Shown in pieces: positions 1-50,458 of a DNA stretch of 50,458 nt. Below the pieces are notes generated by a model. The model made no database searches, was not told the DNA's origin, and saw nothing but the letters and a program-made list of their open reading frames with translations. The position numbers were made by a program, and so were the translations under genes. The number at the start of each line of letters is the position of its first letter. Position 1 is the first letter of the stretch. This DNA is from a virus (lineage: Duplodnaviria; Caudoviricetes), in IMG/VR virus record IMGVR_UViG_3300045283_000155, positions 1 to 50,458 of that record. One strand, 5' to 3'.

Positions 1-127
1 CAGCAAGGAGTCACTTACAAGGCGTACGTGAAAGCGGCCATGTTTTGGCCCGGGCCGCAAGGGCAAGCCTGGTACTCGGTGTGGGCAGTGTCATCGGCGT
101 TCGGGATTGTGTTCGCCGCGCCGTACA
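1..127. repeat. 127-bp terminal direct repeat (circular assembly overlap), left copy
   Basis: Identical to 50332-50458; reading frame continues across the join. Confidence 0.97.
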
Positions 128-1953
128 CCCCCACCCTGACTACTTCGCTTCTCAGCTCACCGCTTAACTACCGCGCTGCGTTGACGGTCACCGCACCCAT
201 TAACCTCCTGAACTCTGATGCGGCATCGTTTGAAGGAAGCCTCGGCGGGTGGGTCGCGGTCACCAACGGGGCCGCACCCACCTCATCCACCACCGACGCG
301 GCGGACGGCACCCATTCACTGCAAATGTCGTCAAGCGCAGCGGGCGACATGGTGTACCGCTCCCCCATCGACGGCAATGGGCAACCCAAGGTTGATGGCT
401 TGGTCACCTACACCGCGCTCGTGTCGTTCCACGCCGCCACCGCCGGCCGGTCCTGCAACGCCGGGATCAGGTGGCTCTCCATCACAGGTACGGCGATCGG
501 CGCCGACGTGTATGGCTCCAACGTCACCGACACCACCGGCGCCGGGGTTTACACGCAAGCCTTCTGCACCGCCGCTGCCCCCGGCAACGCGGTACAAGCT
601 GAGGTGCTCGCGAAGGTTCAGGCCACCGCTGCCGGCGCTGAGGTGCACCGCATCGACAAGGCCAGCCTCGCCGTCGGTTCCTCCACCACCTGGACCCCCG
701 GTGTGTCCATCGACGACCATGTGTTGTATCTCGAGCGGGGGGATCGGGTCAGTCCCCGCCGCGGACCCGCCGACAACTGGGCACATCCACAGGTCGCGTC
801 CGCCGGGTCGCAGCTGCAGGACCCCTCCTATGGCTTCAAATGGGACATCACGAAGGATCTGATGGAGTGGGTGCCGCTGGATAAGCTGATTACTAGCGGC
901 GCACCGTACGGGATGCTGCATTGGCAGCCCCGTGACCCCGCCTCAAGCGTCACTATTTTGCGGCTCGGGTCGTCGCAGAACACCCCCGAAACCGACTGGA
1001 ACTTCCCGGTCGTCGCCGGATCCAGCCATGCCGGATCGTTTTGGGCGTGGGTCGGCACGAGCACCCTGGCGGTCACCCCGAAGATTGAATGGCTGAACGA
1101 CGACGGCACGGTCAACTCCACCACCACCGGTGGCACCCCCACGTTGACCACCAGCCCGCAGCAGATCACCGTCACCGGCACCGGTGTGGGTTCCGGCGCC
1201 AGGCTGTTGCTGCAAAACAACACCGGCTCCAACAGCGTCGACATTTATGTCACCCGGATCGGGTGGGGATTAGGCACCACCGCGGTTGATGACAAACCAG
1301 CGTCCGGTGGACCCCTGGTTTGGACACCGGTCCGGTTCCAGGAAAACAGCACAGCGATGGGATCAGTGTTCGCGCCGCAGCAAGCACAAACCCGCACATT
1401 CAGCGACTTCGAGATGGCCCCCAACCGGCCGATCCTGTACCGGACACGGATAGGTGTACAGGTTGCTGGGGTGAGCATCATCAGCCCCAACAGCGCCTAC
1501 GCAACCCTGTTCACCACCCCACCCACCCGCACGATGCTCCGCTCGGCAACGGATCCGATGCTGGCGTGCGCCGTGTACCGGTCGGATGGGCAGGCGTCAG
1601 GTGGGCCGACACCGGCATTCAGCCGCCGCGAAAACGCCGCCATCTTCGATCCTCTTGGCCGTGACGGCGGATCGATCAAAATCCGGGACTGGGTTGGTGG
1701 TGAAGACGGCGAACTGGTCGCGGTCACCACCAGCGAGAAGCAGGCGCAACGCCTCGACGAACTCGTCAAATCCGCGAACGTCCTACAAATCCAATGGGCG
1801 AGAGGTGGTCTCAGCTATGTGCTGGTCACCGCCCGACCGTATGACGAGGATGTCTACTCGGTGCCGTGGATAGATGTTGATGACACCGTCGTCAACCCCT
1901 ACCTGCTGTACCGGGTGTGGAGCATCAGCTATATCGAAACGACCCGGCCGTGA
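1..1953 (+). CDS. Minor tail protein, C-terminal part (gene starts at 49594 and wraps the origin; about 896 aa), with carbohydrate-binding-module-like beta domains
   Basis: Frame open from base 1; follows tape measure; SFEGSLGGW...IRWL-type segments. Confidence 0.75.
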   Translation, partial: QQGVTYKAYVKAAMFWPGPQGQAWYSVWAVSSAFGIVFAAPYTPTLTTSLLSSPLNYRAALTVTAPINLLNSDAASFEGSLGGWVAVTNGAAPTSSTTDAADGTHSLQMSSSAAGDMVYRSPIDGNGQPKVDGLVTYTALVSFHAATAGRSCNAGIRWLSITGTAIGADVYGSNVTDTTGAGVYTQAFCTAAAPGNAVQAEVLAKVQATAAGAEVHRIDKASLAVGSSTTWTPGVSIDDHVLYLERGDRVSPRRGPADNWAHPQVASAGSQLQDPSYGFKWDITKDLMEWVPLDKLITSGAPYGMLHWQPRDPASSVTILRLGSSQNTPETDWNFPVVAGSSHAGSFWAWVGTSTLAVTPKIEWLNDDGTVNSTTTGGTPTLTTSPQQITVTGTGVGSGARLLLQNNTGSNSVDIYVTRIGWGLGTTAVDDKPASGGPLVWTPVRFQENSTAMGSVFAPQQAQTRTFSDFEMAPNRPILYRTRIGVQVAGVSIISPNSAYATLFTTPPTRTMLRSATDPMLACAVYRSDGQASGGPTPAFSRRENAAIFDPLGRDGGSIKIRDWVGGEDGELVAVTTSEKQAQRLDELVKSANVLQIQWARGGLSYVLVTARPYDEDVYSVPWIDVDDTVVNPYLLYRVWSISYIETTRP

Positions 1954-2714
1954 CCGCCGTCCTTTACCGCGGTGACGCGTTAGCAGTCCTGCGGGACTTG
2001 CCGGATGCGAGCGTTGATGGGGTGATCACCGACCCGCCCTACAGCAGCGGCGGCATGTTCCGGGGTGACCGCACAATGGACCCGACGCAGAAATATGTTC
2101 CGACGAAAGAGGTCATCAACTTCCACCCGACCTTCACTGGTGACAATCGGGACCAGCGCTCCTACGGTTACTGGTCCACGCTCTGGCTCGGCGAGTGCCT
2201 TCGGGTGACCAAACTGGGCGGCACGGTCCTCCTGTTCACGGACTGGCGCCAGCTGCCGACAACTACTGACGCGCTCCAGGCTGGTGGCTGGGTGTGGCGA
2301 GGCGTAGTCGTTTGGGACAAGACAGCGGGCATTCGTCCGAGTGCAGGCCGATTCCGGCAACAGGCGGAGTTTGTTATTTGGGGCAGCAATGGCCCCATGC
2401 CCGTGGATTACACCGAGTCATGTCTCAACGGCGTCTTCACCCATGCGCCGTTCAGAGGCAAGGAGCACATCGCCGGGAAGCCGCTAGGGCTCATGCGGGA
2501 TCTCGTCGAGATTGTGCCACTCGGGGGAACCATTCTGGATCCATTCATGGGCAGCGGCACTACTGGTGTTGCTGCTGTTCTTAAGGGCCGCAGCTTCATT
2601 GGCGTTGAACTGGCTGATCACCACTATCGGGTCGCTGAGGATCGGATCCGCAGCACCGAACGTGGTTACAGGCCACCACCGTTGCAAATGGTGCTAGGCG
2701 CGGAGATAGCCTGA
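1950..2714 (+). CDS. DNA N6-adenine/N4-cytosine methyltransferase (beta-class motif order)
   Basis: DPPY catalytic motif precedes DPFMGSGTTG SAM-binding motif; GTG start overlaps the upstream stop (GTGA). Confidence 0.93.
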   Translation: MTAVLYRGDALAVLRDLPDASVDGVITDPPYSSGGMFRGDRTMDPTQKYVPTKEVINFHPTFTGDNRDQRSYGYWSTLWLGECLRVTKLGGTVLLFTDWRQLPTTTDALQAGGWVWRGVVVWDKTAGIRPSAGRFRQQAEFVIWGSNGPMPVDYTESCLNGVFTHAPFRGKEHIAGKPLGLMRDLVEIVPLGGTILDPFMGSGTTGVAAVLKGRSFIGVELADHHYRVAEDRIRSTERGYRPPPLQMVLGAEIA

Positions 2715-3877
2715 TGTGGCCGGTGACGCAGCGGTTCATCGACACGTTAAGCCGAAGCCATGAACGCCGCTGTTACGTAGAGGTTTTGCATAACAACGTG
2801 GTTGCGACCACTCTCAACGCGACCCTGCTCCCAGATCCGGTCACGGGGAGTCTGGTGCAGTCCATCGGCGGTTCGATACAAGTCGACCGCACCGCAGTCC
2901 GGCGGAGCGGCACGGTCAACTTCGTGGACATCAGCCAAGATGCTGACGCCAACGAAGTCCTCGACCTGTTCCCCACCCTGGTGACCGAAATCCGGCCCTG
3001 GGTCGGGCTGCATTATTGGGACGCGCCCGCGGTCGACCCGCCAGGGGTCACCTCGTGGGAATACGTACCGCTCGGCACCCTCGTCGTCTCTGGTGTCGAC
3101 ACAAGCAATTACCCCGCCGTCAGTGTCGCCGGCTATGACCGGATGTGGCTGGTCGGCCCATTCGCCAACGCATTGTCGATTCCGTCTGGGACGGTGATCG
3201 CGGATGCGATGAACCTGATACTCGGGCAGCAGATCCCCACCGCCCGCCTAGACACATCCGGCATCGTCGCCACCGAGCACACCACCAGCGCCCTGTTGTA
3301 CGCGGAGCAGGACGACGCAGCCCAGAAACTGGCGGACATGGCCGCGACGACCGGCCAGGTGCTGTACGTGGATCAGATGGGTGTGTTCACCACCGACACC
3401 GAACCGTCGACGGATGACGAACCGGTCATGACCTACACCTCGGGGTATGGCGGGTCGGCGATGATGCGCCCGAAACAGGTGATCGACGCGTCCCAGGCGT
3501 ACAACAAGGTCGTATTCACCGGTGAAGGATCCGCGGTGCCACCGGTGCGTGGGGAGGCGCAGGACGACAACCCCGACAGCAGCACCTACGTCGGGAAGGT
3601 TGGGGTACGACCCTATTTTGCGTCTAGCCCGTTGATCACCACTCAGCATCAGGCGGTGCTGGCAGCGAAAACTAGGCTGCTGAATATTCTCGGCATTCCC
3701 GACACCATCAGTGTTCCGGTTCCCCCTAACCCGGCGTTGGAATCCGGGGACGTGATCATGGTGACCGACCTGTCGCAGGGCATCAACTTCCCGGTCATCA
3801 TCGACGCGTTCCCGGCCGCGCTACGTGCATCAGACGGGGAACAAGTTCTCACCTGTCGGCCGCGGGTGATTCGCTGA
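2714..3877 (+). CDS. Minor tail / baseplate hub protein
   Basis: Position; actinophage minor-tail pattern (GGSIQVDRTAVRRSG, YVPLG, YNKVVFTGE, PNPALESGDVI). Confidence 0.75.
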   Translation: MWPVTQRFIDTLSRSHERRCYVEVLHNNVVATTLNATLLPDPVTGSLVQSIGGSIQVDRTAVRRSGTVNFVDISQDADANEVLDLFPTLVTEIRPWVGLHYWDAPAVDPPGVTSWEYVPLGTLVVSGVDTSNYPAVSVAGYDRMWLVGPFANALSIPSGTVIADAMNLILGQQIPTARLDTSGIVATEHTTSALLYAEQDDAAQKLADMAATTGQVLYVDQMGVFTTDTEPSTDDEPVMTYTSGYGGSAMMRPKQVIDASQAYNKVVFTGEGSAVPPVRGEAQDDNPDSSTYVGKVGVRPYFASSPLITTQHQAVLAAKTRLLNILGIPDTISVPVPPNPALESGDVIMVTDLSQGINFPVIIDAFPAALRASDGEQVLTCRPRVIR

Positions 3878-4461
3878 TGGTGGATCTGACCCCAACCAAA
3901 CGCCGCGGAACGGTTATCAGTATCAGCATGACCCCCGCGCCGACAGTTGAGGTGCAAGTCGGTGCCGACCCATCCGTCACCGACTTCATGCCGTTCGTAG
4001 ACAGTTACGCCCCGCAAGTCGGTGACTATGTGGAACTCCTCGAGAACCAGGGCGCGTATGTTTGCCTCGGCTCGACCGGGTCGCCGGTTGCTTTCTCCGC
4101 GATCGGGCCAGGCGGCACCACCGACTGCACCACCGGTCAGACGATCGTCAGCCTTGCCGTCAACGTGACTTCCGGTCGCACGTACATGGTCGGCGGGTAT
4201 GTGCTTGGGGCTCAAATCACCGTGGCAGGCCGGCCAACCGTCAGCATCCGGGCCGGTGGCAGCGAGATAGGACCCAGCGTGCGCCCGATCGACCGGTTGA
4301 ACACCACCATCGGTGAGGTGATCACCGGCTACGCAGCCTATAGATATCTCGCGACCAGCACGGCTTCGTTGACGTTCTCGATGTTGGGTTCCGCTAGTTC
4401 GGGAGCGTTCCGGGTCGCCGCCAACGCCAGCCAAATCACCGTCGAAGACAACGGCATCTAA
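3877..4461 (+). CDS. Minor tail protein (OB-fold/spike-like N terminus plus beta-rich C terminus)
   Basis: YAPQVGDYVELL motif; coupled to the hub gene. Confidence 0.55.
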   Translation: MVDLTPTKRRGTVISISMTPAPTVEVQVGADPSVTDFMPFVDSYAPQVGDYVELLENQGAYVCLGSTGSPVAFSAIGPGGTTDCTTGQTIVSLAVNVTSGRTYMVGGYVLGAQITVAGRPTVSIRAGGSEIGPSVRPIDRLNTTIGEVITGYAAYRYLATSTASLTFSMLGSASSGAFRVAANASQITVEDNGI

Positions 4462-4474
4462 GGGAGGGGACTGA

Positions 4475-4795
4475 GTGGCGATACCGTTGGCGGATCAGAA
4501 ATCCACCGCCGGGGATCCGGGGTTCACTAACCGGATCGAACCGGCGACGGTGCGGGCCGCGTTCACACAGTTCACCGCCACCGCGAATAGTGATGCGACG
4601 ATTCAGGCGCAGCGGATCGCCCTCGCCGACAAGATCGTCACCCAGCCCGGGTTCGCGGTACCGCAGTTCGCGTACTGGATCACCACCCAGCCGGGGTTCA
4701 CGAGTGTTGATGCGATCACCGATGCGCAGATCGGCACCCAGATCAGTAACAGCTTCGACCAGGTCGCGCAAATGATCATGCCGAAACCGTCATGA
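4475..4795 (+). CDS. Hypothetical protein, possible tail fibre chaperone
   Basis: RBS GGAGGGG; small helical protein after a tail gene. Confidence 0.4.
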   Translation: MAIPLADQKSTAGDPGFTNRIEPATVRAAFTQFTATANSDATIQAQRIALADKIVTQPGFAVPQFAYWITTQPGFTSVDAITDAQIGTQISNSFDQVAQMIMPKPS

Positions 4796-5265
4796 CGCGG
4801 GTTTACCTTGACACAGAGTTCATCGAGGATGGTCACACCATCGAGTTACTATCGATCGGATTGTTCACTGACGACAACCGCGCGTTTTACGCCGAACCGG
4901 CGGAGACCGACCGGAGCCGGGCTAACGAATGGGTGCGTGAGCATGTCCTCCCGCAGCTCGGTGGCCCGATCTTGCCACGTCGGGAGATAGCGGAGCAGAT
5001 CGTCGCTTTCGTTGGTGACAAGCCCGAGTTTTGGGGTTATTACGCCGACTATGACTGGGTTGCGCTCTGCCAGTTGTATGGCACGATGATGGACTTGCCG
5101 AACGGCTGGCCGATGTATTGCCGCGACCTGAAGCAATGGTGCGATGAGCTAGGCAACCCACGCCTGCCCGAGCAAGGCGACGGGGAACACAACGCCTTTC
5201 AGGATGCTTTTTGGAATCGGAAGGTGTGGGAATTCCTCGCCGCCCGAGCAAGCAGCGCACCATGA
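4792..5265 (+). CDS. DEDDh 3'-5' exonuclease, RNase AS (Rv2179c)-like
   Basis: YLDTEFIEDG, YYADYDWV and HNAFQDA motifs. Confidence 0.85.
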   Translation: MTRVYLDTEFIEDGHTIELLSIGLFTDDNRAFYAEPAETDRSRANEWVREHVLPQLGGPILPRREIAEQIVAFVGDKPEFWGYYADYDWVALCQLYGTMMDLPNGWPMYCRDLKQWCDELGNPRLPEQGDGEHNAFQDAFWNRKVWEFLAARASSAP

Positions 5266-6209
5266 CCTGGGTGGACACGCCTTGGCCGCAGGACCCAAAA
5301 CGGTTGAAGGCCGGCGGCTACGACATCATGCGGTACCTGTGCTCCGACTGGAACACCGGCCCCGGCACATCCATGCCCAACAAACGCATCTCCCGCCCCG
5401 AACTCGACGGGTATATCGCGGCCGGGGTGGATGTTGCGGTCAACTTCGAGGACGCCGCCGACGACTACCTGGGCGGATATCAACGCGGCAAGGAGAAAGG
5501 GCAGAAGGCCGGCACGTGGATGGCGACCGAGCTCGGCTGGCCATCCGGCGGGGTGTGCTGCTCCTCGATCGACGCTGATATCGGCACTAGCTGGGGTGGG
5601 TTGGCGCAGGCGTATCAGCTCGGGTTCTCCGATGGGCTGAAATCAGCCGGCCCATATCTGCCCGGTATCTACGGGTCGTCGATCGCGTTGAACGGTGCGA
5701 ACCATGACGGTACTGCGGTCGTGTTTTGGAAAACCGCTGCCCTCTCCTGGTCGCACGGTGTTGAACCTGATGTGCTGCACATGTGGCAGAACGGGTATTG
5801 GCCGTTCGGCTCGGATGCTGATCTGAATGTCACCGTGTTGGAGCCGATGGGTTCCTACCTGAACCCCCTGGGAGACGACATGACACCCGATGACTGGGCT
5901 GCGATGTCGAAGCTGATTGACGCTCGGCTGGTCAACTACTTCGCGAACGGTGAAGGCAACCCGAAAACCGGCCGCATCGTTCAAGCATGCAATACCTCGC
6001 TGGTACCCGTTAAAGCTTTCGTAGATACGCTTGAACCGGCCGTGGCGGCGCTACCCACGCTTGCGCAGATCGACGCCCTGATATCGAACATTGGGATCAC
6101 GTTGACGGATGCGCAGGTGGCGGCGTTGGGGGCGGTGTTGGCGCAGTCCGCTCCGCCGAACTACACCGGCACGGTTGATATTCGACCTGCCCCGCCCGTG
6201 ACCCCATGA
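5262..6209 (+). CDS. Endolysin, DUF1906/GH25-like glycoside hydrolase
   Basis: IMRYL..NKRISRPE..VAVNFE..SIDAD..GIYGS..HMWQ pattern; upstream of holin; ATGA overlap. Confidence 0.78.
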   Translation: MTWVDTPWPQDPKRLKAGGYDIMRYLCSDWNTGPGTSMPNKRISRPELDGYIAAGVDVAVNFEDAADDYLGGYQRGKEKGQKAGTWMATELGWPSGGVCCSSIDADIGTSWGGLAQAYQLGFSDGLKSAGPYLPGIYGSSIALNGANHDGTAVVFWKTAALSWSHGVEPDVLHMWQNGYWPFGSDADLNVTVLEPMGSYLNPLGDDMTPDDWAAMSKLIDARLVNYFANGEGNPKTGRIVQACNTSLVPVKAFVDTLEPAVAALPTLAQIDALISNIGITLTDAQVAALGAVLAQSAPPNYTGTVDIRPAPPVTP

Positions 6210-6391
6210 CCGCCAACGCTGACTTCTACGGCGATGACGCCGAAGACATTCAGTACCTCGATTCTCTCGACTCCCGCGTCACAGTCTGGGACGTAACTAG
6301 TCGCAACTGGCGGACGCTGCGGCTACCCCTTACGACCACGACTACCCCCGTCACCTTCACGCAGATGTCTCCCTCGCCCCGTGACCACTAA
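6206..6391 (+). CDS. Small hypothetical protein
   Basis: ATGA-coupled; VWDVTSRNWRTLRL resembles the end of an SH3-like beta barrel. Confidence 0.35.
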   Translation: MTANADFYGDDAEDIQYLDSLDSRVTVWDVTSRNWRTLRLPLTTTTTPVTFTQMSPSPRDH

Positions 6392-6734
6392 GGCCCCGGT
6401 TGAGTTCAAGGTTGTTGCAGGCACATCCGGTGCCGGCGCGGGTTTCATACTCAGCCAGTTCATTCTGTGGCTACTCGGCTGCTGGGCGTGGGGCGCATCC
6501 TGGGCAGCGGACAAAGCCGTTGATGCTATAGCTGCGGTGCCGCAGCCGGCGGCTGAGATGATTGGGCTGGTTGTGACCGTGATCGGTGCCTACGTGTTCG
6601 GTTGGCTGGCGCCGCACACCCACCGACCCGCACCTGACCCGGATCCAACACCGGCACCTACCGCCCCGAAACCGATTACACTTGATCACGGGAGTGACGA
6701 TCTGCTCCACACCGAACCGCTACCCGAGGTGTAG
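6381..6734 (+). CDS. Holin
   Basis: Two hydrophobic helices, GWLAP end motif, Pro-rich tail; next to endolysin. Confidence 0.7.
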   Translation: MTTKAPVEFKVVAGTSGAGAGFILSQFILWLLGCWAWGASWAADKAVDAIAAVPQPAAEMIGLVVTVIGAYVFGWLAPHTHRPAPDPDPTPAPTAPKPITLDHGSDDLLHTEPLPEV

Positions 6735-6759
6735 CTGACCAATCCCGGGGGTGTGTCCA

Positions 6760-7569
6760 ATGGCGGACGGTGCCATACCGGAAGGCGCTGCGAGTCTAAC
6801 TGGGTGGACCCCGGTGCCGGACCCGACGAAGCTCACGACGGACGCGGTAGACAAGGTCAAGGCCGAGCTGAAGCAGATCATCGACGAACGGGACGCGCAA
6901 CGGACCCGTGATCTAGAGAATCTTCGGCAGATAATCGAGGCCCGTCTCGACGCCAGCGACATCGCCACCGACCTGCGGCTAGAAGCGATGCGGGAAGTCC
7001 GGCCGCAAACTGAGCGGCAAATCTTCCATCTGAGGGAACTACTCGAGCAGCGGTTCGCGCTGTCCGACGAGAAGTTTGAGGGTGTCGCGCAGCAGTTCCG
7101 GGAGCGGGACACCCGCACCGATCAGGCAGCGACCGCGTCGCAGCAGGCGTTGACGCAGGCTTTGATCGCCGCTAAGGAACTGGTTGGGCAGCAGAACGCG
7201 GCGAACGTCGAAGCCGCCGCCAAAGCGGAAGCGTCGACCACGAAACAGATCGATCAGATCACTGTGACGATGGCGAATGCTGAGCGGGCCAGCAGTGAAC
7301 GCACGGCGACTGTTGAGAAGTCGCTGACCGATCGTCTCCTCGAGTTGAAGGAACGTATCGACCGGGGCGAACCGGGGGCGTTCGATAAGGGTGAGAGCGC
7401 TGCGATGGTTGAGGCCCGCGCGGTCGCCGCCGCGCAGTTGGCTGTCGCTAACTCGCATCAGGGTGCGGTCGCGAACCGGATCTCCGCGAACGCCTTACTG
7501 GCCAGCGCCGTCGGGTTACTGATCACGGTCGGCGGCATCATCGTCGCCGTCATCCTCGCCCGCGGTTGA
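6760..7569 (+). CDS. Coiled-coil protein with C-terminal transmembrane helix (lysis-cassette accessory)
   Basis: Long charged helical region; hydrophobic C terminus. Confidence 0.6.
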   Translation: MADGAIPEGAASLTGWTPVPDPTKLTTDAVDKVKAELKQIIDERDAQRTRDLENLRQIIEARLDASDIATDLRLEAMREVRPQTERQIFHLRELLEQRFALSDEKFEGVAQQFRERDTRTDQAATASQQALTQALIAAKELVGQQNAANVEAAAKAEASTTKQIDQITVTMANAERASSERTATVEKSLTDRLLELKERIDRGEPGAFDKGESAAMVEARAVAAAQLAVANSHQGAVANRISANALLASAVGLLITVGGIIVAVILARG

Positions 7570-7572
7570 GCC

Positions 7573-7707
7573 ATGACGTGGCCGTGGGTCGCGCTGATCC
7601 TGGCTGGAAGCGTCGGCGGCGCGGTCCTCGGTGTGACGCTCTGGCTGATCTACCGCAAAGGCAGAAGCCGCTCAGATAAACAGGAGGATGCCAATGGTGA
7701 CCCGTGA
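7573..7707 (+). CDS. 44-aa single-pass membrane protein
   Basis: MTWPWVALILAGSVGGAVLGVTLWLIYRKGR; read by hand, below the ORF-track cutoff. Confidence 0.55.
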   Translation: MTWPWVALILAGSVGGAVLGVTLWLIYRKGRSRSDKQEDANGDP

Positions 7708-9271
7708 GATCAGCCGCCGCGCCATGCTTCAACGCTTCGGCATCGGCGGTGCCGCGCTCGGCGCAGTCACACTCCTCGACGGCGGCGGCAGGGCATTCGC
7801 CAAAGTGCCCACCGACACACCAGCCGCCGACCACCTCCCACCAGCCACCAGCAACCCCAGCGGCCTATCCAAGTTCGGGTTCATGTTCCCCCGCCTACCC
7901 GGGCTGCATGACACGGACCCGTCAATCGGTATGGACCAACTCGCCGCACTAGCCCTCTCAATGCAAGACCCCGGCGTCAACTTCCCGGCAGCGAACAATC
8001 GGGACAACACCGAATCAGCGTCGGTGTTCACCTACCTCGGCCAATTCATCGACCACGATCTGACGCTGGACCTGGAACCGCAGCCAACCGTGTTCTTCGC
8101 CCAAGACTCGGACGGGATGCTCCTCGACGATGAGGGCGGCTCGGTGTTCAACAACGAGTCGTACCGGTTCGACCTGTCCAGCGTTTACGGCGGCGGTCCG
8201 ACCCGAAGCCCGCAACTGTACGAGTCGGACCGTCTCCATTTCCGGGTGGTGGAGTCCAACGCGAACGGTGTGCGGGACCTGCCTCGTAACCCTGACCAGA
8301 CGGCGATCCTGGTTGAGCACCGCAACGATGAGAACGAGGTTATTTCCCAGGTTCACACGGCGGTCCTGAAGTTCCACAACGCTGTCGTGGATTCGGGTGT
8401 CCGCGACTTCGCGCGGGCGGCCATGCTTACGCGCCAGCATTATCAGTGGATCGTTGTGCACGAGTTCCTGCCGCACATCATCGGGCAGGACGTGGTCGAC
8501 GGCCTGCTGAACGGCACGATTCCACGGTTCTACAAGCCGACGGACATGGTGCGGCCGTTCACCCCGGTGGAGTGGTCCACCGCCGCCTACCGGTTCGGGC
8601 ATTCACAGGTCCGGCTCGCCTACCAGATCGCCCGCCCAGTGAGCGCCACCGCCGCGCCGGTCAAGGTGCAAGTGTTCAACCTGGCCGGCACCGACCTGCA
8701 CGGCGGACGCATGCTTCCGGCCGCGAACCTCATCGACTGGGGCCAGTTCGTTCCCGCCCTTCGCCGTCCCGAGAACACCGGCACCGAGGCCGGGGCGAAT
8801 GAGCATTTCAACTTCCCGCGGCAGATCGACACGTTCCTCTCCAAGAGTCTGTTCGCGTTGCCGATCGGTGGGCAGACCGGTGCCGAATCATCCGGCTCGA
8901 ATTCGTTGGCGTTCCGTAACTTCGTGCGCCAGTTCTTCTACAACACCCCAACCGGGCAGGCCGTCGCCGCGGCTATGGGTCTCCCGGTGATCAGCCCAAC
9001 CGATGCGATTGATCCGACCGTTGTGCCGGGTTTCGAGAAGGCGACCCCGCTCTGGTACTACATTTTGAAGGAGTCGGAGCTGGCTGGCGGTTTGAGGCTC
9101 GGCCCGACCGGTGGCCGCATCGTCGGTGACGTGCTCCTCGGCCTGATCGAATCAGATCCGCTCGGCATCATCCGGCAGCCGTTCACCCCGCAACCACCGA
9201 TCGCACCCACGGCGGGGCAGTTCACGATGGCTGATCTTCTTGTGTTCGCCGGGGTAGCGACCCGCCCGTAA
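7688..9271 (+). CDS. Animal-type heme peroxidase (peroxidase-cyclooxygenase superfamily) with twin-arginine signal peptide
   Basis: SRRAML Tat motif and AFA cleavage site; GQFIDHD distal His, RNDEN, YQWIVVHEFLP, RFGHS proximal His, PLWYYILKE. Confidence 0.92.
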   Translation: MPMVTREISRRAMLQRFGIGGAALGAVTLLDGGGRAFAKVPTDTPAADHLPPATSNPSGLSKFGFMFPRLPGLHDTDPSIGMDQLAALALSMQDPGVNFPAANNRDNTESASVFTYLGQFIDHDLTLDLEPQPTVFFAQDSDGMLLDDEGGSVFNNESYRFDLSSVYGGGPTRSPQLYESDRLHFRVVESNANGVRDLPRNPDQTAILVEHRNDENEVISQVHTAVLKFHNAVVDSGVRDFARAAMLTRQHYQWIVVHEFLPHIIGQDVVDGLLNGTIPRFYKPTDMVRPFTPVEWSTAAYRFGHSQVRLAYQIARPVSATAAPVKVQVFNLAGTDLHGGRMLPAANLIDWGQFVPALRRPENTGTEAGANEHFNFPRQIDTFLSKSLFALPIGGQTGAESSGSNSLAFRNFVRQFFYNTPTGQAVAAAMGLPVISPTDAIDPTVVPGFEKATPLWYYILKESELAGGLRLGPTGGRIVGDVLLGLIESDPLGIIRQPFTPQPPIAPTAGQFTMADLLVFAGVATRP

Positions 9272-9309
9272 CTGATTCATCCCCCATCTAACGCGCAGGG
9301 AGTAGACCC

Positions 9310-9801
9310 GTGGCGTTCACCGCGATCATGGCCACCCAATACACGAATCAATTGGCCACGAAGACGATTAACATGTCGACGGATACGTTCCGGGTGATTC
9401 TGTTGACGTCGGCGACTACCGGCCTGGCTGCGGCGCAGGACACTATGACGACGATGACCTCCGTTAAGGCGGTCACCGGCTTCACTGAACTCGCCACCGC
9501 AGTAGGCGGCTCCAACTACACGCAGAACGCCAACAGCACCTCGAGCGGGCAGGCCATCTCCGGATCCACCTGGACCCGCACCGGACACGTGTGGACATGG
9601 ACCGCAACCAACCCCGTCTGGACCACCGCCGGCGCCGCATTCAACCCCGCCTACGCCGTGTTCTTCACATCCACCGGCGGGACTGATGCCACGAACTTCA
9701 TCATCTGTTGGTGGGATTTCGGGGGAGCGCAGCTCGGGACTGGCGGGAACTACACGTTGACCATCGCTGGTACCGGTCTCGTCACCGCGACAAGTTCGTA
9801 G
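9310..9801 (+). CDS. Putative virion structural protein (Thr-rich beta sandwich)
   Basis: DTFRVILLTS..NPVWT..LTI pattern common in phage fibre-type genes; RBS GGGAG. Confidence 0.55.
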   Translation: MAFTAIMATQYTNQLATKTINMSTDTFRVILLTSATTGLAAAQDTMTTMTSVKAVTGFTELATAVGGSNYTQNANSTSSGQAISGSTWTRTGHVWTWTATNPVWTTAGAAFNPAYAVFFTSTGGTDATNFIICWWDFGGAQLGTGGNYTLTIAGTGLVTATSS

Positions 9802-9816
9802 GAGGTTGACCCTGTA

Positions 9817-10104
9817 ATGAGTGTCGGATACGCAGCGGATAAAGGGTCGATCGACAGTCGCGCCGGTAACCTGGCGCAGGTTTTGCGGGACAACTTTACG
9901 AATATTCAAAGCTTCCAGAAATGGCTGCTGGCAACCCCCGACGCGAATTTCACCGCGCTCGGCTACACGACGCAGGAGATTGCCACACTCAAATCCGCGT
10001 ACGTCGATCTGAACAAGCTCGCGACCATCTACCTGGGCACGGCGACGCAAGCCACCGCGTACGACTTCACCCAGTTCGCGAAGCTACTCGTCGGCGTGTT
10101 CTAA
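9817..10104 (+). CDS. Hypothetical helical protein
   Basis: RBS GGAGG; coherent ORF. Confidence 0.55.
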   Translation: MSVGYAADKGSIDSRAGNLAQVLRDNFTNIQSFQKWLLATPDANFTALGYTTQEIATLKSAYVDLNKLATIYLGTATQATAYDFTQFAKLLVGVF

Positions 10105-10110
10105 CTTCCG

Positions 10111-10803
10111 ATGCCGACACCCGTTATCGGCACCGTAGAGACGGTTGTCTCCTCCACATCGAGTACGACAGCGCTCGCCTCTGCGACTAAGACGGTGGCT
10201 ACCGGCGACATTTTCATTGCCATTGCGTGCACGGAGGACGCCAACTCGACCATCGGCGTATTCACCGACTCGAACTCCCGCCTGACGTGGACGCAATACA
10301 AGACGCTTGGCACAGCGGGCAGCGACTGTTACGTGCGTCTGTCTTACGGCAAGGTCGCTTCGACCGGCACCACTGTCGTCTCATCGGGGACGTGCACCCT
10401 GGCCCGTTGGCATTCGATGACTATCTGGCAGATAACAGGTGCGCAACTGGACACTACGCCCGCGTTCATCAGCAACGCGAACGCCGGGACAGCACCAACA
10501 GCCAACATCACGACGACCGCCGCGAACTCGCTGGTCATCGTCGGGCACGCGGATTTCACCGCGATGGCCCCGGGCACGCCCGCCTACCGAAACGGTGGAG
10601 CGCAAGACGGTATCCACGACAAGTCAACCACCGTCTATGTCGCCTACTACTACCATGCGGCGGTCGCGTCGGCTTCTACGGTGGCGATGGGTCAGACCAC
10701 GCCGACCGGTCAACATCCGTCGATGCTCGCCATCGAAGTCAAAGACGTAGGCGGCGCGACGGTCGGGCTACCGGAGATCGTGCTGCGGCAACGCATCTGC
10801 TGA
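10111..10803 (+). CDS. Putative structural/adhesin-like beta protein
   Basis: Thr/Ser/Ala-rich; GDIFIAIA and ITTTAANSLVIV segments. Confidence 0.55.
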   Translation: MPTPVIGTVETVVSSTSSTTALASATKTVATGDIFIAIACTEDANSTIGVFTDSNSRLTWTQYKTLGTAGSDCYVRLSYGKVASTGTTVVSSGTCTLARWHSMTIWQITGAQLDTTPAFISNANAGTAPTANITTTAANSLVIVGHADFTAMAPGTPAYRNGGAQDGIHDKSTTVYVAYYYHAAVASASTVAMGQTTPTGQHPSMLAIEVKDVGGATVGLPEIVLRQRIC

Positions 10804-10819
10804 AAAGGAAGGGCGGGCC

Positions 10820-11593
10820 GTGTCGTCGTGGGTTAACCGGACAGTCCTATCAGGTGCGTCCATCTCCCAGAACGGCACCACCAGCCACACCTGCACATTC
10901 ACACCAGCGACCGCCGGTAACGCGCTATTGGCGGTGCTGGGGGCTGGGACACAGTTCACAACACCGACCGGCTGGACACTGTTCAGCGGCGGTGTTCAAG
11001 GCGGCTCCATGCTTGTTGTGTTCACGAAGACAGCCAGCGCCGCCGAGTCATCGTTCACGACAACCCACAACGGCTCGAACCCGCCAATACTCGGACTGGT
11101 TTACGAGTTCCTGGCTGGGACAACGTTCGGGGTCGCGACCGCGGTGGTGGCGCAGACCATCAACTTTCCGGTCACCGGCCCGCAATTAACGTCATTGACC
11201 GGCACCTACACCGGTTTCTCGGTACGCACCACCAACATGGGTCCGCACTCGAACTACCTTTCAACATGCGCGTGGACGACACCGCCCACCGTCGATTACG
11301 ACGGCTACAACCAGATAGTTAGCAGCCCCGGTGACACCTGCGGATTGACGATCGCATATGCGGATGGGCTGACCGGGTCGACGTTCAACCCGGACGCCAA
11401 CTATGCATCTCCCGGATCAGCGGCGGCTGGGGTCACGTTCACGGTGCTACCGGTCGCCGATTTCAGCATCAGCGGCCCCACCGCGACCCTTGTGGTCACC
11501 GCCCCTACGGGGTCGGTTGATGCGGGCGGCGGCAACGTCGGTGATGTGCAGCTTTCGCTAGTCGGCCATGTACGCCGAGTCAGAGGAGGATAG
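10820..11593 (+). CDS. Putative structural/adhesin-like beta protein ending in one copy of the 20-aa repeat
   Basis: FTPATAGNALLAV, TPTGWT; C-terminal FSISGPTATLVVTAPTGSV. Confidence 0.55.
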   Translation: MSSWVNRTVLSGASISQNGTTSHTCTFTPATAGNALLAVLGAGTQFTTPTGWTLFSGGVQGGSMLVVFTKTASAAESSFTTTHNGSNPPILGLVYEFLAGTTFGVATAVVAQTINFPVTGPQLTSLTGTYTGFSVRTTNMGPHSNYLSTCAWTTPPTVDYDGYNQIVSSPGDTCGLTIAYADGLTGSTFNPDANYASPGSAAAGVTFTVLPVADFSISGPTATLVVTAPTGSVDAGGGNVGDVQLSLVGHVRRVRGG

Positions 11594-12034
11594 GTGGCAC
11601 GTTTCTCAGCCGGTGGTCTCACCACCGCCGGATCCACGACCTTGCCGATCGCTGCCCTCGTAGCCGCCACCACCGTCCGGCCGCACATTTACGAGATCGG
11701 TGTTTTCAACGCCAGCGCCACCGCGGTCGCCCTGAAACTAGTTCGGATGACGACGGCGGGCACACCTGGTGCCACGTTGACGTCGTCGGATGTGAGCGAC
11801 CCCGAATCCTCCACAGTGTCCCTCGCCTTGCTGAAAAACACCTACAGCGTGACGGCGACCATGACCGACGCCGGGTTCCGCTGCCAGTTGGGTGCGGCGG
11901 TCGGTTCCGGGTTCGTGTTCACCTTCGGCTCCGAGGGTCTCATCGTTCCCGCTGTCGCTAACGCCGCTGTCGGGATTGTGGTGGAAAACGGCACCGGGCA
12001 AGCCTGCCAAGTTTATTACGCCTGGTGGGAGTGA
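11594..12034 (+). CDS. Putative structural protein
   Basis: RBS GGAGG; beta-rich; ends WWE. Confidence 0.5.
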   Translation: MARFSAGGLTTAGSTTLPIAALVAATTVRPHIYEIGVFNASATAVALKLVRMTTAGTPGATLTSSDVSDPESSTVSLALLKNTYSVTATMTDAGFRCQLGAAVGSGFVFTFGSEGLIVPAVANAAVGIVVENGTGQACQVYYAWWE

Positions 12035-12063
12035 CATTCGTTAACGAGTAGCGGGGAGCCGCT

Positions 12064-13215
12064 GTGGCAGCGCTGATCCGCTACGGAGTCCCACGAGACC
12101 GTGTCCCACCCGGGGCGACCAGCCGCCCAGTCGGCCCGATCGCCGCCGCGACCGCCATCTCCATCAACGCCCCTACCGCCACGGTGGTGTTGGCGGCCCG
12201 CACCGGCTCAGTCTCGGTAACCCTCCCCGGTGTTACGGCTGCGGTGGTTCTGGCTGCTCCGGCGGGTTCCGTCAGCGTCAGCATCAACGCCCCAACCGCG
12301 ACCGTTGTCCTCGCGGCACCAACAGGCACGATCGCTGTCACCTTGCCGGGCGTCACTGCGGCGGTGGTGTTCGCGGCACCGGTAGGCGGCTTCTCCACCC
12401 TCACCAACTTCTCCGCCAACGGCGTCACCGCCACCGTTGTGCTGGCTGCCCCGGCGGGGTCGGTATCGGTCACCCTCCCAGGCGCCACCGGCCAACTGGT
12501 CTTCGCCGCTCCCGCGGGCAAGGTTTCCGTCACCTTGCCGGGTGCGACCGCCACGATAGTATTGGCGGCGCCGGCTGGGGCCGTCGCGGTTACCCTCCCA
12601 GGACAAACCGCAACCTTGGTGCTGGCCGCCCCAGCCGGCACCATCAGCATCACCCTCCCCGGCGTTACGGGGACGGTCGTCTTCGCTGCACCGGCCGGGA
12701 ACTTCAGCACCGGTAGCTTTGTCAACATTCCTGGCGTCACTGCCACGATCGTGTTGGCGGCACCGTCCGGGGTTATCGCAGTCACCTTGCCCGGTGTTAC
12801 TGCGACCCTGGTTCTGGCCGCACCGACCGGGTCCGTTTCGGTCAACATTCCCGGTGTTACTGCCGCGGTTGTGCTGGCCGCACCCGCGGGCAAAGTGTCG
12901 GTCGGGATCAACGGGCCCACCGCCACGCTCGTGTTCCAAGCCAAGGCGGGCGGGTTCGCGGTCCCATTCCAAGCCCTCGGCGTCACCGCGGCGCTAGTCC
13001 TCGCCGCACCCGCCGGGTCGGTGCTGATCGCGCAGCTCGGCCGTGAGATCACCATCATCGCCGACCTCACCGCAACCCGGTACAGCGCCGACCTCACCGC
13101 CACCCGCTACACCGCCGACGCCTCGAGCAGCCGCTACAGCGCCGACGTCACCGCCTCGAGATACGGCTCCGACCAGACCAGCACCCGCTACGGGGCCGAC
13201 CTCAACGAACAGTAA
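12064..13215 (+). CDS. Repeat protein (14 x ~20-aa SVTLPGVTATVVLAAPAGSV, then 5 x 9-aa TATRYSADL), putative filament/fibre shaft
   Basis: Repeats counted in the translation. Confidence 0.75.
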   Translation: MAALIRYGVPRDRVPPGATSRPVGPIAAATAISINAPTATVVLAARTGSVSVTLPGVTAAVVLAAPAGSVSVSINAPTATVVLAAPTGTIAVTLPGVTAAVVFAAPVGGFSTLTNFSANGVTATVVLAAPAGSVSVTLPGATGQLVFAAPAGKVSVTLPGATATIVLAAPAGAVAVTLPGQTATLVLAAPAGTISITLPGVTGTVVFAAPAGNFSTGSFVNIPGVTATIVLAAPSGVIAVTLPGVTATLVLAAPTGSVSVNIPGVTAAVVLAAPAGKVSVGINGPTATLVFQAKAGGFAVPFQALGVTAALVLAAPAGSVLIAQLGREITIIADLTATRYSADLTATRYTADASSSRYSADVTASRYGSDQTSTRYGADLNEQ

Positions 13216-13225
13216 GGACACACCC

Positions 13226-13723
13226 TTGAGAAAACTCGTCGCCTTCGTCATGGCCCTCGCGGTGATGCTCGGCGTTGTCACCGCAACCGCGACAACCGCC
13301 TCCGCGTACACGGCTGTCCTCTATAGCTCAACCTACGGAAACGGTATCGGCGTCACTCGAGACGTGCCGTCTACTTACGGCTGGCACGCCGGCGACAGCA
13401 ACCACACCCTGAAGTTCCAAACCGACTGCAACCTAGTCGAATACTGGGGTACGCATGGCGCCTGGTGGGCGACCAACACGGTCACATCACTGCGGCCATG
13501 TCACTGGAAGCTTCAACAGGACGACAATCTAGTCATCTACCGGTCGAACGGGTCAGTGGCGTACGCGACCAACACGGTGCATAACGGCACCGAGGCGTTC
13601 GTGTTGCTCACCAACGGCTGCGTCAACATGTATCACCTAACCGGCGGATATGTGCACCCGGAGAGGCAGTTGGCTGGCACATTCGGCACTGACCTGACCA
13701 CCTGCGACGTGACGGTGGCGTGA
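13226..13723 (+). CDS. Secreted bulb-type (GNA-like) lectin-domain protein
   Basis: AAGGA RBS plus TTG start; Sec signal MRKLVAFVMALAVMLGVVTATATTASA; QxDxNxVxY motifs QTDCNLVEY and QQDDNLVIY. Confidence 0.8.
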   Translation: MRKLVAFVMALAVMLGVVTATATTASAYTAVLYSSTYGNGIGVTRDVPSTYGWHAGDSNHTLKFQTDCNLVEYWGTHGAWWATNTVTSLRPCHWKLQQDDNLVIYRSNGSVAYATNTVHNGTEAFVLLTNGCVNMYHLTGGYVHPERQLAGTFGTDLTTCDVTVA

Positions 13724-14055
13724 CGATGGCTGCGCAGGCAGGCAAAATCAACCGCTACTTCCGGGCCTTAGCTGATAAGGACATCTCCGGTGACGTGTTC
13801 GAATTCTCCCTGGATGAGGTCACCTGGGTCACCGGCACCTACGTCCCCGTCGGCTCCCTACCGCCCCGCCCGGCCGCTATTCATGCTGCTAACCCCGCCC
13901 CGTCCGGCTACACCGGCTACTGGTTCTCGGTGCTGACCGGCACCGGCTCGGGCCTGATCACGCAGCGCGGGAATGAAACGATGTACGGCAGGGCGACGGA
14001 CAGCCCGGAGTTACCGCATTTCGGTTGGTCGTTTCAGGTCGGCTGGTCCGACTGA
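13720..14055 (+). CDS. Hypothetical protein, possible fibre anchor/adaptor
   Basis: GTGA-coupled; ends ATDSPELP-like motif; last gene of the rightward block. Confidence 0.45.
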   Translation: MTMAAQAGKINRYFRALADKDISGDVFEFSLDEVTWVTGTYVPVGSLPPRPAAIHAANPAPSGYTGYWFSVLTGTGSGLITQRGNETMYGRATDSPELPHFGWSFQVGWSD

Positions 14056-14276
14056 TGTCTCCGGTCGATCATGTCGGCAAGTTCAACATTCGATTTGCCG
14101 TACGGCGGCCCGTCGGGCCAGACGACCTCAATGCGGGATCCGAAAACTGTGGAGCCGCCCCGCAGTAACGCAGCAACGACCCGCATCTCAGCGTGCCGTT
14201 CCTCTTCATGTTTACGGGTTTCTAGGATGGCCATCTGTACCTCTTCCGGCCACACCTCTAGCCCATTGGTTATCAC
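14034..14276 (-). CDS. Hypothetical protein
   Basis: Strong GGAGGAGG RBS on the minus strand. Confidence 0.55.
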   Translation of the reverse strand: MITNGLEVWPEEVQMAILETRKHEEERHAEMRVVAALLRGGSTVFGSRIEVVWPDGPPYGKSNVELADMIDRRHQSDQPT

Positions 14277-14335
14277 CGCGTACCTCCTCCCCCGACTAGA
14301 CTAGGGCTCGCCTTGGCGGGCATCACAGAACGGAA

Positions 14336-14359
14336 CGGCCCCCACTCTGGTGGGGGCCG
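14336..14359. terminator. Intrinsic terminator-like hairpin
   Basis: CGGCCCCCAC-TCTG-GTGGGGGCCG perfect 10-bp stem after the leftward operon. Confidence 0.7.
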
Positions 14360-14371
14360 ATTTCGTCGTCT

Positions 14372-14548
14372 CTACTTGCAGGCGATCCGCATGACCGCTA
14401 GGTCACCGCGGCCGATCGCCTCCATACACGCCCGACTGATCGACGTCTGATCCACCGCATGCCCCACCCGGAAACCGACCAGGGTGACAGCTACACCGAA
14501 CAGCAGTATCAGGCCGTAGATGAGGACAGCCCGCTGGGTTACGGTCAT
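14372..14548 (-). CDS. Small membrane protein
   Basis: One hydrophobic helix; ATGA-coupled. Confidence 0.55.
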   Translation of the reverse strand: MTVTQRAVLIYGLILLFGVAVTLVGFRVGHAVDQTSISRACMEAIGRGDLAVMRIACK

Positions 14549-15006
14549 GGTTTCCACTCCTCTTGATAGTCAGGATGGCCTAGGTAGGGGAGGGCGAGGA
14601 ACCGCACCGTGTCGCATGGTGCTATGACCCGGGCTGCCACATCCCAGTTCTCGGTGACACGGGCGGCGACGTTGGAGTCGGTGCATTGTCTGCACGCAGG
14701 TTGGCTGGGTGTGATCACCTGATCGTCGTAGCCAACGAGCGGGTATGACTCGTCGGTTGCCGCGTGGTCGGCGATGATCCGCCGTTTCGCGTCGCACTCA
14801 GCCAACACACGGGCCGGATCCCACCGGGCGATGTGCAGCGCATCCTCGTCCGGATCGAAGACATGAACTCCATTACCGGTCCAGCGGCCACCAGCCGTGG
14901 TGATTGATGTGGGGTAGTTCTCGTTATCGACGTGCCACGCCTCGCCGCCAGCTGCAGCGGCTTCGTCTTCGCTGATGCGGGCGAGCAGGAACTCAGCCAA
15001 CGTCAT
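14545..15006 (-). CDS. DUF6221-like protein
   Basis: LAEFLLARISEDE, HIARWDPARVLAECDAKRRII, LALPY..HPDYQEEW. Confidence 0.75.
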   Translation of the reverse strand: MTLAEFLLARISEDEAAAAGGEAWHVDNENYPTSITTAGGRWTGNGVHVFDPDEDALHIARWDPARVLAECDAKRRIIADHAATDESYPLVGYDDQVITPSQPACRQCTDSNVAARVTENWDVAARVIAPCDTVRFLALPYLGHPDYQEEWKP

Positions 15007-15190
15007 CGGAAGGCTCAAAGGCTGAGGTGAACGCTTGGGCCTCGTCACCGGTCAACTGTCTACCGGACGGAAGCGTGAGAGTGAACCCAGGACCGAAGGT
15101 GCAGCCTCGGAACATAGCTAGCACGAAGTCGTCATTTGACTCGATCGGCAGCTGAACGTCTGCAGTCTTAGGCTTGCGGCGGAACTTCAT
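14993..15190 (-). CDS. Hypothetical protein
   Basis: Overlapping chain of ORFs in the leftward operon. Confidence 0.45.
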   Translation of the reverse strand: MKFRRKPKTADVQLPIESNDDFVLAMFRGCTFGPGFTLTLPSGRQLTGDEAQAFTSAFEPSDDVG

Positions 15191-15374
15191 CGGTCAGCTC
15201 GATTCGTAGGTTCTGGTCGGCGAGTAGATGATCCGCCGCCGCGGGCCCAACCATCCGCACCAACTCCTGCCGCACCGCCTCCTCCTGCTGCGCGCACCAG
15301 CAGCCGGGTAGGTGCGGGTTGGAGCTGTGAATACCCCAGCGTTCATTCCCCGGGTACTGGTCTGGGGCTGTCAT
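15168..15374 (-). CDS. Hypothetical protein
   Basis: ATGA-coupled. Confidence 0.45.
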   Translation of the reverse strand: MTAPDQYPGNERWGIHSSNPHLPGCWCAQQEEAVRQELVRMVGPAAADHLLADQNLRIELTDEVPPQA

Positions 15375-15535
15375 GACGTGAGCCAAATCAGGGCGACGAC
15401 GACACCTGTTAGAACACCAACCCAGAGCGCCTTACTTCGGTGAATCGGCACCGCATGGGTGTAACGCGACAACACCCGATCCACGCCGAGTAGGGCGGCT
15501 GCGATAGCAAGGAGGGCGGGGACTGGGCTGGTCAT
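15371..15535 (-). CDS. 54-aa two-helix membrane protein
   Basis: MTSPVPALLAIAAALLG..ALWVGVLTGVVVALIWLTS; read by hand. Confidence 0.5.
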   Translation of the reverse strand: MTSPVPALLAIAAALLGVDRVLSRYTHAVPIHRSKALWVGVLTGVVVALIWLTS

Positions 15536-15575
15536 GACGGGCAGAGGAGGGCAGCTGCCGCGCCCTTAACGTGGG

Positions 15576-15965
15576 TCACTTTGCACGCTCCTGCCGATGT
15601 CCCCAATCCATCTGCCAACCGTCACAGGTCTCATCGCTGCAGTTGCAGGGGATCCCGTAGAGGCCCAGCTCGTGAAGCTGTTCGCCGGTCAGCCCGGAAC
15701 GTTCGGCGTAGCCCCGCTCGAACTCGTCAAGAGTCATCTGCTGGTCTGGTCTGGGCTCAAGCGCTTTGACACGACTTAGCGGTGAAAGGGACAGGTACAA
15801 GCATGCGTGACCGTCCCAGGCTTGGACGGCTGCTTGCGCTGCGTTCGTATCGTGCGACGCTTCCCATTCCGGGCCATACGTTTCGCTGTTCCATCCGCAG
15901 GAGCAGTAGGCCGTGTAATGGGTGCCGTAGCGGACGTCTAGTTCCAGTTGGTGGGTGGTTGTCAT
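15576..15965 (-). CDS. Hypothetical Cys/His-rich protein, first gene of the leftward operon
   Basis: CSCGW and CNC..C motifs; leaderless start below a promoter. Confidence 0.55.
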   Translation of the reverse strand: MTTTHQLELDVRYGTHYTAYCSCGWNSETYGPEWEASHDTNAAQAAVQAWDGHACLYLSLSPLSRVKALEPRPDQQMTLDEFERGYAERSGLTGEQLHELGLYGIPCNCSDETCDGWQMDWGHRQERAK

Positions 15966-15972
15966 AGCAGCA

Positions 15973-16002
15973 AACATATGCGCTCAGCGCATGCGGTGTC
16001 AA
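15973..16002 (-). promoter_or_regulatory. Leftward promoter TTGACA-N18-TATGTT containing operator ATGCGCTGAGCGCAT (15978-15992)
   Basis: Consensus boxes; ATG 7 nt downstream; palindrome in the spacer. Confidence 0.75.
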
Positions 16003-16099
16003 GGGGAAGACAGGCATGTCCCGGCTCGCTCAACCCGCAAAAGTCAGCCGAGCCGGGACACCCACACCCCAAAGGGGCAACCTGAGTAAACCAGCGATG

Positions 16100-16135
16100 T
16101 CAAGGGGAAGGAAACACACTAGGCACCGCCAGGGC
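16100..16135 (-). repeat. 36-bp imperfect direct repeat of the integrase 3' end (other copy 16552-16587)
   Basis: 30/36 identical; both read ALAVPSVFPSP-stop. Confidence 0.9.
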
Positions 16136-16178
16136 GCTCAGCGCATGCGATGTCAAGGGGAAGTACCAAAGATAGTGT

Positions 16179-16209
16179 TTGACACAACGTCCGTAGTGTG
16201 CAACACTAC
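16179..16209 (+). promoter_or_regulatory. Promoter TTGACA-N17-AACACT with palindrome GTAGTGT-GCA-ACACTAC over the -10 box
   Basis: ATG 6 nt after the -10 box; probable RHH operator. Confidence 0.6.
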
Positions 16210-16213
16210 AGGT

Positions 16214-16423
16214 ATGACAACGAGTAAGGTGATAGCCGAAGCTCGGCGGCTGGATGCGAAATGGCGCGAAGCGTTCGCGCGGCAGCAGGCAAACGACACG
16301 CCGCAGCGAGCACGGGCCGAAGCTGAGACTTGGAACGCACTGCGCGACGGCCGGGCATCTCTTGGGCTGTGTCTTGACCCGTATTGCTTCTACAACTATC
16401 CGTGCCCAGCGCACGATGCCTAG
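16214..16423 (+). CDS. Small hypothetical protein with Cys/His cluster
   Basis: Leaderless ATG; CLDPYCFYNYPCPAH. Confidence 0.55.
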   Translation: MTTSKVIAEARRLDAKWREAFARQQANDTPQRARAEAETWNALRDGRASLGLCLDPYCFYNYPCPAHDA

Positions 16424-16592
16424 GCCGGGTCCGCGGATGCCGCTCATCGGTATCCGCCTCGACCCCGAACTAGTCGCGAAGATTGATGAGGCGGCCGCCA
16501 TCGAGGGCAAGTCGCGGTCTGAAGTGGTGCGGGACATCCTCACCGAACGATTCACGGGGAAGGAAATACGGACGGCACCGCCAGGGCTGTGA
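16416..16592 (+). CDS. Ribbon-helix-helix (CopG-like) regulator
   Basis: IGIRLDPELVAKIDEAAAIEGKSRSEVVRDIL. Confidence 0.85.
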   Translation: MPRPGPRMPLIGIRLDPELVAKIDEAAAIEGKSRSEVVRDILTERFTGKEIRTAPPGL

Positions 16593-17409
16593 TCGCCTCC
16601 AGGAAACCGGCCGTCCCCGCCGAATCCAACTGCACATACCCCCTAGTTGTGTCCACCGACGAGTGTCCCATCACCTGCGCCACCAGAAACGGATCCCGCG
16701 TCCTCCCGTACAACGCTGTGCCGAACCGGTGCCGCAGGGTGTGCGCCGTGTGATCTATCCCCAAACTGTGCAAATGCTTGTTGATGCGTTCGGAGACACG
16801 ACCCGCGCTCGGTGCACCGGGGCCGCCGTCCATGCGTTGAAATAGTGGTCCGCGCCTCGGCATACCCGCCTCGAGCAGCTCCCCGAGCACCCGAGCCGGC
16901 AATGGCACGATTCGCACTTTGCCGCCTTTCCCGTAGATCCGCATCGCCGTCGGCGGGCCCATGTCGATCATCTCGCGGGTGAGTGCCGCTATCTCCATAC
17001 ACCGGAGTCCACAGAAGGCGGCGAGGCTGATCCAGGCCCGTTCCGGTTGCCCCGCGGTTTCGATTGCTAACGCAACGTCCCCGTCAGCCATCGGCCTCGG
17101 CAGGTGCTGGCGGATGTGCTGCGGCCGGACGAGGGCGATGGTCGGGTCGTCGCGGCGGTGCCTTGCGGTGGCCACCCACCGGATGTACTGCCCGACGTGA
17201 ACGACTTCGTTGTGCATGCTGGCGGCGGTCAGATGAAACAGTCCCATCTGCCATACCTCCAATTGTTCGCGGGTGAGGTGGGCGACGGGTTGGCCGATGA
17301 TGCGGCGGGCCCGCATGACGGCGAGGCGTCGTTCCCGGATATATCGGGGCCGTTGGTTACGGAGTCGTAGATGGTCGAGGTGCAGAGGCAGCAGTGGCTC
17401 TGAATCCAT
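16552..17409 (-). CDS. int: Tyrosine integrase/recombinase with no N-terminal arm-binding domain (285 aa)
   Basis: GLR, GKGGK, HTLRH, MGH and TRGY catalytic motifs; GGGAG RBS before ATG 17409. Confidence 0.93.
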   Translation of the reverse strand: MDSEPLLPLHLDHLRLRNQRPRYIRERRLAVMRARRIIGQPVAHLTREQLEVWQMGLFHLTAASMHNEVVHVGQYIRWVATARHRRDDPTIALVRPQHIRQHLPRPMADGDVALAIETAGQPERAWISLAAFCGLRCMEIAALTREMIDMGPPTAMRIYGKGGKVRIVPLPARVLGELLEAGMPRRGPLFQRMDGGPGAPSAGRVSERINKHLHSLGIDHTAHTLRHRFGTALYGRTRDPFLVAQVMGHSSVDTTRGYVQLDSAGTAGFLEAITALAVPSVFPSP

Positions 17410-17524
17410 CGAGGCAAGCTCCCGTGGTCGTCGTTGAGTTCCGGGCACTTTATGCGCTCCTCACATGCGCTGGCTACCGCTACTCGGCGGTAACATGTGA
17501 ACGGCATGTGGTCCAGGGCACGGA

Positions 17525-17565
17525 AAGGGGCGGACCTATTACTGCCCAGAGGTGGTCCGCCCCTT
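17525..17565. terminator. Stem-loop upstream of the integrase
   Basis: AAGGGGCGGACC-N17-GGTCCGCCCCTT 12-bp stem; weak U tail. Confidence 0.45.
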
Positions 17566-17634
17566 CCCCCTTATCCCCGGACCGGCCGGGGGGACTCGGC
17601 CCGGGGGGCTCATACCCGCCCCAGGGGTGATGCT

Positions 17635-17877
17635 CTAGACGATTTCTCGCTTGCGCTGAGCACCTAGCCGATCAAGTGCACGTTCGAATTGCACCCAAGC
17701 CCACGCGAGGGCAACCCCTGCCTGGGCCGCTTCTACGAATGGCTCAGAGCCTGCGAGGTCTACTGGCAGCTCTACGGTCACACTCTGAGGAGCGTTCATA
17801 GTTGGATCCTGTGTTGCTTCATCTCGCGCGAATGCCAGCAGTTGCATAGCCATGTGCCGTCGAACGACGCGTGCCAA
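17635..17877 (-). CDS. Hypothetical protein between repressor and integrase
   Basis: ORF fills the gap; start uncertain. Confidence 0.35.
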   Translation of the reverse strand: MARVVRRHMAMQLLAFARDEATQDPTMNAPQSVTVELPVDLAGSEPFVEAAQAGVALAWAWVQFERALDRLGAQRKREIV

Positions 17878-17936
17878 AGCCAGAAACGTGGGAAGCTCAA
17901 GAAGCTCCGATGTGCAGTCATTTGGGCCCCGTCTCT

Positions 17937-18296
17937 CTAGGCGATGCGGATGGCCGCCGGCGCTGCCCCTGGCGGGGAGTGCGACTGGGTGTGCGGCACG
18001 ACGTTAGCGTCGCTGTGCGACATACAAAGGTATGTCGCATTGTCCTTCGCTCGGCTCATTACCTGGGTGATGTCCTCATCCATGTAGTCCGCCACCACCA
18101 TCAGGGTGGCGGCGTCGATCGGCACCTTCCCGGACAGCCGGCGGGATATCCACGACGGGTCGGTTACGCCGATGGCGCGCATAAGATCTTGCTGCAGGAT
18201 CCGCTTGCGTGCCATCGTGGCCCGCAGCTCAGCCGCTATCGCCTGCTGCCACTGGTCTCGCGTCAACCTCTTGTGAGGTGCTCGGCGTCTTGCCAT
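17937..18296 (-). CDS. Immunity repressor (XRE-type HTH)
   Basis: ELRATMARKRILQQDL..SWISRRLSGKVP; divergent from a Cro-like gene; promoter TTGACA-N16-TATTCT 7 nt above ATG 18296. Confidence 0.85.
   Translation of the reverse strand: MARRRAPHKRLTRDQWQQAIAAELRATMARKRILQQDLMRAIGVTDPSWISRRLSGKVPIDAATLMVVADYMDEDITQVMSRAKDNATYLCMSHSDANVVPHTQSHSPPGAAPAAIRIA
18016..18039. other. Candidate attP core inside the repressor gene
   Basis: Perfect inverted repeat TGCGACATAC-AAAG-GTATGTCGCA just after the HTH-coding part. Confidence 0.5.
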
Positions 18297-18303
18297 GTGA
18301 ACA

Positions 18304-18403
18304 AGAATATGCGGTGACCGCATGTTGTCAACAGCCAATCGTTTGCTCTGAGCGCAAACACACCGTACTTGGCTTGCACACATGCGGTTAGCGCATGTAC
18401 GGT
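18304..18403. promoter_or_regulatory. Divergent promoters with three operators (18309-18323, 18343-18357, 18382-18396)
   Basis: ATGCGGTGACCGCAT, TTGCTCTGAGCGCAA, ATGCGGTTAGCGCAT; rightward TTGCAC-N18-TACGGT. Confidence 0.75.
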
Positions 18404-18409
18404 CCGCAC

Positions 18410-18844
18410 GTGGCCGGAACTTGTCGAGTTGAAGGATGTCAGCGGCCGAGCCGTTCCCGTGGCTGGTGCGACGCCCACTACCGGCGATGGGAGAGGAACG
18501 GAGACCCAGGTCCCGCGCTGATAGGACCGGCACACCGCTACGACGGCTTGCAGGTTGAGGCAGCCAGGGTTCTCGGTATCCACCAGTCCGGTATCAGCCG
18601 GAGGATGCGCGGCGAGACCGCGTGGCGGGTCAACGAGCTGGATCTACTCGCCCAGGAACTGAACGTATCTTTGGACCAGCTGCTCAGGGTCGAGCCGAGC
18701 GTGAGAAGCAGGGAAGACAGGGTTTCAGCGGCACCTTCTACGGGGGTGCGCCGCGGGCAGACCTCGGCTGGTCCCGTCCCTCTCCCTGAGCAGCCTCAAC
18801 CTGATCTTAACGGCCGTGGCAAACGCCGAAAGGCCACACCGTGA
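18410..18844 (+). CDS. Cro-like XRE HTH protein with N-terminal Cys3His zinc finger
   Basis: CRVEGC..GWCDAHY then QVEAARVLGIHQSGISRRMRGETAW. Confidence 0.75.
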   Translation: MAGTCRVEGCQRPSRSRGWCDAHYRRWERNGDPGPALIGPAHRYDGLQVEAARVLGIHQSGISRRMRGETAWRVNELDLLAQELNVSLDQLLRVEPSVRSREDRVSAAPSTGVRRGQTSAGPVPLPEQPQPDLNGRGKRRKATP

Positions 18845-19515
18845 CCCGGCCACGTCTACTGGATCTGTTCTGCGGCGCTGGCGGTGCCGCGATGGGATAC
18901 CACCGCGCTGGGTTTGATGTCGTCGGCGTTGACAACCGGCCGCAGCCGCATTACCCATTTGAATTCCATCAGCTAGACGCCTTAGAAGTTCTGCACTGGG
19001 TGATTGACCCCGTAACCGCAACAGGGCAGTACATCACGGGAGACTGGGACGCCATTCACGCGTCACCGCCTTGTCAAGACCACGTGCGGGCACCCGGGCC
19101 GGCAGCCAAACATGGAACCGGGTGGATGCTGGCTGCCACTCGAGACCGACTCCTCGCCCAAAGCTTGCCTTGGGTCATCGAGAACGTGCCCGGCGCGCCG
19201 ATGCGGTCCGACTACAAACTCTGCGGTTGCATGTTCGGGCTACGGAAACTGAAGCGCGAACGATGGTTTGAGACGTCATGGCATGCGTTTGATCTGCGGC
19301 AACCCTGTAACCATCCAGAGCCGGTCATCAGTGTCACCGGCACCGGCACGCCGACCGGAACTTGGAAGGTCTACGGCTCGCTTCGCACCGCTGACTTTGG
19401 TGCTGTGCTTGGCATTGACTGGATGAATCGCGAGGAACTATCCCAGGCCATCCCGCCCGCCTACACCCAGCTCATCGGTGAACAGTTACTCGCCCACCTG
19501 AAGTTACCCGTGTAA
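18841..19515 (+). CDS. DNA cytosine-5 methyltransferase (compact phage type)
   Basis: LDLFCGAGG, ASPPCQ, VIENV, RER motifs. Confidence 0.9.
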   Translation: MTRPRLLDLFCGAGGAAMGYHRAGFDVVGVDNRPQPHYPFEFHQLDALEVLHWVIDPVTATGQYITGDWDAIHASPPCQDHVRAPGPAAKHGTGWMLAATRDRLLAQSLPWVIENVPGAPMRSDYKLCGCMFGLRKLKRERWFETSWHAFDLRQPCNHPEPVISVTGTGTPTGTWKVYGSLRTADFGAVLGIDWMNREELSQAIPPAYTQLIGEQLLAHLKLPV

Positions 19516-19573
19516 GCGGCGGCGTCATGCGCTGCCACGACGCCGCCAACCGAACCTACGAAGGAGGTTCGCA

Positions 19574-19834
19574 ATGACCGATCCTACCGAAACCACCCGC
19601 GCAAGACACCGTGTTGATCCGATGCGGCCAGCCAACCCACGCGCCGACGAAATCGTGCACCACTACCTGCAGGAACACCCAGACCCGGACCCGGTGGACA
19701 CCGACCGTAAAGGCCGCAACCTGTTCGCCGGTTTGATCCTCTTCGTGGTTGGTCTCATCGGGGTCTGCATTGTCGCCGCTTTGTTCGCTGGGTTCACATG
19801 GTTGGTGCTGTTTCTCACCGGGAACATTTCGTGA
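19574..19834 (+). CDS. Membrane protein
   Basis: AAGGAGG RBS; long hydrophobic C terminus. Confidence 0.6.
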   Translation: MTDPTETTRARHRVDPMRPANPRADEIVHHYLQEHPDPDPVDTDRKGRNLFAGLILFVVGLIGVCIVAALFAGFTWLVLFLTGNIS

Positions 19835-20049
19835 CCAGGAAGGAGGTGTCGGGTGATGCAGCCCCGCTGCTTCGGCGGGTATCGGATCGGGTCGGAAGTG
19901 AGGCCGACCCGATCCACCCACTCCTCATCGCACTGGCCTGTTTCGGCGCCGCGTGGGGGACTGTGGATCTCATGATCGGGTTGATCATTGCCGCCAGCGC
20001 GATCGTGTTGTGCCTGTGCGTCCTTTACGCCCTGGACCACCTGCGATGA
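19831..20049 (+). CDS. Membrane protein
   Basis: GTGA-coupled; two hydrophobic segments. Confidence 0.5.
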   Translation: MTRKEVSGDAAPLLRRVSDRVGSEADPIHPLLIALACFGAAWGTVDLMIGLIIAASAIVLCLCVLYALDHLR

Positions 20050-20240
20050 GCATCGACCAGGAGCGCCTGGGCCTACTTGCCGCCCGTGTCCGCGAGACAG
20101 ACACCGAATTTGAACATCTACTAACTACCTACGAAAAAGACGCTAGGCCTAGGCATCTTCATTCAGAGATAGGCGAGGCATGGGAGGCGCACATGCGTTC
20201 GCGCGATGCGCTCCTGCGATACGTAATGGAGAACGTCTAA
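20046..20240 (+). CDS. Hypothetical protein
   Basis: ATGA-coupled. Confidence 0.5.
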   Translation: MSIDQERLGLLAARVRETDTEFEHLLTTYEKDARPRHLHSEIGEAWEAHMRSRDALLRYVMENV

Positions 20241-20447
20241 TGAGTCGCTGTGCGGTTTTCGACACAACGTTCGGTATCTTCTTCCTCCTATCGCTGCCAG
20301 CGATTATCACGGGGATCGTTGAGGGAATCGTTTGGCTGGTGAACCGATGATGCGGGCCGAAGCTGCGGCCACCGCCGGCCTGGTCGGGTTGGTGTGTTTC
20401 GGGGCCGCGATTGTGTTGCTCCGCAAAGCCGTACAGGAGGCCACCTC

Positions 20448-20639
20448 ATGACGCTAGATGAAGCGCGTCAAGCGATCGGGCGGAAGGTCGTCTATTGGCC
20501 GCCGGGACCAGCAAGGCCCTTCGTTCTAGCCGAAGAAGGCGTGATCACGTCCGTTAATGACAGCTACGTGTTCGTCCGCTACGGCTCATATGCCGGGTCC
20601 GCGGCCACGAACGCGGAGAACCTGGAGTTCATCTCATGA
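20448..20639 (+). CDS. Small SH3-like phage protein
   Basis: IGRKVVY..EEGVITSVNDSYVFVRYG; AGGAGG RBS. Confidence 0.6.
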   Translation: MTLDEARQAIGRKVVYWPPGPARPFVLAEEGVITSVNDSYVFVRYGSYAGSAATNAENLEFIS

Positions 20640-20857
20640 TCACGATGCAGCTCACCCCGCAAGATATCGCCGACGCCAAAAAGGTCATCGACGACGCCGA
20701 TTTGACCGGGCCGCAAGCGAAAATGCTGTACGACGCCCTATATCGGGCGCAGGCGAAGGTCGGTACCACGTATGAGATGGTGCCGGCACGTCGGGGTAGG
20801 CGTCCGTTGTGGGGGTTGCGGGCTGCCCGGAAACAACTCGGCAGCGGACCGTCATGA
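20636..20857 (+). CDS. Hypothetical protein
   Basis: ATGA-coupled. Confidence 0.45.
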   Translation: MITMQLTPQDIADAKKVIDDADLTGPQAKMLYDALYRAQAKVGTTYEMVPARRGRRPLWGLRAARKQLGSGPS

Positions 20858-21150
20858 CTGGTCAGTTCGTGAGCGCAGCCGTACCCGGTCAACGGGACCT
20901 ACGGTTTTCCGCTGAGGACGTCTGCGAGATGGCTGGGGTCACCTACCGGCAGTTGGACCATTGGATCCGCAACAACCATCTTCAAGGCGATCACCTTAAA
21001 GACTTGGGGTCAGGGCATCCCCGCAGCTTCAGCCTGTCCGATCTTGTTGAAATCGCGGTGATGCAGGCGCTGACCGATGTCGGATTCCGGGTAAGCGTCG
21101 CAGCCCGTTTGGCATCAGCGGAACGCCGGCCGCATTGGGAGTCAGCATGA
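20854..21150 (+). CDS. MerR-like HTH DNA-binding protein
   Basis: VCEMAGVTYRQLDHWIR..GSGHPRSFSLSDL. Confidence 0.85.
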   Translation: MTGQFVSAAVPGQRDLRFSAEDVCEMAGVTYRQLDHWIRNNHLQGDHLKDLGSGHPRSFSLSDLVEIAVMQALTDVGFRVSVAARLASAERRPHWESA

Positions 21151-21398
21151 CAACCGAGCAAGCGTGGCACCAACTGCTGACAGCTAGAGGCCATTTGTTC
21201 GAAGTGGCCGAATTCGGCAAATACACGTGTGAACATTGTCAGTTAACTGTGTCATGGCTGTTTGAGCCTGAGCGTATATCGGACTGTTCCCTCAACCCCG
21301 AGGTGCTGCGATGAAACGGCTGTGGGTGTGGCTGCGCCGCCAATTCTCGCTCACTGCGCTGCTTGGTGCGTGTGACCGCGGACCCACCCGGACATCCG

Positions 21399-21821
21399 AT
21401 GACTGACCCGCTACCCGCCGCGACACGTTGCCTGCTCGAGGACATCGCGGCGGGTAAGGATCCGTTTCTGATGATGTTTCAAGGTCGAGCACAAGACGAG
21501 TTGGCGAAGTATCCGAGGTCGCAGCCCGAACCAGCATGGTTGCAGGGCGACGTGGTGCTCTGGCATGACATGGCCTGGAGACGCCGAGGAGACGATTGGG
21601 TACGCCTCAACGACAATCACACTACGGGTGATTACGCCCCTGGGTTCTCCGCTGAGGCTGACTTGATTGCTCGTGGTGGTCGGCGGGTGTATCCGCCACG
21701 ATTCGCCGAACACGCCTCATGGCTACGGCGGATAGCCGCCGCCAACTTCGACAAGTACGAAGAGCCATACAAGAAGCTGCATCGTATCGCCGCTGACCTG
21801 GCCGGTGACACCGATGCCTGA
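21399..21821 (+). CDS. Hypothetical protein
   Basis: ORF in operon chain. Confidence 0.5.
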   Translation: MTDPLPAATRCLLEDIAAGKDPFLMMFQGRAQDELAKYPRSQPEPAWLQGDVVLWHDMAWRRRGDDWVRLNDNHTTGDYAPGFSAEADLIARGGRRVYPPRFAEHASWLRRIAAANFDKYEEPYKKLHRIAADLAGDTDA

Positions 21822-22086
21822 CCTCGACACCAGCCGCTGTCTCACCGACGGGAACCTGACCATCTGCCTCGGTCCCAAAATGCGGGTGGTTAAAGAAGAA
21901 CGGCAGGAACCGATCTGGTGCTTCGGGGAACGTCGCCGCGTCGGCGGCGTGCACCAACTGTGGTCACCGGTCGGCATGTCCTACTACGACCCCCACTGGT
22001 CCTACACATGCGATGGCTGCGGTGATGACCGGCGCCTCGGCTTCGGCCGTGTCTGGATGTGGGATGAGGAGTACGCCGATGCCTGA
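21814..22086 (+). CDS. Hypothetical Cys-containing protein
   Basis: Starts MPDLDTS; flanked by 24-bp repeats. Confidence 0.55.
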   Translation: MPDLDTSRCLTDGNLTICLGPKMRVVKEERQEPIWCFGERRRVGGVHQLWSPVGMSYYDPHWSYTCDGCGDDRRLGFGRVWMWDEEYADA

Positions 22087-22432
22087 CCTGGACACCTCCG
22101 TCGATGAACTCACCGACCTGATCTTGCGCACCCTCGATGAGCACCGGTACCGCCCCAACCGGGCCTGCATGCACGCCCTGTTCCTCCTGCGTGGTCGAGG
22201 GTTCTACCCGGACAGAGAATGGCGATTCGGTGAAACGGTTGTAACCCCGGTGTTGGAGTTGTGGGATCGGGCTGATGCTTGCTGCGCGAACCCCGTCGGG
22301 GAATGGGGTTCCGCCTACGTCCCGGCGGAGTATGCGGGGGCGTGGGGACAGCGTGAGGCGAACGAGTTGCGGTGGGACGCCCGGCAACTGATCCGCGACT
22401 ACCTGACCGGGCTACTCGGCGGTGACCAATGA
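22079..22432 (+). CDS. Hypothetical protein
   Basis: Also starts MPDLDTS. Confidence 0.55.
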   Translation: MPDLDTSVDELTDLILRTLDEHRYRPNRACMHALFLLRGRGFYPDREWRFGETVVTPVLELWDRADACCANPVGEWGSAYVPAEYAGAWGQREANELRWDARQLIRDYLTGLLGGDQ

Positions 22433-22601
22433 GGGCCAAGCCGTGGATGACCTACCTGTCACCAGACGGGCGTCTCTTCGAATATTTGGACGCCGAGTTA
22501 ATTGAGGAGCAGGACGACGGGTTCAAGGTACGAGTTGCCGTCGCAATTGATGCGGGCCGCGTCGCATCTGTTGATGTTTTCGTGCCAAAAACGGAGGCGA
22601 C

Positions 22602-22774
22602 ATGACCTTATGGCACCCGGCCTCGACGACTACCAACCCTTCTTCGACAACATCCGCAACGCCGACCAAGAACTGTTGGAGGCGCGCCGCTCCTATGACT
22701 GGACCCGTATTGAACAAGCCCGCACCGAACTACGACACGCCATCGAACAGCTCGTCAGCTTCATCATCCGATAG
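22602..22774 (+). CDS. Hypothetical protein (start near 22609)
   Basis: MAPGLDDYQPFFDNIRN helical ORF after a GGAGG; start uncertain. Confidence 0.35.
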
Positions 22775-22782
22775 GGGCAGTG

Positions 22783-23160
22783 ATGGCTGACAGACCACAT
22801 GTGATTACAGGTCAGATGTTCGGTAAGGCTCTGGCGGATGTGGGCGTACTGGACAACTTTGGCACCATCCGACGGGTCGTGGTTGATGCCCAAGCGGACC
22901 ACATCGTCATGCTCTACATCGAACGTTACGGCGATGAACGAATGCTGCAGGTACTGCAAACATTGGACGGCGTCGAAATACGTGAGATGACACGCGAAGC
23001 TCCTTCCTCTGGCATGACTCACACAGCTCTACCAAGGGAAGACGAGAGTCCCGCAACCCATCACAGTGGTGGAGTAGGCGGGGCTGAGAACAGCGGCAGG
23101 GGTTCGGTGGATTCCCCCCACCATCGGACCCCTGCCGCCACAGAAAGGAACACACCATGA
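22783..23160 (+). CDS. Hypothetical protein
   Basis: IRRVVVDAQADHIVMLYIERYGDER, seen in actinophage proteins from memory. Confidence 0.55.
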   Translation: MADRPHVITGQMFGKALADVGVLDNFGTIRRVVVDAQADHIVMLYIERYGDERMLQVLQTLDGVEIREMTREAPSSGMTHTALPREDESPATHHSGGVGGAENSGRGSVDSPHHRTPAATERNTP

Positions 23161-23400
23161 AACGACATCCGATCAGCCGGGTCATCATCCGCCTTTATCA
23201 ACACCACATCACCCAACACACCCCACGGTGACAGCCGCGCCGGCCTGTCCTGCTCACAACTCGCGGCCCATGTCGGCATCATCGCATTCCTCACCGGGAA
23301 CATGATGTGCAGCAAATGCTCCGGCGGATCCTCGTCGGGGGCGGCGCGGCGCAGCTCAGGTATGGGGAAAACCGGGAAGCAGCAGAGAAAACGGAGATGA
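23157..23400 (+). pseudogene. Frameshifted YidD-like gene
   Basis: Strong RBS; IIRLYQHHITQHTPR-stop, then SCSQLA in the +1 frame. Confidence 0.45.
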
Positions 23401-23409
23401 GAAAAGCGC

Positions 23410-23628
23410 ATGAAGACATGGCGATTAATCCGCGAGACCTCCGGTCCAGGAGTAGCCGCACCAGTGGGCGTAGTCGCCGAGGTGGCCGAGTTTGACACAG
23501 GCCAATGTGTGCTTTGCTGGTTGACTCAACCTGGCGCAATTGAGATATATCCCTCACGTTCCGCTTTGTCCGCAGTACGTGAGGCATCGGGTCGTTCCTG
23601 GCTAGAGGCTGCGTCGGAAGTAAGGTGA
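23410..23628 (+). CDS. Hypothetical phage protein
   Basis: GVVAEVAEFDTGQCVLCWL pattern. Confidence 0.55.
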   Translation: MKTWRLIRETSGPGVAAPVGVVAEVAEFDTGQCVLCWLTQPGAIEIYPSRSALSAVREASGRSWLEAASEVR

Positions 23629-24467
23629 CTCCTCGCCGGCCGAAGGGCCCACCGCAGCCCGCCAATGATAGCTACGGCTACCGGTATTACAACACGCCTA
23701 TGGGCCGGTTTATGTCCGTCACCACGATTCTTGAGCATGGTGTGCCGAAGCTGGAGTTGAAGCATTGGGCGGCGTGGGAAGCCGCGAAATGCGCGGTCGA
23801 CAGCATTCCCGACCTCGTTAAGGCTCGGGGTGACGAGGCCCGCCGCGAGATTACTTTGTGGATACAGAAAGCATCCGAACGGAAAAGCGACAAGGCGAAG
23901 AACCTGGGAAGCGCCATCCACAAATTCCTGGAGGCCCAGATATTGGGGCAACCAACCCCGGAATACACCGATGAGCAGCGCCCGTTCGTCGAGGGATTCG
24001 CCCGGTTCTTGGATGATTGGCAGCCGCAGTTCGAGGCCACCGAACTAACTGTGGCTAATCCTCAGCATCGTTATGCGGGTACGCTTGACGCTATAGTCCG
24101 GATCCCTTTGTTGGGCGATGGTTTGGGCATGCTTGATTACAAAACTGGTAAGGCCATCTGGTCAGAGGCGGGCACCCAACTAGCAGCGTATCGGCGGTGC
24201 ACGGTGGGATGGACAAAGCCTGAGGGTACTGAGGTTAAGCCACCCGCAACCGATTGGGGGCGCGTGCTGCATATCCGGCCCAAGGGTATGGAGGGCGGCA
24301 CCGTCAAGGGTTATGCGCTGCGATACATGGACACATCAGACGAGCGGTTTAAGAAGTTTCTGGCGGCGCAAGAGACGGCGGAGGATAACGCCCCGGATGG
24401 GCCGGCGTCGCGGGTGGTTGGGCCGCCGGAGAAACTGCCCACGGTGCAGGAGGAAATACCCGCATGA
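23625..24467 (+). CDS. PD-(D/E)XK exonuclease (RecE/Cas4-like)
   Basis: SVTTIL, GSAIH, YAGTLD, LDYKTG, QLAAY. Confidence 0.88.
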   Translation: MTPRRPKGPPQPANDSYGYRYYNTPMGRFMSVTTILEHGVPKLELKHWAAWEAAKCAVDSIPDLVKARGDEARREITLWIQKASERKSDKAKNLGSAIHKFLEAQILGQPTPEYTDEQRPFVEGFARFLDDWQPQFEATELTVANPQHRYAGTLDAIVRIPLLGDGLGMLDYKTGKAIWSEAGTQLAAYRRCTVGWTKPEGTEVKPPATDWGRVLHIRPKGMEGGTVKGYALRYMDTSDERFKKFLAAQETAEDNAPDGPASRVVGPPEKLPTVQEEIPA

Positions 24468-24932
24468 CCATTCATCGCTACGCACTGGACGATCATGCTG
24501 ACGGGCGTTACTGGATCATCGCCGGGCTTGTAGAACTCCAGGGTGGGCACGCTTCCCTCCCCACCGGGATATGCCCGGCAGGTCTCACTGAGATAACCAG
24601 CTGGACTCAACGCGGACGTCTTCACATCAGTACACGGGGACAGGACATCAAGAGGAGTCGGCAGATGGTCACCTTGTCCATACTCGCCCTCTCAATGTTG
24701 ATGTGTGGCTCAGCTGTCGTTGGCGCGCTTGCTCTAGCCGCGTATGTGTGGAGACATACGCCATGAGCACATGCGAGATTTGCCATGAAAGACGTGGCTA
24801 TGCCGTTCGAAATGGCCGACTGGTCTGCAAGCCCTGCCGTGAATGGTGGGACTACTGGACGAATCTTTCACCAGCCGACCAGCGGAGAGAACTTGAGTCT
24901 ATGGCCCGATATGTGGAAGAGAGCGAGCACGT

Positions 24933-25364
24933 ATGAGCCCAATTCTTGAGAAGATTCTCAAGAGGCGTCAGATCGTCGGTGAATGCTGGGAGTGGACCGG
25001 TGCCTGGACGAACATGGGATATGGCGCGATATGGATCGAGGATGAGCAGCGACAGGTCTACGTCCATCGGCGTGCATATGAAATCTACGTAGGTCCAATC
25101 CCTGCGCATCTGGTGCTAGACCACCTCTGCGCTAATCCTCCTTGCTTCAACCCGAAGCACCTCCGCGCTGTCACACAAGGGGAGAATGTCCGCGCGCAGC
25201 CACGAATCGCGTTCCGGACCAGCTGCCGTGCCGGACATCCGTTAACGGGAACGAACGTCTACATCACGCCCAGAGATGGGCTTGTCAAATGCCGGGAATG
25301 CCGCAGGGTTGCCTGCGTCCAGTACGAGGCAAAAAGGACGGCGCGACGTCATGCCAATACTTGA
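24933..25364 (+). CDS. HNH endonuclease with C-terminal zinc ribbon
   Basis: CWEWTG, YVHRRAY, LDHLCANPPCFNPKHL, CRAGH..CREC. Confidence 0.9.
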   Translation: MSPILEKILKRRQIVGECWEWTGAWTNMGYGAIWIEDEQRQVYVHRRAYEIYVGPIPAHLVLDHLCANPPCFNPKHLRAVTQGENVRAQPRIAFRTSCRAGHPLTGTNVYITPRDGLVKCRECRRVACVQYEAKRTARRHANT

Positions 25365-26421
25365 TCTTCAGATCAGGGCCCGCGAACTCGGGCGGATTCG
25401 TCTCGGGCAGGTCGTCCCCACCAGCAACGGTAAAACCCGCCCAAGCAAACTGTCCCAATTCCGGTTCACGTCCTACAGCCGTGAACTCCTGCAGCATGTG
25501 GCCCGCTTATACGGCGGCGAGGTGCATGCGTGGCAGCCGCAAGGTGGTGGCCCACCCGGGTTCGAGGTGATCACCGATGCCACCCGTGTCCCCATCCTTG
25601 TCCCACCGCAACCCGTGTCGCAGTGGTACGAGACGTGGTCCGGTGGTGGCTGCACCCGGCGTTGCGACGGTACGACTGAGGTGATCACCGATCAGCCGTG
25701 CTTGTGTGATCCGGACCCGGAACGGCGGGAATGTAAACCCACCACCCGACTCAACGTCATGTTGCGGGATGTCCCCGGTCTGGGTGTGTGGCGGCTCGAA
25801 TCCCATGGCTACTACGCCGCGGTCGAGTTGCCGGCGGTGGCTGAGTTTCTGGCCCGTACGAAGGGTTATTTGCCGGCGGCGTTGGTGCTTGAGGAACGGG
25901 TTGTGAAACGCAAGGGGGTCACGTTGCGGTATTTGGTTCCGGCGATTGAGGTGGAAGCTGTCACCCCCGGGCAGCTAGTCGCTGGGCAGTCAGCGGATTT
26001 AGTAGCTGGACAACCGATAGACATCTCGGAATGGGTGGAAGTGCCCGAGCGGCCTCCGTTGCCAGCGCTGAGTGGTGATCTGTCGTTTGACATGAAGATC
26101 ACCAGCTCTGCCACCCGTGAAGAACTCCTCGGCATCCTTGACGAGCTGCACCGCGCCGGGCTTGAGAAGACGGAGACGGATCGCATCGTCGAGTTGGCTA
26201 CCACCCGGGCGCATGAACTGGGTGTGGCCCGTACGCCGCGAGGGCAGGTAGATGTTGATTTGCCGCCGAACGTTGATGACTTGTGGGTGCGGATCCTGTC
26301 GTTAGCACCGGACGGGTGGACATCAGGTGATGTGGAAACCGAGTTCACCCGGGCGACCGGTGTGGCTGCGGAGAAGGCTACAGCGGAGGATATGCAGGCT
26401 TACCTCAACAAGGTGACCTGA
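25351..26421 (+). CDS. Gp3-like recombination protein (partner of the exonuclease)
   Basis: ELGRIRLG..RPSKL..FRFTS, WSGGGCTRRCDG, CKPTTRLNVML, GVWRLESHGYYAA. Confidence 0.75.
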   Translation: MPILDLQIRARELGRIRLGQVVPTSNGKTRPSKLSQFRFTSYSRELLQHVARLYGGEVHAWQPQGGGPPGFEVITDATRVPILVPPQPVSQWYETWSGGGCTRRCDGTTEVITDQPCLCDPDPERRECKPTTRLNVMLRDVPGLGVWRLESHGYYAAVELPAVAEFLARTKGYLPAALVLEERVVKRKGVTLRYLVPAIEVEAVTPGQLVAGQSADLVAGQPIDISEWVEVPERPPLPALSGDLSFDMKITSSATREELLGILDELHRAGLEKTETDRIVELATTRAHELGVARTPRGQVDVDLPPNVDDLWVRILSLAPDGWTSGDVETEFTRATGVAAEKATAEDMQAYLNKVT

Positions 26422-26777
26422 TGGGTCGACAGACAGCGTTTTCTAATCACACCGAGTTTGAACTGTGGGAAGTCAACTGGTGTGACCGCTGCCTGCGCGA
26501 CAAGGCATATCGCGAGCGGGACCAGGGCTACGGCTGTCCCATTCTCGCCAATGTGGTTATCGATAACAGCATTCCGCCAGAGTGGATTGAGCAACCATTC
26601 GAGTCTTATCCATTCGACGCCTACCACTGCATCGAGTTCCGGCCACCCGGCTGGCGTAACCCAGAACCCCAGCCGCAGCCACCGCCGCAGCCCGGACCCG
26701 GCCTATTCCCCGAACCAGAGCGGGCTGTGCGGATGCTTATCCAGCCTCAGCCAGTACGGGAGATGGCTGATGCCTAA
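26421..26777 (+). CDS. Cys-rich hypothetical protein
   Basis: FSNHTEF..WCDRC..GCPIL..C motif. Confidence 0.6.
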   Translation: MGRQTAFSNHTEFELWEVNWCDRCLRDKAYRERDQGYGCPILANVVIDNSIPPEWIEQPFESYPFDAYHCIEFRPPGWRNPEPQPQPPPQPGPGLFPEPERAVRMLIQPQPVREMADA

Positions 26778-27129
26778 CCGCCAGTACGAGGCTGGGCGCC
26801 GCTTCGAATACCGGGTCGTTAAAGACCTCACCAAACGCGGCTACAAAGCTAAGCGGACCCCGGGCAGCAAAGGCGTCTACGACATTCACGCCATCGGCGC
26901 CGGATACAGCCTGTTCGTCCAAGTAAAGTCCGGCAAGGATGACGCCAACTCCAGCCGGGAAGGCATGGAACACGCCGGGTGGAACAAGCTGCTTGACCAC
27001 ACTTCGGTGGTCTATGCGTATCTTCCTGTGGTCGCTGATCGGGATGGCCGCAAAATCCGGTACCGGTTGATCACCGGATACCACACCTACCGGTCCCGGG
27101 ACTGGCCAGCAGAGATGTACGAGCCGTGA
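26770..27129 (+). CDS. Holliday junction resolvase (Hjc-like)
   Basis: GRRFE..L..RGY..RTPGSKGVYDIHA..FVQVKS. Confidence 0.8.
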   Translation: MPNRQYEAGRRFEYRVVKDLTKRGYKAKRTPGSKGVYDIHAIGAGYSLFVQVKSGKDDANSSREGMEHAGWNKLLDHTSVVYAYLPVVADRDGRKIRYRLITGYHTYRSRDWPAEMYEP

Positions 27130-27331
27130 GCGAGATGACCACCGACCCATGCGGCCGCCCATCATTGGGAGTGCACGCTATCTGGCTACGGGCACTAGCC
27201 GATCAGCACGCCGACCCGGCACCGCCCGAAGCGTGGACGCAACGCGAGAAGGTTCTTCGCCGCATCGCGGACGACCTCGACCAGTTGCAAGCCGAACTCG
27301 CTACATGGGTGGGCTTGTTTGAAGGTGTCCC

Positions 27332-27508
27332 TTGAGCGATGACATGGACCGGCGTCTGGCCAAGTTGGAGGAGATGCTTGCGGCGATCAGCGAGTTGCAC
27401 ACTTCCTACGGTTGGAGCGAGGAGTTCTGCCAGGAGTGCGACCCGATGCTGGATTGGCCGTGTCGGACCCGACGCATCCTGGATGGCATATGCGGGGACA
27501 ACCCATGA
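27332..27508 (+). CDS. Small zinc-binding protein
   Basis: ELH..CQEC..WPCRT; read by hand. Confidence 0.5.
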   Translation: MSDDMDRRLAKLEEMLAAISELHTSYGWSEEFCQECDPMLDWPCRTRRILDGICGDNP

Positions 27509-27684
27509 GCCGGGAAGAAGCCCGCCTCGAGCTCGCCGCCCGGTGGGGTGCACCCACCCTGATGCGGGCCGCGGCCGCTGAGTACATGCACGTCCGGGAC
27601 TGGTTACCGCCCCTCACACGGCCGGCGCAGGACCTGCTCGACGCGATGGTGGGGCGGGATGATGACGGGGGAAAGGCAGCCTGA

Positions 27685-28278
27685 ATGGCACGGATCCGCG
27701 CGGTGAAACCAGAGGTTCGGCGCAGCCTCACGGTAGGTCAATGGCCTCCGGTTGTGCGTCTCGCGTGGATTTATTTGTGGGGATACCTTGATGATGAGGG
27801 CCGCGGCGTCGACGACATGCGTCTAATCGTGGCGGAACTGTTCCCACTTGACCGAAACGTTACCGAAAAAAAGATGGACTCTTGGCTGCAGCTGATGGCA
27901 TCTACGACCAGCGCGGAAGATGACGAACCGCCGGTGTGCCGTTACGAAGCTGGTGGCCGAAATTACCTACATGCCCCGAAGTGGGCGGTACATCAACGGA
28001 TAAATCGGCCGCAGCCTTCACGGCTTCCTCCGTGCCCGTTCCATGACCATTCAGTGAATGATTCAGTGAACGATTCACGGAGCGGTTCAGTGAACGGTTC
28101 ACTACCCTCGCGCGCGCCCGCGGATCAGGGAAAGGAAAGGATCAGGGAACAGGGATCAGGGAACGCGCGCGCGCGCCTGAGCCCTGATTGGACCCCGAAC
28201 CGTTCGTCCACAACCGACCAGCGGGTAGCCGCTGGGTTGGATCTTGCTAAGCGTCTCGAACGGAAGGCCATCCAATGA
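27685..28278 (+). CDS. Replication initiator (replisome organiser-like)
   Basis: MARIRAVKPE..LDDEGRG..HQRINRP N-terminal domain; internal iterons. Confidence 0.75.
   Translation: MARIRAVKPEVRRSLTVGQWPPVVRLAWIYLWGYLDDEGRGVDDMRLIVAELFPLDRNVTEKKMDSWLQLMASTTSAEDDEPPVCRYEAGGRNYLHAPKWAVHQRINRPQPSRLPPCPFHDHSVNDSVNDSRSGSVNGSLPSRAPADQGKERIREQGSGNARARLSPDWTPNRSSTTDQRVAAGLDLAKRLERKAIQ
28049..28162. repeat. Iteron array, putative replication origin
   Basis: About 4.5 tandem 12-mers RTTCAGTGAAYG (28049-28103), then three GATCAGGGA. Confidence 0.7.
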
Positions 28279-28453
28279 TCGAGGAAGCCCTAGCCGTGTT
28301 TCGCGCAGCTGTCACCCAGTACTGGACCGCCGTAGATGCGGTCCACGGCGCTGACAGCGAATGGGATGGTTGCGTTCACTGCGATAACGCCGCGTGGAAT
28401 CTCGTGTGGGCTGCTCTTGACCTCGACAACGCCCTAGACCATGGGGGACGTCC

Positions 28454-28912
28454 ATGACACCCGCCGACGCGGCCCACCTGCTCGCCCTCGTCGCTGCATT
28501 CGACCGACGCACCATCGGCGAAACCGACGCCGTCGCCTGGGCCGACGCACTGGACGGATACACCCCGGACGAATGCGCCGAAGCGGTCCGCGACTACTTC
28601 CGCAACAGCGATGCGTGGCTGATGCCCACCCACGTCCGCGCCATCGTCAAAGCCAAACGTGCCGACCTCGCTGACCGCGCAGCCGCGTATCAGCATCATC
28701 AGGCGATCGCTGCGGTGCCCTACGAGCAGTCCGCGGCGCACAAGGCTTACCTCGAAGCGTCGAAAGTCCTTCAAGCTGCGATGGTGGCTAAATACGAACG
28801 CCTCGGGCAGCCCATGCCGGAGATCTCGGCCCATCCCTTCCGGCGGTGGACACCGAGAGCTGGTGACGCAGCGAAGGCGGCGTTGCGGGCCCGGCTGGAG
28901 GCCACAACATGA
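28454..28912 (+). CDS. Helicase loader/inhibitor-like protein
   Basis: LLALVAAFDRR..AWADAL..AVRDYF..WLMP; follows the initiator. Confidence 0.6.
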   Translation: MTPADAAHLLALVAAFDRRTIGETDAVAWADALDGYTPDECAEAVRDYFRNSDAWLMPTHVRAIVKAKRADLADRAAAYQHHQAIAAVPYEQSAAHKAYLEASKVLQAAMVAKYERLGQPMPEISAHPFRRWTPRAGDAAKAALRARLEATT

Positions 28913-29148
28913 CCGACACCGAGATCACCCCAACCTTCCCAGAGTTGGGCGCAGACCCGAACCGCATCATCCTGCTCATCCGCGAGATCCGCGTGTTGGA
29001 GGAGCAGCTGCGGCTAGCGAACATCGACGCGTTCAACGCCGAAGCGAAACTCGGCGAGGTGCGGCGGTACATCGACGAGGCCGATGACGTCTCCTCGTCG
29101 ATGCTCATGCGGCGTTCGCTGCGACGAATCCTGGATGCAACAACATGA
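28909..29148 (+). CDS. Hypothetical coiled-coil protein
   Basis: ATGA-coupled; flanked by 24-bp repeats. Confidence 0.5.
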   Translation: MTDTEITPTFPELGADPNRIILLIREIRVLEEQLRLANIDAFNAEAKLGEVRRYIDEADDVSSSMLMRRSLRRILDATT

Positions 29149-29384
29149 CCGACATCAACACTGGCGTAATCCGGACGCGCTGGCCTCTGACCGCGTGGCA
29201 TCAGGACCAAACCGCTGACGTCCACTATCTGTGCGACGAGGTGGACAAACTGACGGAGATGTTGACCGCAGCCACCGACACCGCGATACAACGCGGCAAA
29301 GCCATCGACGAGATTCGGGAGGCGTACCACCTGGAGCAGTGGTGGAAGCTTGACGAGATCCTGGACGGTGCCGATGGCGGCTAG
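29145..29384 (+). CDS. Hypothetical protein
   Basis: ATGA-coupled. Confidence 0.5.
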   Translation: MTDINTGVIRTRWPLTAWHQDQTADVHYLCDEVDKLTEMLTAATDTAIQRGKAIDEIREAYHLEQWWKLDEILDGADGG

Positions 29385-29518
29385 CCAAGTGTTGTATCCC
29401 TGCCCCGAATGTGGCTGGGAAGGTCCCCACTGGGAGTTCTCACCGAACGAGGCGGAGTGTTCCTCGTGCTACTGCGAGTTCAGCCTCGTCGATGAACGAC
29501 CGAACGACGGTGAGCCCG

Positions 29519-30238
29519 ATGGCGGTTAGCCCTTGCCCCCACTGCGGCGCCCCCATCGGCCACGTCTGGGTTGAGGGGCAATGTCTCAACGTCCCCGCCC
29601 ACGACCACCGCCGCGCCACCATCGGCCACCTCTGCCAACCCTGCCTCGACCGCATCAACGACCGGCTTGAACAGATCCTTGAGCTGTACGCAACCCTGCC
29701 GTTCGTCACCCCGATCGGAAGTGTTCCGGATGACATCGCCCCCCACCGGCACGTCAAAGGCGACTCAGCCCCAGCTCCGATGCGGCTGTCCGTCGTGGCT
29801 CTCCTGGACTCTCGTAACCACGCCACCGGGCACTACGCGACTGACGTGCCAGATGTGGCAGGCGTGCTCGACGAGTGGGCTAAGGCGCTATGCGACTGGC
29901 GAGGGTTGGCCGGCGCCAGCCTCAACAGAACTTTGTTCGCCAGCGTCCGCCTGCTAACCGCCCACGCCGCTCACGCTGCGGCCGCACCCTGGGTCGACGA
30001 CTACCAAGCCGAAATCGACTGGTGCTGGAACGCGCTGCGCAACGTTCACGGATTGTGCCCGCCGCAGGCGCGCCCAGTAGGCCGCTGCCCGTCCCAGGAC
30101 GGTGCTGGGCGCATGTGTGGCGGGGATCTGTGGCCGGACAAGGCCGGGGCCATGTCAGTGGCTTGTGGACGCTGTCAGCGTGTTTTCGGGTCCACCTACC
30201 TCCGCCATTTGGGCGGCATGATCGGAGACACCGCATGA
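29519..30238 (+). CDS. Multi-zinc-finger protein, possible late transcription regulator
   Basis: CPHC, LCQPC, GRCP..CGG.L..CGRC. Confidence 0.55.
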   Translation: MAVSPCPHCGAPIGHVWVEGQCLNVPAHDHRRATIGHLCQPCLDRINDRLEQILELYATLPFVTPIGSVPDDIAPHRHVKGDSAPAPMRLSVVALLDSRNHATGHYATDVPDVAGVLDEWAKALCDWRGLAGASLNRTLFASVRLLTAHAAHAAAAPWVDDYQAEIDWCWNALRNVHGLCPPQARPVGRCPSQDGAGRMCGGDLWPDKAGAMSVACGRCQRVFGSTYLRHLGGMIGDTA

Positions 30239-30444
30239 CCAACCACCAAACAACCACCGAACACGTCCCCGTAGCTCGATCAGTAGCCGTCTGCTCCTGC
30301 GGCTGGCGTGCACACCCACAACTGTTCATCGAGTGGGCCGAAGCAGATGGCCGGGACCACGTAGCGCGACCCGAGGCTCCAGCGAAGCCCCCTGAGGATC
30401 CGATCTCGAAGCGTCTCCGCGCCGTCTTGGACGACACCGCATGA
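30235..30444 (+). CDS. Small CxCGW protein
   Basis: ATGA-coupled; flanked by 12-bp repeats. Confidence 0.5.
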   Translation: MTNHQTTTEHVPVARSVAVCSCGWRAHPQLFIEWAEADGRDHVARPEAPAKPPEDPISKRLRAVLDDTA

Positions 30445-30731
30445 GCTACGCACTCTGCCCACGCTGCGGACGACGGTGGTCCGGACTGGCCCAATGCCAT
30501 TGCCCGACCTGTCACCGCCACTTCGGCGACATCAAAGGGTTCGACCGTCACCGACGCGATGACGCCTGCCTCGATCCAGCCACTGTGAAACGCCGCGACG
30601 GCAAACCCGCGTTCGAACAGACCATCAGACCGTCAGGCCCTGTTTGGCACGTGTGGTCACCGACACCCCACTGGAAGGCTAAAAGTCCCGCAGCGGCGAG
30701 ATCAGGAGTTGGCGCGGGGTATCAGGCATGA
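30441..30731 (+). CDS. FDxHR-type zinc-binding protein
   Basis: CPRC..CHCPTCHRHF..FDRHR..CLDP. Confidence 0.7.
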   Translation: MSYALCPRCGRRWSGLAQCHCPTCHRHFGDIKGFDRHRRDDACLDPATVKRRDGKPAFEQTIRPSGPVWHVWSPTPHWKAKSPAAARSGVGAGYQA

Positions 30732-30870
30732 AAGGCACCGATGACCAGTGGCGCAAACAGACAGCGGCGAACATGCGGGCAACCGCCGCGGTGCTAGCCG
30801 CCCGGATCACTGACCTGCGCCGCTGGGCCGATGAGCTGGACCCGCCGACCGACCCGACCGAGGACACCGG

Positions 30871-31161
30871 ATGACCCCAACCGCTGACCGCATCCAAACC
30901 GAAAAACAGCGCCGACGGGACACCATCGCATCCGACCGGGAACTCGTCATCGCCGGCCGGAAACAACCAACCCGCATCCAATCCCACGCCGACGAACACC
31001 CCTGGCCACTCATCTACCGCCCCAAAACCGACGAAGACCGCACACTTGAAGAAAAACGCCTCCGCCGAGCCACCCTCGCCTGCGCACAACGCGTCCTCGA
31101 CGGCAAACTCGCCCGCGCCGAGCTCCTCGAGCGGCTCGACCAGCTAGGCCTCCTCTCATGA
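30871..31161 (+). CDS. Hypothetical protein
   Basis: GAGG RBS; coupled to the next gene. Confidence 0.5.
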   Translation: MTPTADRIQTEKQRRRDTIASDRELVIAGRKQPTRIQSHADEHPWPLIYRPKTDEDRTLEEKRLRRATLACAQRVLDGKLARAELLERLDQLGLLS

Positions 31162-31364
31162 TTGCGAAATTCGTTGGTGGCCCAGCGGACGGCAAAACCA
31201 GGGTCATGAACGATGACGGGAAACCGCCGGCCAAGGCGCGCTTCGTGGTGCAAGGCGAACAACTCTCGGAACGTACCTACCGGCTCGTCCCCTACGGGTT
31301 CGCTCGCATGGAATCCGACGACGTCGCCTTGTACACACCAGAGCACCCGGAGCTGCTCCCATGA
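31158..31364 (+). CDS. Small GGPxDG protein
   Basis: FVGGPADG motif. Confidence 0.55.
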   Translation: MIAKFVGGPADGKTRVMNDDGKPPAKARFVVQGEQLSERTYRLVPYGFARMESDDVALYTPEHPELLP

Positions 31365-31557
31365 CCCGACAGTTGTCCACAATTCGTCCACAAGCTAGGG
31401 TGACTCCTACGTTCACCATGTCCACTGGCAGGTGGACGTACCGGAGTAGTCCGCCCAGTCGACCGGACAACTCCAACTCCTCCCCACCGTCACTTCCCCC
31501 GAGGTCACAGGTGGGGTGCGCGGGCTCGGCCCGTGACAAGCGGGCCGGGCACCGCCA

Positions 31558-31809
31558 ATGACCACCTACCCCTGCTGCAACGCAATCGGCGACATCCTCA
31601 TACGCCGAGAAAACGACAAGATACGAATCCTCAAAGCCGACCCACGCACAGCCGTGGTCGACGAACTATGGAACACCAACAACTTCGGATACCTGCAACA
31701 TCACGACGGCGTCATAACCATCCGCGACGACTTCGGCACCCAATACATTTACCGCGACCTCGGCCACTGCTACCTACACCAATGGCACATCATCGAATGG
31801 CCCGACTAG
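31558..31809 (+). CDS. Hypothetical protein
   Basis: Coherent ORF. Confidence 0.45.
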   Translation: MTTYPCCNAIGDILIRRENDKIRILKADPRTAVVDELWNTNNFGYLQHHDGVITIRDDFGTQYIYRDLGHCYLHQWHIIEWPD

Positions 31810-32127
31810 AAAGGACCTGACCATGGGATGGGACAACACCGCCGTTATCGCAATCCTCATCGAAGTCGGCGTCATCGCCCTCGCCGCACTCATCGGCCTA
31901 CTCCGCAAATAACGTCATGCCTTGGTGGGCGTGGATTCTTCTCATCATCATCATCCTGATTGTGGTAGGCGTCATCGTCCTATGACCGTTCGACCACTCG
32001 TTTCGCGCAACGACGACCGAACCATCTCCATCGAATGGTGGGGACCGCGGCACGTCGTACATGTGATGCTCACGCGATACCGATGGTGGATCCAGGTCTA
32101 CGTCGGGAAGACCATTCGGAACGTGAC

Positions 32128-32442
32128 ATGACCGCTCTAACCTTTCTTGAAGGTGTTGGTCACGCTGACCACTGCCAAATATCGGTAACCCACCGACCCC
32201 GCACACTCCGCTATGTGTGGCATCACATACTCCCGCAAGTCTGTGGTGGTAAAACCGGTGCACCAAACCTGATCAGCGTCTGCGACGGATGCCACTACAG
32301 CATCCACATCCTCATGTGGAACATGGCCAACAATGTGCTCAACCCGCCGCACATCAACCGTGGGCAACTTGACTACGCGATGCGCGGCTACCAAGAAGCC
32401 CGAGCCGCCGGCGTAGCTGACCGCATACCCAAAGAAGCCTAA
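32128..32442 (+). CDS. HNH endonuclease
   Basis: HHILPQVCGG..NLISVCDGCHYSIH. Confidence 0.8.
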   Translation: MTALTFLEGVGHADHCQISVTHRPRTLRYVWHHILPQVCGGKTGAPNLISVCDGCHYSIHILMWNMANNVLNPPHINRGQLDYAMRGYQEARAAGVADRIPKEA

Positions 32443-32749
32443 ATGGCCGGCGAATACCTACTAGCAGCAATCATCCTCCCCATCATCACCGCCATGCTCA
32501 TCTACTGCATCCGCGGCACACGCCCCAAACCCGAACCGCGGCGAATGATTGTGCTCACCAAACACGGCGACACCTGGCGATGACATTGACATGGACTCTG
32601 GGGAACTGGCATGTCGACGTCCAGCAACACCCTATCTGGCGTCTCTGGTTCGGTCGCGTAACGAAGGGTTCAGTCGTTCAAGCGCACCGATGGGGACTGA
32701 CTAAACGTCAAGCGTATATACGCGCCCTTAGATATGCGATCAACCACCA

Positions 32750-34171
32750 GTGATCGTCGTCCTGCTCGCCGTCGGCATCACCATCGTGCTAGCGCGACGC
32801 AGCCAAACCGCCCGCAGATGGCTCGCCGGTCAACTAGTCGACCCCAACCTGGACCAATTCAACCGGTCCACGTTCTTCACCGGTGACCCCACCGGTGTAT
32901 CACCGTGGACACGCGCGTCAGTCCTCGTCCGTATCGCTGTCCGATACGGCTGCGTCGCTGTACTCCTGCTCACCATCATCGGCCTATTCACCCAACGCAC
33001 CCTCACCGTCGCTGCCCTACTCACCGCCGCCACGCTGATCGCCGCATGGTGGGGTTGGAACATTTGGCGCTGGGCCACCACCCGCGGCCTACGCCGAGAC
33101 GTCATCAACCCACTGTTCGACGGGCTACGGGCAACAGTCGGCTGGGATGACGGCATCAAACCCCGCGACGTCATCCTCGCCGGCAACGACTACCACAAAA
33201 CCGGAGTAACACTCCTCCCACCCTCCGAATACCAACGCCTAGACCCAGTGTTAGAACACACCGCAATAATCGCCTCAAGAACACTCGGCGGCGAATGGGA
33301 ACCCGACTTCGACCTAATCGGAGAACCGACCATAAGACTCCAACACGCACCACCACCACCAGATAGCGTCACCTGGGACCAGCTTGAGCTGCATCTGCTC
33401 GCTGTCGAATCCAGCAAACTACTACTCGGCCTCGGGTCACGCGGCCGCCCCGTTGTTATCGACCTCGACAACGAAACACCACACATCATGCTGTCCGTAC
33501 CATCCGGCGGCGGGAAAACCGTAGCCGCCGAACTATTGGGCTGCCAAATACTCCACCAAGGCGGCCAACTGATTGTCATCGACCTAGACCGCGCAACCGA
33601 CTGGGTCAAAGACGGCGACCACCTATTACCCGGCGTCACCTACGCCCGCACCGTCGAAGAAGCCACCGCAACACTCGCCCACCTAGCCCAAATATTCGAC
33701 CAACGCAACCTCGCCGCCGACGCAGACCCCAACTACAGCCCACACCGAATACTCCTCCAAGTCGAAGAACCCAACCGCACCGCCGGTGCCCTCGACCGCA
33801 CAGCCCTAACCACCCTCCGCGCGCTCTCATTCGGCGGACGGAAACGACGCATCCACGTCATGGTCACCCCACAACGAGGTGTCGCCTCAATCTTCGGCAC
33901 CGTCGACGGCGGAGCAGCCCGCGAAAACTTCAAATACCGGGTGCTCGGTGGCGACTCCGACCAGGACACCTGGGACCTACTCGCCAAACAAGTCACCCAC
34001 CGCCCCGAACCCACCAAACACCGCGGCCGCATGTTCGTCATCGACGGCAACACCTACAAAACGGTGCAGGTTGGTTACCTCACCGATGAGCAGGCACGGG
34101 CATGGGCCACATCCGGCGGCCCTTCACCAACACCACCACCCACCACCCAACCATTCATTGGCATAGCATGA
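32750..34171 (+). CDS. Membrane-anchored FtsK/SpoIIIE (TraB-like) ATPase
   Basis: N-terminal hydrophobic helices; PHIMLSVPSGGGKT Walker A, LLQVEE Walker B, GRKRRIHVMVTPQR, ARENF. Confidence 0.82.
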   Translation: MIVVLLAVGITIVLARRSQTARRWLAGQLVDPNLDQFNRSTFFTGDPTGVSPWTRASVLVRIAVRYGCVAVLLLTIIGLFTQRTLTVAALLTAATLIAAWWGWNIWRWATTRGLRRDVINPLFDGLRATVGWDDGIKPRDVILAGNDYHKTGVTLLPPSEYQRLDPVLEHTAIIASRTLGGEWEPDFDLIGEPTIRLQHAPPPPDSVTWDQLELHLLAVESSKLLLGLGSRGRPVVIDLDNETPHIMLSVPSGGGKTVAAELLGCQILHQGGQLIVIDLDRATDWVKDGDHLLPGVTYARTVEEATATLAHLAQIFDQRNLAADADPNYSPHRILLQVEEPNRTAGALDRTALTTLRALSFGGRKRRIHVMVTPQRGVASIFGTVDGGAARENFKYRVLGGDSDQDTWDLLAKQVTHRPEPTKHRGRMFVIDGNTYKTVQVGYLTDEQARAWATSGGPSPTPPPTTQPFIGIA

Positions 34172-34175
34172 CGCC

Positions 34176-34370
34176 ATGACCGATCTAGCCAACGCACCCA
34201 AACGATTCATGTGCGAGAAATGCGCATCCCTCATGATCCGCACTGGGATCGGCGACAACATGAGATACCTAGCACCACCTAACCAACCTGATCCATATGA
34301 CGACGTTGATCCTGTCCGATGCAGTGAGGGCGGAGACCACGAACCGGTCAGGATCGGGATAAGCGCCTAA
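34176..34370 (+). CDS. Small Cys-containing protein
   Basis: CEKC..C..H. Confidence 0.45.
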   Translation: MTDLANAPKRFMCEKCASLMIRTGIGDNMRYLAPPNQPDPYDDVDPVRCSEGGDHEPVRIGISA

Positions 34371-34573
34371 TGGACAAAGACGAACAACTACTCGCCTACG
34401 AAAAGGTCAAACTCGCCGCACTCGGTATCTTCATCACCGGCTGGGCACTCGTTATCACATACCTGGCCGCCACAACTCCACCGACGGTAGGCATGCTCGG
34501 GGTGGTACTTGAGATGGTCACAGTGCCGCTACTGCTCACCAGCTCCATCCTCGAATGGCGGGCTCGCACCTAA
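34370..34573 (+). CDS. Two-helix membrane protein
   Basis: Hydrophobic segments; TAATG coupling. Confidence 0.55.
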   Translation: MDKDEQLLAYEKVKLAALGIFITGWALVITYLAATTPPTVGMLGVVLEMVTVPLLLTSSILEWRART

Positions 34574-34804
34574 ATGGACACAGACGCACGTATCGCTGCA
34601 GCACTCGAGCGCATAGCCACCGCCCTTGAACGACCCACCGTCCTACCCATCTACCGCAGGCATATCGAGAACGGCCAGGTAGAACAACTCCTTGAACAAC
34701 TGAAAGAACTCGGCACCAACGTTGTACCCGTGTTCATCAGCACCCACACCGAGGGCACCCAACCGAACGGGGCGACACCTCAACTGATGGGGATACTCAG
34801 CTAG
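34574..34804 (+). CDS. Hypothetical protein
   Basis: RIAAALERIATALE. Confidence 0.5.
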   Translation: MDTDARIAAALERIATALERPTVLPIYRRHIENGQVEQLLEQLKELGTNVVPVFISTHTEGTQPNGATPQLMGILS

Positions 34805-34946
34805 ATTGAGTACGAGTGGTTAGCGATGGGCAACGCCACGTGGCATTGCAACGCCCACGCTCAGGGGCACACCACACAGACGGGGGCACACCACATAGTC
34901 GGGGCACCCATCAGGGCATAGGGGTACACAGCCGAAGGGGTACACC

Positions 34947-35216
34947 ATGACCCTCACCACCGCACAGCGTGGATACGGCGGAGCACACCAGAGGACACGC
35001 GCACAATGGGAACCCATCGTCGCTCAAGGTCGTACGCTCTGCGCCCAACCGGTGTGCCTCTACCCCAACCGCCTCATCGACCCATGGCAACGATGGGACC
35101 TAGGCCACACCACCAACCGCGACACCTACATCGGCCCATGCCACATGCGGTGCAACCGCACAGACGGAGCACGACGCAACCGCACACACAGACACGGACG
35201 CTTACCGCTGTGGTAG
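34947..35216 (+). CDS. Packaging-associated HNH endonuclease
   Basis: RGYGGAHQRTR, WDLGH, GPCHMRCNR; precedes terS. Confidence 0.8.
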   Translation: MTLTTAQRGYGGAHQRTRAQWEPIVAQGRTLCAQPVCLYPNRLIDPWQRWDLGHTTNRDTYIGPCHMRCNRTDGARRNRTHRHGRLPLW

Positions 35217-35511
35217 TACGACGTACGCACACAACGTACGCACCTACCTGTACGCATAACGGACACAAACGATCAACACAGCCAGCACCCGACATCCACA
35301 CCTGACACCCACACCCGACACCCACACCACCCCGCTGATCCACCCCCCCTGTCGTCACCCACTGCCACCGGAGGAGGGACACAATAGGGGGGGAGGGGCC
35401 ACACGGAATCATGAACACCGCTGACTGCCTCTCAGCGCAAATTTACATCCACCGTTCAGGCTGTTACGCATCGTGATTGGCGTAACGGTGACGCTAGGTA
35501 ATGAAGGGCAG

Positions 35512-35895
35512 GTGCGCGTGATTCGTCGGTGCGACATCTGCGGTGAGGAGTATGAGGCGGTTAAGCCGTCGTCGCGGTATTGCTCGGCTCGGTGCCGGAA
35601 TCGGAAGGCTCGGGGCGCTCCGGTAGTGGCTGAATTGCCGAAATTGGCGGCTGAGGGTGAGGTTTCGGCGCTGTTCAGACGCGATTTGGAGGCTGCGAGC
35701 CGGTTGGAGACGCCGCGGGGTGCCCTCGCGATGGCAGCAGCGCGGCGAATCGATGGGTCCACGTCGTTGATGGGTTACTCAACCCTGTTGAAGCAGGCCC
35801 GGGAGCTGTTTGACGCCGCAATCGAGGGTGCGCAGGCTGTGAACGATCCTGTGGATGAGCTTCAGGCGAGGCGTGACCGCACCCGAGCTGGTTAG
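35512..35895 (+). CDS. terS: Terminase small subunit with N-terminal zinc finger
   Basis: CDIC..YCSARC; DPVDELQARR; overlaps terL. Confidence 0.75.
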   Translation: MRVIRRCDICGEEYEAVKPSSRYCSARCRNRKARGAPVVAELPKLAAEGEVSALFRRDLEAASRLETPRGALAMAAARRIDGSTSLMGYSTLLKQARELFDAAIEGAQAVNDPVDELQARRDRTRAG

Positions 35896-37321
35896 ACCCG
35901 CATACAGGTCGGTTCCACCGTCGGCGAAGACGTTGGGGCCTATTGTCGCTGATTTGGCGGCTGATGTGGCGGGGTTTGCGCCGGATCCGGAGCAGCGGAT
36001 GGCGTTGGATGTCATGTTCGCTACTCGGCCGGATAACAGGGCGGCGGCGTTTGAGGTTGCGGTTATTTGTTCCCGCCAGAACTTGAAGACGGCCTTGTTT
36101 CAGCAGGCGGCGCTTGGTTGGTTGTTTGTGACGGATCAGCGGCTGATTGTGTGGTCGGCGCACGAGTTCCGCACCGCGCAGGAGGCGTTTCGGGACCTCG
36201 CAGGGCTGGTTGAGGGCTCGAGCTGGCTTCGGAAACGGTTGAAGCGGGTTTACGGCGGCGCCGGTGACGAGGCGATCGAGCTACTCACCGGGCAGCGAGT
36301 AATTTTCAAGGCCCGCACCTCCGGCGGCGGTCGTGGTCTGACCGGTGACAAGATTGTGTTGGATGAGGCGTTCGCGTTGCAACCAGCGCATATGGGTGCG
36401 TTGTTGCCGACGTTGTCGGCGGTTCCTGATCCGCAGGTGGTGTATGGGTCGTCTGCGGGGTTGGCGCAGTCGGCGATTTTGCGGTCGATCCGGGATCGGG
36501 GCCGGCCGGGTGATGACCCGTCACTGGCCTACATCGAATGGTGCGACGACCTGCCCGGTTCCTGCGCATCACCGTCCTGTTCGCATGAACTAACCGCGTC
36601 TGGGTGCGCTTTGGATGATCGGGACCGTTGGGCCCGCTCAAATCCGGCCCTCGGCCGGCGTATCTCGGTGGATTATGTGGCCGCGGAGCGGCGCGCGTTG
36701 CCGCCGGCGGAGTTCGCCCGTGAACGGCTCGGCTGGTGGGATGACCCGGCTGCGGCACAGATCGTTATCCCCGCTCGAGCTTGGAATGCCCGTGCCGGGG
36801 CTGAGGGCCGCCCAGACGCCCCCGTCGTGTTCGCCTTATCGGCGGCATGGCCGGACGCCGAAATGGGCTCCATAGCCGTTGTCGGCCGACGCGGCGGCGA
36901 GGTGTACGCGCAGCTGGTTGAGTACCGGCCGGGCACCAGTTGGATGCCGGCCCGGATGCGTGAACTGCAGGATGAACACCACCCAGCAGCGACCATGCTC
37001 GACGACAAAGACCCAGCAGCGTGCGAGAAGGCAGCGCTTGTGGACGCCGGGGTGAAGCTCACACCGGTCACGTCGGTGCAGGCCGGGCAGGCGTTCGGCA
37101 TGATGATCAGCGCGGTGATGGGTGATCAACCCTATCTGCGGCATTACGGCCAGGCTGAGGTTGCTGCGGCGGTGGCTGGTGCAACGAAACGGCCGCTCGG
37201 GGATGCGCATGTGTGGGCCCGGAAAGGCCCAACCGATATCAGCCCGGTAGTTGCGTTCACCGATGCCCTGTACGGGTTGGCGACCCGCACCGCGCTGACA
37301 CCGTTCGTGCTTCTCGGATAG
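35873..37321 (+). CDS. terL: Terminase large subunit
   Basis: RQNLKT Walker A variant, WSAHEF, GRG, VLDEA, SNPALG, FARERLG, DISP. Confidence 0.93.
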   Translation: MTAPELVRPAYRSVPPSAKTLGPIVADLAADVAGFAPDPEQRMALDVMFATRPDNRAAAFEVAVICSRQNLKTALFQQAALGWLFVTDQRLIVWSAHEFRTAQEAFRDLAGLVEGSSWLRKRLKRVYGGAGDEAIELLTGQRVIFKARTSGGGRGLTGDKIVLDEAFALQPAHMGALLPTLSAVPDPQVVYGSSAGLAQSAILRSIRDRGRPGDDPSLAYIEWCDDLPGSCASPSCSHELTASGCALDDRDRWARSNPALGRRISVDYVAAERRALPPAEFARERLGWWDDPAAAQIVIPARAWNARAGAEGRPDAPVVFALSAAWPDAEMGSIAVVGRRGGEVYAQLVEYRPGTSWMPARMRELQDEHHPAATMLDDKDPAACEKAALVDAGVKLTPVTSVQAGQAFGMMISAVMGDQPYLRHYGQAEVAAAVAGATKRPLGDAHVWARKGPTDISPVVAFTDALYGLATRTALTPFVLLG

Positions 37322-37458
37322 ACAAGCGCCCCCGTACCGATGGGAGGGGGCGCTTGCTGCCAGAGGGCCAGGCCATGGCGTTGCTGGGTTTATACGGCAG
37401 AGCCAGCCGCCGGCTCCCCGCACCACAGGGATGCGGGGAGCTGTCCCGACTATACGAC

Positions 37459-37738
37459 AGGAAGTGTTTGTGTGACGTCAGTTCTTGACCGTGCGAAGCA
37501 ATTCATCGACGACGTGATTCGGATCAACGAGGAACACGGTATGCGGACGGTCATCTCAGAAGAGACCTATAACGAGGCCGTCCGCTCGGCCGCGAATGCA
37601 TACAAGCGGCTGAACCGTTCGGCGTCCGCCGAGCAACATTGGCGCGGATTTCCCGCGCAACCCTGACACGTTCGCCGAACGGTCCAACTCGCAGTCTAAC
37701 CCTAGGAAGTGTTTGTGTGACGTCAGTTCTTGACCGTG
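37459..37738 (+). repeat. Perfect 35-bp direct repeat (37459-37493 and 37704-37738)
   Basis: AGGAAGTGTTTGTGTGACGTCAGTTCTTGACCGTG, covering RBS and first 7 codons of two genes. Confidence 0.95.
37472..37666 (+). CDS. Hypothetical protein
   Basis: Starts MTSVLDR inside the first repeat copy. Confidence 0.55.
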   Translation: MTSVLDRAKQFIDDVIRINEEHGMRTVISEETYNEAVRSAANAYKRLNRSASAEQHWRGFPAQP

Positions 37739-37941
37739 TCCCGGTCAGCCGAATCACCACCCAAGCGAAACAGGTCCACGCCGGCCGCACCGCGTTGACC
37801 CTCATCGCTGGGCTGTTCTTTGTGCTGGGCTGGGTGACGTTCAAGACGTTCGCTGTGCTGTGGTTGGCGATCGTATGGTGCGCGGTGGCGTGCCGTGAGG
37901 GTTGGCGGGAAGCGAAGAAACCGAGGCGTCCGCATGCCTGA
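37717..37941 (+). CDS. Small membrane protein upstream of portal
   Basis: Starts MTSVLDR inside the second copy; hydrophobic core. Confidence 0.65.
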   Translation: MTSVLDRVPVSRITTQAKQVHAGRTALTLIAGLFFVLGWVTFKTFAVLWLAIVWCAVACREGWREAKKPRRPHA

Positions 37942-38137
37942 TCTGCCAACGCATAAGGAGCTTCCACGCGACGTCAACGTGGCGCTCCATGTCGACTTGG
38001 ATGCGGCGGCAGCCTCGGGCGATGCCTACGCGTTGGCTCTTGGCCGGATGATTCAGGCCTCGGTTCGCGTGTTCCTCGACAAGGAGGCTGGCCCGGGCTC
38101 CCATTGCGGGTTGCCGGAGGAGCCACACCAGCTATGA
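37934..38137 (+). CDS. Hypothetical protein
   Basis: Overlap chain. Confidence 0.45.
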   Translation: MPDLPTHKELPRDVNVALHVDLDAAAASGDAYALALGRMIQASVRVFLDKEAGPGSHCGLPEEPHQL

Positions 38138-38460
38138 CTCGATATCTGGTGGACATCGACGAAGAACTCTTAACAGAGCAGCCGTCCTTAGATTTTCCTG
38201 CCGACTGGCGAATCGTCGAAATTGGCCCCGGGGTGGGGCCTCACCTTCGACGATGTGTCGTTGAGGACGGCAGTGCCCCGGCTGAGCTTGAAGGGCACCT
38301 CATCGACCCGACGATGCAGCGCGGCGCCGACGGCACCGTCAAAGTCGTATCTAGGACAGACCGCGGGTTCAGCGTCCCCATCAACTGGAAACCCGGCCAA
38401 GTTGAGCACATTCGGGCGTTACTCCGAGAGGCTGCTGATGGGGCTGTTGGAGCGGGTTAA
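38134..38460 (+). CDS. Hypothetical protein
   Basis: GGAGG RBS; ATGA-coupled. Confidence 0.5.
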   Translation: MTRYLVDIDEELLTEQPSLDFPADWRIVEIGPGVGPHLRRCVVEDGSAPAELEGHLIDPTMQRGADGTVKVVSRTDRGFSVPINWKPGQVEHIRALLREAADGAVGAG

Positions 38461-39820
38461 CACCCAGGTCGGCCCAGTCGCCGGACGGCCCCTCAACCTG
38501 TCCCTGGACGAATACGCGTCCTGGTTCTCGTATGGGGGCGCGAACTATCCGCTGCTGCAAACCACCTACAGCGGCATCGATCAGGAACGGATCGCGTGGA
38601 CCGCTGACGCGGCAGCGAAACGTTCCGGCCCGGTGTTCGCGTTGGTGTTGGCGCGGATGCAGGTTTTTTCACAGATCCGCTTTCAATGGACGATGTTCTC
38701 CGGTGCGCAGCCGGGGGACTTGTTCGGCACCCGCGATTTGAAGGTCCTCGAAAACCCGTGGCCAGGTGGGGTAACCGCCGACCTACTTGCCCGCATGGAA
38801 TGGGACGCCTCCGCCTCCGGGCAGGCATACATCAGGCGGAACGCCAACACCCTCCACCGCCTGTATCCGGCGTGGGTGACCATCGCGATGGGCTCACAGG
38901 AGGACGCCGAATCACCCTGGACCGCACCGGACACCACCGTAGCCGGCTATCTGTGGAACCCGCCCAGCGGTAAAGCCCGGTTCTTCACCCCAGAACAAAT
39001 CTGCCACTACGCACCGATCCCCGACCCTGACCGGCATTTCCTCGGCCAATCATGGATCACACCCGTGTTGCGCGAGTTGCAGGGCGATCAGGCGTCAACG
39101 GAGCACAAGTACCGGTTTTTTGAGAACGCAGCGACTCCGAACCTGGCGATCAAGTTCGACCCGTCCATCGGTGTCGACATGGTCCGCCAATTCAAAGAAC
39201 TGTTGGAGACGGAGTACCGCGGCGTCGCCAACGCCTACAAAACGATGTTCCTCGGTGGCGGCGCTGATCCGGTAACGATCGGATCCACGTTCAAAGACAT
39301 GGACTACGCCGTCGTGCAGGGCCGCGCCGAGTCCAGGTTGGCCGCAGCAGCCGGTGTCCCCCCGTCGTGGGTCGGGTTCGCTGAGGGCCTAGAAGGCAGC
39401 GCCCTTAACGCTGGCAACTTTGGTGCAGCGCGGCGTCGGTTCTCTGACGGGACGATGGCCCATTTGTGGGGTAACGCGTCGTCCTCGTTGCAGCAGATCA
39501 TGCAAACCCCGCCCGGCGCCTCCCTCTGGTATGACGACCGGATCCCGTTCATGCGGGAAGACGCCTCCGACATTGCTGCTATCCAAACAGCTGAAGCAGC
39601 GGTTATCGCGTCACTGATCCGTGAGGGCTTCGAACCGCCTTCAGTTGTGAAAGCCGTCAAAAACAATGACTGGACAGCGTTGAAGCATTCCGGCCTGCTC
39701 AGTGTGCAGCTGCAACCACCGGGCTCGGCAACTAAACAACTAGACCCGGGGATGCCTGATCCGATGAAGATGCCCGACATGGCGGGAGCCAACGGGAACG
39801 GGAATGGGGCACGTAAATGA
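38438..39820 (+). CDS. Portal protein (HK97-like)
   Basis: FLGQSWI, FFENAATP, NAYKTMFL, AAAAGVPP. Confidence 0.9.
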   Translation: MGLLERVNTQVGPVAGRPLNLSLDEYASWFSYGGANYPLLQTTYSGIDQERIAWTADAAAKRSGPVFALVLARMQVFSQIRFQWTMFSGAQPGDLFGTRDLKVLENPWPGGVTADLLARMEWDASASGQAYIRRNANTLHRLYPAWVTIAMGSQEDAESPWTAPDTTVAGYLWNPPSGKARFFTPEQICHYAPIPDPDRHFLGQSWITPVLRELQGDQASTEHKYRFFENAATPNLAIKFDPSIGVDMVRQFKELLETEYRGVANAYKTMFLGGGADPVTIGSTFKDMDYAVVQGRAESRLAAAAGVPPSWVGFAEGLEGSALNAGNFGAARRRFSDGTMAHLWGNASSSLQQIMQTPPGASLWYDDRIPFMREDASDIAAIQTAEAAVIASLIREGFEPPSVVKAVKNNDWTALKHSGLLSVQLQPPGSATKQLDPGMPDPMKMPDMAGANGNGNGARK

Positions 39821-42165
39821 CGGCACGGCGCGAGCGTGACGGCCAGGGCTGGTACCGGATCACCAACCTAGATGGCGGTCCGTCACAAATCCTGATCTAC
39901 GACGAGATCGGGTTTTGGGGAGTGACTGCGCAACAGTTTCTCCACGATCTGGGGGCGGTGAACGGCCCCGTCGATGTGCACATCAACAGCCCCGGCGGCG
40001 ACGTCTTCGACGCCTATGCCATCTACAACGCTCTGGTTGCCCGACCCGGGGTGACCACGGTGGTGGATTCGTTGGCCGCGTCGGCCGCCTCGGTGATCGC
40101 GATGGCGGGTGAACAACGGTTGATGGCCCGCACCTCCCAGATGATGATCCACGACGCGTTCGCTGTCGCCGAGGGCGGTGGTAAGGACCTACGGCATATG
40201 GCTGACCGGCTCGACACTGTGTCGGGGCAGATCGCCGGCGTGTACGCGGACACCGCCGGCGGGCAGCCCGACTATTGGCGTGGGCTCATGTCCGCGGAAA
40301 CGTGGTTCACCCCGCAACAGGCTTTCGAGGCCGGTTTGATTACTGGTATCACCGGGGCCGCGCGAGAACCCGCGGCCGCTGCTACAGCCTCAGCCCCCCA
40401 TCCACGTGGGGGGCTTCTTAACGCCAACACGTCGATCCAGCCGACCGGTTGGGATCCGGACGGCGACGGCGACGACGACTCCGCCCCCCAGACGGATACC
40501 GACAACTCCCACTGGGATGCGGACGGGAACCAAACCAAATCAGTGCCAGGTCGGCCGATGCCGGGGCAGCCCCCCATCGAGCAGCCAACACCCAACAACC
40601 AAGCAAGTGCGGCGCCTGCGCCCGCAAACAACGGAAAGGGAAACCCCATGCCAGATGATCTGGGCGCGCTGACCATCGAAGGCCGCCGCACCCGCATCCC
40701 CGAAATCACCAACGAGCTGAGCGACATCGCCGGTCGGTGGCCGGCGTCGGTGTTGCCTGCCGACATTCAGGCGAAGTGGAACGACCTCGTGAAGGAGCGT
40801 CGGGAGCATCAGGAGGCGTTGGATGCGGTTGATGCCCGTAACGCGATCCTCGCGGAGCATTACGCCGCCAACCCGAACACCCACGATGTATCACTGACCC
40901 CCGGCGTGGACAACGGCCCCGCGCCGGGCACCTCGAACGCTAACGGCCGGCAGTCCTTCGGTGCCCCGAACGTGCACATCCGCGGTGACATTTACAACCT
41001 GGGTGCGATCCGGCAGCAGGCCAGCAACGAGGAGCAGCTACCCGGCCTGTACCGGGACTACGCGATGCGGGCCATCGAGGAGCACACATTCCCCGGCGCC
41101 ACCAAACTTGGTTCCAGCCGGGAAACGATGCAGGCCAACTGCGAGAAGCAGCTATACGTCACCGACGACACAACCGGCTGGGTCGCGCGGCGGATCCTCG
41201 CCACCGGCTCACCTGATTATCTGCGGGCCTACACCGCTGCGCTGAAATCGGGCAGGGCGCCAGGCGGGCGAGACGGCGAAATCCTGAACTTGGGTGAGTC
41301 CGACTCGGGTTCGTTCGCGGTTCCGTTCCAACTGGACCCGACCGTGATCCTCGTGTCGAACGGGGCGATCAACCCGCTGCGGCAGATCAGCCGGGTAGAG
41401 CAGATCACCGGGAAAGAATTCGACCTTGTCACCTCCACCGGTGTCACTGTGTCCCGTAAGGCGGAGTTCGCGCCTGAAACTTCCGTCGCACCGACCCTCC
41501 TGCAGCCCACGTTGCAGCCCAAACGCGTGTCGGCGTGGATCCCGTTCTCCGTCGAGTTGGAAGGCGACTGGTCCGGTCTGCAGGCGTCGATGATGGCACT
41601 GCTGAGTGACGCGAAAGACGTGGAAGAGTCGAACTCGTTCACGTTGGGCGCGGGTACTGGTGTGACCGCGGGTGGTGTCGTCACCCTCCAGTCAGGTGGT
41701 TCCCTCGTAACGTTGACCGGCGGCGTCTCAACCCTGTCGTTCAAAGACCCGGAAACACTCGAATCGGCGATGGCCCCCCGGTTCCGTGTAGCCGCCTCCT
41801 ATCTGGCATCGAAAACCACCTACAACAAATATCGGAACCTGTTCGCTGCGCAGACCGGATTCGCGACCGACCCGTGGAACCGGCCCACCCTCGGCCAGCC
41901 CCGCGAACTTTGGGGATACCCCGCGTACGAAGACTCCGACATGGTCGCCACCAACGTCACCGGCGACAAAGTCCTGTTGATGGGCGACTTCGGCCACGGC
42001 TTCCTCATCGTTGACCGTGTTGGGATGAATGTTGAGCTTGTCCCGACCGTCTTCGGCGCGGCCCAGGGCCAGTTCCCGACCGGTACCCGCGGTTACTTCG
42101 CTTGGTGGAGAAATAACTCGACTGTCCTGATCCTGAACGCGTTCCGTCTCGGCGTCGTCGGCTAG
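39817..42165 (+). CDS. ClpP-type prohead protease fused to HK97-fold major capsid protein
   Basis: IYDEIG, INSPGGDV, SAAS, MMIH, ETWF; capsid motifs GSFAVP..LDPTVI, LWGYP, GDFG, IVDRVG. Confidence 0.92.
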   Translation: MTARRERDGQGWYRITNLDGGPSQILIYDEIGFWGVTAQQFLHDLGAVNGPVDVHINSPGGDVFDAYAIYNALVARPGVTTVVDSLAASAASVIAMAGEQRLMARTSQMMIHDAFAVAEGGGKDLRHMADRLDTVSGQIAGVYADTAGGQPDYWRGLMSAETWFTPQQAFEAGLITGITGAAREPAAAATASAPHPRGGLLNANTSIQPTGWDPDGDGDDDSAPQTDTDNSHWDADGNQTKSVPGRPMPGQPPIEQPTPNNQASAAPAPANNGKGNPMPDDLGALTIEGRRTRIPEITNELSDIAGRWPASVLPADIQAKWNDLVKERREHQEALDAVDARNAILAEHYAANPNTHDVSLTPGVDNGPAPGTSNANGRQSFGAPNVHIRGDIYNLGAIRQQASNEEQLPGLYRDYAMRAIEEHTFPGATKLGSSRETMQANCEKQLYVTDDTTGWVARRILATGSPDYLRAYTAALKSGRAPGGRDGEILNLGESDSGSFAVPFQLDPTVILVSNGAINPLRQISRVEQITGKEFDLVTSTGVTVSRKAEFAPETSVAPTLLQPTLQPKRVSAWIPFSVELEGDWSGLQASMMALLSDAKDVEESNSFTLGAGTGVTAGGVVTLQSGGSLVTLTGGVSTLSFKDPETLESAMAPRFRVAASYLASKTTYNKYRNLFAAQTGFATDPWNRPTLGQPRELWGYPAYEDSDMVATNVTGDKVLLMGDFGHGFLIVDRVGMNVELVPTVFGAAQGQFPTGTRGYFAWWRNNSTVLILNAFRLGVVG

Positions 42166-42176
42166 TCCACATACGG

Positions 42177-42210
42177 AGCGGGGGCCGAACCCCTCCCCGG
42201 CCCCCCGCTT
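42177..42210 (+). terminator. Hairpin after capsid gene
   Basis: AGCGGGGGCCG...CGGCCCCCCGCT with one bulge; short U tail. Confidence 0.5.
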
Positions 42211-42232
42211 CACCCAAACGAAAGGCAGGCCG

Positions 42233-42451
42233 ATGGCCGCTGACGACATTCTCATCGCAGTCGAATCGGTCCTCACCGAAGTCGACGGCGAAAACGTGTA
42301 CATCACCGAAGGGGACCTCGCTGAGGCAGGTGCCGCGATCGTCAAAGGCCGGGAGCATCTGTTCGAACCCATCACGGTCAAATACAAGGCGGAAACCGCT
42401 GCGCACAAGAAGGCGCAGGCGGCCGCCGACAAGGCCGCCGACAAGGGGTGA
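42233..42451 (+). CDS. Small head-associated protein
   Basis: GAAAGG RBS; position after capsid. Confidence 0.6.
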   Translation: MAADDILIAVESVLTEVDGENVYITEGDLAEAGAAIVKGREHLFEPITVKYKAETAAHKKAQAAADKAADKG

Positions 42452-42454
42452 CCT

Positions 42455-42745
42455 GTGGCTGCCTTTACCGTTAACCGGGCTAAACACGCCACCCTGGGTG
42501 TGTCGACAGTTGACACGGTCACGTTCCCGTCGTTCGGCACGTTCCCGTACATCAACCTGTATTTGACGAACCGTGACCCCACCACGCCCATCTTTTTCAC
42601 GATGGACGGGTCGACGCCGACCGTCAACGGGGATGATTGTTACTGCTGCGCGCCCGGTCAGGTCATGATGGTCGGATTCTCCCAAGGCGGCGCGGTGAAA
42701 CTGATCTCGGGTGCCGCAGCGGCGTACAGCATTCAGGCGAGGTGA
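42455..42745 (+). CDS. Possible capsid decoration/spike-base protein
   Basis: Small beta protein, IFFTMDGSTPT; position. Confidence 0.45.
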   Translation: MAAFTVNRAKHATLGVSTVDTVTFPSFGTFPYINLYLTNRDPTTPIFFTMDGSTPTVNGDDCYCCAPGQVMMVGFSQGGAVKLISGAAAAYSIQAR

Positions 42746-42978
42746 ACCTCAAAAAAGGGGTTGTCTCGCGAGAAGTTCCCGTCAGAGGCGAGTTTCCTCA
42801 TGGCTGGACGATCTTTGACTTCCGTGTGGAGTTAGACCAGTTGTCTCGCATACCTACGGAGCAACGCACCGAAGCTGAGGCTCATCGGTGGTGGCAACTC
42901 ACCGAGTGGTTCAAACCCGAGGTAGGAGGGCTAGCCGTATGGCGATCGTCACGCTCGCCGAAGCCCGCGCCCAACTGA
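42742..42978 (+). CDS. Hypothetical protein
   Basis: GTGA-coupled insert in the head-tail region. Confidence 0.35.
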   Translation: MNLKKGVVSREVPVRGEFPHGWTIFDFRVELDQLSRIPTEQRTEAEAHRWWQLTEWFKPEVGGLAVWRSSRSPKPAPN

Positions 42979-43514
42979 ACTACGCCGACGACGACATCGC
43001 CGACGACACCGAAATTCAAGCCTACGTCGACATGATCACCTCCGTCGTGGAGGACTACAAAGGCGAAACCATCGAAGTAGTGTCGATCGTTGACGAGCTG
43101 GAGATTTGGCCCACCTACTGGTGGCAGTACAGCAAATTCCGGTTATGGTCACCGCCGGTCATCTCCCTGACCTCGGTCGTGTCGTGGGACGGGGCTATCA
43201 CTTGGAACGTCGCTGATATGCGGGTCGCCCAATCGGCGTCAGGGTTAGTGCGGATCATGCGCGGCCCGGCCGTGACAGGACTCGTCAACGTCACCTACCA
43301 AGCCGGTTACGCCGTTGTTCCAGCCCGGTACAAACGGGGAGCCTTGTTGATCCTGCAGCATTTGTGGGAGACGCAACGCGGTGTCGGCCTCGGCGCCGGC
43401 GGGGTCGTCGGCCTCGAGGAATTACACGAACGTGGCCTAGGTGGTCCCACGATGGGGTTCTACACCCGCAAAGCGATGGAAGCGTTAGGCGCCGGCCGCC
43501 CGGTGGTGGCCTAA
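42939..43514 (+). CDS. Head-tail adaptor
   Basis: IVTLAEARAQLN, VTYQAGY..VP, HLWETQRG. Confidence 0.85.
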   Translation: MAIVTLAEARAQLNYADDDIADDTEIQAYVDMITSVVEDYKGETIEVVSIVDELEIWPTYWWQYSKFRLWSPPVISLTSVVSWDGAITWNVADMRVAQSASGLVRIMRGPAVTGLVNVTYQAGYAVVPARYKRGALLILQHLWETQRGVGLGAGGVVGLEELHERGLGGPTMGFYTRKAMEALGAGRPVVA

Positions 43515-43973
43515 ATGGCCTGGGGCACCACCGTTTCCGCTGTGAAAGCCGCACTCGCCTCAATTTTCGATGCGGCCCTTGACGTCACAGTGATGCAAAG
43601 CCGCGGCATCAGCTCGACAGCTAAACGTGACCTCCTCGTCGTCGGTTACCAATCCGAGGATGTGCCAGCTGTTGAGGGCCGGTTCACCGTCGAGATTATG
43701 GGCGCCAACCCGCTACGAGATCAGTACGTGGTCCACAACCGGATCATGGTCGCCAGAGGCTCCGGCGACATTCTGAAAGCCGAGGCGCGGGCGTTCGCCA
43801 TCCTCGCCGCCGCTGGGTCCACGCTTGCCGGGAACCCGCGGCTAAACAACACACCCAGTGTTCTGATCGCTTCGCTCGGCGCATATTCGCTTGTGCCGGC
43901 GCAGACATCGGGCGGCGGTGCGCAGGTCACTCTCCAATTCGACGTCGAAATTGATGCTTACACCACCGTCTGA
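43515..43973 (+). CDS. Head-tail completion / tail terminator-like protein
   Basis: Position and size. Confidence 0.55.
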   Translation: MAWGTTVSAVKAALASIFDAALDVTVMQSRGISSTAKRDLLVVGYQSEDVPAVEGRFTVEIMGANPLRDQYVVHNRIMVARGSGDILKAEARAFAILAAAGSTLAGNPRLNNTPSVLIASLGAYSLVPAQTSGGGAQVTLQFDVEIDAYTTV

Positions 43974-43985
43974 AAGGGCCTTCTC

Positions 43986-44324
43986 ATGGCGTTACTTACC
44001 GCGCAGCTCGTAACCCAGGCTGGGCCCGCGACCGTATACACCGCGGTCAACGCGTCGGACACGTTCGTCCCCAGCGACAACACATTCCTAGATATCAAAA
44101 CGACCGGCACCACGATCACCGTCACCGTTGCAAGCCCAGCCACATCCACCTGCAACATGGGTGTCGCCGGCGCAAGCCACAACCTAGTCCTGTCAGCTAC
44201 CGGCACTGCGCAGTACAAGATGGGGCCCTTTCCGGTGGCCCGGTTCGCGGACCCGGTTACAGGGCTAGCAACCGTCACATATTCCCCGACGACCGGCTGC
44301 ACCGCAGCGCTGTGCCAGTTCTAG
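43986..44324 (+). CDS. Virion structural protein
   Basis: GAAAGG RBS; MGPFP..F....G...VTYS. Confidence 0.55.
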   Translation: MALLTAQLVTQAGPATVYTAVNASDTFVPSDNTFLDIKTTGTTITVTVASPATSTCNMGVAGASHNLVLSATGTAQYKMGPFPVARFADPVTGLATVTYSPTTGCTAALCQF

Positions 44325-44334
44325 GGAGGCACCG

Positions 44335-44691
44335 ATGACTGATGACGAAATGATTTGGGTGGACAACCCCAACCTGCCGGGGCAACGCGTCTACACGTCC
44401 CGTGGGTCGTTGGCGCACCTCGGACGGTCCGGTTGGCAGGAAGGCCCAGCCGAACTCGAACCGTCCCCAGACGAACTTGACGCGGAACTGCTCGCCGCCG
44501 CTGGTTACGGCCCGGAACCTGAACCGGAACCGGTTGACTACACCGGCTGGTTGAAAGCTGATCTGGTTGCTGAGGCTGAGTCGCGTGGGTTGGACACCAC
44601 CGGCACGAAAGATGATCTGATCGGCCGCCTCGACGGCAACGACGTGACCGCAACCGAACCCGACCAACCCGCCGAAGAATCCGCCTCGTAG
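44335..44691 (+). CDS. Acidic protein with SAP/HeH-like motif
   Basis: KADLVAEAESRGLDTTGTKDDLIGRL. Confidence 0.7.
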   Translation: MTDDEMIWVDNPNLPGQRVYTSRGSLAHLGRSGWQEGPAELEPSPDELDAELLAAAGYGPEPEPEPVDYTGWLKADLVAEAESRGLDTTGTKDDLIGRLDGNDVTATEPDQPAEESAS

Positions 44692-44700
44692 GAGACCAGC

Positions 44701-45189
44701 ATGGTTGCAACACCCATCGCACTACCCACTGTCTACGTGCCGGTTTCCATCCGGCACATCTGCTGGTACCCGGCGGTCGCCAACATTTCGTCGGTGACCC
44801 GCGCTGAAATCAACGCTGGCACCGACCTGACCGGAGCTATCCCCTCTGACGGGGTGAAAGGGTTCACGGTGGCCGCGGATTTCGCGGACGTCGCCACCTA
44901 CGCCGGTGGGTTGACCGCGAAAGTCTCCAAAAACACTCTCGCCGCGGCCACCTCATCGCTGGACTTCCTCATGTCGTTGACGTCCTCCGATGTGCGTACC
45001 CTGCTGACCCGCGGCCTGTCCGGGTTTATCGGGATGCAATGGGAAGGTGACGTCCCCGCGCGGAAGCAGACCGTGTTTTCGGTGACGGTCGCGTCGCAGT
45101 CACCGCAACCAGACGGCGGCAACCCGGCGCGGATCACGATCGAGTTCGCCCTGTTGGCGTTCAACGAGATGCAGGCCATCCCAGCCTGA
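44701..45189 (+). CDS. Major tail (tube) protein
   Basis: PAVANIS..TRAEINAGTDLT, actinophage tube pattern. Confidence 0.8.
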   Translation: MVATPIALPTVYVPVSIRHICWYPAVANISSVTRAEINAGTDLTGAIPSDGVKGFTVAADFADVATYAGGLTAKVSKNTLAAATSSLDFLMSLTSSDVRTLLTRGLSGFIGMQWEGDVPARKQTVFSVTVASQSPQPDGGNPARITIEFALLAFNEMQAIPA

Positions 45190-45617
45190 TGGCCGCTGGA
45201 ATCGAATTCAAGGTCGACACGACCGACGCGCAACGACTGTCATCCGATCTGCGGACCGCCGCCGGTCGGCTACCGGACGCGTTACGTCGTGGGGTGCGGG
45301 CCGCCGCTGAACCGGTCGCCGCCGGTATTCGGGCTGAGGCAGCATGGTCGACCAGGATCCCGGGCGCCGTTTCCGTCCGCGTCGAAGGTAACGCGGCAGT
45401 AGTGTCCATCGACTCGAGGATCGCACCGGAAGCGGGGCCGCTCAACAACCGCGGCCAAGCCGGCACATTCACCCACCCCGTCTACGGCAACGACTGGACC
45501 GTTGAGCAGCAGGCCCGCCCGTTCCTCGTCGAAGGTGCGCTCCGGGGGCAGGCTGAGGCTGACCGGCGGGTAGCTGCGATGCTCACCCAATGGGAACGGA
45601 ACGCCGGATTCAAATGA
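45189..45617 (+). CDS. HK97 gp10-like tail completion protein
   Basis: WSTRIPGA, FTHPVYGN..W..Q.ARPFL. Confidence 0.7.
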   Translation: MAAGIEFKVDTTDAQRLSSDLRTAAGRLPDALRRGVRAAAEPVAAGIRAEAAWSTRIPGAVSVRVEGNAAVVSIDSRIAPEAGPLNNRGQAGTFTHPVYGNDWTVEQQARPFLVEGALRGQAEADRRVAAMLTQWERNAGFK

Positions 45618-45627
45618 TGGGACTCGG

Positions 45628-45930
45628 ATGCTCGTAAATGTGATCTATTACGAGGAGAAGTGGGACAACTGGGATTGGGAGGAACTCAGCGTTCAGGAGA
45701 TGCTTCTGATCGAGGAGGAAACCGGGTTCGCCCGCATCCAAGGCCCCGACTCGCTTCTCGCCTCCGCCTACGCACACGAAGCTAGAGGCGCGCAGGCGCT
45801 GATTTGGTGGCTACGCGGTCATAAAGGCCACTCGAGGGCGTTGGGTGAGTTGAAACCGGGGAAGCTGCGGATTGAGCTGGTCCCGGAGGACCCTTTCGAG
45901 GAGAGTTCCGAGGAGACCGAGACCGACTGA
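45628..45930 (+). CDS. Tail assembly chaperone (gpG-like)
   Basis: Between tail tube and tape measure; slippery site near its end. Confidence 0.7.
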   Translation: MLVNVIYYEEKWDNWDWEELSVQEMLLIEEETGFARIQGPDSLLASAYAHEARGAQALIWWLRGHKGHSRALGELKPGKLRIELVPEDPFEESSEETETD

Positions 45931-46049
45931 TCAAAATGTTCGCCGAGAAGTATCACTGGCTACCGCATCAGGTTGATCAACTCACCTACTACGATGTTCA
46001 GGTGTTACTCGGGACGACCGACGGGGTTGTCACCGAACCAGCGGGCTAG
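45891..46049 (+). other. -1 frameshift site C CCT TTC (45891-45897) and gpGT-like extension to 46049
   Basis: XXXYYYZ heptamer in the correct phase; -1 frame encodes KYHWLPHQVDQLT. Confidence 0.8.
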
Positions 46050-46145
46050 CCAATCGTTCGGTACTACACCGAGCAGGATGAAGCCTAGGAATGCGCAGCT
46101 GAGCACGATGATGAAGCTCCAAAACAGGTACGGGGCGATGATCAT
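46005..46145 (-). CDS. 46-aa membrane protein
   Basis: ATGA-coupled to the PadR gene; one hydrophobic helix; read by hand. Confidence 0.55.
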   Translation of the reverse strand: MIIAPYLFWSFIIVLSCAFLGFILLGVVPNDWLARWFGDNPVGRPE

Positions 46146-46396
46146 TGGTGGTTTCCTCCGAGTTCACGTTGACCGAGGTCGGTTAGTTCGTAGTACCGCC
46201 GAGGCGGTCGCCCAGCGGGGCGTTCGTCTTCCCAGCCATCGCTAAGCCAGCCAGCGGCAAGCAGACGATGCAGGATCGGATACAGCACTCCCGAACGCAT
46301 GCCCGTCTGTTTGGTGAGGTCGTAGCCATAGTGCCGAGCGGCCGGGGACGCCATGAGCGTTACCGCAACTCGCTGTAACGCCGGGGTCCGTCTCAC
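46142..46396 (-). CDS. PadR-family winged-helix regulator
   Basis: YGYDL..SGVLYPILHRL...GWL...WE..RPPRRYYELT..G. Confidence 0.9.
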   Translation of the reverse strand: MRRTPALQRVAVTLMASPAARHYGYDLTKQTGMRSGVLYPILHRLLAAGWLSDGWEDERPAGRPPRRYYELTDLGQRELGGNHQ

Positions 46397-46402
46397 ACCA
46401 CG

Positions 46403-46440
46403 ACCCTACATAGGTAGCTGCCCTATGTCAACATAGGTAG
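46403..46440 (-). promoter_or_regulatory. Promoter TTGACA-N17-TAGGGT with operator-like repeats
   Basis: GTG 6 nt below the -10 box; CCTATG-TCAA-CATAGG palindrome; ACATAGGTAG twice. Confidence 0.8.
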
Positions 46441-46456
46441 AGGACTGGAGGGTGTA

Positions 46457-49400
46457 ATGCCTGACCGCACCCTCCGATACGTCCTCACCGCCGAAGACCG
46501 CGGCGCATCCGCAGCAATGGGCCAAACAGCGGCCGCCGGCGAGAAAGCAGCCGCCAAAATCGGGGGCGCCTTCTCGCAACTCGGCGGCATGATCGGCGGC
46601 GAACTCGGCGGAGCCATCGAAAAAATCGGCGCCGGGATCACTGGTCTCGGCGAACACGGATCCGAAGCAGGCAAAAAACTCGCCACATTCGGTGTGGCAA
46701 CCGCCGCAGCCGGCATCGCCCTGACAGCGTTGGGAGCGAACGGGAAACGCGCCACCGACCAACTCAAGGTTGCGATCGAGAACACCGGCAACTCCTTCGG
46801 TGACTACTCGGACCAGATCGAGAAGACGGTCAAGCAGCAGGAGAACTTCGGGCACAGAGCAGAAGACACCAAGAACGCGTTACAGAAACTCACCGAGGCG
46901 ACCCAGGACCCGACGAAGGCCCTCCAACTGATGGGCCTCACCGCGGACATCGCTGCGGCGAGACACATCGACCTCGTGGACGCGGCCACGTTGGTGGCCA
47001 AGGTCCTCGGCGGTACAGGAGGAAAAATCCTCGCCGCCTACGGCATCACCATGGAGAAGAACGCTGACGGCACCAAAAACGTTGACCTCGCTCTACAACA
47101 GCTGGCGGAGCGAGTGCAGGGGCAGGCATCCGCGTCGGTCGACAACTTCTCCGGCAAAGTCGACGTTGTCCTCACCAAGCTGCAGGACTGGGCCACTGAG
47201 ATCGGTTCGGTCATCGGCCCGGCGCTTAGCTACCTTGGTGGGGCTATAGCCGCCGCTGGCAAGGTCTGGCAATTCTTCCAGGAACGCTCCGCCGCCGCTG
47301 CAGCCGCTAATGCCCTTGTGGCCGCGTCGTCGACGGAGACCGCGGACATCGTTATCGCGAGTTCCGCGCAAATGGATGAAGCCATAGGCAGCATCGGCGC
47401 CACAAGCCGGCTGACGGCCGCCCAATATGTTGCGGCGAGCGCGGCGATCGAAGCGTCCAGCGTTGAGATGGCGGCCATAGCGGAGGGCTCCGCCGCCCAG
47501 TTCGATGCGGCGATGGCCAGCCAAGCCGCAGCAGCTAAGGCTACGGCGGCGGCTAACGCGGATGCCAGACTGAGCCTGCTACTACTAACTGGGGGTCTCG
47601 GGGTAGCGGCTGCTGCCATCGCCGCGGCGGCTGTTGGTGCGGTAGTGCTCGTCAAGGTGCTAGGTGACGGCACGGAAACCGTTAGGGCGACCGCGTCTGG
47701 TATTAAAGAGTTGAACAAGTCGCTGATGGACAGCGGCGGCTCTTTTGACGCCAACAGCCAGAAGATTCTCGCCAACACCCTCGCGCAAGGCGGCTACATC
47801 GACAAAGCAGCGAAGGCCGGGATCAGTGTCGGGGAACTGACCCTCGGTGTGACCGGTAACGCTGGTGCGATGCAGGTCCTGATCGACAAGTGGCGGGCGA
47901 GCGGGAAACCCAGCGAAGAAACGATCTTCAATCTGCAGCGGCTCAATAAAGAGTTCAACGCCTCGGCGGAAGCTGGGCAGAAAGCAGCGGCCTCTCAAAG
48001 AGCGGTCGCCGCCGCCGCGGACACCGCTAGTCCAGCGCTATCCGCAATGGGCCAGGAGATCCAGAAGGAGGACGCATACCTCGCTAAGAACAAGCTGACC
48101 CTAGAGGACGCGAAAAAGAAATTCGCTGACGCGCGTGCCGCGGCGTTCTCGTTCACCGCGGAGCTCGGCTACATGTCCACCGCGTTGGACATCTTGTCGA
48201 ACAATCAGATCAATGCGCGGCTCGGGCAGTTACATCTCGCTGACGCGTGGGATGTCGGGAAGGGCGCCGACTCGGCACTAACACAGCAGATCCAGGCGCA
48301 CGGTAAAAGCTTGCTGGAGAACACCCGCGACGGCCGGTCGAACCAAGAATGGTTGATCGGGCAAATCCTGACCATCAATCAGCAGGCGCTGCAGCAGGCT
48401 AAGGCGACCGGCAGCATAAAGCAGGGCACCGACTCGTTACACACCAACGAGGACGCGCTGCGCACCTCCGCTATCCAGGCCGGGTTCACCCGCGCGCAGG
48501 TGGATGCGCTGATCAACAAGTACAAGGCCACCCCAGGCGATGTGATGACGTCGATCCGGCAGCAAGGGCAGGAGGCGGTCGTCGCCAAACTCGGCGAGAT
48601 GGTGAGCATCCTTCAGCAGATCGCCGACCCGGCCGGGTGGAATGCGAAAGTTTCTCTCCAGTTCCAGAAGTTGAACACGTCGATGCCGCTCGCGGCGAAA
48701 GGCGGGCTGATCGGCGGTGGCGGCGGACCGACCGCTGACGACCGTCTGATCGCGGCCAGCAGCGGTGAGTTCATCATGAACGCCGATGCGACTGCGGCGA
48801 ATCTTCCGCTCCTCGCCTACCTCAATAACGGCGCCCAAAAGTTCGCGGCCGGTGGGCTCATCGGAAACGCTGGGGGACCTCATCTCGCCGGTCTACTCAA
48901 GCTCTCCGACTCGGCGAGCGGGTTCCTCGGCACGGCGTGGTGGAACGCGTGGGAAAACGGGATAGCTAAGGACGTCGCCAAACAATACTTCGACAGCCTG
49001 CCGAAACCAGGCGCCAGCATCCCCGGCGGTGCCGCACCATCCCCGGGAACCCTATCCGCTCTGCAGGATTATGCGTTTAGCCTGTTCCGCTATTACGGCT
49101 GGGATCAGAGCCAACTGGGCTCGTTAATAGCCCTATGGAATGGCGAGAGCGGGTGGAACCCGGCCGCGTACAACGCGTCCAGCGGCGCGACCGGTATCCC
49201 GCAGTCACTGCCGGCAAGCAAAATGGCTAGTGCGGGCGCGGATTACCTAACCAACGGGGCCACCCAAATCCGTTGGGGCGAAAACTACATCCATGATGTG
49301 TACGGTTCCCCGTCGGCGGCGTACGGGGCATGGTTGAGTCGGTCGCCGCATTGGTACGGGGACGGTATGCCACCGTCACTGTTTAAGAAACGCACATTGA

Positions 49401-49597
49401 TCGGTGTCGGCGAGTCCGGCCCGGAAACAGTAAGCGTGAGCCGCGGCGACAAACGCGGTGACTTCTCACCGCGGGCTATCGCTGCCGCAGTCGCCGACGC
49501 CCTGTCGGGTGCCACGTTCCGGTTCGACGGTGACGGCCTCGCCACGTTGGTGACGAAGAAGCAGCGCGACTACGCGGTGCGTGGGGGCCGGCGTTGA
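46457..49597 (+). CDS. Tape measure protein with C-terminal lytic transglycosylase domain
   Basis: 1046 aa, Ala-rich; ESGWNPAAYNASSGATGIPQSL..QIRWGENYI..YGSP. Confidence 0.93.
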   Translation: MPDRTLRYVLTAEDRGASAAMGQTAAAGEKAAAKIGGAFSQLGGMIGGELGGAIEKIGAGITGLGEHGSEAGKKLATFGVATAAAGIALTALGANGKRATDQLKVAIENTGNSFGDYSDQIEKTVKQQENFGHRAEDTKNALQKLTEATQDPTKALQLMGLTADIAAARHIDLVDAATLVAKVLGGTGGKILAAYGITMEKNADGTKNVDLALQQLAERVQGQASASVDNFSGKVDVVLTKLQDWATEIGSVIGPALSYLGGAIAAAGKVWQFFQERSAAAAAANALVAASSTETADIVIASSAQMDEAIGSIGATSRLTAAQYVAASAAIEASSVEMAAIAEGSAAQFDAAMASQAAAAKATAAANADARLSLLLLTGGLGVAAAAIAAAAVGAVVLVKVLGDGTETVRATASGIKELNKSLMDSGGSFDANSQKILANTLAQGGYIDKAAKAGISVGELTLGVTGNAGAMQVLIDKWRASGKPSEETIFNLQRLNKEFNASAEAGQKAAASQRAVAAAADTASPALSAMGQEIQKEDAYLAKNKLTLEDAKKKFADARAAAFSFTAELGYMSTALDILSNNQINARLGQLHLADAWDVGKGADSALTQQIQAHGKSLLENTRDGRSNQEWLIGQILTINQQALQQAKATGSIKQGTDSLHTNEDALRTSAIQAGFTRAQVDALINKYKATPGDVMTSIRQQGQEAVVAKLGEMVSILQQIADPAGWNAKVSLQFQKLNTSMPLAAKGGLIGGGGGPTADDRLIAASSGEFIMNADATAANLPLLAYLNNGAQKFAAGGLIGNAGGPHLAGLLKLSDSASGFLGTAWWNAWENGIAKDVAKQYFDSLPKPGASIPGGAAPSPGTLSALQDYAFSLFRYYGWDQSQLGSLIALWNGESGWNPAAYNASSGATGIPQSLPASKMASAGADYLTNGATQIRWGENYIHDVYGSPSAAYGAWLSRSPHWYGDGMPPSLFKKRTLIGVGESGPETVSVSRGDKRGDFSPRAIAAAVADALSGATFRFDGDGLATLVTKKQRDYAVRGGRR

Positions 49598-50458
49598 CGA
49601 TCACCGTGTTACGGCCGAACGGGATCGCCATTCAGGCCCCTAACCTGACGTTGACCGGCGGCGGCACCGTCATCACCGAAGTCAACGACAACTCCGACAG
49701 CACCTTCGTCAAAGGCAACGTCGACAAGGGGTACGCCCGCTGGTCCCTCGACGACATCACCATCAGCGGAACGCAACGCGCCCGATCCGTCAATGTGCGA
49801 ATCCGCAACGCCAACGACGGCTCCGGTGGCACCACCCAAGACACCCTCACCAACCTCAACTCGTCGGCTGGTGCGCATTTCGCCACCGCGAAATTCATCG
49901 GCGGCTTGACTAACACCCGCGGCACAACCGCCATCGTCACCTCAGCCGGCCCCCTCTGCTACTCGGGGCCTAACGGGGTCGCCTGGACGCAAACCGTTAT
50001 CAACGACCTGCAACTCCAGGTCACATGGTTCAAAGTCCACTACGGCACCGCTGGTTGGCAGAAAGTCTTCGAACTTTACTGCGACGTTGACGTCACCGAC
50101 CAACCCTCCGCCGGGGCGGTCACGGTCACCAACTTCACCAACAACGCCCGCCCCAACGTCGCCTTCGTTTACAGCCAGTCGGAGAACTATCATCAGTACC
50201 GGTATCAGGGCAGAATCTTCGACTCCGTCACCTACGGGGCGGCCGGGTTCAACCCGGACACCTCCATCCCGGTGTATGACACGGGGGAGGTCGGTGGTGA
50301 CGCCGCCAACTTCGACCTCACTTCCGATTTGCAGCAAGGAGTCACTTACAAGGCGTACGTGAAAGCGGCCATGTTTTGGCCCGGGCCGCAAGGGCAAGCC
50401 TGGTACTCGGTGTGGGCAGTGTCATCGGCGTTCGGGATTGTGTTCGCCGCGCCGTACA
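49594..50458 (+). CDS. Minor tail protein, N-terminal part (continues through the origin to 1953)
   Basis: TTG overlaps the tape-measure stop; open to the end and in frame with base 1. Confidence 0.8.
   Translation, partial: MTITVLRPNGIAIQAPNLTLTGGGTVITEVNDNSDSTFVKGNVDKGYARWSLDDITISGTQRARSVNVRIRNANDGSGGTTQDTLTNLNSSAGAHFATAKFIGGLTNTRGTTAIVTSAGPLCYSGPNGVAWTQTVINDLQLQVTWFKVHYGTAGWQKVFELYCDVDVTDQPSAGAVTVTNFTNNARPNVAFVYSQSENYHQYRYQGRIFDSVTYGAAGFNPDTSIPVYDTGEVGGDAANFDLTSDLQQGVTYKAYVKAAMFWPGPQGQAWYSVWAVSSAFGIVFAAPY
50332..50458. repeat. 127-bp terminal direct repeat, right copy
   Basis: Identical to 1-127. Confidence 0.97.

Follow-up and report, generated by a model that had tools for sequence, protein, structure and literature searches.

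Peroxidases of the peroxidase-cyclooxygenase superfamily are defined by two signatures, the distal X-G-Q-X-X-D-H-D-X and X-R-X-X-E-X (PMC4420034). The best solved match of the phage protein considered here is CyanoPOX of Cyanobacterium sp. TDX16 (8S6C), which consists of the same single ~500-aa domain and shares the distal Gln/Asp/His/Asp, the Arg-x-x-Glu, the proximal His/Arg/Asn/Arg and the Ca-loop positions. PMC11776367 describes an enzyme that oxidises iodide best, and aromatics as well, that has the same Asp/Glu pair, and whose haem is non-covalent as purified. On the other hand, CyanoPOX is only about 20% identical to the phage protein, and its gene is chromosomal and cyanobacterial, whereas the gene described here is phage-borne and predicted to specify a twin-arginine signal.

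Lactoperoxidase (LPO) and myeloperoxidase (MPO), which belong to family 1 and are secreted users of H2O2, have the same fold (Z 22-23.5) at 15-17% identity and share its catalytic residues, the ester-forming Asp and Glu among them. The short bacterial peroxicins and peroxidockerins (families 5 and 6; PMC4420034) are bacterial single-domain proteins with the same signatures; their physiological role is, in the words of Zamocky et al. 2015 (PMC4420034), completely unknown. The clade of the phage protein, which may fall in family 5 or 6, is nearly absent from species-representative genomes and enriched on phage contigs.

Among viral proteins, the sole BFVD members of this fold (E <= 0.001) are an Orpheovirus haem peroxidase and a Yasminevirus alpha-dioxygenase, which are 12-15% identical and come from giant viruses of amoebae, that is, from viruses of another host domain and not from phages. 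Morons and auxiliary genes for exported enzymes in actinophages provide the genetic parallel: in those, as in this phage, one gene has been placed between two others of a late operon, here a presumed one, and near relatives do not have it. What sets this gene apart from other morons and auxiliary genes is that a promoter and terminator of its own were not found (in an E. coli-type scan), and that its class is without a PHROG family or a GenBank phage match (50,697 records).

The locus

The window (the whole stretch of DNA analysed, 50,458 nucleotides) is a complete circular temperate actinophage-like genome. The virus record has a 127-bp terminal overlap and encodes an integrase, a repressor-like gene, terminase, portal, capsid, tape measure and lysin; no tRNA gene was found in it. 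The best match of the terminase is Gordonia phage Eyre (44.8%), followed by Mycobacterium phages (42%), which suggests an actinophage-like phage only and no host genus. Completeness, terminal overlap and the set of integrase, virion and lysin genes uphold the sequence-only reading of the peroxidase as phage-encoded. The features of the region are the following (residue numbers of the peroxidase follow the 527-aa version, from ATG 7688).

5262..6209, +, lysin-like glycoside hydrolase with an Rv2525c-like domain (Pfam PF08924, 46.6 bits; start set by that of its L202 homologue)
6381..6734, +, holin-like protein (117 aa) containing two hydrophobic stretches (from sequence only; without family match)
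6751..7569, +, coiled-coil protein with a C-terminal membrane helix, the last gene before the insertion (without family match; L202 homologue at 1399-2034)
7570..9295, +, segment present here and missing in three near relatives (blastn/tblastx synteny, L202 ORFs, junction sequences, hairpin fold)
7573..7707, +, 44-aa ORF whose product has a single hydrophobic helix and a charged tail, overlapping the peroxidase start by 14 nt, within the segment missing from relatives
7682..7687, +, Shine-Dalgarno sequence AGGAGG, 6 nt before ATG 7694 (read from the sequence)
7694..9271, +, haem peroxidase gene, 525 aa (ORF, Pfam PF03098, Shine-Dalgarno spacing, public gene call, fold)
7694..7801, +, predicted signal peptide: S9-R10-R11-A-M-L n-region, Gly/Ala-rich h-region and c-region GGGRAFA, with predicted cleavage after A38
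8039..8059, +, distal motif G118-Q119-F-I-D122-H123-D124, which holds the halide-binding Gln, the ester Asp, the catalytic His and the Ca-binding Asp
8159..8179, +, Ca-site loop S158-Y-R160-F-D162-L-S164 (HMM alignment with CyanoPOX T140/W142/D144/S146, ligands as listed in PMC11776367)
8321..8332, +, R212-N-D-E215, comprising the catalytic Arg and a Glu, the second of the two ester-forming residues
8588..8605, +, proximal motif Y301-R302-F-G-H305-S, with the His that ligates the haem and an Arg that binds a propionate
8918..8929, +, N411...R414: the Asn that pairs with the proximal His, and the other propionate-binding Arg (N376 and R379 in CyanoPOX)
9269..9271, +, stop codon TAA of the peroxidase
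9310..9801, +, conserved phage gene of 163 aa (phrog_644) that bounds the insertion on its right

The open reading frame of the peroxidase extends over 7688..9271 (+), 527 aa from ATG 7688, a codon that AGGAGG (7682-7687) directly abuts. ATG 7694 is more likely to be the start, because its Shine-Dalgarno spacing is 6 nt and the public gene call for the peroxidase (P0001) is 525 aa long. The lysin-like protein is 31.6% identical to the 'lysin A' of a Mycobacterium prophage, and the coiled-coil gene, used as query (6751-7566), found no relatives in viral contigs. The placement of the peroxidase directly after a lysis cassette has to be amended: it does lie downstream of the lysin, holin-like and coiled-coil genes, but the 44-aa ORF intervenes.

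Family, fold and active site

The ORF product is confirmed as an enzyme of the peroxidase-cyclooxygenase ("animal haem peroxidase") superfamily, with matches far beyond chance. The Pfam model PF03098 (An_peroxidase) is matched at 42.5 bits, above its cut-off of 25 (E 4.2e-11), over residues 155-316 only, and is present in 118 of the 119 listed relatives; no NCBIfam family spans the whole protein. A search of the PDB with the single protein sequence finds nothing at E <= 0.01, and solved structures are reached only with the family profile, which matches 8s6c (CyanoPOX) at E 3.2e-22, 6erc at 6.6e-12 and MPO at 2e-9. The AlphaFold model (pLDDT 87.6, pTM 0.88; Foldseek E 3.5e-17) predicts an all-alpha peroxidase fold. 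Compared with solved structures, the model reaches Z 25.9 with 8s6c (400 residues at rmsd 3.7 A), Z 24.7 with DdPoxA and Z 23.5 with MPO; 80 chains are found at Z >= 8, and all those listed are members of the superfamily.

The distal and X-R-X-X-E-X signatures are both present. In the HMM alignment to 8s6c, GQFIDHD corresponds to WGQFLDHD, RNDE to RSNE and YRFGHS to YRVGHT. R212/E215 pair with R199/E202 of 8s6c; in this alignment, as distinct from a structure, H305/N411 pair with H294/N376 of CyanoPOX and R302/R414 with R291/R379. (Further motifs are RNDENE at 212-217 and HTAVLKFHN at 223-231.) Q119, D122, H123, D124, R212, E215, R302, H305, N411 and R414 are identical in 47/47 close relatives, in which every catalytic, haem-ester and Ca-site residue checked is unchanged. 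The active site thus appears to be intact and under selection. The sulfonium-forming Met243 of MPO occupies what we take to be the position just after the ester Glu; Asn216 stands there in the phage protein, and oxidation of chloride in the manner of MPO is therefore not expected.

With Pfam, profile, model fold and motif positions in agreement, the assignment to the animal-type haem peroxidases that had been made from GQFIDHD, RxxE and RFGHS stands. So does the observation that the Asp and Glu forming covalent haem links in MPO and LPO are retained: their counterparts are D122 and E215. Retention of the pair does not prove ester links, because the haem of CyanoPOX as purified was non-covalent (PMC11776367).

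Export signal

The N-terminus of the peroxidase reads S9-R-R-A-M-L-Q, then FGIGGAALGAVTLL, then GGGRAFA and, past the predicted cut, K (SRRAML at 9-14; AFA/KV at 36-40, the slash marking the cut). The twin-arginine (Tat) consensus is S/T-R-R-x-F-L-K, ahead of a weakly hydrophobic h-region and an A-x-A site; this is the layout of the phage N-terminus, and relatives have the same arrangement. Residues 1-50 are disordered in the AlphaFold model. Among the 40 closest proteins, 37 have the RR motif by pattern, P0008 has RRGFF by eye and two are N-terminally truncated calls. The c-region GGGRALA, conserved in relatives, holds a basic residue. The Tat-signal HMM TIGR01409 finds 10 of the 43 family members in the alignment at E <= 0.1, the best of them at 1.4e-4, and scores 12.2 bits (residues 8-28) on the protein's own N-terminus, under the cut-off of 16.7, so the Tat assignment rests on the motif and on the relatives. 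A Tat or Sec signal is found on every viral homologue with a readable N-terminus; the sister group uses Sec signals, and the fold therefore does not require export by Tat. In sum, a twin-arginine-type export signal, conserved among relatives, is supported; what was claimed earlier for Tat export holds for the motif and its layout.

Insertion at a gene boundary

In L202, L204 and L205, whose lysins are 76-86% identical to that of the window, the coiled-coil gene is followed by a ~100-bp hairpin spacer and then by the 163-aa gene (~87% aa identity to L202 2136-2627 and to L205), without the peroxidase. The 44-aa ORF is also missing from these three. Absence of the peroxidase is accordingly seen in 3/3 relatives that reach past the junction (L203 stops before it). 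The presence of a ~100-bp hairpin spacer at the same place in L202, L204 and L205 argues that the peroxidase is inserted cargo. Its GC3 is 0.81, and the 19 other phage genes measured span 0.65-0.81. We consider it highly probable that the phage carries, as cargo, a haem peroxidase that is functional and exported.

Relatives in other phages

Relatives of the peroxidase are encoded at 41 IMG/VR loci, and the homologue loci span at least 11 unrelated phage groups (the phage contigs were grouped with the peroxidase region blanked). The 23 loci examined for context leave out P0002-P0006 (60-71% identity) and members on 63-150 kb contigs. At 15 of the 23, the homologue lies among head, neck or tail genes; homologues in other phages follow same-strand genes of these kinds by 18-150 bp or overlap them. 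The lineage spreads horizontally among unrelated soil phages, landing at a different virion-module site each time. No conserved partner gene was found, and the 44-aa ORF, judged by coordinates, is not upstream of homologues in other phage loci. Other cargo adjoining homologues includes a glycosyltransferase, a methyltransferase and an epimerase. Polysaccharide enzymes adjoin the homologue in 2/23 contexts; in L175 and L179 the homologue comes after giant proteins with alginate-lyase domains. L202, which is without the peroxidase, has a membrane-anchored or secreted GH12 glucanase (2537-3679) a few genes off in the same variable region.

In a 225-row tree the clade of the peroxidase comprises 145 rows, of which 25 are viral, and only 1 of the 75 genome rows falls within it; members of the clade are very rare in species-representative genomes, and phage contigs are enriched for them. 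PHROGs holds no family for the peroxidase, tblastn with the protein has no match among 50,697 GenBank phages, and megablast of GenBank phages with the peroxidase gene and the 6.3-kb head region finds none either. No phage entry of BFVD is a protein of this fold: at E <= 0.001, two of 213 BFVD matches are viral proteins of the peroxidase fold, both from giant viruses. In the literature searched, no such phage gene was found described. An exported animal-type haem peroxidase thus seems new as a phage gene.

These searches bear out the sequence-only reading in that the enzyme is unfamiliar as phage cargo, and depart from it in that it is not a rarity of a single phage: relatives recur at 41 loci, mostly inside virion-gene modules. 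It had been asked whether the gene might prove common and already described in phages; it is recurrent in uncultured phages and was not found described.

Proposed mechanism and alternatives

The gene would be a piece of cargo (a moron) acquired at the boundary after the lysis genes of the phage and transcribed with the rightward late genes. Its product would fold and take up haem in the cytoplasm, and then be exported by the Tat system of the host by way of its twin-arginine signal, with cleavage predicted after Ala38. The enzyme, very probably a haem b peroxidase of the peroxidase-cyclooxygenase superfamily whose catalytic site is intact, would use H2O2 outside the membrane, its distal His123/Arg212 pair forming compound I; Asp122 and Glu215 could ester-link the haem, as in LPO. 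By analogy with CyanoPOX, the substrates may be small anions (iodide, bromide, thiocyanate) or phenolics, and the products, or the consumption of peroxide, would act on the envelope, the surrounding matrix or released particles around lysis. No H2O2 source is encoded near the peroxidase. (The hypohalous products proposed would also harm the phage's own particles.) We would guess first at a halide or phenol oxidase that is expressed late and acts outside the cell. The whole chain, from acquisition through substrate oxidation, seems to us evenly balanced between right and wrong, and any one biological role should be regarded as tentative at best.

The timing of expression separates this proposal from lysogenic conversion, a possible but doubtful alternative in which an exported peroxidase expressed from the prophage would guard the host from H2O2 or, in the manner of LPO, turn antimicrobial hypohalite or hypothiocyanite on competitors, to the advantage of the lysogen. 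An integrase and a repressor-like gene are present in the phage, which is temperate, and the peroxidase lies in its variable region, with the lysis genes on one side and the integrase on the other, a place often occupied by prophage-expressed genes. It also replaces a strong-hairpin spacer (-42.4 kcal/mol, z -3.7), perhaps a transcription boundary and typical of moron sites. A soil metatranscriptome contains ~91%-identical contigs over 7703-7971 and 8849-9334, with the rest of the stretch uncovered; these argue weakly for lysogenic conversion and give no verdict on expression, because contigs reveal neither transcript level nor strand and may stem from carried-over DNA. (A joint from 6211 to 7573 in the same metatranscriptome, with only 29 letters on one side, was set aside.) Against conversion, an E. 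coli-type consensus scan of 6000-10200 found 0 promoter-like and 0 terminator-like sites; since such a scan may miss actinobacterial promoters, it leaves room for independent expression in a lysogen. The peroxidase is on the same strand as its neighbours, with the next gene beginning 38 bp downstream, and at least 15 other phage contexts embed the homologue in same-strand head/neck/tail strings with short gaps, which fits late expression. With homologues mostly inside virion-gene modules, late lytic expression is as plausible as a benefit to the lysogen; we lean, by a little, toward expression late in lytic growth rather than from the prophage.

It is improbable that the enzyme serves auxiliary metabolism or attacks the extracellular matrix, oxidising polymers or minerals outside the cell (phenolic or humic matter, a polysaccharide matrix by oxidant attack, or Mn(II) in the manner of MopA) and so freeing particles or feeding the infected cell. 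MopA-type enzymes are large multidomain Ca-binding proteins; the phage protein, unlike these, is a single ~490-aa domain. The DNA was found in soil metagenomes, and the GH12 glucanase of L202 in the same variable region and the alginate-lyase neighbours in L175 and L179 speak for such a function, but adjacency to polysaccharide enzymes is confined to the 2/23 contexts and one relative. A precedent is MopA itself, reported to be an Mn(II)-oxidising haem peroxidase (PMC6247904).

Somewhat more speculative is a phage-specific lineage of exported peroxidases co-expressed with virion genes and carrying out an oxidative extracellular step in the phage life cycle, for which peroxide-driven cross-linking (dityrosine-type) or oxidative loosening of the host wall or matrix, and hardening or protecting new particles, would be candidates. 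The horizontal spread among unrelated soil phages, the shifting site within the virion module and the scarcity in cellular genomes speak for it. To our knowledge, no phage is known to have such an activity.

A fatty-acid dioxygenase or cyclooxygenase-like enzyme in place of a peroxidase is very unlikely. The fold is common to both, alpha-dioxygenase and COX being found at Z 21-22 and alpha-dioxygenase being matched by the family profile at E 1.2e-4, but the peroxidase matches are far stronger (E 3.2e-22), and the full X-G-Q-X-X-D-H-D and R-X-X-E are present, whereas family 4 cyclooxygenases are without the signature (PMC4420034). Since the distal and Arg-x-x-Glu motifs are complete and the alpha-dioxygenase match is much weaker, fatty-acid oxygenation appears the least likely of the candidate functions put forward from sequence alone, the others being peroxide removal, halide oxidation and cross-linking.

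Host DNA misassembled into a phage, or a decaying passenger gene, has scarcely any claim. The record may derive from the sole DNA run that holds the full stretch, which leaves the left junction without independent support, but the contig closes on itself with its 127-bp overlap, base composition agrees with the phage, a ~91%-identical RNA-library contig from a separate study spans 8849-9334 and links the end of the peroxidase to the phage gene that follows, homologues are found on many other phage contigs, and the frame is open with all catalytic residues conserved.

Implications

The animal haem peroxidase superfamily has bacterial members in wide distribution, and the sub-lineage described here travels on phages. 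Its viral homologues with a readable N-terminus are all export-tagged, the active site is intact, and the genes often lie in the middle of head-tail gene strings. Phage cargo consists mostly of hydrolases, transferases and nucleotide enzymes; an oxidative haem enzyme now joins the list. One gene, present or absent between near-identical phages, makes a simple test system, and the enzyme might be of interest for biocatalysis if it is as robust as CyanoPOX. The finding suggests that soil phages may alter redox chemistry near lysing cells.

Identity, fold and active site

The open reading frame at 7688-9271 (plus strand, 527 aa) that the sequence-only reading assigned to an animal-type heme peroxidase exists in the window, and the assignment holds: Pfam An_peroxidase matches it above threshold (42.5 bits, E 4.2e-11), profile and fold searches both reach CyanoPOX (the haem peroxidase of Cyanobacterium sp. 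TDX16, PDB 8s6c), and the superfamily signatures are all found. A PDB search with the single sequence gives no match; a profile made from an alignment (A1) of 43 family members finds CyanoPOX (E 3.2e-22), DdPoxA (6erc; 6.6e-12) and myeloperoxidase (~2e-9). Confidence in the AlphaFold model is high (pLDDT 87.6, pTM 0.88), with disorder limited to residues 1-50. Foldseek matches the model to 8s6c with E 3.5e-17, and VIA-align superimposes 400 residues with Z 25.9 and an rmsd of 3.7 Å (Z for DdPoxA 24.7, myeloperoxidase 23.5, lactoperoxidase ~22). Dioxygenase chemistry, as a rival assignment, has to be set beside the same scores: COX and alpha-dioxygenase also reach Z ~22, and the family profile matches alpha-dioxygenase at only E 1.2e-4.

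Every signature of peroxidase-cyclooxygenase enzymes taken from excerpts of Zamocky et al. (PMC4420034) is found: G118-Q-F-I-D122-H123-D124, R212-N-D-E215 and Y-R302-F-G-H305. In alignment with CyanoPOX (excerpts of PMC11776367), N411 and R414 correspond to Asn376 and Arg379, and the loop S158/R160/D162/S164 to the Ca ligands T140/W142/D144/S146. Residues Q119, D122, H123, D124, R212, E215, R302, H305, N411 and R414 are invariant in 47/47 close relatives (the window protein, 7 locus translations and those of the listed relatives P0002-P0040 that are ≥400 aa); of the other 95 rows of the same alignment, 83 have Asp and 12 have Ala at position 122, and 80 have Glu at position 215. Judged by its sequence, the enzyme seems to be functional and to be under selection.

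Start codon and export signal

An AGGAGG at 7682-7687 directly abuts ATG 7688; ATG 7694, the start of the public 525-aa gene call, has the usual 6-nt spacing from it. The N-terminus runs ...S-R-R-A-M-L-Q, then FGIGGAALGAVTLL, then DGGGRAFA|KV, and presumably serves well as a twin-arginine signal, its c-region containing a basic residue. The case for Tat export draws on the RR motif, which relatives also have; the curated Tat-signal model TIGR01409 scores 12.2 bits here, under its cut-off of 16.7, and matches 10 of the 43 family members at E ≤ 0.1. An RR plus hydrophobic pattern is present in 37 of the 40 closest proteins (P0022 and P0029, called from the MFP motif, offer no N-terminus to judge; P0008 has RRGFF by eye), and conservation of a GGGRALA c-region among the 40 is striking. 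Each viral homologue with a readable N-terminus, L185 apart, has either a Tat signal (loci L002-L005, L010, L173, L174, L181-L183, L187, L189) or a Sec or lipoprotein signal (L175-L180, L184, L186, L188, L191-L193). Some cellular homologues, in Chloroflexota genomes (L019-L021), start MSTHSCV... and show no evident signal peptide, so that other members of the family are apparently cytoplasmic.

The window phage and the insertion

Completeness of the 50,458-base record is rated 100%, with terminal repeats (an exact 127-bp overlap, as expected from circular assembly). PHROG matches provide the following genes:

35855-37321, terminase large subunit
38222-39820, portal
39817-42165, protease-capsid fusion
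head-tail adaptor and major tail protein
46457-49597, tape measure
2714-3877, tail protein
16552-17448, minus strand, tyrosine integrase
17937-18533, minus strand, repressor-like gene

On the basis of completeness, terminal overlap and this gene set, the window is a complete temperate siphovirus-type phage. Its nearest terminases are those of actinophages (Gordonia phage Eyre, 44.8%, then Mycobacterium phages, 42%), and the 1,858 records that match its terminase are mostly named as Mycobacterium, Gordonia, Arthrobacter, Propionibacterium and Microbacterium phages. G+C is 58-68%. The fusion at 39817-42165 is one 782-aa ORF, in which residues ~10-190 are a head maturation protease and residues ~316-742 a major head protein. 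There are two DNA methyltransferase genes (1917-2714 and 18841-19515), one of which (phrog_67, E 1.5e-64) is sandwiched by tail genes, and an Rv2179c-like 3'-5' exoribonuclease gene (4792-5265; phrog_2259 'RNase H', E 1.7e-48) lies immediately 5' of the lysin gene.

Searching viral contigs with the lysin gene identifies four near relatives (76-86% amino-acid identity). L203 stops short of the junction; the informative three are arranged as follows:

L202: lysin, holin-like gene, coiled-coil gene (1399-2034), 101-bp spacer, 163-aa gene (2136-2627)
L204: coiled-coil gene, same spacer, contig end
L205: holin-like gene, then directly the same spacer and 163-aa gene

All three lack the peroxidase gene, that is, they have an empty site. 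The ~100-bp spacer between lysis genes and 163-aa gene (L202 2035-2135, L204 about 4140-4245, L205 about 3080-3197) contains a strong hairpin (-42.4 kcal/mol, z -3.7; 0/200 shuffles as good) that may be a U-less terminator or regulatory element. In the window, ~7570 to ~9295 stands in place of the spacer, and homology restarts at the ribosome-binding site of the 163-aa gene (9310-9801, ~87% identical to that of L202). The replacement contains the peroxidase gene and a 44-aa ORF (7573-7707, plus strand; a single hydrophobic helix followed by a tail rich in Lys/Arg and acidic residues), which overlaps the peroxidase start by 14 nt inside the segment absent from relatives and may be an accessory to lysis or a partner inserted along with the peroxidase. 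GC3 of the peroxidase gene (0.81) is inside the 0.65-0.81 range of 19 other phage genes measured. The peroxidase gene is an insertion, carried as cargo by this phage. The same variable region of L202 encodes (2537-3679) a GH12 glucanase domain in one protein with a Thr/Pro-rich linker and, at the N-terminus, a membrane helix; this protein is another exported enzyme as cargo.

An assembly artefact is an unlikely rival reading. The right junction is supported, in a related phage, by an RNA-library contig from a different study, which runs at ~91% identity across 8849-9334, over the end of the peroxidase gene and on into the gene that follows. For the left junction there is no independent cover among the runs, the sole DNA run with the whole stretch being possibly the source itself. 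An RNA-library contig in run X2 joins 6211 to 7573, omitting the holin-like and coiled-coil genes (one side has 29 letters only); if this join is real, some relative has the 44-aa ORF immediately after the lysin.

Recurrence in other phages

The finding is more general than the sequence-only reading could see. A single-protein search of IMG/VR gives 12 loci (54-59% identity) and a family-alignment search 41 distinct loci, 33 of them at 41-59% identity and 8 distant or partial (3 of these are named giant-virus MAGs). The homologues at L195, L197, L198 and L200, mostly named giant-virus MAGs, are distant (29-33% identity), which matches two giant-virus BFVD entries.

Neighbourhoods of ≤4 genes per side were scanned with PHROGs and Pfam at 23 distinct loci (outside the scan are 7 loci with the same protein as L005, and L010, L178, L190 and L194-L201). 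Head, connector or tail genes adjoin the homologue in 15 of the 23:

L002: capsid or connector genes, homologue, Neck1-type gene
L004, L182: Neck1, homologue, tail gene
L005 lineage: gpD-like decoration gene, homologue, gpE-like capsid gene
L183: adaptor, homologue, major tail gene
L180: terminase, homologue, portal
L189: portal, homologue, capsid
L003: homologue, then major tail and tape-measure genes
L173, L175, L177, L184, L185, L187, L191: other head, connector or tail genes

The other eight (L174, L176, L179, L181, L186, L188, L192, L193) have no structural match in the neighbours scanned. A glycosyltransferase adjoins the homologue in L003, L173, L183 and L187, and an epimerase and a methyltransferase in L093 and L187; these glycosyltransferase, methyltransferase and nucleotide-sugar epimerase genes (L003 2331-3389, L173 7055-8761, L183 9825-11222, L187 9629-11378, L093 2379-4466) lie within virion-gene strings. 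In L175 and L179, phage contigs of lower GC (51%), the homologue is adjoined by alginate-lyase-domain giants (1693-7233, 1847 aa, and 3994-7221, 1076 aa, respectively) and then a phrog_16701 'peptidase' gene that overlaps its start.

With the peroxidase blanked, and a shared protein defined by ≥30% identity over ≥80 aa, the 33 loci and the window form 11 groups that share no other protein (14 when a link takes two shared proteins). The window shares 3 proteins with L189 and 2 with L185, and the peroxidase position differs in each. Separate groups and differing positions together imply that the gene has moved among unrelated phages.

Relation to cellular homologues

The family is large (>4,767 matches among 8,000 candidates scored; 5,358 cluster representatives at E ≤ 0.001). 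Those nearest to the window protein (P0002-P0040, at 50-71% identity) are all from metagenome sources, none from NCBI. A pattern scan of species-representative genomes yields at least 566 relative stretches; among the best 80 of these a single one exceeds 41% identity (53%, in a Gaiellaceae MAG), and its setting is ordinarily cellular, with transporters, a response regulator and BtpA. In an even sample of 401 genomes from the same phylum (3 of them unpublished and used for the tally only), 42 have a match at E ≤ 1e-20; the Gaiellaceae MAG is at 57% by this tool and every other match at ≤47%.

The sequence-only reading had proposed a tree with actinobacterial homologues; in the one built, 25 viral rows fall in the window's clade, against 1 of 75 genome rows. 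This is a FastTree tree of 225 rows (excluding L010, L199-L201 and P rows outside 400-700 aa; supports here and below are local), in which the window's 145-row clade (support 99) comprises 1 genome row, 25 viral rows and 119 metagenome rows (taken without their genomic context; the contigs of some measure 63-150 kb); the other 74 genome rows, from the matches listed, fall outside. Its Tat subclade has 83 rows (support 99): 70 metagenome, 13 viral and 0 genome. In a FastTree tree of 142 rows (excluding P rows <400 aa and 4 short genome matches) the window groups with all four viral lineages, and with 0 genome rows, in a clade of 48 rows (support 99).

Function and setting

What the sequences show is a peroxidase with an intact active site and an export signal, carried as cargo and recurring in strings of late genes. 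Its gene would be co-transcribed with late genes: the upstream ORF runs into its start, the next gene follows after 38 bp, and a search of window 6000-10200 with E. coli-type consensus found no promoter- or terminator-like site. The enzyme, haem-loaded, would be exported by Tat and, by analogy with CyanoPOX (for which excerpts of PMC11776367 give iodide as best-oxidised), would carry out H2O2-driven oxidation of halides, thiocyanate or phenolics, acting on envelope, matrix or particles about the time of lysis. Lysogenic conversion is a rival reading, in which the lysogen would benefit; the integrase and repressor-like genes would suit it, the probable co-transcription with late genes less so. 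Another would be oxidation of matrix or minerals, by analogy with MopA (PMC6247904).

The sequence-only reading had left it to be seen whether such a gene is common and already described in phages: it is recurrent in IMG/VR, but no description was found in the literature and databases searched. PHROG holds no family matching the protein, 50,697 GenBank phage records give zero tblastn or megablast matches, and BFVD at E ≤ 0.001 has two matching entries only, both giant viruses of amoebae. A full-text literature search found no phage-encoded superfamily members (the Pfam family could still stand, uncommented, in AMG tables that supplement soil virome papers); the AMG paper that surfaced in it cites KatG alone. 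The peroxidase belongs to a known enzyme family but occurs in a setting that is new, as a lineage with export signals that is apparently almost confined to phages and moves from one soil phage to another.
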